Shown here: piece after piece, positions 1 through 64,000 of the stretch | Layout of the letters: each line of letters begins with the position of its first letter | Position numbering within the stretch: the stretch's first letter is position 1 | IMG/VR virus record: IMGVR_UViG_3300006620_000021 | Source: an uncultured virus (IMG/VR IMGVR_UViG_3300006620_000021) | Taxonomy: Duplodnaviria; Heunggongvirae; Uroviricota; Caudoviricetes | DNA length: 64,000 nt | Strand: one strand, 5' to 3' | Notes under the pieces: model-generated | What the model was told of the DNA's origin: nothing | Seen by the model: the letters and a program-made list of their open reading frames with translations, nothing else | Database searches by the model: none | Translations under genes and position numbers: made by a program

Positions 1-122
1 GAACAAAGCCCGTTAAAGATGTAAGAACCCGTGTCCACATAGTTTTCAGAGTCGTCAATATCTGAGGCGAGTTGTGTGTAGTCATCGCCAATCTCTTTTA
101 CAATATCCTTTAAAAAGTCCAT
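1..122 (-). CDS. uvsX: UvsX RecA-like recombinase, N-terminal part (runs off the window)
   Basis: Hand translation from ATG at 122 gives MDFLKDIVKEIGDDYTQLASDIDDSENYVDTGSYIFNGLC. The DTGSY-FN motif and position after gp43 fit T4-like UvsX. Confidence 0.85.
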   Translation of the reverse strand, partial: MDFLKDIVKEIGDDYTQLASDIDDSENYVDTGSYIFNGLC

Positions 123-292
123 TAAATTACAAATCCAAATTTTTCACGAGCAATCTTCTTGTAGGCACCGCCAGGATTCTCCTCCCGAATTTCCATGATG
201 ATCTTCAGTTTTTGATAAAGAGACGTATCGCCACCCAGTCGTAGTGCGCCTACAATAGTAGCAAGTTCTTTATCGTTGATAGGCAGTTCCAT
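122..292 (-). CDS. Small hypothetical protein, 56 aa (not in ORF track)
   Basis: MELPINDKELATIVGALRLGGDTSLYQKLKIIMEIREENPGGAYKKIAREKFGFVI; TAATG stop/start overlaps with both gp43 and uvsX. Confidence 0.75.
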   Translation of the reverse strand: MELPINDKELATIVGALRLGGDTSLYQKLKIIMEIREENPGGAYKKIAREKFGFVI

Positions 293-2787
293 TAGGAAAA
301 AAATAGTTCAAGGTTTACAGTCTTCTCAACACTCCATCCAATGGCATTGAGAATAGTTTTTAACGGTTCAACAAAACTCTTTTCAAATTGTAAGTTGTAG
401 TCAATGTACTTGTCAAGTTCAAGTTCTTTAGGGAATTCCTGGATGAATGAAATTACATTTTCATGAAGTGGGTTTGGTTCCTTCAAATAAAAGAACTTAA
501 TCTTCTCACCGTTTTGAATGAGTGAATATTTATTAGTCAGATTCTTCTCTTTAAGATAATGATTATAGAGAAGAGCACCCCGACAATGAATAGGCGTTCC
601 CTTTGAGTAAATCATTGCTCTGTCATGATATTTCTTGACATTGGACACAGACCTAGGGAACGCAATTTGCTCTGGTGGAAGTTTACTAAACTCTGAGCGA
701 CACTTATCAATGAACTCAATTACATCTTCTTCCGTACCATTCATCATCAGTTTGAGACCATCCTTGATCATCTTACGGCAAGGTGCAGGTGTAGAAGATT
801 TAACTGCTTCAATACCCATCATCTTCAGTTTGGGTTCATCATAACGAACACCCTCACTGTCCCATACGTTGAGAATGTATCTCTTCTTTGCAGTCCAGAT
901 ACCACGTTCAGCGATGTTCTCGCGTTTCATGACCATCTTCTGCTGGTAAGCATTTACATACTCCGCCAGTTCTTGGTAAGAACCTTCAATATACTTTTCA
1001 AGTTCCAGTTCACAGACCTTATTAAGGAACGTGACAATGCCTTCAGTAGTTTTCTCTCTTCCCTTGTATACACAGTCAACAAAAGGACCCATATTGAGAT
1101 AGATAGAATCGGTATCAGAAGCAATAACATAATCCTGTCCTTCCGTTTTCAATACTTTGTTTAAGTAAATATTCATTTTATTCTCAATCCAACGAATTGA
1201 GACTTGTCCAGATAGCGTAATTGCTTCTGCATTAGCGAGTTTGTAATACCTAAAGTATTGATTACCAATGGCACCATAAGCAGAGTTCAGTTGAATCTTC
1301 CGCGCCATTTGAATGTTGTTGCACCTCGCGATCTCCTTCTCCAACTCTTTAGTAGGTGTCTTTTCCCACGCTTTCTTCGCCGTGAGCATCTTCCCCTTAA
1401 AAATCTTACGCTCATTGTAAATCTTCTCCATTAATTCAGGTAAGAATCCACGAACATCTTTTCGATACATGGATCCATTAGGACATACAGCAAAGTCCTT
1501 ATAATCATCAAAATTTATTTCTTGATTAAGTATTCTATCAACTGTAGATGATGGGTGCCTGGTGTCTTGTAACGTCTCTGGTGAGATATTGTATTGCATA
1601 ATAAGGTGAGGATAGAGACTGTTAAGGTCAAAACTAACAACCCAATCATACTTTCCTGGAATCGGTTCTTTGACATAAGCACCTGCGTACTTTTCGTTTT
1701 TGTCAGATTTTTCCTTAGGAGGAATAACAATTCCCCTTCCCTTCAAATAGTTATAAATGATAGTATCCCACATCCTCACTTGATAGAACACATCGTCATA
1801 ATTAACTTTGGCGTCATATGCCAGAGTCAAAGCAAGTTCGATGAGTTTCATCTTGTCTTCCAAACGGTCAACAAGTTCCACGTCAATTATATTATACTCT
1901 ACGAATTTTTGCCACCCTTTAGTATAGAAATCTTTAAAGGTATCAAACTCAGAGTGATCTAACTTTTTCTGCCCCAGTTCTACACTGGCAATATAATCTA
2001 GTCGGTAAGATTCCTGTGCTTTATAAGTAAACTTTTTATAAAGATCAAGATAATCTAATTGAGAAATACCTCCAATGTCATAAGAGATATGCTTTCTACC
2101 TTGAATATAAGTTTCATCTTCAGTAACCAATCCCCAAGGAGAAAGTCTCTTCATCAACTTCTCACCCAGGATTCTATCAATACGACGAACTAGATATGGA
2201 ATATCATAAAGTTTACTATTCCATCCAGTAATAACTTCTGGTGTATTATCAATCCACCAAGCAATGAAATCATTCAACAAATCATATTCATTGTTGAACT
2301 GCTTATAGTAATGATTACCTTGCTTCAGTTTGAATGGTCCTTGTCCCCAAGTAACAATCTCTTTTGTCGTGTAGTCTTGAAGAGTAATCAACAAAACTTC
2401 TTCAGCAGCAGACTCCACATCAGGGAATCCATTTTCTGATGCAACCTCAATATCAATGGTTGTCAGTTTAATCTTACTGATATCAAATTTAATTTCATCT
2501 TCACGGTAGTTGTCAGAAATGTATTGGTAAATGAATCTCTCATTTCCATACACATTAAAGTTCTGTACCCCGTCATATTTTTTTATGAACTCCCTGCAGT
2601 CACGAACTCCTCCAGGTTTAATAGGTTCAACATAATCACCAGTCAACGTCCTATAAAATGTCTTCTTATTAGAAGTCACAAAAAGAGTCGGAGAATATTT
2701 CTCTCGGATCATGAAGTTCTTACCGTCTTCATATCCTCGAACGAGAAATTGATCTCCGACCATCTGGACGTTGGTGTAAAATCTCAC
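292..2787 (-). CDS. gp43: Family B DNA polymerase (T4 gp43)
   Basis: Exonuclease DIE motif; polymerase motifs DLNSLYP, KIQLNSAYG and SDTDS. Confidence 0.98.
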   Translation of the reverse strand: MRFYTNVQMVGDQFLVRGYEDGKNFMIREKYSPTLFVTSNKKTFYRTLTGDYVEPIKPGGVRDCREFIKKYDGVQNFNVYGNERFIYQYISDNYREDEIKFDISKIKLTTIDIEVASENGFPDVESAAEEVLLITLQDYTTKEIVTWGQGPFKLKQGNHYYKQFNNEYDLLNDFIAWWIDNTPEVITGWNSKLYDIPYLVRRIDRILGEKLMKRLSPWGLVTEDETYIQGRKHISYDIGGISQLDYLDLYKKFTYKAQESYRLDYIASVELGQKKLDHSEFDTFKDFYTKGWQKFVEYNIIDVELVDRLEDKMKLIELALTLAYDAKVNYDDVFYQVRMWDTIIYNYLKGRGIVIPPKEKSDKNEKYAGAYVKEPIPGKYDWVVSFDLNSLYPHLIMQYNISPETLQDTRHPSSTVDRILNQEINFDDYKDFAVCPNGSMYRKDVRGFLPELMEKIYNERKIFKGKMLTAKKAWEKTPTKELEKEIARCNNIQMARKIQLNSAYGAIGNQYFRYYKLANAEAITLSGQVSIRWIENKMNIYLNKVLKTEGQDYVIASDTDSIYLNMGPFVDCVYKGREKTTEGIVTFLNKVCELELEKYIEGSYQELAEYVNAYQQKMVMKRENIAERGIWTAKKRYILNVWDSEGVRYDEPKLKMMGIEAVKSSTPAPCRKMIKDGLKLMMNGTEEDVIEFIDKCRSEFSKLPPEQIAFPRSVSNVKKYHDRAMIYSKGTPIHCRGALLYNHYLKEKNLTNKYSLIQNGEKIKFFYLKEPNPLHENVISFIQEFPKELELDKYIDYNLQFEKSFVEPLKTILNAIGWSVEKTVNLELFFS

Positions 2788-3059
2788 TTAGTCAGACTGC
2801 TGTAGAGTTCTTTTATTCTATCAGTTGGTTCGGCAATGGTCAAGATTTTATCGGAATGAATCTTGAATTTCTTTTCTGATGTGATCTCTCCCAACCAAGG
2901 TTGAAGAGTCCCATCTGGAACAATATTGAATGGATCAACAAGAATGCAATCTGGTTCACCCAGATCAGCAGAAGGTGCTTCTTCTAGTTGGGCAATCAAT
3001 GTCCCACCAGTTTGAAAAATAATTACTTTTGGGTCCATATCAGCAATCCTCACATCCAT
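2784..3059 (-). CDS. Hypothetical protein, possible Sm-like fold
   Basis: 91-aa ORF coupled to gp43; shares the (T/S)G..I and L.PW pattern with neighbouring small proteins. Confidence 0.7.
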   Translation of the reverse strand: MDVRIADMDPKVIIFQTGGTLIAQLEEAPSADLGEPDCILVDPFNIVPDGTLQPWLGEITSEKKFKIHSDKILTIAEPTDRIKELYSSLTK

Positions 3060-3390
3060 CAGTTACAATCATCGATTGTGTCTGAGAGTCTTCTTCTTCT
3101 TTAAGAATATCTCTCAAATACATTGTGTTCAGTTCATCTACTGGATCTACAAAAGTGACAATCCAATCAAGAGGAACTGGAAATTTGTATCCCTTACCAA
3201 GAGCAATCCAAGGACTCAGATTAATATCAAAAGATGTCCTTCCAGTTTCTTTATTCAGTTCTGGAGTTCCTGTGGTAACGATACAGGGTTTATTAAAAAA
3301 GTAACCAACAACCTTGTCTTCCAAGGTCATCTCTTCTACGTCAGTAATAATTTGTTCGCCCGTTTTAATAACGGATAGTTTAACAGTCAT
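3040..3390 (-). CDS. Hypothetical protein, possible Sm-like fold
   Basis: 116 aa, VKLSVIKTGEQII...LSPW; lies downstream of a sigma70-type promoter. Confidence 0.75.
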   Translation of the reverse strand: MTVKLSVIKTGEQIITDVEEMTLEDKVVGYFFNKPCIVTTGTPELNKETGRTSFDINLSPWIALGKGYKFPVPLDWIVTFVDPVDELNTMYLRDILKEEEDSQTQSMIVTDGCEDC

Positions 3391-3409
3391 AGGTCTAATC
3401 TTTACTTAC

Positions 3410-3438
3410 ATTATAGTATCAAAAATAAAAGAGGGCAA
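3410..3438 (-). promoter_or_regulatory. Sigma70-type promoter overlapping the hsp20 terminator
   Basis: TTGCCC-17 nt-TATAAT on the minus strand. Confidence 0.65.
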
Positions 3439-3463
3439 GGGTTGATTCTGACCAACCCCGCCC
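3421..3463 (-). terminator. Rho-independent terminator after hsp20
   Basis: GGGCGGGGTTGGT-CAGA-ATCAACCCTTGCCC hairpin followed by TCTTTTATTTTT. Confidence 0.75.
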
Positions 3464-3498
3464 ATGCAGCGACGATATTTGGGTGTCCCCGAGATTAT

Positions 3499-3930
3499 TT
3501 ATAGATAATCTTTACGAGCATGATGCTCAGGAACAACCTTGCCCAGGTCAACAGTCAATAACCCATTCTCAAAAGCAACTGATCTAACTTCCGTGTCATC
3601 ACTGAGGGTCCAAGCTCTGGTGAAAGATCTTTGAGCCAATCCTCTGTGGGCGTACTTGGCATCGTCTTTGACTTCTTTTTGTCCTTCAACAAAAAGTTTT
3701 CCATATTCTGTGTAGACATTTACCTCTTCCTTTTTAAATCCTGCAAGTGCAATTTCTAAACGAGATTCTACATTGCTAACTTGGATCAAATTATAAGGAG
3801 GATAACTAGTAGATGTTTCATGTACATTGAATAGACGATCTAAGTACTCGTCCATTCCAATACTATTACGATTAATTCTATCGATAAGTTGCGGCAAATC
3901 TGCAGCACTGTATCTCATGAGGTCACCCAT
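3499..3930 (-). CDS. hsp20: Small heat shock protein (Hsp20/IbpA-like)
   Basis: YPPYN, LEIALAGF, HRGLAQRSF and FENGLLTV alpha-crystallin motifs. Confidence 0.95.
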   Translation of the reverse strand: MGDLMRYSAADLPQLIDRINRNSIGMDEYLDRLFNVHETSTSYPPYNLIQVSNVESRLEIALAGFKKEEVNVYTEYGKLFVEGQKEVKDDAKYAHRGLAQRSFTRAWTLSDDTEVRSVAFENGLLTVDLGKVVPEHHARKDYL

Positions 3931-3938
3931 GATTTTAG

Positions 3939-3997
3939 CTCCTTTACTAAGCGAGTTTGTGTTTAGTGGACCCTTACGGCATCCACTACTATTTAAT
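3939..3997 (-). promoter_or_regulatory. hsp20 leader: late-type promoter, GNRA hairpin and SD-sequestering ROSE-like hairpin
   Basis: Minus strand reads TAAATA, then TAGTGGATGCC-GTAA-GGGTCCACTA, then CTCGCTT-AGTA-AAGGAG, 8 nt before the ATG. Confidence 0.6.
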
Positions 3998-4046
3998 CAC
4001 AAACTACAAAAAGTAGAAATCGCATTTACCGAATATATTTGTAGTA

Positions 4047-4253
4047 TTAACCGTTATCGTACTGATACTCAAACATCATTTTAGCCAATTGTACCTTCAT
4101 ATGAAGTAGATACTCTTGCTCCTCAACAGGTCTTCTAGGAGAACCTGGCCAAACTTCAATTGAATAACATATATGGTTATACAGAAGTTTCAGACCAACA
4201 TAATCCATCGTCAATTCGCAGGTCCATTCTGGATATTCGATATCTTCTTCCAT
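4047..4253 (-). CDS. Hypothetical protein, 68 aa
   Basis: ORF fills the gap between regA and hsp20 in the same orientation. Confidence 0.7.
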   Translation of the reverse strand: MEEDIEYPEWTCELTMDYVGLKLLYNHICYSIEVWPGSPRRPVEEQEYLLHMKVQLAKMMFEYQYDNG

Positions 4254-4263
4254 AAAATACGGA

Positions 4264-4701
4264 TTATTCCGTAGTCTCTATTTTTTTCTTAGATCCAATA
4301 TTATACTTTTGTTCCAATAACCAATCAGTCTTATCTCTATAAGAAAGAACTTTAATTTGGTTTAAAGGTGCGATGTCCAAAATACTTTCATCATTAACTA
4401 CACTAATTAAACCCCAGTCAGACAAAAGTCTTGCAATTCTGTTTCTTCTCTGAATATCATTAACTGTAAGGTTAGCATGCTTGCCATCCAAAGCAAACAG
4501 TTCCTTAAAGTGTGTGATGTAGTATCTACCTTGCTTATGCAGGATGTGGCAAGATTGATACAATTTCTTTTCCTTGCGCGAAGCTACTCCGATGCGTGTG
4601 AGAGTTTCACGAACCTTCAAAAAATCATCAGGTTCATTCAACATGACCTCAATCATCATATCGGGATTCCAGTTTACCTGAGGTTCAACAGTATTTGTCA
4701 T
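4264..4701 (-). CDS. regA: RegA translational repressor
   Basis: DFLKVRETLTRIG and LYQSCHILHKQGRYYITHFKELF signature. Confidence 0.97.
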   Translation of the reverse strand: MTNTVEPQVNWNPDMMIEVMLNEPDDFLKVRETLTRIGVASRKEKKLYQSCHILHKQGRYYITHFKELFALDGKHANLTVNDIQRRNRIARLLSDWGLISVVNDESILDIAPLNQIKVLSYRDKTDWLLEQKYNIGSKKKIETTE

Positions 4702-5075
4702 GTTCCACCAATTTCAAGTCTTTGTTTAATGTAGTCGAGTTGTTCTCGTGACAAAATCTTTAGTGCCTGCTGCGCCTTTTCATTACTATAACCATAGTAG
4801 TTCTTGACAACATCAAGATCTTCAATTTTATCCTTTCGGAGCCAAGGAGAGAATCTCTTACGCTTCCTCAGAGTATTTATATAAAAAGAATATTGCATGT
4901 CTTTGTCTAGATGAGAATTCATGTTCATCTCATTAGCAAAAAGCACACAATCTAGATGTCCAGACAGGCACTTGTTGACGATAAAAGCTGGATACTGTTT
5001 AAGGCAATCAGGGTCTTCTTTAATAAGGTCTTCCTTATTAAAGTTTATGGAGTTCATCCAATCTTTGAGTTCCAT
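4698..5075 (-). CDS. gp62: Clamp loader small subunit (gp62)
   Basis: YPAFIVNKCLS...ANEMN...YYGYSNEKA; lies immediately before regA. Confidence 0.93.
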   Translation of the reverse strand: MELKDWMNSINFNKEDLIKEDPDCLKQYPAFIVNKCLSGHLDCVLFANEMNMNSHLDKDMQYSFYINTLRKRKRFSPWLRKDKIEDLDVVKNYYGYSNEKAQQALKILSREQLDYIKQRLEIGGT

Positions 5076-5248
5076 TATTTTGAAAAGTAATCAGGTAATT
5101 GATCTTTGGTAACAGAAGCAGTGCATCCAACAATAGTTACACCAGGGTTTCTTGCCTTAGCAATCTCTCTAGCATCCTGGAAGTCGGTTGCCTGATAATC
5201 CTCTTTCCAAAGTTTGCCCGCTTTGTACAGTGATACTTCTACTAACAT
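5075..5248 (-). CDS. Small hypothetical protein, 57 aa (not in ORF track)
   Basis: MLVEVSLYKAGKLWKEDYQATDFQDAREIAKARNPGVTIVGCTASVTKDQLPDYFSK; TAATG overlap with gp62; overlaps the 3' tail of Dam. Confidence 0.7.
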   Translation of the reverse strand: MLVEVSLYKAGKLWKEDYQATDFQDAREIAKARNPGVTIVGCTASVTKDQLPDYFSK

Positions 5249-6083
5249 AATTCATTAAGAGTAATTCTTTTCTTTGTTTCTGATCATTCATATAATCACC
5301 AACTGATCTCATAGTATATGTGAGATCAAACTCTGCTGCTCTCCACTTAGAATCAGTAAATCGATTGGTGACAAGTTGATCCGAGTTATAACTAATCATC
5401 ATATCTGTAGAAGAGTTGTTACAATCTTCCGCAAACTTATCGTGATCAAACCCCTTATGCATTGATCCACTCTTACCATAAAGGTTATCTTTAATATCGT
5501 ATGGTGGATCTAGGTAGACAAATACATCGGATCTCTCCGAAGAATCATCTAGAACCTGATCATATGAATGATTAGTGATTGACCAACTATGTATAAGTTG
5601 TTGATATCCACTTAACTTATTAATTCCCTTCATTGAGAAGTTACTAATAGACGCCTGACTAGAGAATGAAGACGATTGAGTTAGTCCAGAAAAAGAACAC
5701 TTATTAACAACATAAAAATAAATTGCAACCCACAAAGGATCAGAATTATCTTCTTCCAAATAGTTTTTAGCAGACAAAAACAATGCCCTAGCACTATCTG
5801 GAGTTGAATACTTAGACTTCAATCCTGCAAGAATAGTTTCCATCTGGTATCCATTGGACTGAACTTGTTGCCAGAAGGTTGCCAAGGGGGGATGAAGATC
5901 ATTCACCCAGACCTTTAGGTGTGGATACTTTTTAGTCATGTAAATGGCAACACTGCCACCACCAATGAATGGTTCATGGAACTCTTTATAATCCCTGAGA
6001 TCAGGGAAGTAAGGATCCATCTTTTTACATGCCCTGGACTTGCCGCCAGGATAGCGAAGAGGAGTCTTGTAACTCTTCATCAA
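5169..6083 (-). CDS. dam: Dam-type DNA adenine methyltransferase
   Basis: LRYPGGKS, EPFIGGGSV (motif I) and LDPPY (motif IV). Confidence 0.93.
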   Translation of the reverse strand: MMKSYKTPLRYPGGKSRACKKMDPYFPDLRDYKEFHEPFIGGGSVAIYMTKKYPHLKVWVNDLHPPLATFWQQVQSNGYQMETILAGLKSKYSTPDSARALFLSAKNYLEEDNSDPLWVAIYFYVVNKCSFSGLTQSSSFSSQASISNFSMKGINKLSGYQQLIHSWSITNHSYDQVLDDSSERSDVFVYLDPPYDIKDNLYGKSGSMHKGFDHDKFAEDCNNSSTDMMISYNSDQLVTNRFTDSKWRAAEFDLTYTMRSVGDYMNDQKQRKELLLMNYVSRSITVQSGQTLERGLSGNRLPGC

Positions 6084-6601
6084 AGGATCTCCTGCAGGTT
6101 CTCAAGGATCTCAGCAGAAGTAATGCTCTTATCTGCAGGTTTGATGTCTTTAGCAAGGATAGTGAAGTCGCCAGGAAGGAACTTAACTTTGGCAGTGGGT
6201 GATTTAGGAGTGTAGTAAATACGCTTCTCTACAGTGTCCCAATCAGTAATACCAATTGCCATAGAACCAGTATCAACCAGAAGCATATAATCAAAAGTCT
6301 TCTGAATCACTTTAGTGTCGCCCTGGAAGTTCTTAAGAACGATTGATGTGGTAGACCCATTCTTGTTGAACATCCTGAGTTTACCCTTCATCTCATAGTT
6401 GATGTTGTCATCAGAGACAAAATCAACTCCATCTTTGTAGTCACCCACGTACTCAAGTTGACCATCACTCCACTTAGCAAAAGACTTCTCCTGCAACCAA
6501 GTGCGAATGGTTTTGAATGCATTGGACTTCATCTCTTTGGTGTTAGTAGCATTCACGCAACCAAAGAACTCTTCAAGGTTGATGCGATCAATGTTAATCA
6601 T
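6080..6601 (-). CDS. Hypothetical protein, possible PD-(D/E)xK endonuclease
   Basis: 173 aa with LQEK...GVDF...YEMKG pattern; ATGA overlap with Dam. Confidence 0.55.
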   Translation of the reverse strand: MINIDRINLEEFFGCVNATNTKEMKSNAFKTIRTWLQEKSFAKWSDGQLEYVGDYKDGVDFVSDDNINYEMKGKLRMFNKNGSTTSIVLKNFQGDTKVIQKTFDYMLLVDTGSMAIGITDWDTVEKRIYYTPKSPTAKVKFLPGDFTILAKDIKPADKSITSAEILENLQEIL

Positions 6602-6616
6602 AATAAAATAAAAGAC

Positions 6617-6904
6617 TCAGAGAGCGAGTTTTTTGGTAGGAGCAATGATGGGACTAAAAATAGACTTATATTCGTCTACCATCTGATCTTGAGGTTGTGC
6701 GATATACATCACAAACTTTTTGCTGATAGTCAAAGACTTAACTTCCTTACTCAAAAGAGGAGACCAAGGAGCAAAACTAATCTGACCATTACCAGCAGGA
6801 ATAGCAATGATAGCGTTCTCAAAAGTTACAGAGTCATCAGTCTCTTCAATTAAATCACAGATGATATCTTCACCTGAGGTGACGCGGACAAGTTGTACGT
6901 TCAT
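6617..6904 (-). CDS. Hypothetical protein, possible Sm-like fold
   Basis: MNVQLVRVTSGEDII...FAPW; extended -10 element upstream. Confidence 0.8.
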   Translation of the reverse strand: MNVQLVRVTSGEDIICDLIEETDDSVTFENAIIAIPAGNGQISFAPWSPLLSKEVKSLTISKKFVMYIAQPQDQMVDEYKSIFSPIIAPTKKLAL

Positions 6905-6926
6905 GAGAATAGTTTAAAGCACTCCA

Positions 6927-6935
6927 ATTATAGCA
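6927..6935 (-). promoter_or_regulatory. Extended -10 promoter element
   Basis: TGcTATAAT on the minus strand in the intergenic gap. Confidence 0.55.
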
Positions 6936-6939
6936 CGTT

Positions 6940-7515
6940 TTAGAAGTTAGAGACACTATCAGAATCTCTAGTAAACCAAGACGCTATGGTATACCTATCT
7001 CCACCAGACACTCTAGTCACACCATGAAGATATGTTGATGGGAAGAAAATAACCTTGGCAACCTCTGGAACAATAACTCGATTATGATCTGGAAAGATAG
7101 TATGACCACCATCATAGTCATCATTCAAATAGCAAACTGAAGACCAGTGCCTCTGATTAAGATACTCATCAATATCAGGATCATCTTCATTATCAGTATG
7201 AGGTTCCATGGAATACCTAGGATCATCTTCTTGACAAAGCATCCCACTTGGCCATTTTACAATATTCATATACTCTGTAAATATAAATTCTTCCTCTGGA
7301 TATAATTTAGATATTGTTTGGATCATCATCTGATCAAACGCTCTAAATTTTCTACGAGTTTCTAAAGGATCAACTAGCGATATGTCTAGTGATCTTTTAT
7401 TAAAGAATGGATTAGCAGACTCTTTATCAGGATCCTCAGGATCTATCGATTCAAAATAACCAATGGCAGCTTTACAAGCATCGGGATTTAAAAAATTTGG
7501 AATCTCATGAATCAT
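6940..7515 (-). CDS. 2OG-Fe(II) oxygenase, prolyl-4-hydroxylase-like
   Basis: PHTD...YLNDDYDGG...HGVTRVSGGDRYT (HxD...H...R). Confidence 0.9.
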   Translation of the reverse strand: MIHEIPNFLNPDACKAAIGYFESIDPEDPDKESANPFFNKRSLDISLVDPLETRRKFRAFDQMMIQTISKLYPEEEFIFTEYMNIVKWPSGMLCQEDDPRYSMEPHTDNEDDPDIDEYLNQRHWSSVCYLNDDYDGGHTIFPDHNRVIVPEVAKVIFFPSTYLHGVTRVSGGDRYTIASWFTRDSDSVSNF

Positions 7516-7679
7516 TTATCAATAAGGATAACTTTAACGTCTGGAGAGTCTAATACATTGACAATTCTAACATATGCCCATGCAGTAAACACTTGAGGAA
7601 CAATAAAAGCGATCATCGCTATGACCCAAAACCAATAGTAATAATTCTCTTTAGTTTGAGTTCTATATTTTTTCATCAT
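7512..7679 (-). CDS. Small membrane protein, 55 aa (not in ORF track)
   Basis: MMKKYRTQTKENYYYWFWVIAMIAFIVPQVFTAWAYVRIV...; ATGA overlaps at both ends; one hydrophobic segment. Confidence 0.65.
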   Translation of the reverse strand: MMKKYRTQTKENYYYWFWVIAMIAFIVPQVFTAWAYVRIVNVLDSPDVKVILIDK

Positions 7680-8620
7680 TTGAATTTACACTCCACCATA
7701 AGTTCAGTCAGACAAGCAAGCATATTTATTTCTTGGTCAACCACAAATGCGACCTGATACTGATACTTAGCCAGAATGAGCACAGCAGCAGGAATGGTAC
7801 TAGGTACAAGGGACTCATAACAAGCATCGTAAATGCGCCTAAGAAGTACACTAGTATCGTTGTCCAAATTATTAACGACCCATTTACGTACCTCAGGAAA
7901 GTTTTTCTCCTTAAGTTTCTTGATAAGATCATCAGTCTTAAGATTACTGAATGTAGCAAGGATCGCAGAGTCAATTTTGCCACCTGCAGAATATCTTTGA
8001 CATTCATTTAGTACTCTCCTCCAATCTGGAAAATGCTTATTAATTAACTCTACCAGGACCTTGTTATCAAATTCAACAGCTTCTGCAGCCAAGATTTCTT
8101 GGAGCCTTTTGAAGAAGGCGGCGGCGAGGGCGGGTCGGTCTTTGTTATTGGAGGAAAAATCAATACAGGCGCATCTGGAGTGGAGGGGCTCGATGATTTT
8201 GTTCTTGTAATTACAGGTAAAGATGAATCTGCAGTTGCCACTAAACTCCTCAGTAAACGCCCGTAGGAGGAGCTGTACATCGTGGGTTGTGTTGTCAGCT
8301 TCGTCAATAATGATGACTTTGTGTTTAGCATCTGACGTAAGTGAGACGGTCGAAGCGAAATTTTTCGCATTATTTCTGACCGTATCAAGAAATCGTCCCT
8401 CATCGGATCCGTTGATGACATAATAGTCTACCCCTAATTCGTGGCAAAGTGCTTTAGCAATGGTCGTCTTACCACATCCTGCAGATCCAGCAAGCAAAAG
8501 ATTAGGGACTTCACCCTTCTCTAAAAATTCTTTAAAAGTTTTCTTGATGCCATCGGGGAGAATACAATCCTCAATGGTTTTGGGTCGATACTTCTCTACC
8601 CAAAGAAATTCATCACGCAT
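7676..8620 (-). CDS. gp44: Clamp loader large subunit (gp44)
   Basis: LWVEKYRP, GSAGCGKTT (Walker A), IIIDEAD and SRC; start taken at MRDEF. Confidence 0.97.
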   Translation of the reverse strand: MRDEFLWVEKYRPKTIEDCILPDGIKKTFKEFLEKGEVPNLLLAGSAGCGKTTIAKALCHELGVDYYVINGSDEGRFLDTVRNNAKNFASTVSLTSDAKHKVIIIDEADNTTHDVQLLLRAFTEEFSGNCRFIFTCNYKNKIIEPLHSRCACIDFSSNNKDRPALAAAFFKRLQEILAAEAVEFDNKVLVELINKHFPDWRRVLNECQRYSAGGKIDSAILATFSNLKTDDLIKKLKEKNFPEVRKWVVNNLDNDTSVLLRRIYDACYESLVPSTIPAAVLILAKYQYQVAFVVDQEINMLACLTELMVECKFK

Positions 8621-8622
8621 AA

Positions 8623-9300
8623 TCAATCCTCAAATTCCTCATAATCTGTTGTGTCCTCACCAAGGTCAGGGGGTCCATCAACCACATTAGCATTGAATCG
8701 CCTGAAGTTAGAATTTACAAGAATTCTATTTGCAGTTGTGGTTGGACACATCCCAGTATGAACATAGTTGCCTTTGAACACAACTAGTCTATTGGGTTTT
8801 GGTTGAATTCGTTGCTTCTCAGTCAACACCATATCTGCAGGCACATCACCCTCAGTCAGCATCTCATTGTATATGATTGTGGGGGCATCACTCTCATCAA
8901 CGTAAAAAATTGATGTGTAGTGTTCTCCATCCAAATCAACATGAGGAGCAAACTTAATTGATTCAGGTCCCCTGTATGTCGTCATGTCTAAACGACATCT
9001 ACTCGTACTGTCAAAGTTAAAGGTCTTCATAACCCTTTCATTTAGTCCAGCAATTAATTTATGAAACTTACATTCCATATCATAATTCTTTGGACCATCA
9101 ATCTTATCTATAATACCACAAGAGAATCCATAATAGAGTCGGGGATCACCCTCATCATCGATAGAGATACCAGGACGGAACTCCCAATCAACATCTGCCA
9201 TAGATTTTTGAAGCATCAAAAAGTGATAGTGCTCCAAAAAATTGTCACAGATTAAAAGATCAACATCGACAATTCTTTTTGTGGACTTGTAGTTAAGCAT
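8623..9300 (-). CDS. 2OG-Fe(II) oxygenase-like protein
   Basis: PHVD...IFYV...PKPNRLVVFKGNYVHTG...R pattern. Confidence 0.8.
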   Translation of the reverse strand: MLNYKSTKRIVDVDLLICDNFLEHYHFLMLQKSMADVDWEFRPGISIDDEGDPRLYYGFSCGIIDKIDGPKNYDMECKFHKLIAGLNERVMKTFNFDSTSRCRLDMTTYRGPESIKFAPHVDLDGEHYTSIFYVDESDAPTIIYNEMLTEGDVPADMVLTEKQRIQPKPNRLVVFKGNYVHTGMCPTTTANRILVNSNFRRFNANVVDGPPDLGEDTTDYEEFED

Positions 9301-9390
9301 GACTGAGTAAATGGAGAACCATATGTAACCCTAGATTTGGTGATAGGGAACATTTAGATAGTAGGAGAAGGGTGACTGCTTGATCAATAT

Positions 9391-9603
9391 TCATGCTGCA
9401 AGTTTAGACATGGAGATTGCAAGTAGGAATGATAACATAATAACAACATCCCATGCTTTTGTCTTTATAAAGTATGGGATGGAAACCATGTCAGCAATGA
9501 AGTTTACAACTACGCCAGCGAAAACATTGATATGTAGAATAGTGAAATAGGCAGCAATGACTCCAATGCTGCCAAAGATTCTCATCAACGTAAGGGTTTG
9601 CAT
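9391..9603 (-). CDS. Small membrane protein, 70 aa
   Basis: Highly hydrophobic; TGATG overlap with gp45. Confidence 0.7.
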   Translation of the reverse strand: MQTLTLMRIFGSIGVIAAYFTILHINVFAGVVVNFIADMVSIPYFIKTKAWDVVIMLSFLLAISMSKLAA

Positions 9604-10283
9604 CAGTAATTAGAATCAGGTTCTAGAGCAATGTAGTATGTGAGATCATAGTCGTTATTAGTAAAACGAGACAGAAGTTTACTAGAGATAGCAACTTTAT
9701 ATGACCCTGGAAGAATCTTGATGTTTTCAACTTTGAAGTTGAAGCAAAACTCAGAATCAGTCTCACCAACAATGACTTGGAAGTCGTTTGAAGTGTCGTT
9801 CTTTTTATCGTGAACGACTAGTTTTACAGAACTACCATCACCAACTACAGAGAGATCAGGAAGTTGAAATGCAAGGACCGCTTTACGAACTTTATCCAAC
9901 TGTTCTGTAGACAGTTCAAATTGAACATCTACAGTTGGGAGCGTCAACTCTTTATCAGGAGGAGTAACAATAACGCTAGGATCGGCAAAGAAGTATTTGG
10001 ATCTAGTTTTACCCTCTCGGATAACTACATGACCATCATTTGCAAAATCCAGTTCTGGTTGATTGTGAAGGAATACTCCACGAAGGAACTGGTTGAGATC
10101 ATAGATTCCAAAGTCTTTAGGAAAGTCTTCTGGAATATCTGCTTCAGCGAGAATGTTCTTCATCACTGAGATTGTACGAAGTTTGTTACCTTTCTTGAAA
10201 AGAATTGACTGATTAATATCAGAGAAGTTTTTAAGCAGGTTAATAGTCTTTTCAGAAAGTTTCATAGGTGCCCTTAGTTTCAT
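9603..10283 (-). CDS. gp45: Sliding clamp (gp45)
   Basis: MKLSEKTINLLKNFSDINQS, FGIYDLNQFL and YYIALEPDS. Confidence 0.96.
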   Translation of the reverse strand: MKLRAPMKLSEKTINLLKNFSDINQSILFKKGNKLRTISVMKNILAEADIPEDFPKDFGIYDLNQFLRGVFLHNQPELDFANDGHVVIREGKTRSKYFFADPSVIVTPPDKELTLPTVDVQFELSTEQLDKVRKAVLAFQLPDLSVVGDGSSVKLVVHDKKNDTSNDFQVIVGETDSEFCFNFKVENIKILPGSYKVAISSKLLSRFTNNDYDLTYYIALEPDSNY

Positions 10284-10773
10284 TGTGAAGTCCAGAGAAG
10301 TGATAAAGAAGAACGCAATAATGAATCGCTTTCAAAATATCTTGCTTGGACTTACCGTTCTTCTTGCCGAAGCGAGAGAGGTATTTAATAGCATTGGATC
10401 TGCAGAATGGTTCTGCATCACCAACAGATTCAATAAGATCAAGTGTCTGAGTCTTAGACCCTTGAGAGGTGTAATGTGCGTTGTAAGTTGAAGACAGGTA
10501 TTCGCGTACCTCCTTCATAGTTTTATCTTCTTCGTACTTCCAAAAACCATTGTTCGTAAGTTGATCAAGGTTCAAATCAATTTTGTCGTCGGGTTCCATA
10601 GTAACGTTAAATGTAATCATATCGCCTGACGCTGTGCCAGGGTTGCCAGTCAAACTAATACCATCCTCTTCCCAAAAATCCTGACTAGAATCTTTGAATG
10701 GATTAGGGCGGTCAAGGTCATTACGATCATAGTCGTAATAATATTTGGAATGGTCTGCCATAGTAATTTCCAT
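10252..10773 (-). CDS. DUF3310-like protein
   Basis: HY...FCRSNAIKYLSRFGKK...DILKAIHY; start uncertain (10773 or 10761). Confidence 0.75.
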   Translation of the reverse strand: MEITMADHSKYYYDYDRNDLDRPNPFKDSSQDFWEEDGISLTGNPGTASGDMITFNVTMEPDDKIDLNLDQLTNNGFWKYEEDKTMKEVREYLSSTYNAHYTSQGSKTQTLDLIESVGDAEPFCRSNAIKYLSRFGKKNGKSKQDILKAIHYCVLLYHFSGLHNETKGTYETF

Positions 10774-10776
10774 AAT

Positions 10777-10806
10777 AAAAAAGAGGGGAGGCATTATTAT
10801 CCTCCC
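10777..10806 (-). terminator. Terminator after cobS
   Basis: GGGAGG-loop-CCTCCC followed by CTCTTTTTT. Confidence 0.65.
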
Positions 10807-10808
10807 AC

Positions 10809-10837
10809 ATTATATCAGGATACAATCCCCTGGTCAA
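10809..10837 (-). promoter_or_regulatory. Sigma70-type promoter
   Basis: TTGACC-17 nt-TATAAT with a TG extension. Confidence 0.8.
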
Positions 10838-11930
10838 TGGGATCGTAATTCTTCAATGCATCCTCGTCAAGCGAAGGAAGATTGAAGTCCTCATCAACTT
10901 TGTCATAAAGTTCCAGGAATGCTTGCTTAGTATCATCATCAAAACGATTGATACAAACCTGCATTGCTTTCTCCTTATTACCGAAGATAGCATACGCTCT
11001 GGCAATATGGACCAAACGACGGGTACTGATAATGTCTTCAATACCACCATCATAGAAAGTCTTACGGATGATGTCTGCCCAATCTACGAGACGTTTGTAG
11101 AACTCAACCTCAGCAAGGCCAAGTTCAGCGCCAACTTTGTAAAGGATCTTATACTCAATTTGAGGAGTAGGATACTCCTGCTCAAAGGTCACAGGGAATC
11201 GCTCAAGGAATGCTTCGTTGAGCACGTTAGTTCCAATGAATCGTCCGTCGTCGCTACCTTTACCCTTAGTGTTGGCTGTGGCAATGACGTTGAATCCACT
11301 TGCAGGAGAAACCCATCTTCCGATTTTTTTAAGGAATACTCCTTTCCCTTCAAGGATAGATTGGAGACAGAGAACTTTATTAGAGGCAAGGTCGATCTCG
11401 TCAAGGAGCAGTACAGCTCCTCGTTCGAGTGCTTCAATGACTGGGCCATTGTGCCAGACGGTGTTGCCATCAACAAGGCGGAAGCCACCAATAAGATCGT
11501 CTTCATCAGTCTCAATAGTAATGTTTACGCGGATAAGTTCTCTACCCAACGTTGCACACGCTTGCTCAACCGAGAACGTTTTGCCGTTGCCAGAGAGACC
11601 AGTAATGAACGTCGGATAGAATAGACGGGACTGAATAATTTTTTTAAGATCGCTGAAGTTGCCAAACTTGACGAAGGTATCATCTTTTGCGGGAATAAGG
11701 TTTTGTTCTACCGCAGGCATAGCGGCAGGTGCCTGATAGTCCTGTTCCAGTTTCTCAGTGACCGTCAAATTCCAACGACCACGACCAGTCTTACAATCAG
11801 AGATTTTGTTAGTTACGGTCTGGTAATTGCAACCATTGATAGCACACCAGGCACGAATGTCTGCTGCAGTGACAGAATCTCCATAGAGATCCTGGAGAGA
11901 GTTCATGATGCCTTCTTTGGAGAGACCCAT
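10815..11930 (-). CDS. cobS: CobS/MoxR-like AAA+ ATPase
   Basis: GLSGNGKT (Walker A), LLLDEID (Walker B), ATANTKG and AFLERF. Confidence 0.9.
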   Translation of the reverse strand: MGLSKEGIMNSLQDLYGDSVTAADIRAWCAINGCNYQTVTNKISDCKTGRGRWNLTVTEKLEQDYQAPAAMPAVEQNLIPAKDDTFVKFGNFSDLKKIIQSRLFYPTFITGLSGNGKTFSVEQACATLGRELIRVNITIETDEDDLIGGFRLVDGNTVWHNGPVIEALERGAVLLLDEIDLASNKVLCLQSILEGKGVFLKKIGRWVSPASGFNVIATANTKGKGSDDGRFIGTNVLNEAFLERFPVTFEQEYPTPQIEYKILYKVGAELGLAEVEFYKRLVDWADIIRKTFYDGGIEDIISTRRLVHIARAYAIFGNKEKAMQVCINRFDDDTKQAFLELYDKVDEDFNLPSLDEDALKNYDPIDQGIVS

Positions 11931-11940
11931 TTGTTTGTTG

Positions 11941-11994
11941 GAACTGAAGTTAGTATAGTGGACAGATAGGGGGACTTAGGTCCCCAATGGACAG
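11941..11994 (-). promoter_or_regulatory. Putative promoter, copy 1 of TATACTAA.TTCAGTTC motif with upstream palindrome
   Basis: 16 of 17 nt identical to 14161-14177; GGGGAC-4 nt-GTCCCC lies over the -35 zone. Confidence 0.6.
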
Positions 11995-11998
11995 TTTA

Positions 11999-14149
11999 TC
12001 AAGCGACCAATGAGATGAACTCATTTAGAACTCGCTTGTTCATTTTCTTGGTGCGAAGACTCTTGACGAATGCAGTCTTAATTTGAGACTTGGTTGCATC
12101 TTCCTTAACATCAAACGTATTGTCTTGTGCAAGTGAAGTGGCAGACATAGCAAAGTAAGAATGATACCCAGAATTAGTGATGGTAAAACTACGCTCCTTC
12201 CTCCAGACAGCGTGAATACGATCATGGTCATCATTCCATCGACCATAGTAGCGAGCAATAAAACCATGAGCATCACGACCTTCAAGAACACGAATACCAA
12301 TAAAGTTGGTATCTACAAACTTATCCTTGAGATGGGTCAATAGAGTATCGGTCAATTCATACCAGTGACCACCTAATGAATATGTAGTTCCCAGTTTACG
12401 GTCACGAAGAATGCAGTTGGTAGATACCTGACGAATACCAAGGTATGGTTCCTTTTCCCAGTGACGTTGAACCGTTTTATGATACTTCAACGGTGGTGCT
12501 TCACCATCAGTAAGAATTACACACTGAACTTTTTCTACATTATTATCCCGCTTGAACTGAGGAATAATCTCATGCATACAAACAAGAGTGTCATTCAAAG
12601 GAGTTCCAGATAGAGACAATCCATTTGGAATTGGGTAATAGGTATAGTGAGACCTATTGAATCCCTCAGCAATGCGGAAGATAGTTCTCATCTGATTCTC
12701 CAGTTCTTTAATCTTAGTCTTACTGGAGAACATATTCATTAAAGAGAATGCCTCGTAGATCTGCATAACACCATCACGTTTTTTATACATATCCTTAGAA
12801 ACAATTGCTTTACGCTCACCATCCTCATCGTAAACATACTTGACTTTAGGGAAGTCACTGGTAAAGGCATAAACCTCAAAGGGGATGTTTACCTTTTTAC
12901 AGAACCAAATAAGATTATAGAGTTGCTTGATAGTATCAGTAAGAACGTCTGCCATAGATCCAGACCAATCAAGAACAAAAATTAGTCCATGATTCTTACC
13001 ATCAGGAATCACCGAGACTTTTTTGAATAGATCTTCATTGTACTTATAGGTATGCAATTTAGCACAGTCCAAGACACCAGTTCTTGATGTCGTAGAACGA
13101 GCGTATGCACTAGCAGACTTGCGACATTCAAACTCCTTTACAAGATAATTAACTTCCTTCTGTGCAGATTTTTTGAACTGAGTATATCGAGCATCAACTT
13201 CCTCAAACACTTTATCCCCATAACGTTCACCATCCCAAGCATCAGGAACATATTGATATACATCCTCATTTGGAATGATGATTGAACTAAGATTAACTTT
13301 AGGTAGTTCAAGATACTGGTTCTCAAGTCCTTGCTCAGTGATTAGATCCTTGATGGCATCTTCAAAGGACTTCATAGTATTAACATCAACATCTCCATCT
13401 TCATTACCACTGGAGACGGGTTTATCATCTACACCTTCGGTAGATCCCTGAATATCATCATCGTCAGTATTGTCGGTTCCTTCGACGTTATTGCTGGGCG
13501 GGGATTCTGATTCTCCTTCCTCACTATCTGATCCCTGTGATTCGGAGGAAGACCCACCATTATTCTGCTGTAATTGTACGCCTGCAGGGGGCTCTTGAGA
13601 TTGTTCATTTTTACAGTAGTTATAGATTGCTTCTGATGTATCCAAAACTTCAGCAAAGGTCTCACAGTCACGAACCATTAAGAGCAATGCTTCTTCTTCA
13701 TCATTAAATGGAATATCTACATGGTTACCAATCTTACAACACAAGTTGACTTTATCTGCCAAGTTGAAGGTTGAAAGATCTTCATCTTCAATACCAAAGA
13801 AGTCTTCATCGGCAAGTTCCTCATAACCACGATAAAAAGTCTTGGAGAGACCAGCATAACGACGCTTCATCATCTTCTCGATGCGAGCATCTTCAACAAC
13901 GTTTACGATCTGAGGAGGTATCTTACGATCCACACTCCAATCTTCATCAGGTGTATATAGGGCATGACCAACTTCATGACCTACCAACAGATCATAAACA
14001 GTATTAGATGCTTTGTTCCACTGAGGAAGAGTCAACACACGAGTGTGGACATTAAACTGAGCAGTTTCAACAGCACGATGCTCTACCACCAAGTCTTCGG
14101 TGGCAAGCAGTTTGGCAAGTTGTCCTTTGACTTCGTGGTTGATAGTCAC
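11999..14149 (-). CDS. Zn-metallopeptidase plus VWA domain protein (CobT-like partner)
   Basis: HEVGH...EDARIE at the N-terminus, acidic linker, MIDAS DWSGS...TPL...TDGE; GTG start. Confidence 0.88.
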   Translation of the reverse strand: MTINHEVKGQLAKLLATEDLVVEHRAVETAQFNVHTRVLTLPQWNKASNTVYDLLVGHEVGHALYTPDEDWSVDRKIPPQIVNVVEDARIEKMMKRRYAGLSKTFYRGYEELADEDFFGIEDEDLSTFNLADKVNLCCKIGNHVDIPFNDEEEALLLMVRDCETFAEVLDTSEAIYNYCKNEQSQEPPAGVQLQQNNGGSSSESQGSDSEEGESESPPSNNVEGTDNTDDDDIQGSTEGVDDKPVSSGNEDGDVDVNTMKSFEDAIKDLITEQGLENQYLELPKVNLSSIIIPNEDVYQYVPDAWDGERYGDKVFEEVDARYTQFKKSAQKEVNYLVKEFECRKSASAYARSTTSRTGVLDCAKLHTYKYNEDLFKKVSVIPDGKNHGLIFVLDWSGSMADVLTDTIKQLYNLIWFCKKVNIPFEVYAFTSDFPKVKYVYDEDGERKAIVSKDMYKKRDGVMQIYEAFSLMNMFSSKTKIKELENQMRTIFRIAEGFNRSHYTYYPIPNGLSLSGTPLNDTLVCMHEIIPQFKRDNNVEKVQCVILTDGEAPPLKYHKTVQRHWEKEPYLGIRQVSTNCILRDRKLGTTYSLGGHWYELTDTLLTHLKDKFVDTNFIGIRVLEGRDAHGFIARYYGRWNDDHDRIHAVWRKERSFTITNSGYHSYFAMSATSLAQDNTFDVKEDATKSQIKTAFVKSLRTKKMNKRVLNEFISLVA

Positions 14150-14160
14150 GGGATTCGTTT

Positions 14161-14203
14161 GAACTGAACTTAGTATATACCCAAAGACTGCTCTAGAAGC
14201 AGT
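14161..14203 (-). promoter_or_regulatory. Putative promoter, copy 2 of TATACTAA.TTCAGTTC motif with upstream palindrome
   Basis: Same motif as at 11941; ACTGCT-5 nt-AGCAGT lies over the -35 zone. Confidence 0.6.
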
Positions 14204-15120
14204 TACGATCCACTTTTAACACTGTCCACTGCTTTAGACACCCAGTCTTCAAGTTGGACTGTAGGTTCCCAACCAAGAGTTTCTCTCAGTTTAGAATTAT
14301 CTGCAAGAGTGATTCTTGCTTCTCCTGGGCGAGCATCAATAAATCTTTTCCTGGGCGAGATCATTGCGGCAATCTCATTGACAGAATAATTCTGACCATT
14401 CCCAACATTATAAACCTGCCCAAATGCATCTTCAGAAAGATTTTTAGATGCTGCAAGAATATTTGCATTAACAACATCAGATACATGAGTAAAGTCTCTG
14501 CGTTGCTCACCATCACCAACAACAGTCAACTCTTCACCGTTGGCAAGTTGACGGAGGAAGATTCCAATAACAGGAGCATACTGCCCCTTAAGAGGTTGCC
14601 TCTCACCATAAACATTAAAATATCTAAAGATAATTGTATTCAAATCAAATAGATCTGTGTACATAGAGCATAGTTTCTCTCCAGCAACTTTAGACACAGA
14701 ATATGGATTCAAGCAGTCATCACCTTGTGTCTCAATATTTGGTGGAGAATTAAAACCATATGCAGAGGAGGTAGATGAATAAATTACTCTATCGACATTT
14801 GCTTCTCTAGCACATTGAAGCACTGTTGCTGTACCCAAAGTATTGATTCGGACAGCGTTCAATGGATTTTTAATTGCTGGTTGAATCCTTGCTTCTGCAG
14901 CAAGATGGAATACCCAATCAACTCCACAATAAAAAATTCTAGTGTGGTCGTAATTACAAATATCTTGTTTTACATAGTGTACTTTTTCATTGTAATAGAA
15001 ATGATCATGGGCATCAGAATACTCATTATCAATAACAGTTACAGTATGACCAGCATCAATTAGAGCATCTACCAGGTTAGATCCAATAAATCCACTACCA
15101 CCAGTTACCAAACAGTTCAT
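14203..15120 (-). CDS. NAD-dependent nucleotide-sugar epimerase/dehydratase
   Basis: TGGSGFIG, HLAA, YSVSK (YxxxK), RYFNVYG and RDFTHVSDV. Confidence 0.93.
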   Translation of the reverse strand: MNCLVTGGSGFIGSNLVDALIDAGHTVTVIDNEYSDAHDHFYYNEKVHYVKQDICNYDHTRIFYCGVDWVFHLAAEARIQPAIKNPLNAVRINTLGTATVLQCAREANVDRVIYSSTSSAYGFNSPPNIETQGDDCLNPYSVSKVAGEKLCSMYTDLFDLNTIIFRYFNVYGERQPLKGQYAPVIGIFLRQLANGEELTVVGDGEQRRDFTHVSDVVNANILAASKNLSEDAFGQVYNVGNGQNYSVNEIAAMISPRKRFIDARPGEARITLADNSKLRETLGWEPTVQLEDWVSKAVDSVKSGS

Positions 15121-16829
15121 GATACCATCCTACTAAATCCTTTTACTTTCTCAAATTTTAGCACATTTAAGAACTTATCGCGCATACCTTCCTTATGAGA
15201 GATGACGAATGTATTAGCATCCTTAATAACAAATCTAATAATTCTCATAAACTCATCTGTACCAAATCCGTCCAAAGAAGAATCAAAAGTTTCATCAAAG
15301 ATAATTAGATTGCAATTTAAAGAATTTTTTATCTTAGCAACTTCCCTCCATGTGAAGAGTAGAGCAAGGTCAATACGCATTTTCTCACCTTCACTAAAAG
15401 AAGCGTAGGAAAAATCTTCTTGAATAGGGGATTCAATCGTCTCGTTGAACTCCTCATCCAATTTAAAGTTAATATAAAACTCCATCATCTGAAGATAACG
15501 ATTTACCTCCTGATTGACTAATGGAAGATACTTTTTAATAATTTGTGTCTTGACACCACCGTCTCTCAAGAGATCAGATACAAAACTATAGTTTATCAAC
15601 TGATCTTTTTGGGAGTCGGATTCTATTACGGCAGCAGCAAGTTTATCTTTAAGGTCTGCTAACTTTTCATTTTCAGAATTTCTCTTTGCAAGTCTATCGG
15701 CAACAGTTTGAATTTCTTGTTCAAGACCTCGGACTTGTCGCTGATATCCAGAGATCTTAGTATTGATTTGAGAAATCTCATGTGAAAGGTTAGTTACCTC
15801 TTTAGAAACTGTAGTGAAGTGACGCTCTCGTTCTTCTTCCTCTTTAATTGCCTCCTCCAGTTGTTGATAACCAGATTGCAACTCTTTTGCTTTAAATTGA
15901 GCGTCTTCAATTCTATTTATTCTGAAGGTCTCTTCAATGTCTTGATTGCAGGTAGGGCATACCGTATTGTCAGTATAGAACTTATGATCCTTAACAACAC
16001 TTGATACTTTTTGAGAGATCTTACCCTTTAAACTACCAAGTTCACGTAGTTTTTTTGTTGAACCAGCATATTTTTCAAGTTCTTGTTGCTTGTCAAGCAA
16101 TTGAGTCTCATTATCAAGAGCAGTTTTTAGGAGAGCATCTTGAGACTCAGTAAGTGTTTTGATTTGATTTCTTTTTGTAAGGATATCACTATCGGCAAGT
16201 CTTTCAATCTCTTCGATGAAATCACGTTGCATAATTACTTTATCCTCAAGAGATTCTTTTTTGAGATCCAAAGTTTTAATTACATCTCTAGAATCCTTTA
16301 CTTTGTTTTTGAGAACTTGATTCATTGAAGAGAAGATCTTAATATCCAAAATATCTTCAATAACTTCTCTCCTAGAGGCAGCAGTAAGTTGCATGAATGG
16401 AACAAAATTGCTACTACCAAGAATTACAATTTGAGTAAAAGACTTGTAGTTCATTTTCAAAACTACATTCTCAAACCAACTTTGCTGATCTTTGGCCGCG
16501 GCATCGGAATTTAATACTTCACCATTCTTATAAATTTGAAATATAGAAGGTTTAATACCCCTAACAACCTTCCACGAAGTATCCGATATCTTAAATTCAA
16601 TTTCAACTAAACAATCTTTCTCATTTACAGAGTTGATTAGTTGTGGTTTGTTCACCCCACGATATGACTTCCCAAAAAGAGAGAATGTCAATGCATCTAG
16701 CATTGTACTTTTCCCTGCTCCATTATTGCCGATTACTAAAGTTGTAGATGCTTCGGCAAAATTTATCTCTGTAAACTGATTACCTGTGCTGAGGAAGTTT
16801 TTATAGCGAAGTTTTTCAAATAGGAGCAT
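15117..16829 (-). CDS. gp46: Rad50/SbcC-like recombination ATPase (gp46)
   Basis: GNNGAGKS, CPTC zinc hook, FSEGEK and FDE. Confidence 0.97.
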   Translation of the reverse strand: MLLFEKLRYKNFLSTGNQFTEINFAEASTTLVIGNNGAGKSTMLDALTFSLFGKSYRGVNKPQLINSVNEKDCLVEIEFKISDTSWKVVRGIKPSIFQIYKNGEVLNSDAAAKDQQSWFENVVLKMNYKSFTQIVILGSSNFVPFMQLTAASRREVIEDILDIKIFSSMNQVLKNKVKDSRDVIKTLDLKKESLEDKVIMQRDFIEEIERLADSDILTKRNQIKTLTESQDALLKTALDNETQLLDKQQELEKYAGSTKKLRELGSLKGKISQKVSSVVKDHKFYTDNTVCPTCNQDIEETFRINRIEDAQFKAKELQSGYQQLEEAIKEEEERERHFTTVSKEVTNLSHEISQINTKISGYQRQVRGLEQEIQTVADRLAKRNSENEKLADLKDKLAAAVIESDSQKDQLINYSFVSDLLRDGGVKTQIIKKYLPLVNQEVNRYLQMMEFYINFKLDEEFNETIESPIQEDFSYASFSEGEKMRIDLALLFTWREVAKIKNSLNCNLIIFDETFDSSLDGFGTDEFMRIIRFVIKDANTFVISHKEGMRDKFLNVLKFEKVKGFSRMVS

Positions 16830-17085
16830 CGTATTCAGGTGGTATTACAAGGTCATTTTTAGTAATGATTGCATATTGATAACTATGCATCTCACAAGTT
16901 TGAACGATTAATTTATCATCAACTTCAACAACATCTAATTCTGGATATTCTTTATCTTCCAACATCATGGCAAACCTATCTGCATCATCTTCTTCTTCAA
17001 AGATATACAAAACTTGCCCACCCTCCTCATCAGTAACAGAGTAAGCACCTTCTTGAGTTTTACCTGCTAATGTCAGGATATACAT
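16816..17085 (-). CDS. Conserved hypothetical protein between gp47 and gp46
   Basis: 89-aa acidic ORF coupled to both neighbours. Confidence 0.8.
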   Translation of the reverse strand: MYILTLAGKTQEGAYSVTDEEGGQVLYIFEEEDDADRFAMMLEDKEYPELDVVEVDDKLIVQTCEMHSYQYAIITKNDLVIPPEYDAPI

Positions 17086-18131
17086 TACACCATCTCACAT
17101 GCTTCTTGGTACACTTCCTGAATAATAGTCTGAATATCGGATTTATTTATGGTCTGTTCAGACTCTTCAACATATCGATTTAGGATAGAAATAGTATCTT
17201 CAGACTCTGGATCATAATTGTTTAACTCAACAGACTCTCCAGCAGCAAGTTCAACTATATTCAATTCTGCAATGTTAGATGCAAGTAATTTATCAACAAA
17301 TTTATTATACTTTTTAGGATTACTCTTCTTACGAACAATCAGTTTGATAATCTTACCCTCATAAGATCTCGCATCGAATGTTTGATATGGAGTATCTTCA
17401 TAGTAGATAACATCATACATTTTGTATGGGTTGTTGATCTCTTCTAACTCATCTGTCTCAGTATCAAAAATATGGAATCCTCTAGGATCTCCCATATCAT
17501 TTGAGTAGATTTCGTATGGATTGCCTAGGTAGAAGACTCGTCCATCGGTTGATCGAGTGTGATAGTGCCCCGAGAAGACGCGCTTGTATGACGCAAATAA
17601 TTTGCCATCATGACCCGTTTCCATGATGTGTCCACGATGAGCTGGATATCCGTTGAGCTCAAGGTGCCCCATCGCGTGTACGCCACTGAAACCTTTAATA
17701 GATTTGATAGTATTCTCAGAGTTCTCTTCATTAATCCACGGTACAAATAATACAGGAAGTTTGCCCAACTTTACTGAAGTCGGTTCTGAGTATATTATAA
17801 CATTTTTATACTCGCGCAGCAACAGGTCTACTGCATTTACTTGATTGGTATTTTTATAGTATGCGGTATGGTTACCTACAATCGTATGTACTTTGACACC
17901 CAGTTTAGCAAGACGATCATAGTAGTTATCCTTTGCCCATGCTAATGCAGCAAAGTCAATACCTTTTCTACTATCAAAAGTATCTCCCATGTCCACAACA
18001 ACTTTGATACCTCTCTCCTCTATAGTTGGGAAAAAGATATCGTTGTAAAACTTCAGAAAATAATCATGGAACAATTTAGAGTTCTTACGAGCACCAAAAT
18101 GTTGATCAGTAATTATGGCAATCTTCATCAA
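17085..18131 (-). CDS. gp47: Mre11/SbcD-like nuclease (gp47)
   Basis: TDQHFG, GDTFD, GNH and SGHYH phosphoesterase motifs. Confidence 0.96.
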   Translation of the reverse strand: MMKIAIITDQHFGARKNSKLFHDYFLKFYNDIFFPTIEERGIKVVVDMGDTFDSRKGIDFAALAWAKDNYYDRLAKLGVKVHTIVGNHTAYYKNTNQVNAVDLLLREYKNVIIYSEPTSVKLGKLPVLFVPWINEENSENTIKSIKGFSGVHAMGHLELNGYPAHRGHIMETGHDGKLFASYKRVFSGHYHTRSTDGRVFYLGNPYEIYSNDMGDPRGFHIFDTETDELEEINNPYKMYDVIYYEDTPYQTFDARSYEGKIIKLIVRKKSNPKKYNKFVDKLLASNIAELNIVELAAGESVELNNYDPESEDTISILNRYVEESEQTINKSDIQTIIQEVYQEACEMV

Positions 18132-18625
18132 TAACGAGATTTAGAGTGAATACTATCCTTGATAGAACTATACTCTGAATAATTAGAACCGTCAATCAGG
18201 TTGTCGTCGAAGAACACTTCGTCATAACCCGTCTTCTCCAAGATCTTATTTTTAATCTCAAGCTGTTTCTTTTCCTTCTGAATACGACGTAGAAACGCGT
18301 AGTGAATAATCTGAGTGAAATAAGCAAACGGGTTCTGAGACTTTTGGGGATCAAAATTATGAATATACTGAACGCAGTTCTCAATACCATCTGAAATCAT
18401 ATCATCCTTAAAGATATAGTTTACAAAGTTTGGCTTGAATGACAAGTGTGTTGCAATCTTTAAGAAACATTCTCCCAAGTAATTTGTAATCCTTGGTTTA
18501 GGTTCTCCTCTTGCTGCTGCTAGTTCTACATTCTCTCTGTAGGCAATTAACGCAGCAAGGAACTCTTTGTTATTTACGTAGTGTACTGATCTTTTTCTTT
18601 TGTTCATGGGTCCAAGGGGTGTCAT
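18128..18625 (-). CDS. gp55: Late transcription sigma factor (gp55)
   Basis: HYVNNKEF, DMISDGIENC and NPFAYFTQI..AFLRRI. Confidence 0.96.
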   Translation of the reverse strand: MTPLGPMNKRKRSVHYVNNKEFLAALIAYRENVELAAARGEPKPRITNYLGECFLKIATHLSFKPNFVNYIFKDDMISDGIENCVQYIHNFDPQKSQNPFAYFTQIIHYAFLRRIQKEKKQLEIKNKILEKTGYDEVFFDDNLIDGSNYSEYSSIKDSIHSKSRY

Positions 18626-18653
18626 AAGTAATTATAAACTGGTGTGTGTAAAT

Positions 18654-18681
18654 ATTATAACATTTCTAAGCAAATCATCAA
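18654..18681 (-). promoter_or_regulatory. Sigma70-type promoter for the gp55 operon
   Basis: TTGATG-16 nt-TATAAT with a TGn extension. Confidence 0.6.
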
Positions 18682-18684
18682 AGC

Positions 18685-18713
18685 TTGACACAACTCTTGA
18701 ATCTGTATACAAT
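18685..18713 (+). promoter_or_regulatory. Antisense sigma70-type promoter
   Basis: TTGACA-17 nt-TACAAT on the plus strand, facing the 3' end of the uvsW unit. Confidence 0.65.
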
Positions 18714-18740
18714 AACCTTTGTGGAGGTTCAGAAAACATA

Positions 18741-19145
18741 CTAGCTTTCTTTAAATAATCTTTCTAAGATCTCTTTAGTATCTTGTACATTACCGATTCT
18801 TCCCATCCTTCTGTTGATCTTTTGTCTAATTCCAGCGGGATCCTCTGAGTCAGTGAATTCTTTTGATTCTCTTAACCAAGATTGATACATCATAATCATT
18901 TCGATGTCTTTTGACTCACTCATTGTCATGACATCATCCATATCCAGTATAAACATATCATCCTTAGTTGTCTTTAACCAAGGTTCTAGTTTATATCCAA
19001 TACCACTTCTAACCTTTACTTCTGCGAATGTGATTGGATTGGATAGAAGTAGGAACGTTTTGGTATCTTCAGTGCAAGGAGATACTTTGGTGAATATCTC
19101 TTCTCCTGACTTCAATTTTATAGTTGCATAAAAATCATCTTCCAT
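18741..19145 (-). CDS. Conserved hypothetical protein, possible Sm-like fold
   Basis: YATIKLKSGEEIF...LEPW; lies between uvsW and gp55. Confidence 0.8.
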   Translation of the reverse strand: MEDDFYATIKLKSGEEIFTKVSPCTEDTKTFLLLSNPITFAEVKVRSGIGYKLEPWLKTTKDDMFILDMDDVMTMSESKDIEMIMMYQSWLRESKEFTDSEDPAGIRQKINRRMGRIGNVQDTKEILERLFKES

Positions 19146-19153
19146 GTATACCT

Positions 19154-20626
19154 CTACGTTTTTAGGTTGACACTAATAATGTCATAATTAAAGTTTTCTT
19201 CATTATAGATTTTGATTCTCTCTATAAAATGATTCAGTGTGTAATTTCTGCGTTGCTTGTTTGTACAATCATCAGATATATCGTACAACATTGCTTTTGT
19301 TTTGTTTTTACCCTTTCTTAAAACTCTACCAATAGATTGTAAATTTCTAATCCTAGATTTGCTCGGTGATGCAAATACAACGTTGTGTAAGTTTCTAATA
19401 TTTATACCTGTAGAAAATACTCCATACGATGCTACGATAATCGCATTGGTCTCCTGATCTACAATAGATCTGACTAATTCTCGTTCCTCAGTATTTACGC
19501 CACCATGAACGAAGAATACTTTTCTATCATCTTTTTTTGTAGAGTCTATTAGTTCAAATAAGGGTTTACCATGAGTTTCAACTCTTGAGAATAAAATCAA
19601 GGTATTACCTTTTAGATCTAAAGCAAGATTCTTAATGAAGTTATTTCTCTGATCATGTGTTATGATGTACTGAACTTCATCTTCATAAGAAGGGAATGTT
19701 TGAGGATTGTGCTTCAAGACTAAGCATGTAATATCTAGTTTAGATAAATGACCTTTTGCCATTAGTTCTGCAGTCTTGACAATCTTGTATGATGGTCCGA
19801 ATAAACCCTCTAGGACCCACTTATGAGTTTGTGTACCATCAAGCGTACCAGTAAATCCAAATCTATATTTTGCATGGTGAAGTTTTGACATTATAGATAT
19901 TAAGGACTTACTCTTAAATAAGTGCGCCTCATCACCAATAACTACATCAAAGTCTTCAAAGAATGATCGATCAAGTTTGTACACTGATTGCCATGTTGTA
20001 ATAACAACTGGTGCTTCAGAACTCTTCTCTCTGCCCGAATATATCTTATGGCAATATGACTCAGCATCCCAACCATAATCCTGGAAGTCCTTATACATCT
20101 GCTCTACAAGAGATGTCGTTGGAACAACTAAGAGGATTTTTTGTTGTTTATCTGAGTAGTACCGAACTACTGAATAGATCATCAACGATTTACCTGAGGC
20201 AGTCGGTGATATCAATAATTTTCTATTATGTCTTAGAGCATCGTATACTCCCTCAATTTGATAATCTCTAGGACGATACGATGTGATGGATGTCATATAA
20301 TCTTTGACACCCTCTCTTGATATACCCTCGTTTACTTCAAAGGGCATTCCATAATATTTGTTATCTTCAAAGGTGTAACTATAATTATACGTCTCGCAAA
20401 AATTGATAATTTTATCTAATAACCCAACGTATATTTGCTTCGATCTTAAGTCGAACAAATGTATCTCCCCATTCCAATTTTTACCTCTATATTGAGGCAT
20501 AAACTTTGCATTGGGAACTTCAAAAGTAAAGTGATCTCTTAACTCATATTGTATATGAGGTTCACACTGAATTTTTAAATATACCTCGTTTGATTTTTGA
20601 ATAATGACATCATACTGTTTATCCAT
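19154..20626 (-). CDS. uvsW: UvsW SF2 helicase
   Basis: PTASGKS, DEAH, TGT and QSIGRVLR. Confidence 0.96.
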   Translation of the reverse strand: MDKQYDVIIQKSNEVYLKIQCEPHIQYELRDHFTFEVPNAKFMPQYRGKNWNGEIHLFDLRSKQIYVGLLDKIINFCETYNYSYTFEDNKYYGMPFEVNEGISREGVKDYMTSITSYRPRDYQIEGVYDALRHNRKLLISPTASGKSLMIYSVVRYYSDKQQKILLVVPTTSLVEQMYKDFQDYGWDAESYCHKIYSGREKSSEAPVVITTWQSVYKLDRSFFEDFDVVIGDEAHLFKSKSLISIMSKLHHAKYRFGFTGTLDGTQTHKWVLEGLFGPSYKIVKTAELMAKGHLSKLDITCLVLKHNPQTFPSYEDEVQYIITHDQRNNFIKNLALDLKGNTLILFSRVETHGKPLFELIDSTKKDDRKVFFVHGGVNTEERELVRSIVDQETNAIIVASYGVFSTGINIRNLHNVVFASPSKSRIRNLQSIGRVLRKGKNKTKAMLYDISDDCTNKQRRNYTLNHFIERIKIYNEENFNYDIISVNLKT

Positions 20627-21056
20627 ATCCTGCCTGGAATTTTAAGAAGTCAATAGCATTTTTAATCTGATACGTTCTATTCTGTATCATCTTTAAAATA
20701 CTTTCCAGATAGTTCAATATAGTCTCATAGTATTCGACTTTTAAACTTATCTGTGATAATTTATCGTCAGCGTCGAGATATTTTTGAAGAGTATCTTTAT
20801 CTCTAATTTTTTTGGGAAATGGATTCTCTAGGTATACATCGGGATCCGCTTTACCTGAGAAGTATTCGTATCGTTCGTGTCTGACATTTTTGCGGGATTG
20901 CTCCGCCTTTTTCTTGAGAAGAACAACGGTGTTGTACATCTCAAAGTATTTAGCGTGTAACGCTGGGACTTTAATTGACTCATCATGTAGGTTATCCATA
21001 TCGATGTGAGAATCTTTTACCCACATCTTCTGGATTTCTTCAAGATCAAACATCAT
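20619..21056 (-). CDS. uvsY: UvsY recombination mediator
   Basis: DSHID..LH.ES..P.LH.KY...RTYQIKNAI; precedes uvsW. Confidence 0.9.
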   Translation of the reverse strand: MMFDLEEIQKMWVKDSHIDMDNLHDESIKVPALHAKYFEMYNTVVLLKKKAEQSRKNVRHERYEYFSGKADPDVYLENPFPKKIRDKDTLQKYLDADDKLSQISLKVEYYETILNYLESILKMIQNRTYQIKNAIDFLKFQAGYG

Positions 21057-21625
21057 AAAGGATCACCCTTTCCATTAGTTATATTATAGATAGTATACTT
21101 GAAAGACACCTCTGCAGTAAAGTAATCTGTGTCTTCGTTCGTAGCATCAAAAGTTAAATCTGACAAGTCGTAAGGGAACATATCATCAAAAACAACTTCA
21201 AACTGAACTCTATTGCTACTATTCATAACTTGTAGAGTTCCGTCCGAGTAGATATTCATAGACTGACTATCATACCCCATTCTCTGATCACCATCTCTTT
21301 GAAGATCAAAGATCTCTTTTAACGATTCTGGGTAACCCAAACCTCTCATCCATTTGTGAATCTGCATGTAGTTTTCCAGATTCTCATCAACGATGAACCT
21401 CAAAGTAAAATCGTTAAATTGAATCTTGTCACCTGGAATGTCTATATTTTTCAGGAAGGTTGGTTGCTCTGCAAGACCCAAGTTCATACCTGGAATGTTT
21501 GCTTGGTTTGCAAAGAATGAAACCTTTCTTGCTCGATTCAGAGTAAATCTAAATCCAACAGTTTGTAAAAAATTCCTATTTGCAACTTGGTGAGTGTATG
21601 CGTTTCCTACTCTGGATAATGCCAT
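21053..21625 (-). CDS. gp3: Tail completion / tube terminator protein (gp3)
   Basis: NFL..GFRF, ANIPG, PGDKI, FIVDENLENY, FKYT; synteny. Confidence 0.85.
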   Translation of the reverse strand: MALSRVGNAYTHQVANRNFLQTVGFRFTLNRARKVSFFANQANIPGMNLGLAEQPTFLKNIDIPGDKIQFNDFTLRFIVDENLENYMQIHKWMRGLGYPESLKEIFDLQRDGDQRMGYDSQSMNIYSDGTLQVMNSSNRVQFEVVFDDMFPYDLSDLTFDATNEDTDYFTAEVSFKYTIYNITNGKGDPL

Positions 21626-21629
21626 CAGA

Positions 21630-22235
21630 TTAACATCCGTTTACTGCTTTTGATACTTCACCACCAACACTAGATCCAACGTTTTGTCCAAGTAGCGTTG
21701 CCCATCCTGCTGCTAACCAACCAACATATGGAATAGCAGTGAGAGTTGGGGCAAGTCCTGCGGTCATGCTAGCACCGACCATTCCTCCTGTTGACTGCCC
21801 AGCGCCCTCCGACTTGATGCATGCGATGTCTCCCGCACTTAGACCTTTCGACTTTCCCGATGCAGAATCTTCTACATTGGTATTCATTGCACCTTCTGCA
21901 GTGTACTCGCGTATTAACACTGTAGTTCTCTTCTCATGTCCAGTAGACTTTTTACCAAAGAATCCACTATCGCTATGAATCTTATCTAGATCAAGAGTCT
22001 CTGTTGTGGTTAAAGTCTTGGGATCGTTTGCGTTATATTTAAGTTTATATCCTTCTTTGTCAACCTCTACGTTGTAAGAAGTGTATGGTCCCGTAGGAAG
22101 ATTGATTGCAGGATACTGTGGTCTCGATGCATACTTGTCTGTCATTTGCATCATATGTCCTAAAATACCTATATGTGCAATCCCAACTACAGTACCTACG
22201 CTCAATACAGCCCACTTGAATAATGGTGTTTTCAT
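21630..22235 (-). CDS. Membrane-associated hypothetical protein with C-terminal glycine zipper, 201 aa
   Basis: Starts MKTPLFKWAVLSVG after a late promoter; N-terminal hydrophobic helix and GxxxG-rich tail. Confidence 0.75.
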   Translation of the reverse strand: MKTPLFKWAVLSVGTVVGIAHIGILGHMMQMTDKYASRPQYPAINLPTGPYTSYNVEVDKEGYKLKYNANDPKTLTTTETLDLDKIHSDSGFFGKKSTGHEKRTTVLIREYTAEGAMNTNVEDSASGKSKGLSAGDIACIKSEGAGQSTGGMVGASMTAGLAPTLTAIPYVGWLAAGWATLLGQNVGSSVGGEVSKAVNGC

Positions 22236-22267
22236 TAGTCTAGCGTATAGAGTATATTTATTTAGAC

Positions 22268-22293
22268 AAAAAAAGAGACCCTTGCGGGTCTCT
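22268..22293 (-). terminator. Terminator after gp23
   Basis: AGAGACCC-GCAA-GGGTCTCT followed by a T run. Confidence 0.92.
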
Positions 22294-22317
22294 GGTACAG
22301 ATTGTGAATCCAATGGA

Positions 22318-23721
22318 TCACATAAGGTTCTTGATTTGAACTCTTCTGTAGTAACGGTTCTGGTTAACCTTGAGGCGACCAAGACCTTGATCAGCGCCTT
22401 CAGCGAATGGGTTAGCAACGAGACCATAACGGGTCTTGAAGCCAATCTTGGGCTGGAAGGTGTTCTCGCCAACGGCACGAACCATCTGAAGAGGAACGTA
22501 TGGGCAATAGAACAGACCTGCGTCATAAGGGGAAGTACCCTTGTAACCAACAACGTAGTACTGCTGAGCAGCAACGTTAGCAGCATATGGGTCAATATAG
22601 ACTCTATACTTGCCAAGCAGAACACCAGCGAAGGTGTTGCCAGTGTCATCAACGTTGAGGTTAGCGTTGAGTGCAGGGGTGTAGTCAAGTACACCAGCCA
22701 TGGACAGTGCAGAAGCAACGTCGGCGGAGCACATGATTACGTTGCCCTTTCCTCTACGAGTTCTTTGGGCGATAGCGTTAGCATCGCGCTCGATTTGGAA
22801 GAGCAGACCTTTGAACTTCTCAACAGACCAACGTCCGTTGGAGTCGATGTCCAGGTCAAATACACCAGCGGTAGCAGTGTTAGCAGCAGCGCCTTGCTCA
22901 GCAACCTTGTAGATGGTTCTGATAACTTCACGGTTGATCTCAGCCAGAATCTCAGTAGAGAGAATGTTGGCGAGTTCCGCTTCAGCGTTCAGACCATGGA
23001 TTGCCTTAAGGTCTTGAGCAAGCTCAAGGCTGTATTCTGCCTTCAGTGCTCTGGACTTGGCTTCAACAAGAACCTTCTCGATAGAGAATGCCATCTCGTT
23101 GAACTGATTGCCCGTGCCATTGCCCAGGTTCTCAGCATCGCCAGTCTTCATACCTTGACCTACGTTGTAGGAGGTAGAAACTGCAGTACCAACAGGGTTC
23201 AGGAGACCAGGGTTAGAACCAGACTGGCTGGTAGTACCCATACCTGCAACGCCATCAGAGAATCCAGCGTCCTCGTCAAGACCATCGCCCTGACCAGAGA
23301 ATGCGGTATCAACTTCGTCGTAGAAGGTCTCGCTTCCGCTTTGGTTGGTGTAGCGGGAACGCATTGCAAAGATGAGTCCAGTAGGACCACTCATTGGTTG
23401 AACGCCTGCGAGGTCATATGCGACCAGGTTAGGCATTGCGCGTCTGATCAGGGAGATCAGAACAGGATCGAAACCAGCAACAGGACCACCTGCGGCTGCG
23501 TCACCACCGAATCCACCACCAGCACCAGCAGCATTACCTGCGTTGGTTGGGGTTTCGTTCAGGATTCCGCCTTGGAATGCTTGTTGTTCACGAAGGAACT
23601 TTTCTTGGTTTTCTAACAGGACAGCGGTTACTGCTCTTCTGTGGTTATCCTTGATAGGATCAATACCATCATAGTCGAGAAGTGGTGCCCACTTTTCCTG
23701 CAGATGCTCGGATTGGAACAT
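22318..23721 (-). CDS. gp23: Major capsid protein (gp23)
   Basis: LIRRAMPNL..D..GVQPM.GPTG, SRALKAEYS.ELAQDLKA.HG and FQPKIGFKTRYG. Confidence 0.99.
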   Translation of the reverse strand: MFQSEHLQEKWAPLLDYDGIDPIKDNHRRAVTAVLLENQEKFLREQQAFQGGILNETPTNAGNAAGAGGGFGGDAAAGGPVAGFDPVLISLIRRAMPNLVAYDLAGVQPMSGPTGLIFAMRSRYTNQSGSETFYDEVDTAFSGQGDGLDEDAGFSDGVAGMGTTSQSGSNPGLLNPVGTAVSTSYNVGQGMKTGDAENLGNGTGNQFNEMAFSIEKVLVEAKSRALKAEYSLELAQDLKAIHGLNAEAELANILSTEILAEINREVIRTIYKVAEQGAAANTATAGVFDLDIDSNGRWSVEKFKGLLFQIERDANAIAQRTRRGKGNVIMCSADVASALSMAGVLDYTPALNANLNVDDTGNTFAGVLLGKYRVYIDPYAANVAAQQYYVVGYKGTSPYDAGLFYCPYVPLQMVRAVGENTFQPKIGFKTRYGLVANPFAEGADQGLGRLKVNQNRYYRRVQIKNLM

Positions 23722-23765
23722 TTGCTTTTTACCTTAATAGTTTACGGGTTTGAATAATTAATAAA

Positions 23766-24953
23766 TCACTTTTTGCTAACAGCACCAAGCGTTCTGAGAT
23801 AGTTATTCATGTAGTCAGGAGTATGTCCTGCTGCATCAATATCTACTTCCTCAGACAGATTCTCGGTCTGCGCTTTTGGAGTTTTCTGCGCTGAGAAGTA
23901 AGACTCCTTCAGCATCTCCAGTTTCTCACGATACTTTTCGCCACTTTCAAACTCTACACTTTCGGCAAGTGAGGCGAGCTTCTCTTTTTGACTGAGGGCA
24001 AGACCTTCAGCTACTTCATCAAAGATACCATCAGCAACCGACTCAGAGAGGCGGGAGTTGAGTGTAATATTCTTTTCGATTTGCTCGTTGAGTTTTGTCT
24101 CCATTTCATCAAGTTTTTCTACCATGCTCTCAAGCACATCATATTTTTCTTCAGGGACGGATACATAATGTTCTTCAAAAAGACTCTTCATGCCAGACAT
24201 GAAGGATTCAGTCATTTCAGACTTAAGTCCACTTTCAATGGCAAGTCTGTTTTCTGTTACCCATTCATCGGCAACATACTCAAGATAAGAGTCTACTCTT
24301 TCTTCAAGAGCACTCTTGATCTCATCTACTTCTTCTACGAGACGTTGCTCGTATGCTTCGTCATAAGCGGCAACCATTCCTTCCTTGATCTCTTCGACCT
24401 TAGAACGGAGTGCTGCCTCAAAGATGGTGCGAGCTTTTTCTTGGAATTCTTCCGAGAGCTCTTCACCTGAGAGGAGAGCATCGACATCTTCAGAGACATC
24501 AAACTCTTCCTCTTGAACCTCATCTGCCTCAGCGACAACTTCTTCTTCAGAAGCTTCATCTTCTTCAGATACAACTTCGTCTTCAGAAGACTCTTCTTCA
24601 GCGACGACTTCCTCTTCAGGAGCGTCTTCGCCCTCTTCGATTACCTCTTCAGAGTCGAGTTCTTCTTCTTCCTTCATACCCTTCATCGCATCAGCTGCTT
24701 TCGCACCTTTGTTTACAACATCCTTAACTTGCTTAAGGGTTGCGCCAGGAGTTTTAAGCTTAGCTGACTCGTCATCCGACTTATAGTTGTCTGGGGTAGG
24801 ACCACCAAGATCTTCGTAAGATCCAGTTTGACCTGCTACTGCGCCAGGAGCAAGCTTCTGCATTGGATCCCCTGCCTTTGCGCCAGCATTGACAGCGGTC
24901 TTGGATTGAGTTGTGCCTGCTTCCATTTCCTGTAAATTGTTGTCACTAGACAT
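23766..24953 (-). CDS. gp22: Prohead core scaffold protein (gp22)
   Basis: Acidic coiled coil with FEAA and YLEYVADEW..EN.LAIE; synteny. Confidence 0.93.
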   Translation of the reverse strand: MSSDNNLQEMEAGTTQSKTAVNAGAKAGDPMQKLAPGAVAGQTGSYEDLGGPTPDNYKSDDESAKLKTPGATLKQVKDVVNKGAKAADAMKGMKEEEELDSEEVIEEGEDAPEEEVVAEEESSEDEVVSEEDEASEEEVVAEADEVQEEEFDVSEDVDALLSGEELSEEFQEKARTIFEAALRSKVEEIKEGMVAAYDEAYEQRLVEEVDEIKSALEERVDSYLEYVADEWVTENRLAIESGLKSEMTESFMSGMKSLFEEHYVSVPEEKYDVLESMVEKLDEMETKLNEQIEKNITLNSRLSESVADGIFDEVAEGLALSQKEKLASLAESVEFESGEKYREKLEMLKESYFSAQKTPKAQTENLSEEVDIDAAGHTPDYMNNYLRTLGAVSKK

Positions 24954-24992
24954 TTGAGACTCTCCGATTAACCTTTGTAATTTAATCTATAT

Positions 24993-25000
24993 TTATTTAG
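24993..25000 (-). promoter_or_regulatory. Late promoter before gp22
   Basis: CTAAATAA; the TAAATA core also recurs upstream of gp8, gp18, gp19, gp20 and other late genes. Confidence 0.65.
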
Positions 25001-25037
25001 TATTTTGAACAGTTACGTTACATATATAGCGTTTAGT

Positions 25038-25691
25038 TCAAAGAGAATTTAAGAAGTCGTCAAATAAACCCAACTTCTTCTCTTCTAAAACTCTGCTTGC
25101 TGCAGCAGATTCGATCCTTTGACGAGTTTGTTGTGCGAGGTGTTCACGTAGAATTCCACCATCCCAAACCCATTCTTTACCTTCCATAATTCCCTGAACA
25201 AAAGCATCAGGTGCAGATGGATCTGCAACAATATCAGCAGCAGTTGCTAACATGAAATCTTCACCAACTTCTTTATAACCAGACTTCACATTGTCTCTCA
25301 GAGATCCAATGCCACGAGAGGAAACGCCGAGGGTCACACCATCTTTAAGGAGTGCCTCTGCAATCTTACCCATTGGGGTATGAAGAATCTGAGCTTTACC
25401 GATAAAGTTATTACCGCTCTGCTTTAGTTCAGTAATTTTATGAGAAACTCTATCGAGGTTTACCGTGGGACCATCAGGATGCCCAAGTTCACCAAGAGCT
25501 CTGCCCTTCTCAACATAGTCTTTAGAGTATCTCTTTACTTCTCTTTCCATAATTGGAAAGGGATACATCCTACCATTACGGTTGACCATTTCACTTTGAA
25601 GGAACACGCCCTTAATGAACATGTTCTTCTTACCATTAACAGTTTCAGTGAGAACTTCTACCTTCTCAATCTCTTCTCTTATGAGTTTCAT
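25038..25691 (-). CDS. gp21: Prohead protease (gp21)
   Basis: NRNGRMY, ALGELGHP, GVSSRG and DIVADPSAPDA. Confidence 0.97.
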   Translation of the reverse strand: MKLIREEIEKVEVLTETVNGKKNMFIKGVFLQSEMVNRNGRMYPFPIMEREVKRYSKDYVEKGRALGELGHPDGPTVNLDRVSHKITELKQSGNNFIGKAQILHTPMGKIAEALLKDGVTLGVSSRGIGSLRDNVKSGYKEVGEDFMLATAADIVADPSAPDAFVQGIMEGKEWVWDGGILREHLAQQTRQRIESAAASRVLEEKKLGLFDDFLNSL

Positions 25692-25717
25692 CTGCTCATC
25701 GTGATTGGTTATTTAGT

Positions 25718-25725
25718 TATTTATA
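25718..25725 (-). promoter_or_regulatory. T4-consensus late promoter
   Basis: Exact TATAAATA upstream of gp21. Confidence 0.8.
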
Positions 25726-25729
25726 ATAC

Positions 25730-25900
25730 TCACTCTTCGTCGGAATCTTCCGAATCTGCAGTAAACATGCTATTATTAATTTCTGGTCTTATACCTTCTA
25801 CTTTCCCAGCAGATTTGGTATAAAGAATTTCTTTGATTTTATCAGAGACGCTAGATGAAGACTCGTCGCTGATGATCATGTCCAAAAGATCTTGATCCAT
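25730..25900 (-). CDS. Small acidic prohead-core-like protein, 56 aa (gp67/68 position; not in ORF track)
   Basis: MDQDLLDMIISDESSSSVSDKIKEILYTKSAGKVEGIRPEINNSMFTADSEDSDEE with AAGGAG SD. Confidence 0.75.
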   Translation of the reverse strand: MDQDLLDMIISDESSSSVSDKIKEILYTKSAGKVEGIRPEINNSMFTADSEDSDEE

Positions 25901-25909
25901 TGTTCTCCT

Positions 25910-25933
25910 TAAATAGAAATACTTAGTTATTTA
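25910..25933. promoter_or_regulatory. Face-to-face pair of late promoters
   Basis: TAAATA (plus, 25910-25915) and TATTTA (minus-strand TAAATA, 25928-25933), 12 nt apart. Confidence 0.55.
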
Positions 25934-25934
25934 G

Positions 25935-26873
25935 ATGTTAAACTTACCCACTGTTTATTATACAAATGTAGACAGAAAAACTGACCGTAAAGAATATATG
26001 GAATCTCAGTTTAAATCTATGGGGATTCCGTATGAACGGATTAACATGCCATCTTTTCCTAGGCAAGTTCCGCAAGAGTTTTTAGATCGTTTAGATGGCA
26101 ACTATGGACCATCAACGTCACATTGGATAAATTTATACGGTTCCCAACTATTTGAATTTATGGATGAGTGGATGAGAACCACAGATGATCCATACTTATT
26201 GTTGATGGAAGATGATTATGATTTATCTCTACTTCCAAAATGTCAATTTGATTGGGATGAATTTATTGATAGACTTCCATATGACTGGGATTCTATTCAA
26301 CTGGGATTTGAAACTACTGATATAATTCCGTTCTACTTACATCCAACACAACCAGAATATTCTTTGGGTGCTTCACTTTTGCATAGATCATATGTTGATA
26401 AATTAGTTAATCTACATTATCGCAATGATAAATTTAAATTTGACTATACTATAGCGAATGCAATTTACTTGAATAGGGAATCTGGTATACATGATGATAA
26501 GGATTATTCAAATACATCTGGGGGTCCAGATTATTATATAAACCAAGCAGGTAAATCATATTCAATTCCGATAATTCCAATAAATCCATATCTTGCAGGT
26601 ATAAGTCATCAAGGACCATATGGTGAATTGCAATGGGAACCAAAAATTAGTTTTGTAAAATGTATAGAGGCATATCATGAATGGTGGAGAAATGACTCAG
26701 ATAAATTTTCTTTAGATGAGTTATTTACATTTGGAAAGGATAATGATATTCTGATGCAAAGGGATGTGTCAACGTGGTCAGATAAATATTTTTTTAAAGA
26801 AGCAAATAAAGTTGGAAACGCATACCATGAAAACCCTGTATCTGTTCCAACCACAACACGAGATTATAATTAA
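25935..26873 (+). CDS. Glycosyltransferase, family 25-like
   Basis: YYTNVDRKTDRKEYMESQF N-terminus, LLMEDD and WDSIQLG motifs. Confidence 0.75.
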   Translation: MLNLPTVYYTNVDRKTDRKEYMESQFKSMGIPYERINMPSFPRQVPQEFLDRLDGNYGPSTSHWINLYGSQLFEFMDEWMRTTDDPYLLLMEDDYDLSLLPKCQFDWDEFIDRLPYDWDSIQLGFETTDIIPFYLHPTQPEYSLGASLLHRSYVDKLVNLHYRNDKFKFDYTIANAIYLNRESGIHDDKDYSNTSGGPDYYINQAGKSYSIPIIPINPYLAGISHQGPYGELQWEPKISFVKCIEAYHEWWRNDSDKFSLDELFTFGKDNDILMQRDVSTWSDKYFFKEANKVGNAYHENPVSVPTTTRDYN

Positions 26874-28557
26874 AGATGTAAAGAATTATTGGTTACCCTA
26901 TGCCATAGGTTGTCTATGGAGTTATGTAAAGGATAACGTAGATGGATATGAATTGGGTGGACTTATCTTTAAAAGAGATAGTATTGAAGATGTCCTCAAA
27001 GAAATAAAAGATCCAGACGTTTGTGCATTTAGCACATATATTTGGAACGAACAATACAATTTGAAGTTAGCACAAGAAATTAAACGTAAGTATCCAAATT
27101 GTATTATAGAATTTGGTGGACCTCAGACAACTAAAAAATTAGTTGAATTGGATTATGTTGATTGTGTTATTCTTGGTGAGGGTGAGCGAGATTTTGTAGA
27201 TCTACTTGATAGAGTAAAGAATTCAAAACCAATACAATCAATATATGAAAGAGTTCAACTAGAAGAACTTCATTACACTAGTCCATACACTTCTGGAGTC
27301 TTCGATGATCTTGTGAGTAAATATCCAGATTATGTCTGGGCAACCTTAGTTGAAACTACTAGGGGATGTCCACATCATTGTACTTTTTGTGATTGGGGTA
27401 CATGGATGAAGAAGATAAAAAAATTTGATATAGATCAAGTAGAGAAAGATATTAACTGGATGTCTACAAATCGTGTTGGGTTTTTGATGGTTGCTGATGC
27501 TAATTTTGGAATCTTTGCTGAGCGTGATTTAAAAATTGCAAAGATGCTGAGAAAAGCGGCGGATCATCCAGATGCAATTATTGATGATCTAACAGTTCAA
27601 TACACAAAGAATGCAACTGATGTTGTCTTTGATATTAGTGAAGCACTTGGATCATATGACAGACGTGGTGTCAGTATGAGTGTTCAGTCCATGAATGGTC
27701 CTACACTACGTGCAATCAAAAGACAGAACAACACAAAAAATGTAGAATTTGTAAGGAAGGCAAGAGATAGGAATCTCAATGTATATACAGAACTGATCTT
27801 AGGATTGCCAGAAGAAACACTGGAGTCTTGGAAAACAGGCATTTGTACTTTGCTTGATCATGGGCAAGACAGTATTGATGTTTGGTTTTGTCAAGTATTT
27901 GGTAATACCGAATTAAATATGAATAGAGATAAGTATGGTATTACAGTAGTTAACGCAGAGGATTATGTATCTTTTACAAACAAAAAGGATACCGTAAAGG
28001 AGATTGTTGAAATTGTTAATAAGACAAACTCAATGTCAACAGAACAAATGATTGAAGCGTATTTGTATTCTTGGTTAATAATTCAATTTCATATCAACGG
28101 TTACTCTGAGGTGTTATCAAATTATCTTCATAGAACATTTGACATAAGTTATCGTAAATTCTATGATAACTTATACTTATATGTAAATAACGATAAAACT
28201 ATATTTGGTAATTACTTTAGACAATTAAAAGAAAGGATAACCGAATATCTGACTTCGGGTAAAATTATATCCAGCAAAGATACTGGTCATACTCTTGAAC
28301 TTAGTATGGGTACAGACTTTGACTTCTTTTGGTCAAATAAAGATTTGGCAATATACTTTGCAAAGGAGGGATGTGGAATGGAGATACCTGAAGACATATA
28401 TCAACTTCAGAGAAACTACATATATAACCCAGAGGATAACTATCCTAAAATTGTGGACGATTATTTGATAACTAATGCTAGACTAGAAGAAGAACGCAAT
28501 GATATCTGGACACTAAAAAGAAAAAATCTTTTGAAGAATAAAGTTGAATTTCTATGA
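26827..28557 (+). CDS. Cobalamin-binding radical SAM enzyme 1 (576 aa from MKTLY)
   Basis: N-terminal B12-binding-like domain (AFSTYIWN, FGGPQ, GEGE); ETTRGCPHHCTFCDW (CxxxCxxC), DANFG, ELILGLPEET. Confidence 0.9.
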   Translation: MKTLYLFQPQHEIIIKDVKNYWLPYAIGCLWSYVKDNVDGYELGGLIFKRDSIEDVLKEIKDPDVCAFSTYIWNEQYNLKLAQEIKRKYPNCIIEFGGPQTTKKLVELDYVDCVILGEGERDFVDLLDRVKNSKPIQSIYERVQLEELHYTSPYTSGVFDDLVSKYPDYVWATLVETTRGCPHHCTFCDWGTWMKKIKKFDIDQVEKDINWMSTNRVGFLMVADANFGIFAERDLKIAKMLRKAADHPDAIIDDLTVQYTKNATDVVFDISEALGSYDRRGVSMSVQSMNGPTLRAIKRQNNTKNVEFVRKARDRNLNVYTELILGLPEETLESWKTGICTLLDHGQDSIDVWFCQVFGNTELNMNRDKYGITVVNAEDYVSFTNKKDTVKEIVEIVNKTNSMSTEQMIEAYLYSWLIIQFHINGYSEVLSNYLHRTFDISYRKFYDNLYLYVNNDKTIFGNYFRQLKERITEYLTSGKIISSKDTGHTLELSMGTDFDFFWSNKDLAIYFAKEGCGMEIPEDIYQLQRNYIYNPEDNYPKIVDDYLITNARLEEERNDIWTLKRKNLLKNKVEFL

Positions 28558-30305
28558 GAAACCTATACATGTTCCAACCGCAGTATGCGGTAGAAGTTAG
28601 AAAGGAAGACACGTATTGGTTGCCGTACAGTGTCGGTTGTCTTTGGGCATATTGTTTACAATATGGTGACGTTGCTAGTGGATATCACTTAAAAGATTTT
28701 ATTTTTAAAAGAGAGAATCCCGAAGAACTTGTTGCACGATTGGAGGATCCAGTAGTGTGTGCATTTAGTACATATATTTGGAATGAGCAATACAATTTAC
28801 ACGTTGCTAAGTTAATAAAACAGAAATATCCAGAGTGCGTTATAGAATTTGGTGGACCTCAAGCAACCGAGAAACTTGTAGAGCATGACTTCATCGATTG
28901 TATTATTGTGTCTGAAGGTGAGCAATCATTTTTAGATCTTCTTCGGAAGATAATAATGCATGAACCTTATGAGAGAATCTATAAAAAAGAACGGATAGAA
29001 GATCTAGACTTTCAAAGTCCCTATCAACTGGGAGTGTTCAATAAAATAGTTGCAGATAATCCTGATGTTCTTTGGTCTATGACGATAGAGACCAATAGGG
29101 GATGTCCTCACAGATGCACTTATTGTGACTGGGGTGGAATGACATACCAAAAAGTTAAGCACTTTGAATTGGAAAGAATTCAACATGACATTAACTGGGC
29201 AGCAAGACATAATGTTGGATTCATATTCAATGCGGATGCAAACTTTGGAATGTTCAAAGAAAGAGATCTTGAGATCGCCAAACTATTTCGTGCTGCAGCA
29301 GATCGAGGTAAACTAGAAGCGATTAATGTTCAGTATTCAAAGAACTCAACAGAAGTTATTTTTGAGATTGCTCAAGTTCTCGGTGACATTAGTAGGGGTG
29401 TGACTCTCAGTGTTCAAAGTATGAATGAACCAACTCTTAAGTCTATTAAGAGAAAGAATATGAGCATTAATAAAATATCCGAACAAATTGAGAAGAGTAA
29501 AAAATATGGAGTTAAAACATATACCGAACTAATTTTAGGACTTCCAGAAGAGACCTTGGATTCTTGGAAAGATGGATTTGCACAAATCCTTGAATGTGGT
29601 CAACACGAATCTATTGACGTTTGGTTCTGTCAAATGTTTGGTGACACTGATTTGAATAGTGCATTATCTAGAGAAGTTCATGGTATCAAAACTATTAAAG
29701 CAGAAGACTACATGTCTTTCAGTAAAGATGATCATGACATTAAAGAAGTCATTGAGTTAATCTCAGAGACCAACACAATGACTAATGATGAACTTATTGA
29801 AGCATATCTTTATGGTTGGTTAGTGATTCAATTCCATATTGCAGGATACACTCAACTTGTCGCCAAACATTTAAATAGTTTGGGAATAGGATACAGATCT
29901 TTTTATGATAAATTATTTGCTTATATAAAAAATGATTCTGGTGTTATTGGAGATCACTATCGAGAGATTGAAAAATCAGTATCTCACTACATGAAGACTG
30001 GTAAGATCTTAGATCAAGGCAAGCACGGACACACTCTTCATGCCGCAAGTTTTGCCTTTATGTTCAGAAATAAGGAAAGTATTTTTGATATTTTATCTGA
30101 CTTAAATTTGGTTACTAATGATACTTTAAAACTCCAAAGAGCATTTATCTTTGATGAAGATACTGAGTATCCATATCAACTAGAGTGTGGAACTGATAAG
30201 TACACTGTGGATACTGAGTTCAAAGAATTTGACAGAAACGATCCACACACCGTGTTTATTTTGAGACGCAAAGGTCTACTGAAGAATCAACTATGTAAGG
30301 TTTAA
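28554..30305 (+). CDS. Cobalamin-binding radical SAM enzyme 2
   Basis: Same architecture with ETNRGCPHRCTYCDW; ATGA-coupled to enzyme 1. Confidence 0.9.
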   Translation: MRNLYMFQPQYAVEVRKEDTYWLPYSVGCLWAYCLQYGDVASGYHLKDFIFKRENPEELVARLEDPVVCAFSTYIWNEQYNLHVAKLIKQKYPECVIEFGGPQATEKLVEHDFIDCIIVSEGEQSFLDLLRKIIMHEPYERIYKKERIEDLDFQSPYQLGVFNKIVADNPDVLWSMTIETNRGCPHRCTYCDWGGMTYQKVKHFELERIQHDINWAARHNVGFIFNADANFGMFKERDLEIAKLFRAAADRGKLEAINVQYSKNSTEVIFEIAQVLGDISRGVTLSVQSMNEPTLKSIKRKNMSINKISEQIEKSKKYGVKTYTELILGLPEETLDSWKDGFAQILECGQHESIDVWFCQMFGDTDLNSALSREVHGIKTIKAEDYMSFSKDDHDIKEVIELISETNTMTNDELIEAYLYGWLVIQFHIAGYTQLVAKHLNSLGIGYRSFYDKLFAYIKNDSGVIGDHYREIEKSVSHYMKTGKILDQGKHGHTLHAASFAFMFRNKESIFDILSDLNLVTNDTLKLQRAFIFDEDTEYPYQLECGTDKYTVDTEFKEFDRNDPHTVFILRRKGLLKNQLCKV

Positions 30306-30915
30306 GTTTTTCTAATGCTTCGTCCCATAGTATTCTTCTCTCATACTTAGTATTTTTATCCATCAAAGCAATAGTCAGAGAGAATCTACCCTCCCTTGTT
30401 GGATTATGTGAACTGTGTAAATGACCAACATTAACTAAACTGCAAGTTCCAACTTCTACCTCATGCTTTAGTTCTGCAAACTCTTCTCTTGTAACAAGAA
30501 CTTGACCATGATAATGGTCATCAGTTCTATCCCCTACATTGTATTCGCTTCTCTCTGGTATATCGGTACTGACTTGTTCTGCGCTAGTGCTCATTCTTAA
30601 AACAGTATCTGATTCCCAAAATCTCATGGTGCTTCCTTTGGCACCAAATTGAAAGATTAATTTTGCCCAATCGGCATACCATACATTATCAGAGTGTATT
30701 ACTCCGTCCTCTCCTGGAGGCGTGTAAAAAAATTCTATCCATGTAGAAGTAAACCCCATACTGTTCAACCAGGGTTCAATTTTATTATTGCCCAATTCGT
30801 TCAAATCAAATGTTTTATGAAATTCAGGCCAATGGATATTATAAACATCGTACTGTGATGTATCGATATTAGGAACATAGTCCCTAATATCTAAAAATCT
30901 ATGATATGGATTCAT
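30256..30915 (-). CDS. DSBH / Fe(II)-oxygenase-like hypothetical protein
   Basis: FFYTPP...IHSD...VNVGHLHSSHN...RFSLT (HxD...H...R); starts 2 nt after the gp20 stop. Confidence 0.6.
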   Translation of the reverse strand: MNPYHRFLDIRDYVPNIDTSQYDVYNIHWPEFHKTFDLNELGNNKIEPWLNSMGFTSTWIEFFYTPPGEDGVIHSDNVWYADWAKLIFQFGAKGSTMRFWESDTVLRMSTSAEQVSTDIPERSEYNVGDRTDDHYHGQVLVTREEFAELKHEVEVGTCSLVNVGHLHSSHNPTREGRFSLTIALMDKNTKYERRILWDEALEKLKPYIVDSSVDLCVSK

Positions 30916-30917
30916 AA

Positions 30918-32597
30918 CTAAACAATTTCAGGTGCTTCTGTACTGCCTCCGTCTTTTGCACTATCAAGATTTGGTTCTTGAATTGGTGCTCCCAAATCAT
31001 CTCCACCTCCACCTGCGGGAAGTGGTTCTCCAGTTGCAGGATCAATTGGTGCATTTGGATCAGGTATAATCCCTGCTGCAATTTCTTTTTTGATGAGTTT
31101 ATCCTGTTCAATAATTTCTTCATCTGTCTGACGAAGAATCTTACGACGAACGTAATCTTGAGAGTAATACTTACCAATATAAGGTTCTGCAGTGGCAGCA
31201 ATATTAAGTCTCTCAGTCATCAACTCTGCATCTTTCAGTTCAGAGAAGTGGTTGTCATACAGGAAGTCGTATTGAATGTGCTCGGAGATAATTTCCCAAT
31301 CTTCAACACTGACAATGTTTTTAAGAAGTAACTGAGTTCTCAGCATGTCATTAAACATGTTGGAGAATCTCTTTCTCAAACGACCAACAAACTTGGTAAA
31401 CTTCAGTTCGTCTCTCAGGATTTCTGAGGAACGACCGAGATTAAATCCTTCTTGACCACCAATTCTAGATGATGGTACGTTCAGAGAACGGAATAATTTT
31501 TCTTGGAAGTATTTGATATCCGATAATTCACCTAGGTTCTGACCACCAGGTAGTGTGGAGATCTCTGTGCCTCTACCACCTTCGCGACGAGGTAACCAGA
31601 AATCTTCCAGCATACTCATATGCTTTTTATCATCTCTGATCTCTCCCGTCGAAGCATCGTAAACTAGTTTATTACGATAACGCATCATGACATCACGCAG
31701 ATATTGTTCTGCCTTCATCTTAGGAAGATTGCCAACATCAATATAAAAAATTCTACGTTCTGGTGCTCTTGACAAACGATAGATAACCAGAGAGTCTTCA
31801 ATCATTCTAAGTTGATTGAGAGACTTAATTGCTTTGTGTAGATATGAGAGTGTAAGATTTTTATTGCGATCCACCAATCCAGAGGTGCAATATGCAATAG
31901 AATCTTTTGAGAATTTTACACCCTCAGTTGCAGAGTTTCCACCACCTCTAGCAGCAAGATTTCCTACCTGTGCTGACTTGGGGTTGTAAACAAAATATTC
32001 TTGAATTTCTGGGAATCCAGTATCTTTAGGATCCTTTTCTCCGTTTGGATTAAATCTTACTTGATTTCTATCAGTATTCTTTTTGCCCGCTTGACGGACA
32101 AACTTCATTTTTAACGCATCAATATATCTTAACTCTTGAATACCATCTTGAGGATTCTTCAAGTCAATTACTTTATGATAATAAAGTCTTCCATCTACGT
32201 ACCAGTTCCTGTAGATCTCATGACATTTTTTATCAAAGTCTAGTAATTCAAGGATATGCTTGAATTCTTCTCTGATTTTTTTCTTTAGACCATCAGTGAC
32301 ATTGACGTTTGAAAGTTCAATCTCAACTGGACTGTCGTTTGTATCGCTTACAATTGCTTCATTGACAATATCTTCAATCGCACCATCCACTTCTGGATGC
32401 AGTGCCATATCTCTATATCTTCTAATTAGATCATACTCTGATCTATATACACCTTCAATGTCAACATAAGACCCAAAAAACCCACTGGTTAAATAATGGT
32501 CAACCCCGTCCTCATTGTTTTGAGGAACGGGGGAGACCACACCCTTGGGTTTCTTTTCTTCATTATCCTCTATCGAGAATCCAAATAACTTGGCCAT
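30918..32597 (-). CDS. gp20: Portal protein (gp20)
   Basis: IYRLSRAPERRIFYIDVGN and EDFWLPRREGGRGTEI. Confidence 0.99.
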   Translation of the reverse strand: MAKLFGFSIEDNEEKKPKGVVSPVPQNNEDGVDHYLTSGFFGSYVDIEGVYRSEYDLIRRYRDMALHPEVDGAIEDIVNEAIVSDTNDSPVEIELSNVNVTDGLKKKIREEFKHILELLDFDKKCHEIYRNWYVDGRLYYHKVIDLKNPQDGIQELRYIDALKMKFVRQAGKKNTDRNQVRFNPNGEKDPKDTGFPEIQEYFVYNPKSAQVGNLAARGGGNSATEGVKFSKDSIAYCTSGLVDRNKNLTLSYLHKAIKSLNQLRMIEDSLVIYRLSRAPERRIFYIDVGNLPKMKAEQYLRDVMMRYRNKLVYDASTGEIRDDKKHMSMLEDFWLPRREGGRGTEISTLPGGQNLGELSDIKYFQEKLFRSLNVPSSRIGGQEGFNLGRSSEILRDELKFTKFVGRLRKRFSNMFNDMLRTQLLLKNIVSVEDWEIISEHIQYDFLYDNHFSELKDAELMTERLNIAATAEPYIGKYYSQDYVRRKILRQTDEEIIEQDKLIKKEIAAGIIPDPNAPIDPATGEPLPAGGGGDDLGAPIQEPNLDSAKDGGSTEAPEIV

Positions 32598-32630
32598 TAT
32601 AATTTAGGATCGTGGACTATGTACTATTTA

Positions 32631-33233
32631 TCAGTTTATTGCACGACCAGTTTGATCTCTACCGCCATCTGCTGCCCAGTATTGAACCTGGAAGTCAACG
32701 GTATAATCTTCAATAGCGTCAGACGTATCGTAGGAAAGATCAATCTGAGAGATATTGGTTGGGAAGATATCGTAGAATCTATAAGATCTCAATGGGATTT
32801 GAGTATCTGCTACAGTATTCTCCGTAGAGAATCTTTGCTCGCCTCTACCCATTTGGTGAACATATGCATCAACCATATAGGAAGATGGACTGGTAGCGCC
32901 AGTGGCATTATCCAGTTTGCTGATGTGGTTCATCCATTCTTCAAAGGATGTTCTTAATTTGAAGTCCTCATCATTGATGACTGTAACAGTCCAGACATCA
33001 AAGGTTCTGTCTCCAGCAACTTTCAGAACACGTCCTCTAAATGGAACGTCAATCTGTGCAACATTAGATGCAGGCAGTGCTGCAGATTTGCATAGGAAGT
33101 TGAAGGTATCATCATCCCAACCCTGAACAAAGTCAGGGAAGGATGGGATACTTACTTCAAATAAGTTTGGTCTTGCTGCTCCGCCTTGTAATTTAGCTTT
33201 GAAGTCGGAGATAGTTTTAATTGTGCGTGACAT
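32631..33233 (-). CDS. gp19: Tail tube protein (gp19)
   Basis: ARPNLFEV, FRGR.LK.AGDRTF and IFPTNISQIDL. Confidence 0.95.
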   Translation of the reverse strand: MSRTIKTISDFKAKLQGGAARPNLFEVSIPSFPDFVQGWDDDTFNFLCKSAALPASNVAQIDVPFRGRVLKVAGDRTFDVWTVTVINDEDFKLRTSFEEWMNHISKLDNATGATSPSSYMVDAYVHQMGRGEQRFSTENTVADTQIPLRSYRFYDIFPTNISQIDLSYDTSDAIEDYTVDFQVQYWAADGGRDQTGRAIN

Positions 33234-33273
33234 TGGGGTAATTCCTCCGTGTTTATTTAATCAGGACTGGAGA

Positions 33274-36087
33274 TCAAACTCTACCAGCGACTTCTTCAAA
33301 CGAGACGCCAGTTCTCGTTGCAACGAATGTTAGTGTCACGTAGTTAATGGACTTGGCAGGCTTCAGGAAGATGTCTGCTCTAAATTCGTTGTTATCAATG
33401 ATGTCGGGCGTGTTATTTGTCTCGTCGCAAATGACGAGATAGTCATATACTCCGCGCTTCGCTTGAATATCACGGAGGTAAGGTTCAACAATATTTACAA
33501 AGTTAGTTCTTGTAATTTGATCGTTGAACTCAAACAGTTGTGCTTCTGCTGCTTTCTGCAATGCTTGTTCTACTGTTAAGAACAGGCGACGAACGTTAAT
33601 TCTATCGAATGCAGATGCATATGCGAGTGCTGTCTTATCTCCAAAGAGGATTACGCCAGCGCCAGATTGATTGACAACAGAGTTGATTCTTGCAGAATAT
33701 AAAGAATCTCTCTGAGTTTTATTTGGGTTGAATGCAAGTTTAATTGCATTCTTGATTACACCTCTTTGCTGACCTGCAGGTGAGAACCATGGGTAAGCAA
33801 CAAGATTGGTGCGACACATCAGACCAGCAATGTCTCCGTTGGTTGGAATATAACGGAATTGATTGTTGAATCTATCGTAAGTGTACTTATATCCACTATC
33901 AAAGACTGCATAAGAAGAAGAGGAAAGTGGACCGAAGTACTCAAGAAGATTTTGAGTCTGAGTAACTGGATTTGTAATATCTACAATTCCAAATCTGTGA
34001 GGACCAATACATGCAACACAATCCTTTCTACCATCAGCGATGGAGATTAGTTTGTTTGCTTTTGCTTGACTATCATTCAGAGTATCCATTCCAGGACCCA
34101 TGATTAAGTAGTCAACTGCAACGTCTTCTTTATTATTAAAGAGTTCGTAACCAGCAATAATTGCACCAAGATCAGACTTCATGGAGGATGCGGTAGTCTG
34201 ACCACCGTAATCTCTACCTGCTCTCAAGGTATACGTCTTGGAACCAATAGAACTAAAGTCATTGTTAGCAGCAACTCTATCCCACTGTTGGTTGTTGATA
34301 GCATCCTCAACCGCGAATGAAGTTTCGACATCTCCATTTCCAGTAGATCCAGACCAGACTTGTGTAGCCTTTGGTCTATGCTTAATACTGGTTGGTGAAG
34401 TATTGTTGAACAGGTCGTTCTGAGTACTTTGGTTTGTTCCCGCGTAGATATACTTGGAGAAGTTTGCAATGTACTGCTTGTAGAATGTCTTCTGTGGAGA
34501 ATTTACAGCAGACACAGAGTCTGTTGCTTTAGATAGGAACGTATGCTTCTCAAGGATGTTTCCTCGGACGCCAGTAATCTTTCCACTATCATCTACAACA
34601 ACGACGTGCATTTCGTCGTTAAATCCGCCTCTCTCAGCAGCATATGCCGATGTACCTGGTTTTGGTGCAATCGTTCTCCAGTAGATAGTGGAGTTATCAA
34701 GACCAAGTGTACGAGAATTGTACCAGTCATCAACACCAGCGACTACAACTCTAGAGTTGCTTTCAGCAATATTTAAGACAACTTGGTCATCTCTCAGAGT
34801 AGATACGCTAAGTTGAGCATCGTCTCCAGGAGTTACACCACCAACCAGATTTCCTGGAAGTGTGATTACGGTGCCAACAGCATATCCAAGACCAGGAGAG
34901 GTCATTGTGACGGTTCCAATTCCGCCAGTTCCATCTCTGTAAACGTTGAATGTTGCGCCAGTACCAACAGTACTTACGCCTGCAACGTTCAGATAGATTC
35001 CGTTAGATGCAGCAGGAACGCTAGTTGAAGTTGTGAGTCCACTCTTCTCATTGATAGCACCTTGATAAAGGTCAAAACCACCAACAATGGAACCACCGAT
35101 AGATACGGTCTCTCCAACAGTATATCCTGCACCAGCATTAACAATTACTGTGCTAGCAATATTGCCATCAGTATTGTTTCTGGTGATTGTAAATGTTGCG
35201 CCATTTCCATTTGCTGAAGAAGTACCAGCAACACCAGTATAAATTTGTCCTTGCTGACCATTGATTGCTGTAGAGGTTGTAATACCTACTGCAGCGATAG
35301 AGTCTTTAGGAGAAGTTACTAATTCGTTTGAATCAATAAACGTCAATCTTTGATTGGTTAAGAATGATGCATATGTGCTATTCTCTGCGTAAGTAACAGC
35401 AGTCTCTCTTCCAATTTGAGTTCCACCAGTAGCAACTCTGGATTCGATCTTAACAACAATTGCACTAGTATCGATTACACCACCATCAATTACTTGAGTG
35501 ATGATTCCCTTAAGATATCCAGTAAATGGAGTTGTGCGTCCAACACCTGGAATAACAGCACCACTAATATCTACGGTGACGCCATATCCAACGGCAGCAC
35601 CGAGAGCGGTAGCTGAAGTAGTTCCAATACCCAGAACCTGATCACCGAAGTTGTCAACGAAGCAAACTTTAAGATCGTTACCCCACTCTCCAGGGTTCTT
35701 AGCAGCGTAAAGCCAGTTTGGAGCGTCGGTGTGGTTTGCTTGGTAATCGTCGTAATTTTTAATTTTAATGTCTCTGGTTTCGATCAGAGCACCTGCGTTT
35801 GCATTCTTAAGTTCCGCTCCGTCTACACGGACAACCTTCATTACACCACCATAAGATAAGAAGGATGAGGCACTCATCCAATACTCATAATGCTGATCCG
35901 AAGATCTTGGTTGACCAAAAACGTTAATAAGCTCTTGCTCTGTGGATACCGTAGTAGGTTCGTTGACAGGTCCAATCTCAAATGGACCCGCAATTGCTCC
36001 AATGTTATCAAGAACGTTTTCAGCTCTTCCTACGGTTAAATCAACCTCTCTAGTTAATACACCAGGAGATAATTGAGGAGTCGCCAT
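33274..36087 (-). CDS. gp18: Tail sheath protein (gp18), enlarged
   Basis: SPGV..REVD, PWFSPAG, FDRINVRRLF and FEFND. Confidence 0.97.
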   Translation of the reverse strand: MATPQLSPGVLTREVDLTVGRAENVLDNIGAIAGPFEIGPVNEPTTVSTEQELINVFGQPRSSDQHYEYWMSASSFLSYGGVMKVVRVDGAELKNANAGALIETRDIKIKNYDDYQANHTDAPNWLYAAKNPGEWGNDLKVCFVDNFGDQVLGIGTTSATALGAAVGYGVTVDISGAVIPGVGRTTPFTGYLKGIITQVIDGGVIDTSAIVVKIESRVATGGTQIGRETAVTYAENSTYASFLTNQRLTFIDSNELVTSPKDSIAAVGITTSTAINGQQGQIYTGVAGTSSANGNGATFTITRNNTDGNIASTVIVNAGAGYTVGETVSIGGSIVGGFDLYQGAINEKSGLTTSTSVPAASNGIYLNVAGVSTVGTGATFNVYRDGTGGIGTVTMTSPGLGYAVGTVITLPGNLVGGVTPGDDAQLSVSTLRDDQVVLNIAESNSRVVVAGVDDWYNSRTLGLDNSTIYWRTIAPKPGTSAYAAERGGFNDEMHVVVVDDSGKITGVRGNILEKHTFLSKATDSVSAVNSPQKTFYKQYIANFSKYIYAGTNQSTQNDLFNNTSPTSIKHRPKATQVWSGSTGNGDVETSFAVEDAINNQQWDRVAANNDFSSIGSKTYTLRAGRDYGGQTTASSMKSDLGAIIAGYELFNNKEDVAVDYLIMGPGMDTLNDSQAKANKLISIADGRKDCVACIGPHRFGIVDITNPVTQTQNLLEYFGPLSSSSYAVFDSGYKYTYDRFNNQFRYIPTNGDIAGLMCRTNLVAYPWFSPAGQQRGVIKNAIKLAFNPNKTQRDSLYSARINSVVNQSGAGVILFGDKTALAYASAFDRINVRRLFLTVEQALQKAAEAQLFEFNDQITRTNFVNIVEPYLRDIQAKRGVYDYLVICDETNNTPDIIDNNEFRADIFLKPAKSINYVTLTFVATRTGVSFEEVAGRV

Positions 36088-36169
36088 GGATTCTGTCTCC
36101 TTGTAAGTCTCAGTTTATCTGAAAATATTTATTAAAAAGTGACTTTTCACGGGGGAATTGTGACGTGAA

Positions 36170-36394
36170 CTACCAATCTGGGTAACTCCACCTCGCAGAA
36201 TCCTTAGTTTTTCTTTTACATACTCTCTTTTTTGTACAATCTTTACATTCATACGAATATGAAGATGCTACTGCTCCTCTGTCTTTTCTGGTTCTATAAA
36301 ATCCCTCAACTAAATTTTTTGTTTCGCCACAAGTTCTACATTTTCTATCATATAGTAATAAATGACCTAGTTTTAACTGTCCATCTAAGTCCAT
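36170..36394 (-). CDS. Small Zn-ribbon protein, 74 aa
   Basis: CRTC...ECKDC; TAATG overlap with the upstream gene. Confidence 0.75.
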   Translation of the reverse strand: MDLDGQLKLGHLLLYDRKCRTCGETKNLVEGFYRTRKDRGAVASSYSYECKDCTKKRVCKRKTKDSARWSYPDW

Positions 36395-36732
36395 TATCCT
36401 CCACTCCAATCCCAGTTCCAAGGTAACATTGCCAGACCAAAATATGGCATAAGAATATAGTGATCCATTAGAATCAACACAGGTATACCAACACCCAATT
36501 CAATAGCAATCTTCTTTCTTGGAGGTAATGTTTCTAACCACCTTCTATATGGATTATCAGCAACTCTATTTAATTTTAGTTTATAGAATATTTGTTCTGC
36601 CCACCATTGTGGATCAATTACATTCTTAAACCAAATCAAAGGTGTCAATAACCATCTGACTTGCTTTCTATACCTTATTATTAATGCTATTAATAACGTT
36701 GGTATTAAAATTAATAATATAAGATCAATCAT
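36394..36732 (-). CDS. Hypothetical membrane protein, 112 aa
   Basis: Hydrophobic N- and C-terminal segments; ATGA overlap with gp17. Confidence 0.7.
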   Translation of the reverse strand: MIDLILLILIPTLLIALIIRYRKQVRWLLTPLIWFKNVIDPQWWAEQIFYKLKLNRVADNPYRRWLETLPPRKKIAIELGVGIPVLILMDHYILMPYFGLAMLPWNWDWSGG

Positions 36733-38381
36733 CTGTAGTCCCACATATAAGACATGTCACCATATTCATCAGTGTGCCAACGATCTCCATCGGCATCTAC
36801 AAATGAAGTTTGGTCTAAACCATCTTCAATAAAACCAAATGGTGCCATGTCTTGCTCTATTTGATTTTTCTGCTCTTCATATAATCTTTTACGAACATCC
36901 TGATCAGTTAATTCTTTAAAGTAATCTTGTTGAACTAACCAGGCATAGATAACCAGACACATTGCCAAGTCATCATTACATCCATCTTCCGCCTCAAATG
37001 AATTGTGCTTTTGAATGAATGTAGTAAGTTCTGCAATAACATCATAGTCCTTGAAGATCAACTTATCTTCTTCAATCAAAGTCTTAAGGTTCAAGCATCC
37101 AACCTTCTTAACAGTCTTAGACATCTTGACACCAAGTTGTGTCTTCTTACCAGAGAATCCTTGACCAACAATCTGTCCTGCTCTGCCTCTCATAGAACAC
37201 ATCAGAACATTCTCATATTCTAAGTCAAAGTTTAGAATTGCAGCAACCTGATCTCCAACATCATTGACTTCACATAATACATATGCTTTATTATAATTAT
37301 CTGCTACTTCTTTGATGATGCTGGGGAATAGCATCGGTTTGATTTCATTATTCCTATACTTGCATACTAATTGGTGTGGGAATGATGTGATATCAATAAC
37401 AGTAAATGCAGAATAGTCACCACCTACTCCTCTTGCAACGTCAACAGAGATTACATAATTATGATCTTGTATTACATCCGTAAATACATCTAATCCCTGA
37501 TGTGATATTGATGGTTGCTCATAAACCATCGTTCTTAGTTTGCTTGGAGCAATAAGAGTATCAACAGATCCTAGGAATTCGCACTCAAACTCAACCTTGA
37601 ACTGCTGTTCAGAAGTGTTTGCAATTGTTTGCTTTTTCCACTTATCATCTCTACCAGGAACATCACTCCAGTGAACCTCTGTAGGAATATATTCATTCTT
37701 CTCTCGCTCAGCATCATGCCAGAGTTTGTAAAAATGATTCATACCGTGAGGCGTACTCACGATAATAACTTTGGTGTTTTTACCAGATGAAATTGTAGGA
37801 TATACTGAACTGAAGAACTGATCAGCAATATGATTTGCAACGAACGCAAATTCGTCCAGGAAGATGATGTTGTAAGATCCACCACGAACTGCAGATGCAG
37901 ATGTAGATGCCGCGATAATCTTCGACCCGTTCTCTAGTTCAAGAGATGCTTTGTTCCAGGTTAAAACACCCTGCTGTAACCACTTGGGAAGATTTTCATA
38001 TGCAGTTTGCAATCTATCTAACAGGTCTTTAGCAGTAGACGCTTTGTTAGCAAGAATTGCAATATTTACGTTGTCGTTGAAGATTGCATAATGAAGCAAG
38101 TAAGATACGACAATGGTTGACTTACCAGACTGTCGTGGTAACTTACATATATTAAAACGGTTATGATGGAATCGATCCAACATAACCTTTTGGAATTCGT
38201 ATGGTTTAAAGTTCTGCAGACCATAATCCAGAGTAACAATCTGGATATAGTTCATTGCAAAGTACACTGGATCATCAATACACTTTGCAAACTCAAGAAC
38301 TTGTTCCTGAGTAAACTCTTGAGTTGTATTTGCTTTTTTTAGTAGTGGATTGCCAAGATAATGATCAACTTTCTGAGCCAT
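36729..38381 (-). CDS. gp17: Terminase large subunit (gp17)
   Basis: PRQSGKST, FLDEFAF, VSTPHG and DDLAM. Confidence 0.98.
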   Translation of the reverse strand: MAQKVDHYLGNPLLKKANTTQEFTQEQVLEFAKCIDDPVYFAMNYIQIVTLDYGLQNFKPYEFQKVMLDRFHHNRFNICKLPRQSGKSTIVVSYLLHYAIFNDNVNIAILANKASTAKDLLDRLQTAYENLPKWLQQGVLTWNKASLELENGSKIIAASTSASAVRGGSYNIIFLDEFAFVANHIADQFFSSVYPTISSGKNTKVIIVSTPHGMNHFYKLWHDAEREKNEYIPTEVHWSDVPGRDDKWKKQTIANTSEQQFKVEFECEFLGSVDTLIAPSKLRTMVYEQPSISHQGLDVFTDVIQDHNYVISVDVARGVGGDYSAFTVIDITSFPHQLVCKYRNNEIKPMLFPSIIKEVADNYNKAYVLCEVNDVGDQVAAILNFDLEYENVLMCSMRGRAGQIVGQGFSGKKTQLGVKMSKTVKKVGCLNLKTLIEEDKLIFKDYDVIAELTTFIQKHNSFEAEDGCNDDLAMCLVIYAWLVQQDYFKELTDQDVRKRLYEEQKNQIEQDMAPFGFIEDGLDQTSFVDADGDRWHTDEYGDMSYMWDYR

Positions 38382-38400
38382 AATTTAATTAGTTAAATTT

Positions 38401-38658
38401 TCAATATCCAGTTTCTGATGCGCCAACTTGTGTACCAGTAAGAGTTGCTGCACCTCTCAAACCTTGACCAGCAATTAAATGGATTAAAACTCCACTTGAT
38501 GCGGGGACACTTATTGATCCAAGATCAGCATCATCAGCAGCATTGCGAAGAGTGACATTAGATGCACTGGTAGCAGTGTTAGACACCCAGACCGCAGTTG
38601 CTGAAGTAAATTTTGTTGTTCCTGCTGCCAAGGCAGTGGCATCTCCTAAGATCTTCAT
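38401..38658 (-). CDS. Small Ala/Gly/Thr-rich hypothetical protein, possibly virion-associated
   Basis: 85-aa ORF after a TAAATA element, with a GGT SD-like site. Confidence 0.7.
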   Translation of the reverse strand: MKILGDATALAAGTTKFTSATAVWVSNTATSASNVTLRNAADDADLGSISVPASSGVLIHLIAGQGLRGAATLTGTQVGASETGY

Positions 38659-38682
38659 TGTTCTATAGTTTTACCTTATATA

Positions 38683-39324
38683 TTATTTAGTCTGAGTAGA
38701 CTCGTTGACATCCTGACCACTACCACCAGATCCTTTATGTCTTTGACGATGAAGGTCGTTTAATCTTTTGCGATGCTTCTTCATCACTTTATCCGCCTGA
38801 GTAAAAGTTTCTTCCTCAGAGACCTTCTTTTTTTTCTTCTCGGTATCAACATTAATCGCTTTACCTTTGCGATTTGGATTACCATCCTCTCTGTTCTTGC
38901 GTCTAAATGCTGCGTCTTCCTCATCTTTATTGAGGTTACGCTTCATTTTGCTTGAACCNNNNNNNNNNNNNNNNNNNNNNNNNNNNNNNNNNNNNNNNNN
39001 NNNNNNNNNNCAACCAGGCTTGCCATCACTAGAACGACTCTTGCCAAACCAGTCACGCAAAGAAGAATCACCACTTTTGTTCCCCTCTTGGACCCACTCT
39101 TCAGCATAATTACCTTCTCTTTTTGCTTTGTCTCTAAGTGCTTTAAGCAACTTATTGTCACCAGGAGCATCTCCAGGTTTTTTCTTTAAGTTCTCTCTTC
39201 TCTTCTTTTCAAATTCATGTCGCTTTGCAGCAGACATTTTTTTCTTAGGCACCAATTTTCCAGTATGAGCACCAATTTCAGTCTCATCCTTTGCCTCTAT
39301 CATGAAGTCTTTAAATATTTTCAT
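38683..39324 (-). CDS. Basic modular protein with a capsid-targeting-like N-terminus (contains an assembly gap)
   Basis: Starts MKIFKDFMIE; Lys/Arg-rich blocks separated by acidic xxE sites. Confidence 0.7.
   Translation of the reverse strand: MKIFKDFMIEAKDETEIGAHTGKLVPKKKMSAAKRHEFEKKRRENLKKKPGDAPGDNKLLKALRDKAKREGNYAEEWVQEGNKSGDSSLRDWFGKSRSSDGKPGXXXXXXXXXXXXXXXXXXGSSKMKRNLNKDEEDAAFRRKNREDGNPNRKGKAINVDTEKKKKKVSEEETFTQADKVMKKHRKRLNDLHRQRHKGSGGSGQDVNESTQTK
38959..39010. other. Assembly gap (52 N)
   Basis: Run of N inside a CDS. Confidence 1.
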
Positions 39325-39965
39325 CAGTTACAATTCCAGCGACGTAGTGCTTTGTTGATTCTGGAGTCTGGATCTCTTGCAGTTTTTGCTGAGGTCAGTC
39401 TCTTCTTCATACCTTTCATCCTGGAGCAGAATGAAGATCTGCGTTTGGCAGATTTAGAACCTTTCTTTAACTTAGAAGGTTTTGTTGTAACAGCAGTCTT
39501 CAATTTAGAACCTGGGTTCTCTTTACGATAAGCATTGACTGCCTTCTGACTCAGACCATCGGTCTTGTCTTTACGATTGACAGACTGCCAATCTTCCTTA
39601 GCAAGGTCACCAAACTTCTCACGATGCTTTCTCAGAGGTTCTGAGTTCTTACGATACTCCTTAGCAGACTCTGGTTTGTCTCCTGGATTAGTATTTAACT
39701 TCCTCTCAGAAGACTTCTTTTTGAGATCAACTGCTTCATTCTTGGGACGGCAATCATTTACAAGTTTGCCACCCTTCAACTTCATACCCACTTTTTTGTG
39801 GGTCTTCCAACAAGCACGTTCTTCATCTGCCTGCAGTTTGGCAGCGATTGCCATCTGACGACGCTTCTCTTTGGACTTGCCTTTGAATTGAGGAGCATCA
39901 GAATCATAGAAGTCGTCAATGACTTCTCCCATGCCCGACTTCTTAATATTCAGTTTTTCATCTAC
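39324..39965 (-). CDS. Basic modular protein; likely the -1 frameshift extension of 39962..41815
   Basis: Frame is open from the slippery site (VDEKLNIKKSG-MGEVIDDFY...); ends RINKALRRWNCN. Confidence 0.75.
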   Translation of the reverse strand, partial: VDEKLNIKKSGMGEVIDDFYDSDAPQFKGKSKEKRRQMAIAAKLQADEERACWKTHKKVGMKLKGGKLVNDCRPKNEAVDLKKKSSERKLNTNPGDKPESAKEYRKNSEPLRKHREKFGDLAKEDWQSVNRKDKTDGLSQKAVNAYRKENPGSKLKTAVTTKPSKLKKGSKSAKRRSSFCSRMKGMKKRLTSAKTARDPDSRINKALRRWNCN

Positions 39966-41815
39966 TTTCCCAGGCGGTCTTCCTCCTCGGATGCCATCTT
40001 ATATCCTGCCTTAGCAGCTTTGCCTGCAGTCTTTACACCAGAAGAGAATCCCTTACCAAATTCTTTAGCACCTTTGCCAACCTTAGAAGCAATTTTCTTG
40101 GTGGTTTCAATATCACCCTTGGCTCTTGCCATTGCTTTTTTGTGGCGATCCATTCCCTTAAGAACTTGCCTTGCAATGCCGTCTAATACAGGTCTCTTCT
40201 TAGGTTGTTGCTTCTTAGCAGTATCTGCTGCTGCCTTAGTTTTTTCTGCAGATGGTTTTTTCTTTGCAACTTCTTTAGCATCAATCTCTGCCTTTACTTC
40301 AGCATAAGACTTAGCACCTTTACGTGCTTTTTTTGCTGCTCTTGCTTCGGTAAGATAGGTATCTGCAGAGAGACCTTCTACAAAAGATACAAACTGTTCA
40401 AGACCAAGTTCTTCGATGAAGATATCTACACCATCCTCATTAACACCTTCATTAAAGAGATATTCTGCAGCGATGTCTGCTAATACTTCTTCTTTTTTGG
40501 TTTTGTTACCCCAGTTCTTAGCACCCTTCTTACGGCACTTAACTAATGCACCAGATGCATATGCACTTGGCCAAACACTATAACGGGATTTTACTTTGTG
40601 ATAGCAAGCATCTTTCTCGCCTGCTGCCTCATCTACTTCTTCCTCAGAAAGACTAGGGCAACACTTCTGACCATGAACAGCACAGTCTTTACCCTTTGGA
40701 GTTCCTGCACATTCTGCTTCTTCCTTTTGAACTTTTAGAAGAGGAGAATCAATAGGAGCATAACTGCTTGGTAATTCACTCTTATGGAATGAAGTTACTT
40801 TTCCTCCTGGATATACTTTTTCAATCTCTCTTTGAACATCCTTTCTAGTAGGCATTTTTGCCTGAGGGAAGAACATTCTAATCATATAAGACTTACCTCT
40901 CCAAATGACCACAACACCTACGATGTGACCAAATTCTGCAGGAAGTCTTACTCCTTCAGCAACTGGTTTTGATTTTGACTTTTTCTTATAAGTCTCTTTG
41001 GCGAAAGAATCAGTCTTACCACCATAAGTTGCTCTGACTGGTGCAGTGCCCTTTACATAAGTTTCAGAATCAGAATACTTGCCTTCATCCATTTCTTCTA
41101 CTTCTTCTTTTTGAGTTTTCTTTCTGGCTGCGATTCTGTCCTGAACATCCTTCATGGAGTCAGTGCTGTGAATCTTCATACCTCTTTCCTTGTCTCTCTT
41201 CTGGTTAGCAGCTGCTGCTTTCTCCAGAGCATCATCAGTCAATCTATTCTCTTCATTCGCTTTGACACAATTTGGATATCTCTTACCAAACATGGTCTTC
41301 ATTCCTTTCTTTTTGTATCCCGCCCAACACTTCTCAACAATATCTTCTGGTTTGATAAGATCAACTACTTCCATGAACTTATTACCGAAAGCATCTTCAA
41401 TAGAGAGAGATTCTCCCACTCCACCACCATTACCACCATTACCACCGTTGCCACCTTCACCACCTTCTACTGGTTTGTCGATACCAACTTCTTCTGGTTC
41501 ACGACCACCACCACCAAAACGTGCAGTCATCTTCAGACCTGCAGGAAGTTTCTTACACTTCTTATCAGTGTAGCAGTAGTACATACCCTTACCACACTTC
41601 TCTTCACCAAGAATGACATCAACAAGTTTTAATCCAGGAATAATTTCTTCCTGTTGACCCTGCCTAAACTTAGGGACATCAACTTTAGCAGCAGGACGCA
41701 ACTTTCTATCGGCAACCTTCCTTTCATTAGGGTTGTCCGACTTCTTCATATTATTAATTTTTGCTTGCTTGTTTGCAGCTTTATGGGTCTTAGGATTTAT
41801 ATCGAAACTTGCCAT
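39962..41815 (-). CDS. Large basic modular protein (candidate capsid-internal polyprotein)
   Basis: 617 aa of short Lys/Cys-rich modules separated by acidic linkers; lies between gp16 and gp17 after a late promoter. Confidence 0.8.
   Translation of the reverse strand: MASFDINPKTHKAANKQAKINNMKKSDNPNERKVADRKLRPAAKVDVPKFRQGQQEEIIPGLKLVDVILGEEKCGKGMYYCYTDKKCKKLPAGLKMTARFGGGGREPEEVGIDKPVEGGEGGNGGNGGNGGGVGESLSIEDAFGNKFMEVVDLIKPEDIVEKCWAGYKKKGMKTMFGKRYPNCVKANEENRLTDDALEKAAAANQKRDKERGMKIHSTDSMKDVQDRIAARKKTQKEEVEEMDEGKYSDSETYVKGTAPVRATYGGKTDSFAKETYKKKSKSKPVAEGVRLPAEFGHIVGVVVIWRGKSYMIRMFFPQAKMPTRKDVQREIEKVYPGGKVTSFHKSELPSSYAPIDSPLLKVQKEEAECAGTPKGKDCAVHGQKCCPSLSEEEVDEAAGEKDACYHKVKSRYSVWPSAYASGALVKCRKKGAKNWGNKTKKEEVLADIAAEYLFNEGVNEDGVDIFIEELGLEQFVSFVEGLSADTYLTEARAAKKARKGAKSYAEVKAEIDAKEVAKKKPSAEKTKAAADTAKKQQPKKRPVLDGIARQVLKGMDRHKKAMARAKGDIETTKKIASKVGKGAKEFGKGFSSGVKTAGKAAKAGYKMASEEEDRLGK
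39965..39988 (-). promoter_or_regulatory. Programmed -1 ribosomal frameshift signal
   Basis: GAGGAGG-10 nt-G GGA AAG-TAG. Confidence 0.75.
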
Positions 41816-41835
41816 TTCCTGAAAACACTTTTTTT

Positions 41836-42258
41836 CTATTTATCTTCATTAATATTTTTAGCTTGCTGCTTGAGCATCTTTGATAACTCTGCTGTAGATC
41901 CGAAGAACATTGCATTGTTGGTCACATTTGTAGGACCTTTTTCATCAGCATCCAAATCCTTCACCTTCTTCTGAAGATCGAGTAATTTGTCCGTTGCATC
42001 TGCAACATTTTTAATTAACTGACCAACAACTTCAAATTGTCTTGCTTGTCCACTATCTTGGGCAAGTTCTAATGCAGTGTCTAATGCTTCTTGACCCTTC
42101 TCAATAATAGAATAAAGGTTTCCTCTAGTATATTCATAATCTTTAGTTACATCTTCAGACTCTGAAGGTTTTGTCAACTCCTTTTTTTCTTTCTCTGGTT
42201 TTACAATCTCCGCTTCCACGTCAAATGTATCGTTAAGATCCTTAAATTTATCAGTCAT
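41836..42258 (-). CDS. gp16: Terminase small subunit (gp16)
   Basis: DYEYTRGNLY..IEKG, FEVVGQLIK and NNAMFFGSTAEL. Confidence 0.9.
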   Translation of the reverse strand: MTDKFKDLNDTFDVEAEIVKPEKEKKELTKPSESEDVTKDYEYTRGNLYSIIEKGQEALDTALELAQDSGQARQFEVVGQLIKNVADATDKLLDLQKKVKDLDADEKGPTNVTNNAMFFGSTAELSKMLKQQAKNINEDK

Positions 42259-42260
42259 AA

Positions 42261-43235
42261 TCAACCACTAAATCCAAAGTTATCGCCAGATTCGATTAAA
42301 TCATTGTCTGCTTCAGTAATCAAATACATTGGTGTTCCACCAACGTGTTCAGTAGCAGTTGTTCTATACATGCCTCTGTTCACTGTCAGATCATTATTAG
42401 TTTTTTCCTTAATGTAAAGGGTTTCTTCATCAAGGGTAATATATGATCTAACTGGTACATTTGATGCATCATCAACAGTAATAACACCTGTACCTGCCAA
42501 AATATTGTCAGAAATATTAGTGACAATAGTTCCGCTGTATGCTTTGGTTGCGATTGGTTTTTGATATACCAAATCTCTTCTTGCATCTGGACTTGGGTCT
42601 CCACCAGCAACACCAATAGAAACTCTGGTAATAATATCTCCTTTTGTTTCTGGAACTGGTCCAAAGAGATGAGTCTTTGCACTAAACTTTAACGTATAAA
42701 GTAAAACCCTTCTTGACGTATAGTCGCCGTCATAATTATCTTCAAATGATACTGATTCTAAAGTAATTGGTATATCTCTTTTCTCACCAATAGCCTCTAC
42801 CAAATCGATTGTAAGATTATAATTTGGTTGAAAATATGGTAAAATTTGTTCTACAATTTGAAGAGCATCATCATTTAGAAGTGTCATTATAGACAATTCA
42901 AAGTCCATATTATATGGAACGGGATGATACATTTTGCGTATCTCTTTTGAGTCCGTAGACAACGAGGTTGCAAAGTGCTGTGTCGATGCCAACTTTCTAC
43001 TAGAGTCATAAGAGACTCCAGTAAATTCAAAAGATATTCTTGGCAAACTAATTTGAACAGGTTTGTTCAAATCTGGTTGTTGCTCAAGACGTGCCAAGAA
43101 CTTTTGAGTAGGACCATATGCCAAAGGAATCTTTATAATCTCACCGCCGTCTCTAGTAATTTCAATATTATTGAATAAAGTTCCAAACGCAATCACCGTT
43201 TTTCTAAAAATTTGGTGATAAAAATGATTAAACAT
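42261..43235 (-). CDS. gp15: Tail sheath stabilizer / terminator (gp15)
   Basis: FGTLFNNI, PLAYGP.QKF, LPRISFE and QILPYFQP. Confidence 0.93.
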   Translation of the reverse strand: MFNHFYHQIFRKTVIAFGTLFNNIEITRDGGEIIKIPLAYGPTQKFLARLEQQPDLNKPVQISLPRISFEFTGVSYDSSRKLASTQHFATSLSTDSKEIRKMYHPVPYNMDFELSIMTLLNDDALQIVEQILPYFQPNYNLTIDLVEAIGEKRDIPITLESVSFEDNYDGDYTSRRVLLYTLKFSAKTHLFGPVPETKGDIITRVSIGVAGGDPSPDARRDLVYQKPIATKAYSGTIVTNISDNILAGTGVITVDDASNVPVRSYITLDEETLYIKEKTNNDLTVNRGMYRTTATEHVGGTPMYLITEADNDLIESGDNFGFSG

Positions 43236-43246
43236 TGTATAGACTC

Positions 43247-44653
43247 CTAAGGATTACCAAATGGGTTAGACTCACTAAAATCTAGTATATTGTCTGCTTC
43301 TAACTCGATGGTATTATTTTGTGCAAATCCATCTTCTGGAATGTTAAATTTATTTAGGTCAATGTTTGCATATGCTGCGCCACTAGTTTGACCTATAATT
43401 GCTTCTCCAGATGCAAACTCACCAACAATATCTTTAAGTTTGAGGATTTGTGTAACAGAGTTCCAAGAATTTACTCTTGCAGTCGCACTAGTTGCAGACC
43501 CAACTACATCCTCATTTGTAAGATATGTTCCATAACCAACGTTTTGTGTAGGACCAGCAATTCTGATTTCTGGAACTCCTTCAAAATATCCACCAGCATC
43601 ATCAACTACCAATTCAGATACTTGACCCAATGTGTTAATACGTGCTCTAATTTTTGCTGCAATGGTTGTACTTGCAATACCAGGTGCAATAACAGTGACA
43701 TCAGGTACTCCAATATATCCACTACCACCACTAGTTATAGTGACAATACCAACAGCATCATCTGATAGTTGTGCAATTGCATATGCACCAGTTCCACCAT
43801 CACCATCATAGAAAGCAACTCTTGGTGCCACAGTGTAACCTGCACCAGGATTAGCAATTTCTATTCTTTGAACTCTACCTTTGTCTGGACTTGGTTCACA
43901 TAAGTCTACGATGCCTGTTATCATAGAAGCAATACCAACAGCAGTTGTACCACCACTAGGTGCTGAAGTAATTGCTACTCTTGGAGTTGACTGATAACCA
44001 TGTCCTCTTCTAGATACAATAATATTTCTTACAGCACCTAGTGGAACCAGAGATGTTATTGCTGTTGCAGTGGATCCAATACCAACCATGTTGAAGGTTT
44101 GGATATAACCTTGATCAACAACATTATCGTCAATCTCAGAGATGCCAGTATCAATCTCTTCATCATTGTATGCAAAGAGTTCTAATCTAAGTTCATAAAC
44201 ATAATTTTTCTGTAGTTGCCAAAAAGGTTTCTCATGCTCAACATACTTGATTTCAAATAATCTATCTCCCAATGGGAAATAAACCAAATCACCCTCTTTT
44301 GGTCTAGTTGTTAATTTTGTTTTATCTATGAGTGCTATCTGCGATTCAACAACAGATTCATAACGCTCTTTTGATATGATTAAAGTTAAGTCATCTACTT
44401 CTTGAACACCAAATTTTGACAGCAGTGTTCCTGCTCCACTAAATCCTTCATATGTATCAACATATGCTTCTAATGGAATTGCCGCACTAAACTCTGAGCG
44501 AGACACTTCCTCCATAATAGTTTTTTCATTTACATACACTCTAGGAATATAGTAAATCTCAACACCGAACATTTTTAATTGTTCGTTCACCAAATCTTGT
44601 ATTAGGTTTTGTTCCCCAGAAGATCCATGGAGAAAGAATGGATTTAATGCCAT
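43247..44653 (-). CDS. gp14: Neck protein (gp14)
   Basis: YYIPR, RPKEGDLVYFP, FEIKYVEHE.PF.QL and DFSESNPFG. Confidence 0.92.
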   Translation of the reverse strand: MALNPFFLHGSSGEQNLIQDLVNEQLKMFGVEIYYIPRVYVNEKTIMEEVSRSEFSAAIPLEAYVDTYEGFSGAGTLLSKFGVQEVDDLTLIISKERYESVVESQIALIDKTKLTTRPKEGDLVYFPLGDRLFEIKYVEHEKPFWQLQKNYVYELRLELFAYNDEEIDTGISEIDDNVVDQGYIQTFNMVGIGSTATAITSLVPLGAVRNIIVSRRGHGYQSTPRVAITSAPSGGTTAVGIASMITGIVDLCEPSPDKGRVQRIEIANPGAGYTVAPRVAFYDGDGGTGAYAIAQLSDDAVGIVTITSGGSGYIGVPDVTVIAPGIASTTIAAKIRARINTLGQVSELVVDDAGGYFEGVPEIRIAGPTQNVGYGTYLTNEDVVGSATSATARVNSWNSVTQILKLKDIVGEFASGEAIIGQTSGAAYANIDLNKFNIPEDGFAQNNTIELEADNILDFSESNPFGNP

Positions 44654-44657
44654 ATTA

Positions 44658-45488
44658 TTAACCGATCATGTCTAATGGTGGAAGTTCGTATGTAGAGGAC
44701 ATCTTATCCATCAATGCACTCATCTCACTTACTCCATCATCATATATCTGTCGTCCATTTAATTCTGTTCCTCCAGGAAGTTTTACTCCTTGGAATTTGA
44801 TTAAATTCTGACCCCACTGTTTTTTAAGAGCAGCAGTAACATACTTTTTAAGGAATGAATCATTCCATACTCCAGTAGATTCATTTGGATCAAGAAGTCT
44901 ATAGCAATCAATAACTAGAATGTCTCCAGGATCTAATGAAGACCAATCCATGTCCATATACAACCTGTCTTGCCTTTGATTAAATCTTATTTGTTTTTGC
45001 GTAGTCAATAAGAAGTCAATATCTGCTAATTGCCTCTTAACCATTGAATACGTTAAAAGTTCAATTGAACTGAAGTGATATAAATCATTCAAGAATAACT
45101 GATATTTAATATTAAACATTCCACTGGAAAGACTACTAGATCCTTCAAAGTGAAATATTTTAGTAATACCAATAACTTGTGGAGGAACTTGAATATAGTT
45201 CTCAGTTTCATAAAAGTTATAAGTTCTTCCTGAACTATCTGTAGCAGATGTGGTTGCAATACCAACACCACCAACTTTAGATCGTGCTCTATCAATATCT
45301 GCTTGAGTTACTTCATACTTTAAAAATGTTTGAACGACACCATCAAAATGTCGTTCGTAAAAATATTGTAAGGAGTCATCAATAATGTCATCAACTTGCT
45401 CATCAGCAACATTAATCTCCAGCACAGGAGCACCTAGTTGCCTCTTTGCGTAGTCAATCAGTCCTTGTCTGCTTGCTGGAGTTGCCAT
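44658..45488 (-). CDS. gp13: Neck protein (gp13)
   Basis: LGAPVLEINV and KKQWGQNLIKFQGVKLPGG..LNG. Confidence 0.94.
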   Translation of the reverse strand: MATPASRQGLIDYAKRQLGAPVLEINVADEQVDDIIDDSLQYFYERHFDGVVQTFLKYEVTQADIDRARSKVGGVGIATTSATDSSGRTYNFYETENYIQVPPQVIGITKIFHFEGSSSLSSGMFNIKYQLFLNDLYHFSSIELLTYSMVKRQLADIDFLLTTQKQIRFNQRQDRLYMDMDWSSLDPGDILVIDCYRLLDPNESTGVWNDSFLKKYVTAALKKQWGQNLIKFQGVKLPGGTELNGRQIYDDGVSEMSALMDKMSSTYELPPLDMIG

Positions 45489-45710
45489 TTACTTTTCCTT
45501 GTTTATTAATTGAATAAGGAGAGATTTGATTTCACTAACATCATCTTCTAATTTTTCAAGTCTCTCTCTTTCTTTACCTCTAATTTTCCTTAGATTTTTA
45601 TAATGAACATAGGACTTCTCATCTTGATTGATGATGGCGTTGGAAACAGTATCTCTTACGAGAAAACTGTTTCCTTCAACTTTTAAAAATCTAGATTCTT
45701 CCTCTGTCAT
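45489..45710 (-). CDS. Conserved small hypothetical protein
   Basis: KVEG...LVRD..SNAIIN followed by a coiled-coil tail; lies before gp13. Confidence 0.8.
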   Translation of the reverse strand: MTEEESRFLKVEGNSFLVRDTVSNAIINQDEKSYVHYKNLRKIRGKERERLEKLEDDVSEIKSLLIQLINKEK

Positions 45711-45712
45711 GT

Positions 45713-48700
45713 TTACGCTAATCCAATAACTCTCAAATCTTTAATCCTTGGAGGATATGCCTGATTTGTGGATGTACCCACAAGTTTAATACTGAAGTAT
45801 TTAAACTCTGGCAGATTATCAATACTGAATTCATAATCACGGTAAACTAGATTCTGACTTTCGGATGCTAATCTATCAGTTTTTGGAACTCTCTTGTCAG
45901 GGAGACCATTACTCTTAGCAAAATCAATAATCTTACCATTAGTATCTAGATTAGTATATCCAGGGAAAGGATAATATAGTGGTTCAATTTCTGGAGTGTT
46001 ACTAATTGAGTAGAACGCTCTAATATCATTAAAGGTGTTCACATATCCTGCAAGCAGAATTTTTATAGAAGTTGCTGGATTTTCCAACTCAACTTGCTTG
46101 TTTGCATATATGAACGCAGTAGGATCATCATCAATATTTGCAGTTCTCCTGTCAGTGGTATAATCCGTGATTGGAGCATTGACTCTATTTGATATGAGAA
46201 CCATACCAACTCTGTCAAGGTCAATTACAGGTGAGATGTTATTGTTCGCGGTGGATAATGTAAATGTAAGTTCCATTGACTTATCCGCAGGAAGTCCACT
46301 TTGTTGCTGAAGTTCGTTAACTCTAGAAGCAATCATTCTTGCTTCAGGCATGTAACTATCTTCACTCAAGTTAATAGGTGTGGATTCCGTCTGTTCAAAC
46401 GATAACTCATTACCATCGATACTAGTTGCACTAATACCTTTCAGTTCTGCCTTAATGGAAGTTCCTGGGAGTGCCATTGTTTGAACAATTGGTCTAACTG
46501 CTTCAAACTGAATGTTTTGTGTAGCAGTTACGCGATTACCACCTTCAGAAGCATTTGAATTGATGAAGAGTTTGGGGAACCCTACTCCAGTGCTTCTATC
46601 AACACCATTTATTGCGGTGTTAATCTTAAGATGATAGTTATCAAATCCAATAGAACGTGCGACTAAGGAATCAGAAAGTGTGTGATCTGTGTTTATTCTT
46701 CTGAGAGAAATTCCACTGTTCTCATACTTGCTGATATTTGATGTATCGGGATATGTAAATGATCCTGTTCCATCAATACCTCTAGTAATTCCTGTTAACT
46801 GACCATTAGAAATGCCAGTGTAAGAAATAATCTCATCGTCAATTATTACATAACCTGGGTTGGTTGATCCAACAGAGACGCTCTCAAAGGTTTCAAATCC
46901 AGCAGTGCTTGCAATACTAATTGCACCAGATTCAGAGTTTGTATACTCTGCAGTCAATGTAGTTGGTCTTCTATCACTTTGAGCATTTTGAATTCTAACA
47001 ATGTTCCTCGTATCATGCATACCATGATTCTTATGTTGAACATTGATGTGAAGTCCATCTCTATCGAGTGCTTCAAGTTCAAAGTCTGCTACTTGAATGG
47101 GATTGCCAGCAAGAGAGAACATAGTAGTAATTCCTGTAGAAGGACTTACATATTGAAGTGGTTTTGAAGCGTTCAATTGGAACTCACCTTGAACATTTTC
47201 AATGAACAGTTCATTGATTCCATTGACATTGCCAACAGATAACTCAAGATTTCTACCAAGAGATTCACTACCAACAGATTCTACAAGGAATACATCACCA
47301 ACTTGATAACCAGAACCACCATTGTTGATGGTTGCTGCAATAGCAACACCATTAGTTGCTCCTTGAGCACCAATAGTAATGTCTGCAGTGGCGTTTCTTC
47401 CTCTGCCAGAGAACGTTCTAAGTGCTACGTTATCATATGTAAGTTGAGTGCCATTAGATGGCGTGTAACCAATACCTGCATTTACGATGGTCAATGTACC
47501 AGTAGCAGATCCACCAGCACCAACATAATCACCACTAGCATTAGTATTCTCTTGAACGATGGTATTACCTTCAACAAAGTTGGCGGTGTTTATAACATCA
47601 TTTGCAGTTACTACGAGTGATCTTGAATTAAACTCAATAGGATCTTGAACAAGAGTTGCAATTTGGTTATTACCAATTCCTAACTCTGGGTTGAAGAACG
47701 ATACCGTAGCAGTCTCGTCAAAGTTAGCAGTATAAAGACTGAACTTCATATCTTCATACTGACTAGGAGTCCAAGTAGAACCATTCTGAGACTTAAACAG
47801 AGATCCGAGGTGTGGTTGTGAAGACACAATCACTTGTCTAGATTCTGGTTGCAGAAGAGTGCTTACATCGACTTCACCCATTCTAGAGATCCAAGCGGTG
47901 TACTCGTGAGAGTTTGACAGCATAACAATTGCATGTTCTGCTTCACCGTTAAGATAAACTGGGGATGGGAATGTAACTTTGGTTGGGATACTCGCATCAT
48001 GAGTTTCAATTACATCAGCAGGATCAAGGATTACTTCACCGAAGGGGTAGATCTGTTCAGATGGAACACCTGCGTTCATTGGACGCAGTTGAACAATCAG
48101 AGGTAGAACTGGGTCTTTTGTTCTGATGTAAACATCAATCTCAGTGATGAATGAACCTGGATCATCTGCGAGTGAGAAGGACTGTGCAAGGGGATCCTTT
48201 CCTCTACGACGACGAGGTGGTCTGGGTGGACGACGAGGTGGTCTGGGCGGTCTTCTCCGTGGCCTTGGCGGTGGAGGTGCTGGTCTCCGTCTTCTCCTTC
48301 TGACGGGTCTTCTACGCACTCTACGTACACGTCTGACAATCGTAGGACGACGAATAACTACGCGGCGTCTTCCACCTCCACGTCTTGGTGGATTAGGGGG
48401 TGCAGAAGGAGTTGGCGCTGGTGGCGGTGGTGGTGGCGGTGGTGGCGGGGGAGGAACTGGTAGTGGAGTAGTACTAGTAGATGTAGAGTTAGTTGAAGTT
48501 CTAGTGACACGTACATCAGTAGCAGGTTGAGTCTCAGAAGCAGCAACCCTTTCAAATCTTGGACTTCTAGTAGACCTAATGGTCTCTTGCATGTTATTAA
48601 CAGTACCAGAAGCAAAGTAAGACTCTTCGCCAGAGGTATCAGTAAGACCAGCAATCTGACTATTTGTAGAATTACTAGTTAATCTAAAGATTTTAGTACC

Positions 48701-51700
48701 AACTTCAAACTGAGGATTAGTTGATACGTTTGGATTTGGAATAAAGAATGTTCCAAGAACTGTACCAGAAGTATCTGTTATAAGTTTGACTGCAGTAACT
48801 TCTGCCTCACCAGAAGCACCACGCAGTCTCATTCCTGAAGTAATATAACCCGTATAAAGAGACTGATTGCTTTCTGCAAGTGATCTAGTATCTACATTAA
48901 GAATTACAGATGAACTAGAATAGTTCTCTGGAATAGTGTAGTTTTCATCATATGGACTATTACCAAAAGTATCTGTTGGTGCTGTAATAGGACCATACTT
49001 ATGATTAGACTGCGCTACTCTGAATGAAATTGATGGTAAAGTTCCACCAGGAGCAACACCAGTCATGGTGCCAGTAACTCTTTCGCCTACGCTGAAAGAT
49101 CCACTGATCATTCTAATTTCAATGAGTTTTGGTATTACATAACGATTTACATCTTCACCATCAAAGAATCCATAAAGTCTTGTTCTTGGTTTGAATCTCT
49201 TACCAGTGAACTCAACATTACGTGATCTCATAAATGGAACCACGTCAGTACTTACAACTCTATCACCTTCATTACGAGTTTGTACTTGTTCAGATACTCT
49301 AAGTTGTGAACCAGTTCTAGTACGAGTACCAGTTCTAGTTGTTGTAGTAGTAACTGTAGTTCTTGTGTTGTTTGTTTGTACTAATGTATTTCCTCTATTC
49401 TGAACAGAAGAACCTGTAACAACAGTCTCTGAAGCAGAACTGGAACTACTGCCAGTCCATGTTGTTGCCCAAGCACCCCATCTAGCAGGACCAAGACCAG
49501 TTTGAGCATCATAACCAGCAAATTCTAATTGAAGTCTCGTTTGAGTGTAATTATCTACTTCAATTCTTTGTGGTTGTAATCTAACCTGATCAATCCATAT
49601 ATCAGATGCTGGGAACAATTCAATGTTACCAGTATAAGATACGACAAGATATGGAACTACATTCTCAACTCTGGTTGCAAATGGTTGTTGAATCTCAAGT
49701 TCTGAGAAGTAATTAATGGTCAATAATTGACCAGTTCTTCTAAAGTTTGATCCAATTAAGTCGGTAACTAAAGCAGGATCCGATACAACAGATGTTGTTC
49801 CAATTCCAAGTAAAGATCTAGAACCAACCAACAGGTCAACTTCAGTTGTGAAGTGTGAGGGTCTTAATTCGAGATTTACAGGGTCAATAGCATTAGTGAC
49901 TCTACCACCTTGTAGTTGATTTGTTCTAGTTGTAAAGTTATCAACAAAGATACCAGATTTGAATCTTGTCAGTCCAGTATCATCTGTGATATTCAAAGCA
50001 TCAGTCTTTGCTTCAAGTAAAGACAATGCGGTGTAGTATTCAAGGTTTTCAATCCTATCTTCCAGGACTGCAATATCCTTCATTCTGTATCTCTTATGAG
50101 ATTTCAGTGATATGGATAAATTCTCAGCATTACAAACATAGGGAGGAAGTCTAACTGTTCCAACTTCCAATGCATTCTCCAATGGAATTGGAGGTAGTGG
50201 AGATTCTGCAGGAACACCTTGCAGCAATTGGAATCCACCATCTGGTTTAAAGTAAATTCTATCAATTCGCGGCAGATAATACGAATAGTCTACCAGAATT
50301 GATTCATCAGATGCTAAAATATTCTTAGCGGAGTTTGTTGAATCTGAGAAGTTTCTTGAACTAAATTCAAATGGAGATGCTGTAGTTGAATCTGGATCAA
50401 ATACCGTAACTCTAGGTCTGATATCAATAATATCAGTTACTCTAGTTTTATCCTTAACAATAGGCAAGTCACAATAATCAAACTGATTATAAGACTCTAA
50501 AGTAGTGATATCACCTTCGGTTGAGGAAGTATATTCTGCAGATTGGAATACAATTCTTAAACGATTTCTTGGATTTTTTGATCCTGGTTTCCTAATCAGT
50601 CTAGAGTAATCAAGAATGGTGTCTCTTTGACCAGAATCAAGAGTATATCTGTTGAGAATATTATTATCACCTACAGTAAAATCGTTGATAGTAGCAGTGA
50701 TTCCTGTAGCAGAAGATAATACAGATTCTCCATTCTCAAATTTAATATCGTTCAAGTAAACAATATTTAAAACAGAACTTGTTTGTCTACCATAGACAAT
50801 AGCAATAGCGCCAGATTTTTGACCCGTAATCTCTTCACCAATATTATAGTCATCTGTTTTACCTGTTGGACCATTCAGGTTGAATAATGAAATTGTGGGG
50901 AGCTCTGGATTACCTGTATCACTAGATTCATATACTGCATAGACCTTAACTACATCTGGTTCTAAGAGACAGATCTCTCTATCTTGTACTCTAAGACCAT
51001 AACCAAAAGATCCATGTGTTAAACCATCATTAAGGGTGGTAGATCCAATACCAGAAGATACCAATCTAGACTTATTAACAATAATCGAATTTGTTGTCTT
51101 TGATTTCTTTACCTTGGTTGTTACGTTTGTTTTTCTAAGAGTAGTAATTAGTCTTGCTGGACCAGACTGCTGCGCCAATCCAAATATTCTCAGTTCCTTG
51201 TTACCATTAGTAAATCTTAATTTATCTTCTGTTAACTCTTCAAAAGCACCACTATTATTGACTAAAACATATCTTTCTTCATCATAAGGTAAGAATGTCT
51301 CATTCTCTCCTGCTTGAATTGTATTAGTTGCATTTGCAGTGAGAGTTACAGTAAATTCCTTTTTAATTGTAAGTCTAGATGACTCTAAATTTACAGAGGC
51401 AATAAATTCCTTAGGAAGTGGTGTGTAAAGAGTGTTATCTGATGATGCTTGAAACTTTGTATTGACTACAGTAAAATCGGTTGGACTAATAGACGATGTT
51501 GGAAGACCACCATCGTTAACATTAGATACCGTTGTAATACCTACAATAACAAAGTTATTTTCGTCAGTAACCTCAGTAATTTTTGCATAGGTTCTAACTT
51601 TAGTGCTACCAAGAAGACTATTTGTAAATGCTACAATATCCCCTGGTTTGACCTGGTTAGTAACTTCTGTAATTGAAGTCACCGTAGAGATTCCTGGCGC

Positions 51701-53440
51701 AGTTCCTGACTTGGGTGATATAGTTACACTAGGAAGAGCGAATCTTGAAGATAACTTTGTATCGCCATTAAAGGTAATACCTGTGCCAACCTCACAATAA
51801 ACTGATTTAGCATCACCAACACCAAAAGTGGTAACAGCAGTAGATACTCTACCGTCCGCTATACCATTAAAGGATAATTTCTCACCCTTAAGGAATGTGC
51901 CTCTAGTGCCATATACGGTAGCAATACCAGTAGTGGTATTAAATCTTAAGTGTCCAGTAGCACCACTAGATCTACCCTCAATGTAAGTTGGTACATTTAA
52001 GTTTGCCGCGTTATTTAATTGAATCTCAGTGTATGGTTGAATATCATAAAGAGCAGTATCCCATTCATTCAGTTCAGATGCTACACTAGAATATGATCCA
52101 GACTCTAATGCATAGTCATAAACTCTAGCAACACCAATTTCTCTACCTGCTGGATCTGTACCTACAGATCCAATTCTATCACTTCTAAGACTAATTATCG
52201 ATGATGTACTAAACCCAATTCTTGGAGCACCAGTGACTCTATTAAGAGTTAAGGTTGGACCAGTAAAATAGTTAACTGCCTGACCTTCTAACTTTTTAGT
52301 TGTTCTGGTTTTGGGGAAATCTAGATAATGTATAGTTTTGGAATCACATTCAAATCCACGAATAAATGCTTTACCAGGAGAGATTTTGTATGTTCCTAAA
52401 TCATCACTAGGTACGTTTTGATTATATGTTAATTGGTCTTTTGTGAATACACCATTATTACCTCTCATATCATTGAGAGATTCTCTTGCATGAATAGCAA
52501 ATGGTTTTACATAAAAGTCGCCAGATTGATCATATGTTCTTCTTGCCAGTTCTTCTGCTAACTCATTATATTGAGTCTTATCAGTAATATGCTGAATATC
52601 ACCATCTCTGATGATCATTAACTCAGCAAAATTTTCATTCTTTGTTGCTTCTAAATCTAACTTATCTAAAGATGCTGAGATCTTTAATCTATCTGCACCA
52701 GGTGCAGCATAGTTGTTAAATCCTTTTGCATTATCTGTAAGGGATGCATCTTGTCCAGATGTTATAATGTCTTCATAGATGGTTAATCCAATCCTGAATG
52801 AGGGTGAATTATTGTGTGCATCTAAGATAAGAGTTTGTGCTGGAACTTTTACGAAAGTTCCTCTTAAGAAATATACGCCTTCGCTTAAAAATACTGCAGA
52901 TCCAATAGAAGTTGCATTTGTTGGAGCAGTTTTTGTAATTGCCTGTCCTGCTTGAAGAGTTATTCCCGTGTCAGCAGTAACTGTGTTTTCTAAAAGTAGT
53001 ACTTCATCGTCATCAAATACATCTTTACCAGAGACACCACCACCCAAGTACTGGATAAAAAATGTTAAGTAATCTCTTTCAGACTCGTCTCTCTCACCAT
53101 AAAATACAATTTTTGCCTTTACATTAGAATTTTGACCTACAATAGTCTCATTAATCAGGTCTTCAGCATTTGTATCAACATCTAAACCGAGATATGTATG
53201 CTCTACTTCAACACTGGTCAACTCGTTATTATAGTTGATTTGACCAGGAATTACCATGGAACCCTCTTTAAAGAGGTGAGTTCCAAGTTGCTCTACTTGA
53301 TCCTGTAAGATAGACTGTAAGGACGTTAATTCCCTAGCTTGAATAGGTAATCCTGGTTTGAATAATACTTTATAGTAATTATCTTTCGGATCAAAGTCGT
53401 CAAAATAAGGAGATACGTTTAGGTTAGTTTCTTGTGGCAT
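45713..53440 (-). CDS. Large virion structural protein (VrlC/DUF4815-like), 2575 aa
   Basis: PYFDDF...LFKPG..QARELT.LQS, APGADRLKI, RFKSGIFVDNF and DPLAQSF; lies after gp8. Confidence 0.85.
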   Translation of the reverse strand: MPQETNLNVSPYFDDFDPKDNYYKVLFKPGLPIQARELTSLQSILQDQVEQLGTHLFKEGSMVIPGQINYNNELTSVEVEHTYLGLDVDTNAEDLINETIVGQNSNVKAKIVFYGERDESERDYLTFFIQYLGGGVSGKDVFDDDEVLLLENTVTADTGITLQAGQAITKTAPTNATSIGSAVFLSEGVYFLRGTFVKVPAQTLILDAHNNSPSFRIGLTIYEDIITSGQDASLTDNAKGFNNYAAPGADRLKISASLDKLDLEATKNENFAELMIIRDGDIQHITDKTQYNELAEELARRTYDQSGDFYVKPFAIHARESLNDMRGNNGVFTKDQLTYNQNVPSDDLGTYKISPGKAFIRGFECDSKTIHYLDFPKTRTTKKLEGQAVNYFTGPTLTLNRVTGAPRIGFSTSSIISLRSDRIGSVGTDPAGREIGVARVYDYALESGSYSSVASELNEWDTALYDIQPYTEIQLNNAANLNVPTYIEGRSSGATGHLRFNTTTGIATVYGTRGTFLKGEKLSFNGIADGRVSTAVTTFGVGDAKSVYCEVGTGITFNGDTKLSSRFALPSVTISPKSGTAPGISTVTSITEVTNQVKPGDIVAFTNSLLGSTKVRTYAKITEVTDENNFVIVGITTVSNVNDGGLPTSSISPTDFTVVNTKFQASSDNTLYTPLPKEFIASVNLESSRLTIKKEFTVTLTANATNTIQAGENETFLPYDEERYVLVNNSGAFEELTEDKLRFTNGNKELRIFGLAQQSGPARLITTLRKTNVTTKVKKSKTTNSIIVNKSRLVSSGIGSTTLNDGLTHGSFGYGLRVQDREICLLEPDVVKVYAVYESSDTGNPELPTISLFNLNGPTGKTDDYNIGEEITGQKSGAIAIVYGRQTSSVLNIVYLNDIKFENGESVLSSATGITATINDFTVGDNNILNRYTLDSGQRDTILDYSRLIRKPGSKNPRNRLRIVFQSAEYTSSTEGDITTLESYNQFDYCDLPIVKDKTRVTDIIDIRPRVTVFDPDSTTASPFEFSSRNFSDSTNSAKNILASDESILVDYSYYLPRIDRIYFKPDGGFQLLQGVPAESPLPPIPLENALEVGTVRLPPYVCNAENLSISLKSHKRYRMKDIAVLEDRIENLEYYTALSLLEAKTDALNITDDTGLTRFKSGIFVDNFTTRTNQLQGGRVTNAIDPVNLELRPSHFTTEVDLLVGSRSLLGIGTTSVVSDPALVTDLIGSNFRRTGQLLTINYFSELEIQQPFATRVENVVPYLVVSYTGNIELFPASDIWIDQVRLQPQRIEVDNYTQTRLQLEFAGYDAQTGLGPARWGAWATTWTGSSSSSASETVVTGSSVQNRGNTLVQTNNTRTTVTTTTTRTGTRTRTGSQLRVSEQVQTRNEGDRVVSTDVVPFMRSRNVEFTGKRFKPRTRLYGFFDGEDVNRYVIPKLIEIRMISGSFSVGERVTGTMTGVAPGGTLPSISFRVAQSNHKYGPITAPTDTFGNSPYDENYTIPENYSSSSVILNVDTRSLAESNQSLYTGYITSGMRLRGASGEAEVTAVKLITDTSGTVLGTFFIPNPNVSTNPQFEVGTKIFRLTSNSTNSQIAGLTDTSGEESYFASGTVNNMQETIRSTRSPRFERVAASETQPATDVRVTRTSTNSTSTSTTPLPVPPPPPPPPPPPPAPTPSAPPNPPRRGGGRRRVVIRRPTIVRRVRRVRRRPVRRRRRRPAPPPPRPRRRPPRPPRRPPRPPRRRRGKDPLAQSFSLADDPGSFITEIDVYIRTKDPVLPLIVQLRPMNAGVPSEQIYPFGEVILDPADVIETHDASIPTKVTFPSPVYLNGEAEHAIVMLSNSHEYTAWISRMGEVDVSTLLQPESRQVIVSSQPHLGSLFKSQNGSTWTPSQYEDMKFSLYTANFDETATVSFFNPELGIGNNQIATLVQDPIEFNSRSLVVTANDVINTANFVEGNTIVQENTNASGDYVGAGGSATGTLTIVNAGIGYTPSNGTQLTYDNVALRTFSGRGRNATADITIGAQGATNGVAIAATINNGGSGYQVGDVFLVESVGSESLGRNLELSVGNVNGINELFIENVQGEFQLNASKPLQYVSPSTGITTMFSLAGNPIQVADFELEALDRDGLHINVQHKNHGMHDTRNIVRIQNAQSDRRPTTLTAEYTNSESGAISIASTAGFETFESVSVGSTNPGYVIIDDEIISYTGISNGQLTGITRGIDGTGSFTYPDTSNISKYENSGISLRRINTDHTLSDSLVARSIGFDNYHLKINTAINGVDRSTGVGFPKLFINSNASEGGNRVTATQNIQFEAVRPIVQTMALPGTSIKAELKGISATSIDGNELSFEQTESTPINLSEDSYMPEARMIASRVNELQQQSGLPADKSMELTFTLSTANNNISPVIDLDRVGMVLISNRVNAPITDYTTDRRTANIDDDPTAFIYANKQVELENPATSIKILLAGYVNTFNDIRAFYSISNTPEIEPLYYPFPGYTNLDTNGKIIDFAKSNGLPDKRVPKTDRLASESQNLVYRDYEFSIDNLPEFKYFSIKLVGTSTNQAYPPRIKDLRVIGLA
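48197..48470 (-). repeat. Low-complexity poly-Pro and Arg/Pro-rich coding tract
   Basis: P12 run, then RRVVIRRPTIVRRVRRVRRRPVRRRRRRPAPPPPRPRRRPPRPPRRPPRPPRRRR; near-tandem 21-nt repeat. Confidence 0.9.
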
Positions 53441-53446
53441 AATCCT

Positions 53447-55030
53447 TTAGAATTGCAAAATAACTTTGATATCTTCTCTTTGGTTCACAGACCTGAGAAT
53501 TGAAGGTCTGTTGTCTACATACAATACCGTTCCAGAATATTTTTTGATCTCTGGATCAGCAAGACCGTCAATAAATGTCTGACCCAGGTAGTATGTTTTA
53601 TTATTTATGACGGTACTAATACCTGGATTAGTGTCATCTCCAAATCCATCATCTATGTATAATTCTTTAGATCCACCACTAATTTTTAATGACCCACCCT
53701 GCCCAAATCCAGCAGAAAATTCATTCATAGAAAGACCAAAAGTTGGATTTGCTTTTTGAGTACCATCGGTGTTAAAACCAACCAAAGATCTATCTTGCCA
53801 ATATTTTAGTACGCCAGTTTCTGCATTGTAAGCAACTACTCTGCCAACCGCAGTAACACCAGTACCGATGGTCTGAGTGATTATGGCGTTCTGATTAAAT
53901 GTTGTTGTTTTAAAGTCGTTCTGATTTGGTGGCAAACCTTTCAACATAAGACCATATAGAGCACTTACCCTGTCTTCCCCAAGAACTACATTAGACTCAA
54001 ATCCTTCAGGATTTTCAACAATACCAATTCTTGCAACATTAGTTCCAGTAACAAAGTCGGGGTTTTGATCGTTATTTTCAATCCGTGAATAGATCAAAAC
54101 GTTGGTTGAACCCAATTCTTTGTAAATATCAAATCCATGACCACCTTGGGGTGGAATAATAACATCAAATGTTGGTGTTGTTGATCCTTGAGGAACATTT
54201 CCTCCAATCAAATCAACAGTACCATAAGTATATCCACTTCCGCCACTAGACACCGTAATTGATTCAACTTTCGAGTCGTTGTTGATAACAATTGTACACT
54301 CTGCTCCGCTTCCATCACCCCTAATAGGAACTCTAGAGTAAGTAGTATTTGCGGGACCTACAAGATACCCTCTATTTGTAATTGTAATATGCTTTAACTG
54401 TCCACTAGTAGTAGCGTTAGATCTGACAGGTTGATATTCTGAATTTGATTCCCAATCTACAGGAATAGGAATAAAATTCAGGGAGTCAAATTTAATAATG
54501 TCACTAGGACTAATTGTATAAAGATATTTCCAAACATAACCGTCACCACTGGTTCCAGCAACCCTTGGTTCTAAGTCTGTGAACCTTGGTTCATCCAGAG
54601 ATGGTCTCCCGTTTGGATTCTCAGGATCCGCACCATTACTTATGCAAATGTAAACTCTAAATTCACTGTTTACAATAAAGTAGTTTGACGCATATAAACT
54701 TGTCTTATTTGATGGTCTAGAAAGATTGTTCCTATTAACATCATGACGATATGCGTCATAAATTGTTGCAGATGCCCACTCCACTTTCCTCACAACTGGG
54801 CGGACATCATCAGCACCAATTTTTTTAAGTGCGATCATTGTATCATAATAAAAATTATTGTCATCAAAACAATCTCTTGGAGCAGGAGGTGCTGTGTTCC
54901 AAGTGGATGCAACTTCCGTTGCATTTGGTAATCCTAAGAATGTGTAATAAGACTTGTTGGGATCTCTAATCTTTTCGATAAAGTTCCTAGCGTTATTAAC
55001 TCTCAACAAGTCAGTTATAATTGCGGCCAT
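53447..55030 (-). CDS. gp8: Baseplate wedge subunit (gp8)
   Basis: VYICISNG, DGYVWKYLYTI and LYVDNR..I.R..NQREDIK. Confidence 0.9.
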   Translation of the reverse strand: MAAIITDLLRVNNARNFIEKIRDPNKSYYTFLGLPNATEVASTWNTAPPAPRDCFDDNNFYYDTMIALKKIGADDVRPVVRKVEWASATIYDAYRHDVNRNNLSRPSNKTSLYASNYFIVNSEFRVYICISNGADPENPNGRPSLDEPRFTDLEPRVAGTSGDGYVWKYLYTISPSDIIKFDSLNFIPIPVDWESNSEYQPVRSNATTSGQLKHITITNRGYLVGPANTTYSRVPIRGDGSGAECTIVINNDSKVESITVSSGGSGYTYGTVDLIGGNVPQGSTTPTFDVIIPPQGGHGFDIYKELGSTNVLIYSRIENNDQNPDFVTGTNVARIGIVENPEGFESNVVLGEDRVSALYGLMLKGLPPNQNDFKTTTFNQNAIITQTIGTGVTAVGRVVAYNAETGVLKYWQDRSLVGFNTDGTQKANPTFGLSMNEFSAGFGQGGSLKISGGSKELYIDDGFGDDTNPGISTVINNKTYYLGQTFIDGLADPEIKKYSGTVLYVDNRPSILRSVNQREDIKVILQF

Positions 55031-55062
55031 TGGGGTGACGGTCTTTTTCTATGTTCTATTTA

Positions 55063-58000
55063 TCACGAAATATAGCCCCTAAATTTAAGAGGATTTTTTC
55101 TTCTAACAACTGGATTTGTTGTTATACCTGCTTGACTGGTGCCATTGGTTACTGCGAATTCTTTTTTCTTAGTTCTTACTGGCAATCCAATCTTACCAAA
55201 ACTATATGTTCCATAGTATGCTGTGGTCGCAAGTCCAACAACATTATTAGATCCTGCACTTTGTAGTGCAACAACTACAGTAGACACTGTAGTACCAAAT
55301 CCAACAGTTGTACCAAGTCCATTGAGACCAGCAGGAATCACCGCTTGCTTTGTGGAAACACTAAAGCATTCATAAACCATGTCAGCACATTCTGTTGATA
55401 TGCCAATTACAGATCCATCAGAACCCAATGAAGTTTGGGCAGCACTAACAAAGTTGGAATTAGTTAATTGGAAATAATCACCAGGTGCAATTTCAGTTAA
55501 AGTTATACCCAGAGATCTTCTAATCTCAGAATCCATAGGAATGTACATATCTAAGGCAAGACCAAGACTGGTTCCAGCACCTATAGTTGTTGTACCAACT
55601 CCCACTATCATTCCATAATCGCCCGTATATGTTACAAAAGCACACTCTTCCTTAAATCTCTTTGGTGGTGCTACAAGAACTGGAGGTGGGAGGATACTTG
55701 CAACATTAAACTTAACTGGGTTACTCAAACGGAATCCTCTAGAAGAAGTTCCAAGTCCAACATTATCAAAAGTATCTATGAATAGAATATCACCAACTTT
55801 ATAGTTTTTGCCACCCTCTACAACATTAATTGCAGCAACATTGAAGTTCAGAGGACTAATCTCAATATTTGCAATAGCGCCAACACCAACACCAGTCTCA
55901 GACTTAAGTCTTGCACCAACAAAAGTGTTGGTTCCAGGTTCAATTGTTGATGGGAATCCACCACCCTGTTCACGAACAGTAATAGAGCTCATAGGACCAC
56001 TATCATAACCAGTTCCTGCCACACCCACATTGATTTGAGTGACTGTACCACCAACACCAATTTGAGAACCAGCTTCTGCTTGCTGACCATCAATTGGTGC
56101 AGCAATTACAACCTCAGGAGGAGTGGTATATCCATAACCAATATTCTCAACAAGAACATTTGCGATAGTTCCATTAACTCCAAATACCGCTTTAGCAGTG
56201 GCACCATCAACTACATCGGGAGAGACAAGTTCAACAATAGATTTCTCTTTGGTTCCAATACCTTCAAATGGATTATCAAAGAATGGGCGAACACTATCAA
56301 CATATGCTACGCTGTCACCAGCACCAACAGTTCTAATCAATTTAGTTGTTGGATTGATAACTGGTTCATAGTAGACTCTATCCTTTCCTATAAATTCGGA
56401 GTCAATAATTTTATCAACAAGTTGTTTGGACCAACTTAATGGTCTTTCAAACAATTCATTTAAAGTAACACCCTGACCAGCATAGTTGTTAGTAATAACT
56501 TTATCTGCTGCTTTAATTTCCATCACCAATCTAGGATCTTCTGTAAATGTTGTAGATCGGTTACTGTAGAGTTGAAGTTCATCACCAACTTCCACAGAAG
56601 GAAGAACCTCAACTGTTTGAACGTCAATTGTCTGTGTACCTGTGTACATAAACATCTTAGCAGTATCACCTTCAGTAGTGACTCCAGTTACACCACCTTT
56701 TGGTGCTTCTGTGAATCTGATTGTGCTACCACCTGTAAATTCGTAACCCTCACCAGGCGTTTGAAGTATATCATTGATGAATACTAACAAATTAGATTGG
56801 AGATTGATACCAGAGTTTGCTTTTGCAAAGAATGAAATTGGATCTGAGTTTACTGCCAGTGGGAAAAGTCTTCTCTTACCATTAAAGAATGGATCAATTT
56901 TATCGAGTACAATAAATTCACCCACGTTCCATCCAGAGAATTTGGATTGGAAAGTTGTTTCAACAGTTAATTCAAATGGTTTGAATGATCCAACACCAAC
57001 AAACTCATGAACGTATCTCTCACTTTCTACTGATGGACCAGCAAATACTGTTATACTGTCAGCAGTATATGATGTGATTCCAATAGAATTGCCATATACT
57101 CTATCCTTATATTGTCTTGGATATGCTTCAATTCTATTGTAATCATCGAGAGAACACTTGAACAATAATGATTCATTAGCAAGTCTAATTTTAGTTCCAG
57201 TTGTAAGATTGTGAGTTCCAATAGTGAGAACCGAAAGACCTGATGTGGGATCATATGTTGCATTATGAACTGGATATTTTACTTCCGAAGATATACCAAC
57301 ATTGAGTGTAATTGTGGTTGAAGTTACTGCGTCAATATTGATAGCAGTGTCATAGAAAGGATCACTTGAACGTGGATAACTGTGCAGAGTTGCATTGCCA
57401 TCCATATCACAAGTAAATGTCAACGAACCATTAGCAATCTTAATACTAGTCCCTGTAGTCAGTGAGTGGGAACCAATAGTTAGTTGTAGTACGCCTGTAG
57501 ATGGAGTGTAAGTTGCGTCAGTAACATCATGGTTTACGATAGGTGATGCACCTACGTTGATTGTAATAGTATCTGTGGTTGTTCCTGTGATAGCAGTTGC
57601 AATTCCAGAAATGGGGTCAGTTGATCTAGGATATGTCTTGGTTGCTGTATTACCATCCATTGTGCAAGTAAGGGACAGTGCATTATCAGCGATGGAAATG
57701 GTATTTGATGTTGATAGTCCATGTCCAGCAGAGGTGATAACCATATCACCTGTTGATGCAGTGTATACAATATCAGTAACTAAGTTTGGCAAGTTACCAA
57801 CATTACTTGTAACACCATTAGTAACAGCAGATACAAATGTATGCACATATCCACCACCAGACTGTACTGCGTTACTTGCTATTCCGCCTACGTAAGTATG
57901 TGGATAATCGCCACCAGCAACAACAGGAAGAATTGCATTAGAAGTTTTTGTCGCAAATGTTGGAATTCCAGTAGTTCCACCAAGACCCACAATAAGTTCG

Positions 58001-61000
58001 TCGGTTGCTCTATAACCATATCCAAAATTATTGATTTCAAATGTTAAAATGGTACTATCTACACTTGGAACTAAGTCTACAGTAGCACCTGTTCCGAATC
58101 CAACAGTTCCTTCTTTGTAAAGTAATGGGATATTATAGTATCCCAATGGAGCATCAAATACAACTGGTAAGTTTTGTCTTACCTCACCACACCTCTTGTA
58201 GAAATGTTGATATGGGGATTTACCAGAATCGATTATGAATGTAAAGTCATCAACAATTTGAATAATCGATGTGCCGTTAGCAGCAAAATCTTGACCAGAA
58301 GTAGAATTGTTGATTTGTCTAGGAGCAATAATAACTTCCTCGACAATACCACCTGAACTATAGAATGTTGGAACTGTAGTAACGCCAACGTTCAGTTCAA
58401 ATTCACTATTACTATTAATCTTTGTTACTTGCGTTCCGCAGTAAGTTGGATCACTAATTCTTGGATATGTATGAATTCCAACTCCACCATCTAAAGCACA
58501 AGTAAATCCTAACCCAGTTAAGGATACGTCAGTACCAACTTTTAACTTGTGTCCAAAGATCAAATTACCACCACTAACATAACTGTGCGGAATAGTTGAT
58601 ACACCTGCATTAAATGTGAGTGTGTACCAGTTTGGAGCAGAGATTATGCTGAATGTATCTCCAAGAGGAGAATTTTGTTGGTTTCCTGGGAAGATATTTG
58701 TGGTAATACCAGTTTGAACTATACCACCAGATACATATGCATGAGATATAGAAGATACACCAACATTTACTGTAAAGGAAGTTGTTGTTCCAACGTTATT
58801 GACTTTAAAGAAGTATCCTTGAGATCCATCGGGGAACTTAGTTGTTGTAAGACCAGCAGTCACTTGACCCGCATTATTCTCAATATAAGTATGCGGAATA
58901 GTTGATACACCAACATTTAATTCAAATTTATCTGAAGCAATTACTGCACTAACAGTAAATGTATTACCTTGTGTTCCATCTGGGAAGATGCTAGTAGTAA
59001 CACCAGAACCTCCTGGACAAGAGAATTCGAGATTGTCAAGTCTAACATCACTACCAATTCCTATAATGCCAGCAATAGGATCAGAAGTAGTAATTGTAGA
59101 CAAACCAGTAATATTGTCATACTTAAACTGTGTAATGGTGAATGTTTGACCATATCCTGTTGGTCCCCCAACGTTACAACTAAAGATAAGTTCTCTCATC
59201 TTAAAGTCGTCAGAAGCACTCAATCCATGATCTACAGTAGTGGTTACTGTTGCCAATCCAGATGTATTGTCATATTGGAAGTTAGATACTGCAAATGTTT
59301 GACCATATCCAACACAGGAAAGTGCTAAACCAGCAAGACTGAAGCTTCTTCCAATGGCGGTCATTGGAACAATCTTCATAGGTTCTATCGTGGTTATAGT
59401 AGCAATACCCGATACATTGTCATACTTAAAGTCACTTACAGTAAATGTAGACAATCCAGTAGTAACTGTCATAATACCAGTTACATTGTCATACAGAGCG
59501 TTAGTAACGTCTACTGGTGGGTAATAATCACAGGTAAATGCGGCACCGACAACTTGAACAAAATCTCCAAGATTTAGATTATGTGCAATATTGGTAGTAA
59601 CAGTTGTTATGCCTGTAATAGAACTATAACCAATGTTTGATATTTCTCTAGGAGCATAGAATACCTGAGGATTTGTAATTGCAAGTCCAACAACATGACC
59701 ATCAACAATTGTTGCGATACCCACTTGAGTGATATTGGATTCAAAGAGACTCTTTGTTTGTATGCCTACATTTACAGTCTGTAAACCAGAACGATATCCA
59801 GACCCACTATTACCAATTGCAACGTTTGTAATTGTTCCTGCTGCAGATACAACTGCAGTACCACCTGCAGCAACTAAAGGTTGGAATCCATAACCAGGTT
59901 TAGATGCAACACTAACAATAACACCACCTCTTGGTGTTTGGTTAACATTGATATCATTATGTTCTGATGGATCTGTAATTTCTCCAGTGAATCCCAGAAG
60001 TAATTGACCACCACCTGCTTCTAACTTATAGTCACCTTCAATATTGGTGATTACGTTACCAAGACGTTGTGGACCCTGGAAGATATCATCAATCAGGAGA
60101 ATAGTGTTATCTGCAACAACATTATCAATATCTTTACCCTCATACTTCAAGTAGAATGAAGTATTGATTCCATTAAATTGATTGGAGATATCATCATAAA
60201 CATAGTTGTTATCATATGCATCAGTAAATTGGGTTGTAAATCCTGCGCTAAGTGCAGATCTTAAGAAGATTCTTCCACTAAATCTTGAACTGGTTGTGAG
60301 ACCTGTATAATCAATCTCATTATTAGACAGTGCAGTAGATCCAAATCCTACAGGTAAATTACCCCAAGGACCTTCAATAAAGTGTAGATTATTTTCAACT
60401 ACATTATAGTTACCAATCTGTTTTACAATTTTTACGTTATTACTATGTGTAGTATCGGTGGTTCCCATCCACCCTCTTCTTACCGTAAATTTATTGTTAG
60501 TATTATCAACACCTGCTATTAGCATGATCTCATTATCAATCCTAATTAAGTCACCACCAAATATAGAACTAACACCAACAACATCAATTACTGTTGTTCC
60601 AATTCCAATTGAAGCGGAAGATGCTGTTGTTATTGCTGAACCAACCATTGGGGACTGAATAGTTCCATTGATGGTAATCAGCAACCTGTTGTTTGGTTCT
60701 ATAGATCTAAAGATATGGGTGCTTCCAATACCAACACCAGTTAAACCAACACCAATAGGATTGAATTGGAGTGCATTTGTTGCAGAAGTAGCAACTCGTA
60801 CTTTTTGGTTATCCTGTTTAATGATCGTAATTCTAGACGGAAGAAGAGTTGTTGTTCCAATTCCTGGTCCAAAATCAGTAGCAGATATGCAAATAGAATT
60901 TGCAGGATTATTATCAGGAGGAATATATTCAACAACTTCACCACTAACAAAGTAGTGATTTAACATGTTCAATGTTCCTTCACCAACAGAAACCTTTGCA

Positions 61001-63999
61001 GCGTCACTTCCATCAAAAACAATATTGAATATATCATTATTTTGAGTTTGAATTGGGAATCCTCTTCTATTACCATCAAATAACTCACTAAAATCATCAA
61101 TTGTTAGAACTCTGTTACCAATAAATTCCTGATATTTTGCAAGGAATGGTAGATTGAATAGAATCTCGTTAGATACAAGACTTCCATCAACATCAATAGT
61201 TTTTTCTCTACCAATATCAAAGTCTTTAACCGTATTCAAATCTACTAATTGTGTTAAATCAGAGACTGCTAGTAAAGTATTAAGGTTTTGATTTGTGCCG
61301 ATACCAGAGATACTTGGATCATAGGAATCTACAGTCAATTCACTAAACTTCTTAAATCCTGAAGTGTGGTTCAAGTTACTTACTAAAGGATTCCAAACAT
61401 CATATGTAATTGGAGATCTTACTGCATATGAGAAATACTGGTAGTAATCATTATCATGAAGTCTCTGGAACGATTCGTTTACCTTTCCTGTTGACTTCAA
61501 GAATCCTTTTTTGGTTATGCTGTTAGAACTTATAGAATAATTCGCAGAAAGTCCTTCTACAGAAGAGATAACTCCTTTGTTCTGAGATGATTGACCAACA
61601 ATTAAATCATCAACGCCAAATGGTATTTTAGATCTAATTTTTAAATATTCATTACGAATATCATATTTTTGAACAATACCAGTATTACCATCTTGTGCAG
61701 TGATAACTTCACCTTCTCTAAAGGTATCTTTTGCAATAGTAATATCAAATGTTGGGAAGTATGGTTCTGGTGTTACTGTTCCAAAAGAATCAAAGGCATC
61801 ATAATTACCTGGAATCTCTCCTGGTAAGAGGTAGTCCGACAAATCATAGGTAATAGATGGAAGTTCTCCTCCATCATTAGAAACAGCAGTCTCTACAGTA
61901 AATAATGCATATCCATATTGTGATGAGTTGTATCCTTTACCAGTAAGACTGTTATCAATATTAGTATTCTCTACAATTACCTTGTCACCAACTCTAAATG
62001 GTAGTGAATCATCATTTGCAAATGTAACTGCAAATCCAACAGTAACTTTTTTGGTTATATTGTTAAATGTAACTGTTTCAATTCTAATACCATTAGGGTT
62101 ATTTACTGGTAAGATTTTTGGAGTTACGTTGTATAGACCAGTAGTGTTTCTAACGATAGTTACATCAGTATCACCAATATCATATGTTAGTTTAACCTCA
62201 CTATTCAATCTTCCAGTAAAACCATCAAGAACAACTAACTGTGGAGGAATAAAGTAATTTGTACCTGGATTGATAATTTTGATAACTTCTAACTTAGACA
62301 GAGGTTCAATTTTGTAAGTATATGGGAATTGTGCAGATGGACGTAAAGTTTTATCTGATGGATAATCAAATCCAATATCAGTTAAAACTACATCATCAAC
62401 TCGCCCAATAGTTCTACTTTCAGGCAAGAAAATTGCATTCGTTCCAGCAATACTAACAACTTCTTTTACATATGGCAGCTTTCTATATCCTCTACCTATA
62501 GAGTCGATGCTAACCTCTTCTACTGGACCAATAGCGTTAGAAGAACTTGATTTATATGCTAATAATGCCTCAGTGTTACTATATCCTTCTCTCTCTGGAG
62601 TTTCATCAAGAGTGTAATTATACGTGTTTGTAGTTACGCCAGTAATACTAGCTGTAATGGTATACTTACTCTTAACAATTGATAACTTGTTACTATTAAC
62701 AATATTAAACTTATCCGATAATATTTCAAGTTTAGACTGAGCAGCACCATTATATCTAATTGGAACTAAGTTGTAATATAATTCATCGGGCATGTTATCA
62801 TCGATGATCAACTCAAGGTTTGCATCTGGTTGTAAACCGATATCGCCAAATGTTGATACGTTAAAATTATTATTTTCAATTTTGTCATCCGTAATATAAA
62901 ATTCCGTTGTCAGATCGGCATCAGTGTATATACGGAATTGGAATGCTGGTAGTGAATTTGCAGATAAGGAAGGATCAGACAGATCGAATCTAATTGTAGA
63001 ATTTCTAGTACCTAACAACTCTGGATTAATTGGAGAGAGTGTACCAGAAGACTGTGTTTGAATGTCAATTATTTGTACTTCATCACTAGATGATATAACA
63101 TCATAGTAGAAGTTGGAGAGTTGAATAGTATTATCATCAAGAACAATCACATAGTACAATGTACCATTAGACAATCCTTGAGGAGCAGCAGGACCAGATA
63201 ATACAACCTTTTGTCCATTGACAAATCCATGCTGAGTTATCTTAATAGTATTCTCTTCTACAGATACATCAGCATCGACAAAGTTTTTTGGATTTGCAAT
63301 CATCCTACGATTAATATCATCGTAAGCAATTACAACCGAAGTTTGAACACCTGATACTACTTCAAAAGTAATGTCATCATTATCTTGTAGACCATGGTCA
63401 ACCTTTGTTGTTACAGTGGCAACTTTCTTTTGAACATCAGCTTTGATAATAGACGTTTGATTAGTCTCAAAACTATTAGTTTCTGCATTACCATAATCAA
63501 TTAGATCAAATAGTGCTATAGGTGCTGATCCAATACCAGTAAATCCACCTGTGCTACCCACTCCAACAGGAGCTGTTGAAATACCAATAATGTCTGATGA
63601 GAACCTAGCAACATATACATTATCACCATCTTCTAATCTATAATCTGTTACTCCCGTTGATACCTTAATACCATCCTTTCCACTTTCTACTCTGTAAGTT
63701 ATCAAATCATTAGTGTCAAGAGCATGATTTGGTATGTAAAGTCTATGTGTACCTGGAGAAACTATTTTTCTTTCACTTGGTGCAGCATTATCAATAAATC
63801 TAAGTCCAGATTCGCCTACACCCTTAACAATAGCAGATCCTTGAGTGGAATAGTATGTGCTTCTAACAGATCCCAACTCTATCTGTGCTCCCCAAACGTA
63901 AATTGTTGGAGTAGTGAACATTGGCGCTGATTGTGGTCCAAAAGAACCAATTCTCAGTGTGTGAGCTCCTGCACTGGTAGTTGGAGAGAAAGAATATCT
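55063..63999 (-). CDS. gp7: Giant baseplate wedge initiator (gp7-like), 5'-truncated
   Basis: Frame is open to the window edge; contains LHDNDYYQYFSY...HTSGFKKF; sits upstream of gp8. Confidence 0.8.
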   Translation of the reverse strand, partial: RYSFSPTTSAGAHTLRIGSFGPQSAPMFTTPTIYVWGAQIELGSVRSTYYSTQGSAIVKGVGESGLRFIDNAAPSERKIVSPGTHRLYIPNHALDTNDLITYRVESGKDGIKVSTGVTDYRLEDGDNVYVARFSSDIIGISTAPVGVGSTGGFTGIGSAPIALFDLIDYGNAETNSFETNQTSIIKADVQKKVATVTTKVDHGLQDNDDITFEVVSGVQTSVVIAYDDINRRMIANPKNFVDADVSVEENTIKITQHGFVNGQKVVLSGPAAPQGLSNGTLYYVIVLDDNTIQLSNFYYDVISSSDEVQIIDIQTQSSGTLSPINPELLGTRNSTIRFDLSDPSLSANSLPAFQFRIYTDADLTTEFYITDDKIENNNFNVSTFGDIGLQPDANLELIIDDNMPDELYYNLVPIRYNGAAQSKLEILSDKFNIVNSNKLSIVKSKYTITASITGVTTNTYNYTLDETPEREGYSNTEALLAYKSSSSNAIGPVEEVSIDSIGRGYRKLPYVKEVVSIAGTNAIFLPESRTIGRVDDVVLTDIGFDYPSDKTLRPSAQFPYTYKIEPLSKLEVIKIINPGTNYFIPPQLVVLDGFTGRLNSEVKLTYDIGDTDVTIVRNTTGLYNVTPKILPVNNPNGIRIETVTFNNITKKVTVGFAVTFANDDSLPFRVGDKVIVENTNIDNSLTGKGYNSSQYGYALFTVETAVSNDGGELPSITYDLSDYLLPGEIPGNYDAFDSFGTVTPEPYFPTFDITIAKDTFREGEVITAQDGNTGIVQKYDIRNEYLKIRSKIPFGVDDLIVGQSSQNKGVISSVEGLSANYSISSNSITKKGFLKSTGKVNESFQRLHDNDYYQYFSYAVRSPITYDVWNPLVSNLNHTSGFKKFSELTVDSYDPSISGIGTNQNLNTLLAVSDLTQLVDLNTVKDFDIGREKTIDVDGSLVSNEILFNLPFLAKYQEFIGNRVLTIDDFSELFDGNRRGFPIQTQNNDIFNIVFDGSDAAKVSVGEGTLNMLNHYFVSGEVVEYIPPDNNPANSICISATDFGPGIGTTTLLPSRITIIKQDNQKVRVATSATNALQFNPIGVGLTGVGIGSTHIFRSIEPNNRLLITINGTIQSPMVGSAITTASSASIGIGTTVIDVVGVSSIFGGDLIRIDNEIMLIAGVDNTNNKFTVRRGWMGTTDTTHSNNVKIVKQIGNYNVVENNLHFIEGPWGNLPVGFGSTALSNNEIDYTGLTTSSRFSGRIFLRSALSAGFTTQFTDAYDNNYVYDDISNQFNGINTSFYLKYEGKDIDNVVADNTILLIDDIFQGPQRLGNVITNIEGDYKLEAGGGQLLLGFTGEITDPSEHNDINVNQTPRGGVIVSVASKPGYGFQPLVAAGGTAVVSAAGTITNVAIGNSGSGYRSGLQTVNVGIQTKSLFESNITQVGIATIVDGHVVGLAITNPQVFYAPREISNIGYSSITGITTVTTNIAHNLNLGDFVQVVGAAFTCDYYPPVDVTNALYDNVTGIMTVTTGLSTFTVSDFKYDNVSGIATITTIEPMKIVPMTAIGRSFSLAGLALSCVGYGQTFAVSNFQYDNTSGLATVTTTVDHGLSASDDFKMRELIFSCNVGGPTGYGQTFTITQFKYDNITGLSTITTSDPIAGIIGIGSDVRLDNLEFSCPGGSGVTTSIFPDGTQGNTFTVSAVIASDKFELNVGVSTIPHTYIENNAGQVTAGLTTTKFPDGSQGYFFKVNNVGTTTSFTVNVGVSSISHAYVSGGIVQTGITTNIFPGNQQNSPLGDTFSIISAPNWYTLTFNAGVSTIPHSYVSGGNLIFGHKLKVGTDVSLTGLGFTCALDGGVGIHTYPRISDPTYCGTQVTKINSNSEFELNVGVTTVPTFYSSGGIVEEVIIAPRQINNSTSGQDFAANGTSIIQIVDDFTFIIDSGKSPYQHFYKRCGEVRQNLPVVFDAPLGYYNIPLLYKEGTVGFGTGATVDLVPSVDSTILTFEINNFGYGYRATDELIVGLGGTTGIPTFATKTSNAILPVVAGGDYPHTYVGGIASNAVQSGGGYVHTFVSAVTNGVTSNVGNLPNLVTDIVYTASTGDMVITSAGHGLSTSNTISIADNALSLTCTMDGNTATKTYPRSTDPISGIATAITGTTTDTITINVGASPIVNHDVTDATYTPSTGVLQLTIGSHSLTTGTSIKIANGSLTFTCDMDGNATLHSYPRSSDPFYDTAINIDAVTSTTITLNVGISSEVKYPVHNATYDPTSGLSVLTIGTHNLTTGTKIRLANESLLFKCSLDDYNRIEAYPRQYKDRVYGNSIGITSYTADSITVFAGPSVESERYVHEFVGVGSFKPFELTVETTFQSKFSGWNVGEFIVLDKIDPFFNGKRRLFPLAVNSDPISFFAKANSGINLQSNLLVFINDILQTPGEGYEFTGGSTIRFTEAPKGGVTGVTTEGDTAKMFMYTGTQTIDVQTVEVLPSVEVGDELQLYSNRSTTFTEDPRLVMEIKAADKVITNNYAGQGVTLNELFERPLSWSKQLVDKIIDSEFIGKDRVYYEPVINPTTKLIRTVGAGDSVAYVDSVRPFFDNPFEGIGTKEKSIVELVSPDVVDGATAKAVFGVNGTIANVLVENIGYGYTTPPEVVIAAPIDGQQAEAGSQIGVGGTVTQINVGVAGTGYDSGPMSSITVREQGGGFPSTIEPGTNTFVGARLKSETGVGVGAIANIEISPLNFNVAAINVVEGGKNYKVGDILFIDTFDNVGLGTSSRGFRLSNPVKFNVASILPPPVLVAPPKRFKEECAFVTYTGDYGMIVGVGTTTIGAGTSLGLALDMYIPMDSEIRRSLGITLTEIAPGDYFQLTNSNFVSAAQTSLGSDGSVIGISTECADMVYECFSVSTKQAVIPAGLNGLGTTVGFGTTVSTVVVALQSAGSNNVVGLATTAYYGTYSFGKIGLPVRTKKKEFAVTNGTSQAGITTNPVVRRKNPLKFRGYIS

Positions 64000-64000
64000 C

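Follow-up and report, generated by a model that had tools for sequence, protein, structure and literature searches.

In phage T7, a shift into the -1 frame late in the capsid gene yields a minor, C-terminally extended virion protein (gene 10A/10B), and the heptamer of the phage lambda G/GT frameshift is G_GGA_AAG. Atkins et al. (2016, PMC5009743) call this heptamer highly shift-prone in E. coli and describe the lambda-type G/GT frameshift as conserved across mosaic phage genomes. The same article describes two arrangements among dnaX homologues: either the zero frame yields the long form and a stop is met immediately in the -1 frame, or the shift yields the long form and the zero frame has its stop directly past the site.

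The stretch of DNA analysed here (the window; 64,000 nucleotides, IMG/VR record IMGVR_UViG_3300006620_000021) belongs to an oceanic T4-like cyanomyovirus. T4-like cyanophages rank with the ocean's most abundant viruses. On the minus strand, a gene carried in two reading frames sits between the genes for the small and large terminase subunits. Synteny beside the terminase genes agrees with that of Sf-CH8, S-SSM5 and S-P4, the last of which carries the record note ‘T4 GC0119’, and no tRNA genes were found within the window. The neighbouring genes are:

41836..42264, minus strand: terminase small subunit, gp16 (Pfam PF11053, phrog_445)
38683..39324, minus strand: 213-aa ORF of the same mosaic family as the two-frame gene, without DUF6321 (phrog_727); the -1 ORF's stop and the start of this ORF overlap
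36729..38381, minus strand: terminase large subunit, gp17 (Pfam Terminase_6N/6C, phrog_2)

The locus shares with lambda G/GT its heptamer and a predicted shift site close to where the upstream ORF ends, and its predicted minor product is likewise extended at the C-terminus. The lambda pair, however, lies between the tail tube and tape measure genes rather than between terminase subunits, and its products are absent from virions, whereas a relative of the present gene is annotated as a virion protein. Here, moreover, the zero-frame part is 617 aa long with no match to a chaperone family, the stop directly follows the heptamer and a Shine-Dalgarno-like element lies 5' of it. A lambda-type tail assembly chaperone was ruled out by the gp16-gp17 location and by the length of the upstream ORF (617 aa versus ~100-150 aa), and the original prediction that the signal falls outside the tail-chaperone genes is borne out by this position in a T4-like phage. 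The likeness to dnaX (tau/gamma) consists of a lysine-codon heptamer preceded at ~10 nt by a Shine-Dalgarno-like element, two predicted isoforms with a common N-terminus, and the occurrence of both arrangements among homologues; the present gene has in-frame alleles that keep the heptamer. The gene itself and the heptamer differ (A_AAA_AAG in E. coli dnaX), and dnaX has a 3' stem-loop, which the window's type of junction lacks. With T7 10A/10B the locus has in common a predicted -1 shift, a predicted C-terminal extension and, by way of an annotated relative, a virion link; the extension here would comprise 213 aa with a conserved domain, and the protein families are unrelated.

In the titles and abstracts on cyanophage or cyanomyovirus frameshifting and on DUF6321, no paper on a frameshift in this gene was found, and Sullivan et al. 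(2010, PMC3037559) treat T4-GC119 as a hypothetical protein with no mention of ‘frameshift’. What is new is in all likelihood this gene as a case of -1 frameshifting; the kind of recoding is already known.

Anatomy of the junction and proposed mechanism

The original prediction described an ORF ending CTG GGA AAG TAG, with an in-frame G_GGA_AAG, a GAGGAGG 10 nt upstream and a -1 frame running open into a 202-aa ORF. All of these elements are present (the ORF runs from 41815 to 39962), and conceptual translation across the site gives the 830-aa fusion (617 + 213 aa). From 39971 the -1 frame reads GGG AAA GTA GAT GAA AAA CTG and stays open for 215 codons to a stop at 39326..39324. The features of the junction are:

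39962..41815, minus strand: zero-frame ORF P0001, 617 aa, coordinates including the TAG stop; mosaic, Lys-rich N-terminal part of a DUF6321/T4-GC119-type protein (ORF call; phrog_727 and phrog_3477 matches)
39982..39988, minus strand: Shine-Dalgarno-like GAGGAGG, 10 nt 5' of the heptamer, which also encodes Glu-Glu (sequence, duplex prediction)
39965..39971, minus strand: slippery heptamer G_GGA_AAG in the zero frame, invariant in relatives
39962..39964, minus strand: TAG stop of the zero frame, directly 3' of the heptamer, invariant in all frameshift-type relatives
39324..39971, minus strand: -1 frame open stretch P0002 (G K, 213 residues and a stop), supplying the C-terminal portion of the predicted 830-aa product
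39933..39965, minus strand: eleven -1 frame codons, VDEKLNIKKSG, from the slip site to the annotated ATG, with homology to internal sequence in single-ORF relatives
39930..39932, minus strand: ATG of the mechanically called 202-aa ORF, in the -1 frame; its Met corresponds to a conserved internal residue (ADMGEV) of fused relatives

The motif GGGAAAG occurs five times in the window against 6.6 expected, and the heptamer alone is not special. Above chance are its frame, its position at an ORF junction and its conservation in relatives.

We conclude that the two ORFs are very probably joined by a conserved -1 ribosomal frameshift of the tandem-slippage X_XXY_YYZ type, a reading drawn from comparative sequence analysis. 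Ribosomes translating the 617-codon zero frame would arrive at G_GGA_AAG just ahead of UAG, and the majority would terminate to give a 617-aa protein without DUF6321. A fraction would slip back by one base, re-pairing from GGA to GGG and from AAG to AAA; the next codon read would be GUA (Val), and 213 codons of the -1 frame would complete an 830-aa protein with DUF6321. From the conservation pattern we infer that the slippage itself takes place, and the upstream GAGGAGG and the adjacent stop codon are its putative stimulators.

Coding and conservation across the junction

The comparative support for the predicted shift consists of an invariant heptamer and stop, collinear homologues, a variant lacking a start codon and a junction free of indels. 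In Sf-CH8 the single 402-aa ORF matches the -1 frame starting with the third residue of that frame, 11 codons before the ATG, with VQEKLDMKKAD as the counterpart of VDEKLNIKKSG. In-frame fusions in relatives, which the original prediction had named as a check, were found in further homologues: four (P0008, P0010, P0011 and P0020) read ...DRLGK-I-DEKLNIKKADMGEV (DRLGK-I-DEKLNIKKAD), and the predicted trans-frame product, ...DRLGK-V-DEKLNIKKSGMGEV, neither loses nor gains a residue relative to them. A fifth (P0012) is likewise collinear (...WRSRLGK-I-DEKLNIKKAGMGEV). 

Two downstream modules, termed types A and B, follow the site in relatives, and the window is of type A. In type B the DUF6321 frame is open for 99-100 codons, with its first ATG, GTG or TTG at codon 68-69. 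Between two type B sequences (L097 and L138) this frame differs by 14 synonymous and 3 non-synonymous codons, compared with 3 synonymous and 16 non-synonymous codons in the zero frame; in type A, as in type B, substitutions are concentrated at third positions of the -1 frame. By this substitution pattern, the type B DUF6321 frame is under purifying selection despite its missing start codon, and, by homology and substitutions together, the -1 frame is protein-coding from the heptamer onward.

These data bear on the possibility of two separate genes, with the 617-aa ORF ending at TAG, the 202-aa ORF started separately at the ATG at 39932 (coupled, or re-initiated 30 nt downstream), and the heptamer incidental. 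An ATG is indeed present 11 codons past the site, so that a separate 202-aa product is possible, and type A has no conserved 3' stimulator. Stand-alone DUF6321 ORFs also exist: short ones occur in type B, and the isolate S-RS29 encodes the DUF6321 part as an ORF of its own (120 aa, ATGA overlap), from which it follows that split expression is viable in the DUF6321-ending family. However, the 11 codons before the ATG are conserved as protein and collinear with in-frame homologues, the Met is a conserved internal residue of fused relatives, and type B has the same junction with no start codon for 68 codons and yet shows purifying selection. The heptamer and stop are, in addition, invariant at synonymous sites despite rare codons. 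We therefore regard two separate genes as improbable.

Conservation of the site was compared over 112-nt contexts from metagenomic contigs, 14 of type A (window included) and 5 of type B. The string GGGAAAGTAG (GGGAAAG-TAG) is unchanged in 19 of the 19 distinct contexts, the outcome anticipated by the original prediction, and it is preceded by four to five types of upstream module among 14 distinct 30-nt upstream contexts. Searches of IMG/VR anchored downstream recovered the site in 9/9 type A and 10/36 type B contigs; the remaining 26/36 type B contigs were in-frame or stand-alone, and none of the contigs from these searches had a broken frame without the heptamer. A synonymous-degenerate search of JGI metagenome contigs returned CTG GGA AAG in all 15 matches (14 of frameshift type and one in-frame), and the heptamer was invariant in 5/5 family matches of another such search. 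CGC, at 5% of the Arg codons, and CTG, at 11% of the Leu codons, are rare in the phage, and both are constant at the site, save for one variant (L229) in which CTG is replaced by CGG (Leu to Arg) and G_GGA_AAG is retained. A small-ORF family matching the same 15-mer has no PHROG family. Type A sequences are highly alike downstream of the site, so some of the conservation may mean that recombination has spread a young cassette.

Among cultured phages (a collection of 50,697 records), a DNA search with the junctions found none with the site: the window junction matched by its downstream part only, in Sf-CH5 and Sf-CH8, both in-frame, and the type B junction by downstream parts only, in 8 records. 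That cultured isolates have single in-frame ORFs is in keeping with a genuine loss of one nucleotide (such as AAG GTA to AAG TA) at a slippery spot, where slippage rescues some full-length protein adventitiously and the gene is heading to decay. The frameshift and in-frame forms do differ by a 1-nt indel and a substitution at the junction, and translational ‘correction’ of indels is mentioned by Atkins et al. (2016). Such an accident, though, is difficult to reconcile with a form present in 19 distinct contexts, in at least 19 IMG/VR contigs and in further metagenome contigs, with ratios of frameshift to in-frame type A forms of 14:1 (metagenome contigs) and 9:0 (IMG/VR), and with a downstream frame under purifying selection and without decay. 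A chance deletion thus seems an unlikely origin.

The G3 and A3 runs at the site could in principle lead RNA polymerase to add one base to the mRNA. Bacterial cases of such transcriptional slippage given by Atkins et al. (2016) occur on ~9 A or T, however, against a longest run of 3 here, and the signal is an X_XXY_YYZ motif lying in the proper frame; we consider this explanation very unlikely. A sequencing or assembly indel in the window can be dismissed almost entirely: errors typically include loss of one base beside short runs of G and A, but the same junction recurs in many independent assemblies, and contigs from four runs of four studies (some of these runs may be the source sample) show 0 differences and 0 gaps over 39700-40300 (601 nt), which speaks against the indel named in the original prediction.

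Candidate stimulators and in-frame alleles

GAGGAGG is predicted to pair with the anti-Shine-Dalgarno motif at -11.8 kcal/mol, among the best ~1% of 21-nt windows on the same strand, and the spacer to the heptamer is 9-10 nt by duplex prediction (10 nt by coordinates in the window). A GAGG/GGGG core occurs in 14/14 distinct upstream contexts; the element is strong in nine of these and weak in the other five (-6.0 kcal/mol, background 13%), and Glu codons account for it as well.

The original prediction also placed the ATG within a potential stem, for which folding of the window gives:

39908..39943, minus strand: predicted stem AGAAGUCG/CGACUUCU, specific to the window, whose loop contains the ATG and which begins 21 nt 3' of the heptamer (folding prediction)

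The stem is predicted in the window, pairing AGAAGTCG (39943..39936) with CGACTTCT (39915..39908) around the ATG (60 nt, -13.7 kcal/mol, z -2.9), but is not conserved, as its 5' arm is of GGCAGAC type in other type A relatives, and in one relative (L090) folding is no better than that of shuffles (z -0.67). It was rejected as a conserved stimulator because of the differing 5' arm and the 21-nt distance; being window-specific and so far past the heptamer, it is therefore unlikely to be a stimulator. No conserved 3' stem-loop or pseudoknot was found in type A at the usual distance of 5-9 nt. In type B a 7-bp hairpin lies 8 nt past the heptamer, on the 3' side (z -4.0). Elsewhere in the DUF6321-ending family there is a second recurrent site, in which a hairpin comes after A_AAA_AAG.

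The heptamer is retained in the in-frame alleles, whose -1 frame, counted from GGG, ends in a stop at its third codon (GKV* or GKD*). An immediate -1 TGA was found in 6/6 in-frame contexts, which follows from the fact that only two codon types (TCT, ATT) precede a Glu/Asp codon; taken from the immediate TGA alone, the idea of mirror alleles is not statistically convincing. These alleles, with their heptamer and immediate -1 stop, may by analogy with dnaX make both isoforms with the roles of the two frames reversed. The ~25-nt unit of Shine-Dalgarno-like element, CGCCU, G_GGA_AAG and UAG may likewise be a portable cassette, recombined to module boundaries of a mosaic virion-protein family, where it would set the copy number of the protein carrying a C-terminal DUF6321. 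Together with the second, A_AAA_AAG-plus-hairpin cassette, frameshifting may be a general means of dosing the modules of one protein. We offer the joint reading of a portable cassette, dnaX-like mirror alleles and frameshifting as general module dosing as a tentative one.

Outside the tail-chaperone genes, a conserved frameshift would add a natural case of -1 recoding by cyanobacterial ribosomes, apparently stimulated not by a 3' structure but by an internal Shine-Dalgarno-like element and a neighbouring stop. The coexistence of frameshift and in-frame alleles of a near-identical protein, along with the second slippery cassette, amounts to a natural experiment on how the isoform ratio of a virion-associated protein is set and how recoding signals move between genes. 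Gene callers split the gene into two hypothetical proteins, and the real products are consequently missed.

Protein family and virion link

The gene product belongs to a mosaic, lysine-rich family ending in DUF6321 (T4-GC119 / phrog_727 type). Both halves match phrog_727 (P0001, 7.7e-32; P0002, 1.2e-42), covering the adjoining profile parts 203-311 and 311-430, and the domain itself lies in P0002:

39336..39572, minus strand: DUF6321 (PF19846), residues 134-212 of P0002 (Pfam E 4.2e-14, 53.4 bits versus a cut-off of 28.5)

An AF2 model of DUF6321, built from 7 sequences, has five helices with a mean pLDDT of 72.9. This model gave no Foldseek match in the PDB and a best VIA-align Z of 3.6, which is within noise; PDB sequence searches with P0001 and P0002 returned nothing below E 0.18, and an Atlas search returned DUF6321 clusters only.

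The isoform ratio presumably matters for the virion. For S-SCSM1, 45 virion proteins by mass spectrometry are reported (PMC9602691). ORF29 of that phage, a single-ORF relative that has cassettes in common with the zero-frame part of the window's gene, carries the record annotation ‘virion protein’; virion status is thus annotated for this relative, and the window's own products are candidate virion proteins.

Conservation of the probable frameshift junction

The elements from which the original prediction of a programmed −1 frameshift was built, namely a slippery heptamer directly before a stop codon, an SD-like element 10 nt 5′ of it and an open −1 frame, are all present on the minus strand of the window; the fusion would have 830 aa (617 + 213).

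41815..39962, minus strand: 617-aa zero-frame ORF (P0001), with the 3′ end CTG GGA AAG TAG
39988..39982, minus strand: SD-like GAGGAGG, with a spacer of exactly 10 nt to the heptamer
39971..39965, minus strand: slippery heptamer G_GGA_AAG in the zero frame, stop immediately 3′
−1 frame (P0002), minus strand: GGG AAA GTA GAT GAA AAA CTG, open throughout, through an ATG at 39932 to a stop at 39324

The heptamer is not unusual by itself, since the window has five copies of GGGAAAG where 6.6 would be expected. At the junction, GGGAAAGTAG is found in 19 distinct 112-nt contexts from IMG/VR and JGI metagenome contigs, 14 of them continuing as in the window, which is included (type A, VDEKLNIKK...), and five leading straight into the DUF6321 domain (type B, V[DE]EDWQKANRKD...). 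The upstream modules vary (AGYKMA[ST]EEEDRLGK, KAVHKLATEEEDRLGK, QEKFLQ..KKEEDRLGK, SDWRSDLEDDRLGK and KKEQFEGEDRLGK), and conservation of the heptamer in homologous loci, which had been proposed as a check, extends to the zero-frame stop right after it, invariant across these 19 frameshift contexts. A variant with Leu replaced by Arg (CGG GGA AAG, L229) retains the heptamer.

In downstream-anchored searches, where the query held downstream sequence only and the junction was left out, the site was present in 9/9 type A contigs and in 10/36 type B contigs, the remaining 26 being in-frame or stand-alone; no contig in either set (9 + 36) had a broken frame without the heptamer. A metagenome search with the Leu, Gly and Lys codons left degenerate returned 15 contigs, every one with CTG GGA AAG (14 in the frameshift form, one in-frame with ATT). 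A degenerate search for the in-frame ...DRLGKSE gave ten matches, with CGC CTG GGA AAG in 5/5 family members and other codons in the five unrelated sequences. The 5-nt CGCCT upstream of the heptamer is also invariant (39962-39981 region of the window and relatives); its codons are rare in the window phage (CGC, 5% of Arg; CTG, 11% of Leu), and a role in slippage is possible.

Coding of the downstream frame and in-frame relatives

In type B, the open stretch of the DUF6321 frame measures 99-100 codons and its first ATG, GTG or TTG lies only at codon 68-69, so DUF6321 could not be made there by ordinary initiation. Pairwise differences among the five distinct type B sequences fall at third positions of this frame; a comparison of loci L097 and L138 gives 14 synonymous against 3 non-synonymous codons in the DUF6321 frame, 3 against 16 in the zero frame and 2 against 16 in the +1 frame. 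Type A has the same third-position pattern. These substitution patterns indicate that the downstream frame is expressed. Among 80 DUF6321 loci surveyed, the domain motif was found by script in 79, and 16 of the 79 need a −1 shift (7 type A, 8 type B and 1 second site).

A search for in-frame fusions in relatives, also suggested originally, yielded Sf-CH8 and also P0008, P0010, P0011 and P0020, these four collinear with the predicted product. The Sf-CH8 single ORF aligns with the −1 frame from the third residue of that frame (VQEKLDMKKADMGDV vs VDEKLNIKKSGMGEV), beginning 11 codons 5′ of the ATG. Among the longer proteins found with P0002, P0010, P0011 and P0020 read ...EEEDRLGK-I-DEKLNIKKADMGEV, and P0008, found in the same way, reads ...LEDDRLGK-I-DEKLNIKK. 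The predicted slip product ...EEEDRLGK-V-DEKLNIKK equals the in-frame forms residue for residue, I/V being the sole difference.

In-frame relatives keep the heptamer, followed by TCT GA. or ATT GA.., and therefore their −1 frame stops at the third −1 codon from GGG (GKV* or GKD* in 6/6 downstream contexts seen). The in-frame and frameshift alleles are reminiscent of dnaX, for which two arrangements have been described (PMC5009743). Because only two codon types underlie it, this apparent mirroring is a hint and no more.

Stimulatory elements and alternative explanations

In E. coli, G_GGA_AAG counts as a highly shift-prone sequence (PMC5009743). The SD-like element of the window scores −11.8 kcal/mol against the anti-SD motif with a 9-10 nt spacer, a value matched or bettered by only ~1% of 21-nt windows on the same strand. 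Across 14 distinct upstream contexts the element, which doubles as Glu codons, is strong in nine (−9.8 kcal/mol or better) and weak in five (−6.0; background 13%). The stem originally proposed around the ATG is indeed predicted in the window, but it begins 21 nt past the heptamer and is absent from other type A sequences. In type B a hairpin of 7 bp follows the heptamer after 8 nt (−10.4 kcal/mol, z −4.0); conserved D-W...N residues impose part of its sequence.

On this sequence evidence, we consider a functional −1 frameshift at the G_GGA_AAG junction likely. Independent initiation at the window's ATG is a less likely, though plausible, source of the downstream protein, given that stand-alone DUF6321 ORFs exist (for example in S-RS29), but it leaves the conserved pre-ATG codons, type B and the invariance of heptamer and stop without explanation. 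A deletion that the phage tolerates is not easily told apart from a frameshift under selection, although the frameshift form is widespread and shows no decay. A frame break made by sequencing error is very unlikely because the junction recurs in many independent assemblies, and Logan contigs of four runs from four studies, which drop rare variants and some of which may derive from the source sample, reveal no indel (0 differing letters and 0 gaps over 39700-40300, depths 9-17); transcriptional instead of ribosomal slippage is likewise very unlikely.

The mechanism of frameshifting is of a known kind. Its novelty here lies in the gene family and phage group concerned, and in the portable junction and paired alleles. 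We found no published account of a G_GGA_AAG-TAG frameshift in cyanophage or cyanomyovirus DUF6321 genes.

Gene family, neighbourhood and related sites

Neighbouring genes match T4-type neck, sheath-stabiliser, tail sheath, baseplate gp8 and both terminase subunits (Pfam/PHROG).

41836-42264: terminase small subunit
36729-38381: terminase large subunit

The DNA and protein matches of the window (38% G+C) are almost all Synechococcus and Prochlorococcus myoviruses, and together with the T4-type neighbours they mark it as a T4-like cyanomyovirus. The C-terminal end of the −1 part is DUF6321 (PF19846, 53.4 bits, Pfam), predicted as a small five-helix domain (pLDDT 72.9); a structure search with this model returned no convincing relative. 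P0001 and P0002 share their PHROG families and cover neighbouring stretches of the profiles (phrog_727, 203-311 and 311-430). The 213-aa ORF directly downstream (38683-39324, minus strand), whose start overlaps the stop of the −1 ORF, also matches phrog_727 (67-221), without DUF6321. At loci L039, L041 and L078 the motif is internal with more modules after it, so DUF6321 is not always C-terminal.

In cultured phages the homologue is a single ORF at the same genomic place: Sf-CH8 (402 aa), S-SSM5 (401 aa, record note 'T4-LIKE GC: 119'), S-P4 (record note 'structural protein T4 GC0119'), P-TIM68 (427 aa) and S-SCSM2R (815 aa). ORF29 of S-SCSM1 (517 aa), annotated 'virion protein', has cassettes of P0001 as well as of P0002; 45 virion proteins of this phage are reported from mass spectrometry (PMC9602691), and for ORF29 itself the virion assignment is that of the record annotation. 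T4-GC119 was placed in a mobile cassette of the gp16-gp17 hot spot by Sullivan et al. 2010 (PMC3037559), who make no mention of frameshifting. In S-RS29 (L331, 1430-3303) the DUF6321 part is its own 120-aa ORF with an ATG and an ATGA overlap with the upstream 504-aa ORF; the family therefore exists also as a genuinely split pair.

A second recurrent site, a candidate −1 frameshift cassette in other members of this family, lies outside the window, at ...NCVKK (AAC TGC GTA AAA AAG TC(C/A) AAG AAG AAG AAG TAA).

Second-site loci (IMG/VR): L054 near 1891; L281-L302; L303-L329

Here A_AAA_AAG is in frame, the zero-frame stop follows five codons on, and the −1 ORF spans 280 to more than 505 codons. 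A pattern search including the heptamer gave 22 contigs; in the downstream-anchored control, heptamer and broken frame were present in 27/27. The heptamer is followed, after 5-8 nt, by a hairpin of 9-12 bp (z −2.9 to −5.1). The isolates S-PRM1 and S-RS29 are in-frame at this site, without the heptamer.

The same junction nucleotides occur in an unrelated small gene pair (L086, L092, L105, L133, L150, L166, L170, L185 and L194), where a ~100-aa ORF ends ...VVDRLGK, its GGGAAAG is followed at once by a TGA or TAA stop, and a −1 ORF of ~90 aa (GKVT.EE..EGS.ELSM) comes next. Its size and layout resemble a tail-chaperone-type frameshift; L105, the sole locus of the pair scanned, had no PHROG match.

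Elsewhere in the window, very long minus-strand ORFs of 2575 and 2952 aa (45713-53440 and 55063-63921) lie either side of the gp8-like baseplate gene. Long ORFs overlap on opposite strands at 21630-23721 (22081-23616, plus, 511 aa, against 22318-23721, minus, 467 aa, and 21630-22718, minus), and an otherwise minus-strand region is interrupted at 25935-30305 by three plus-strand ORFs of 312, 597 and 583 aa.
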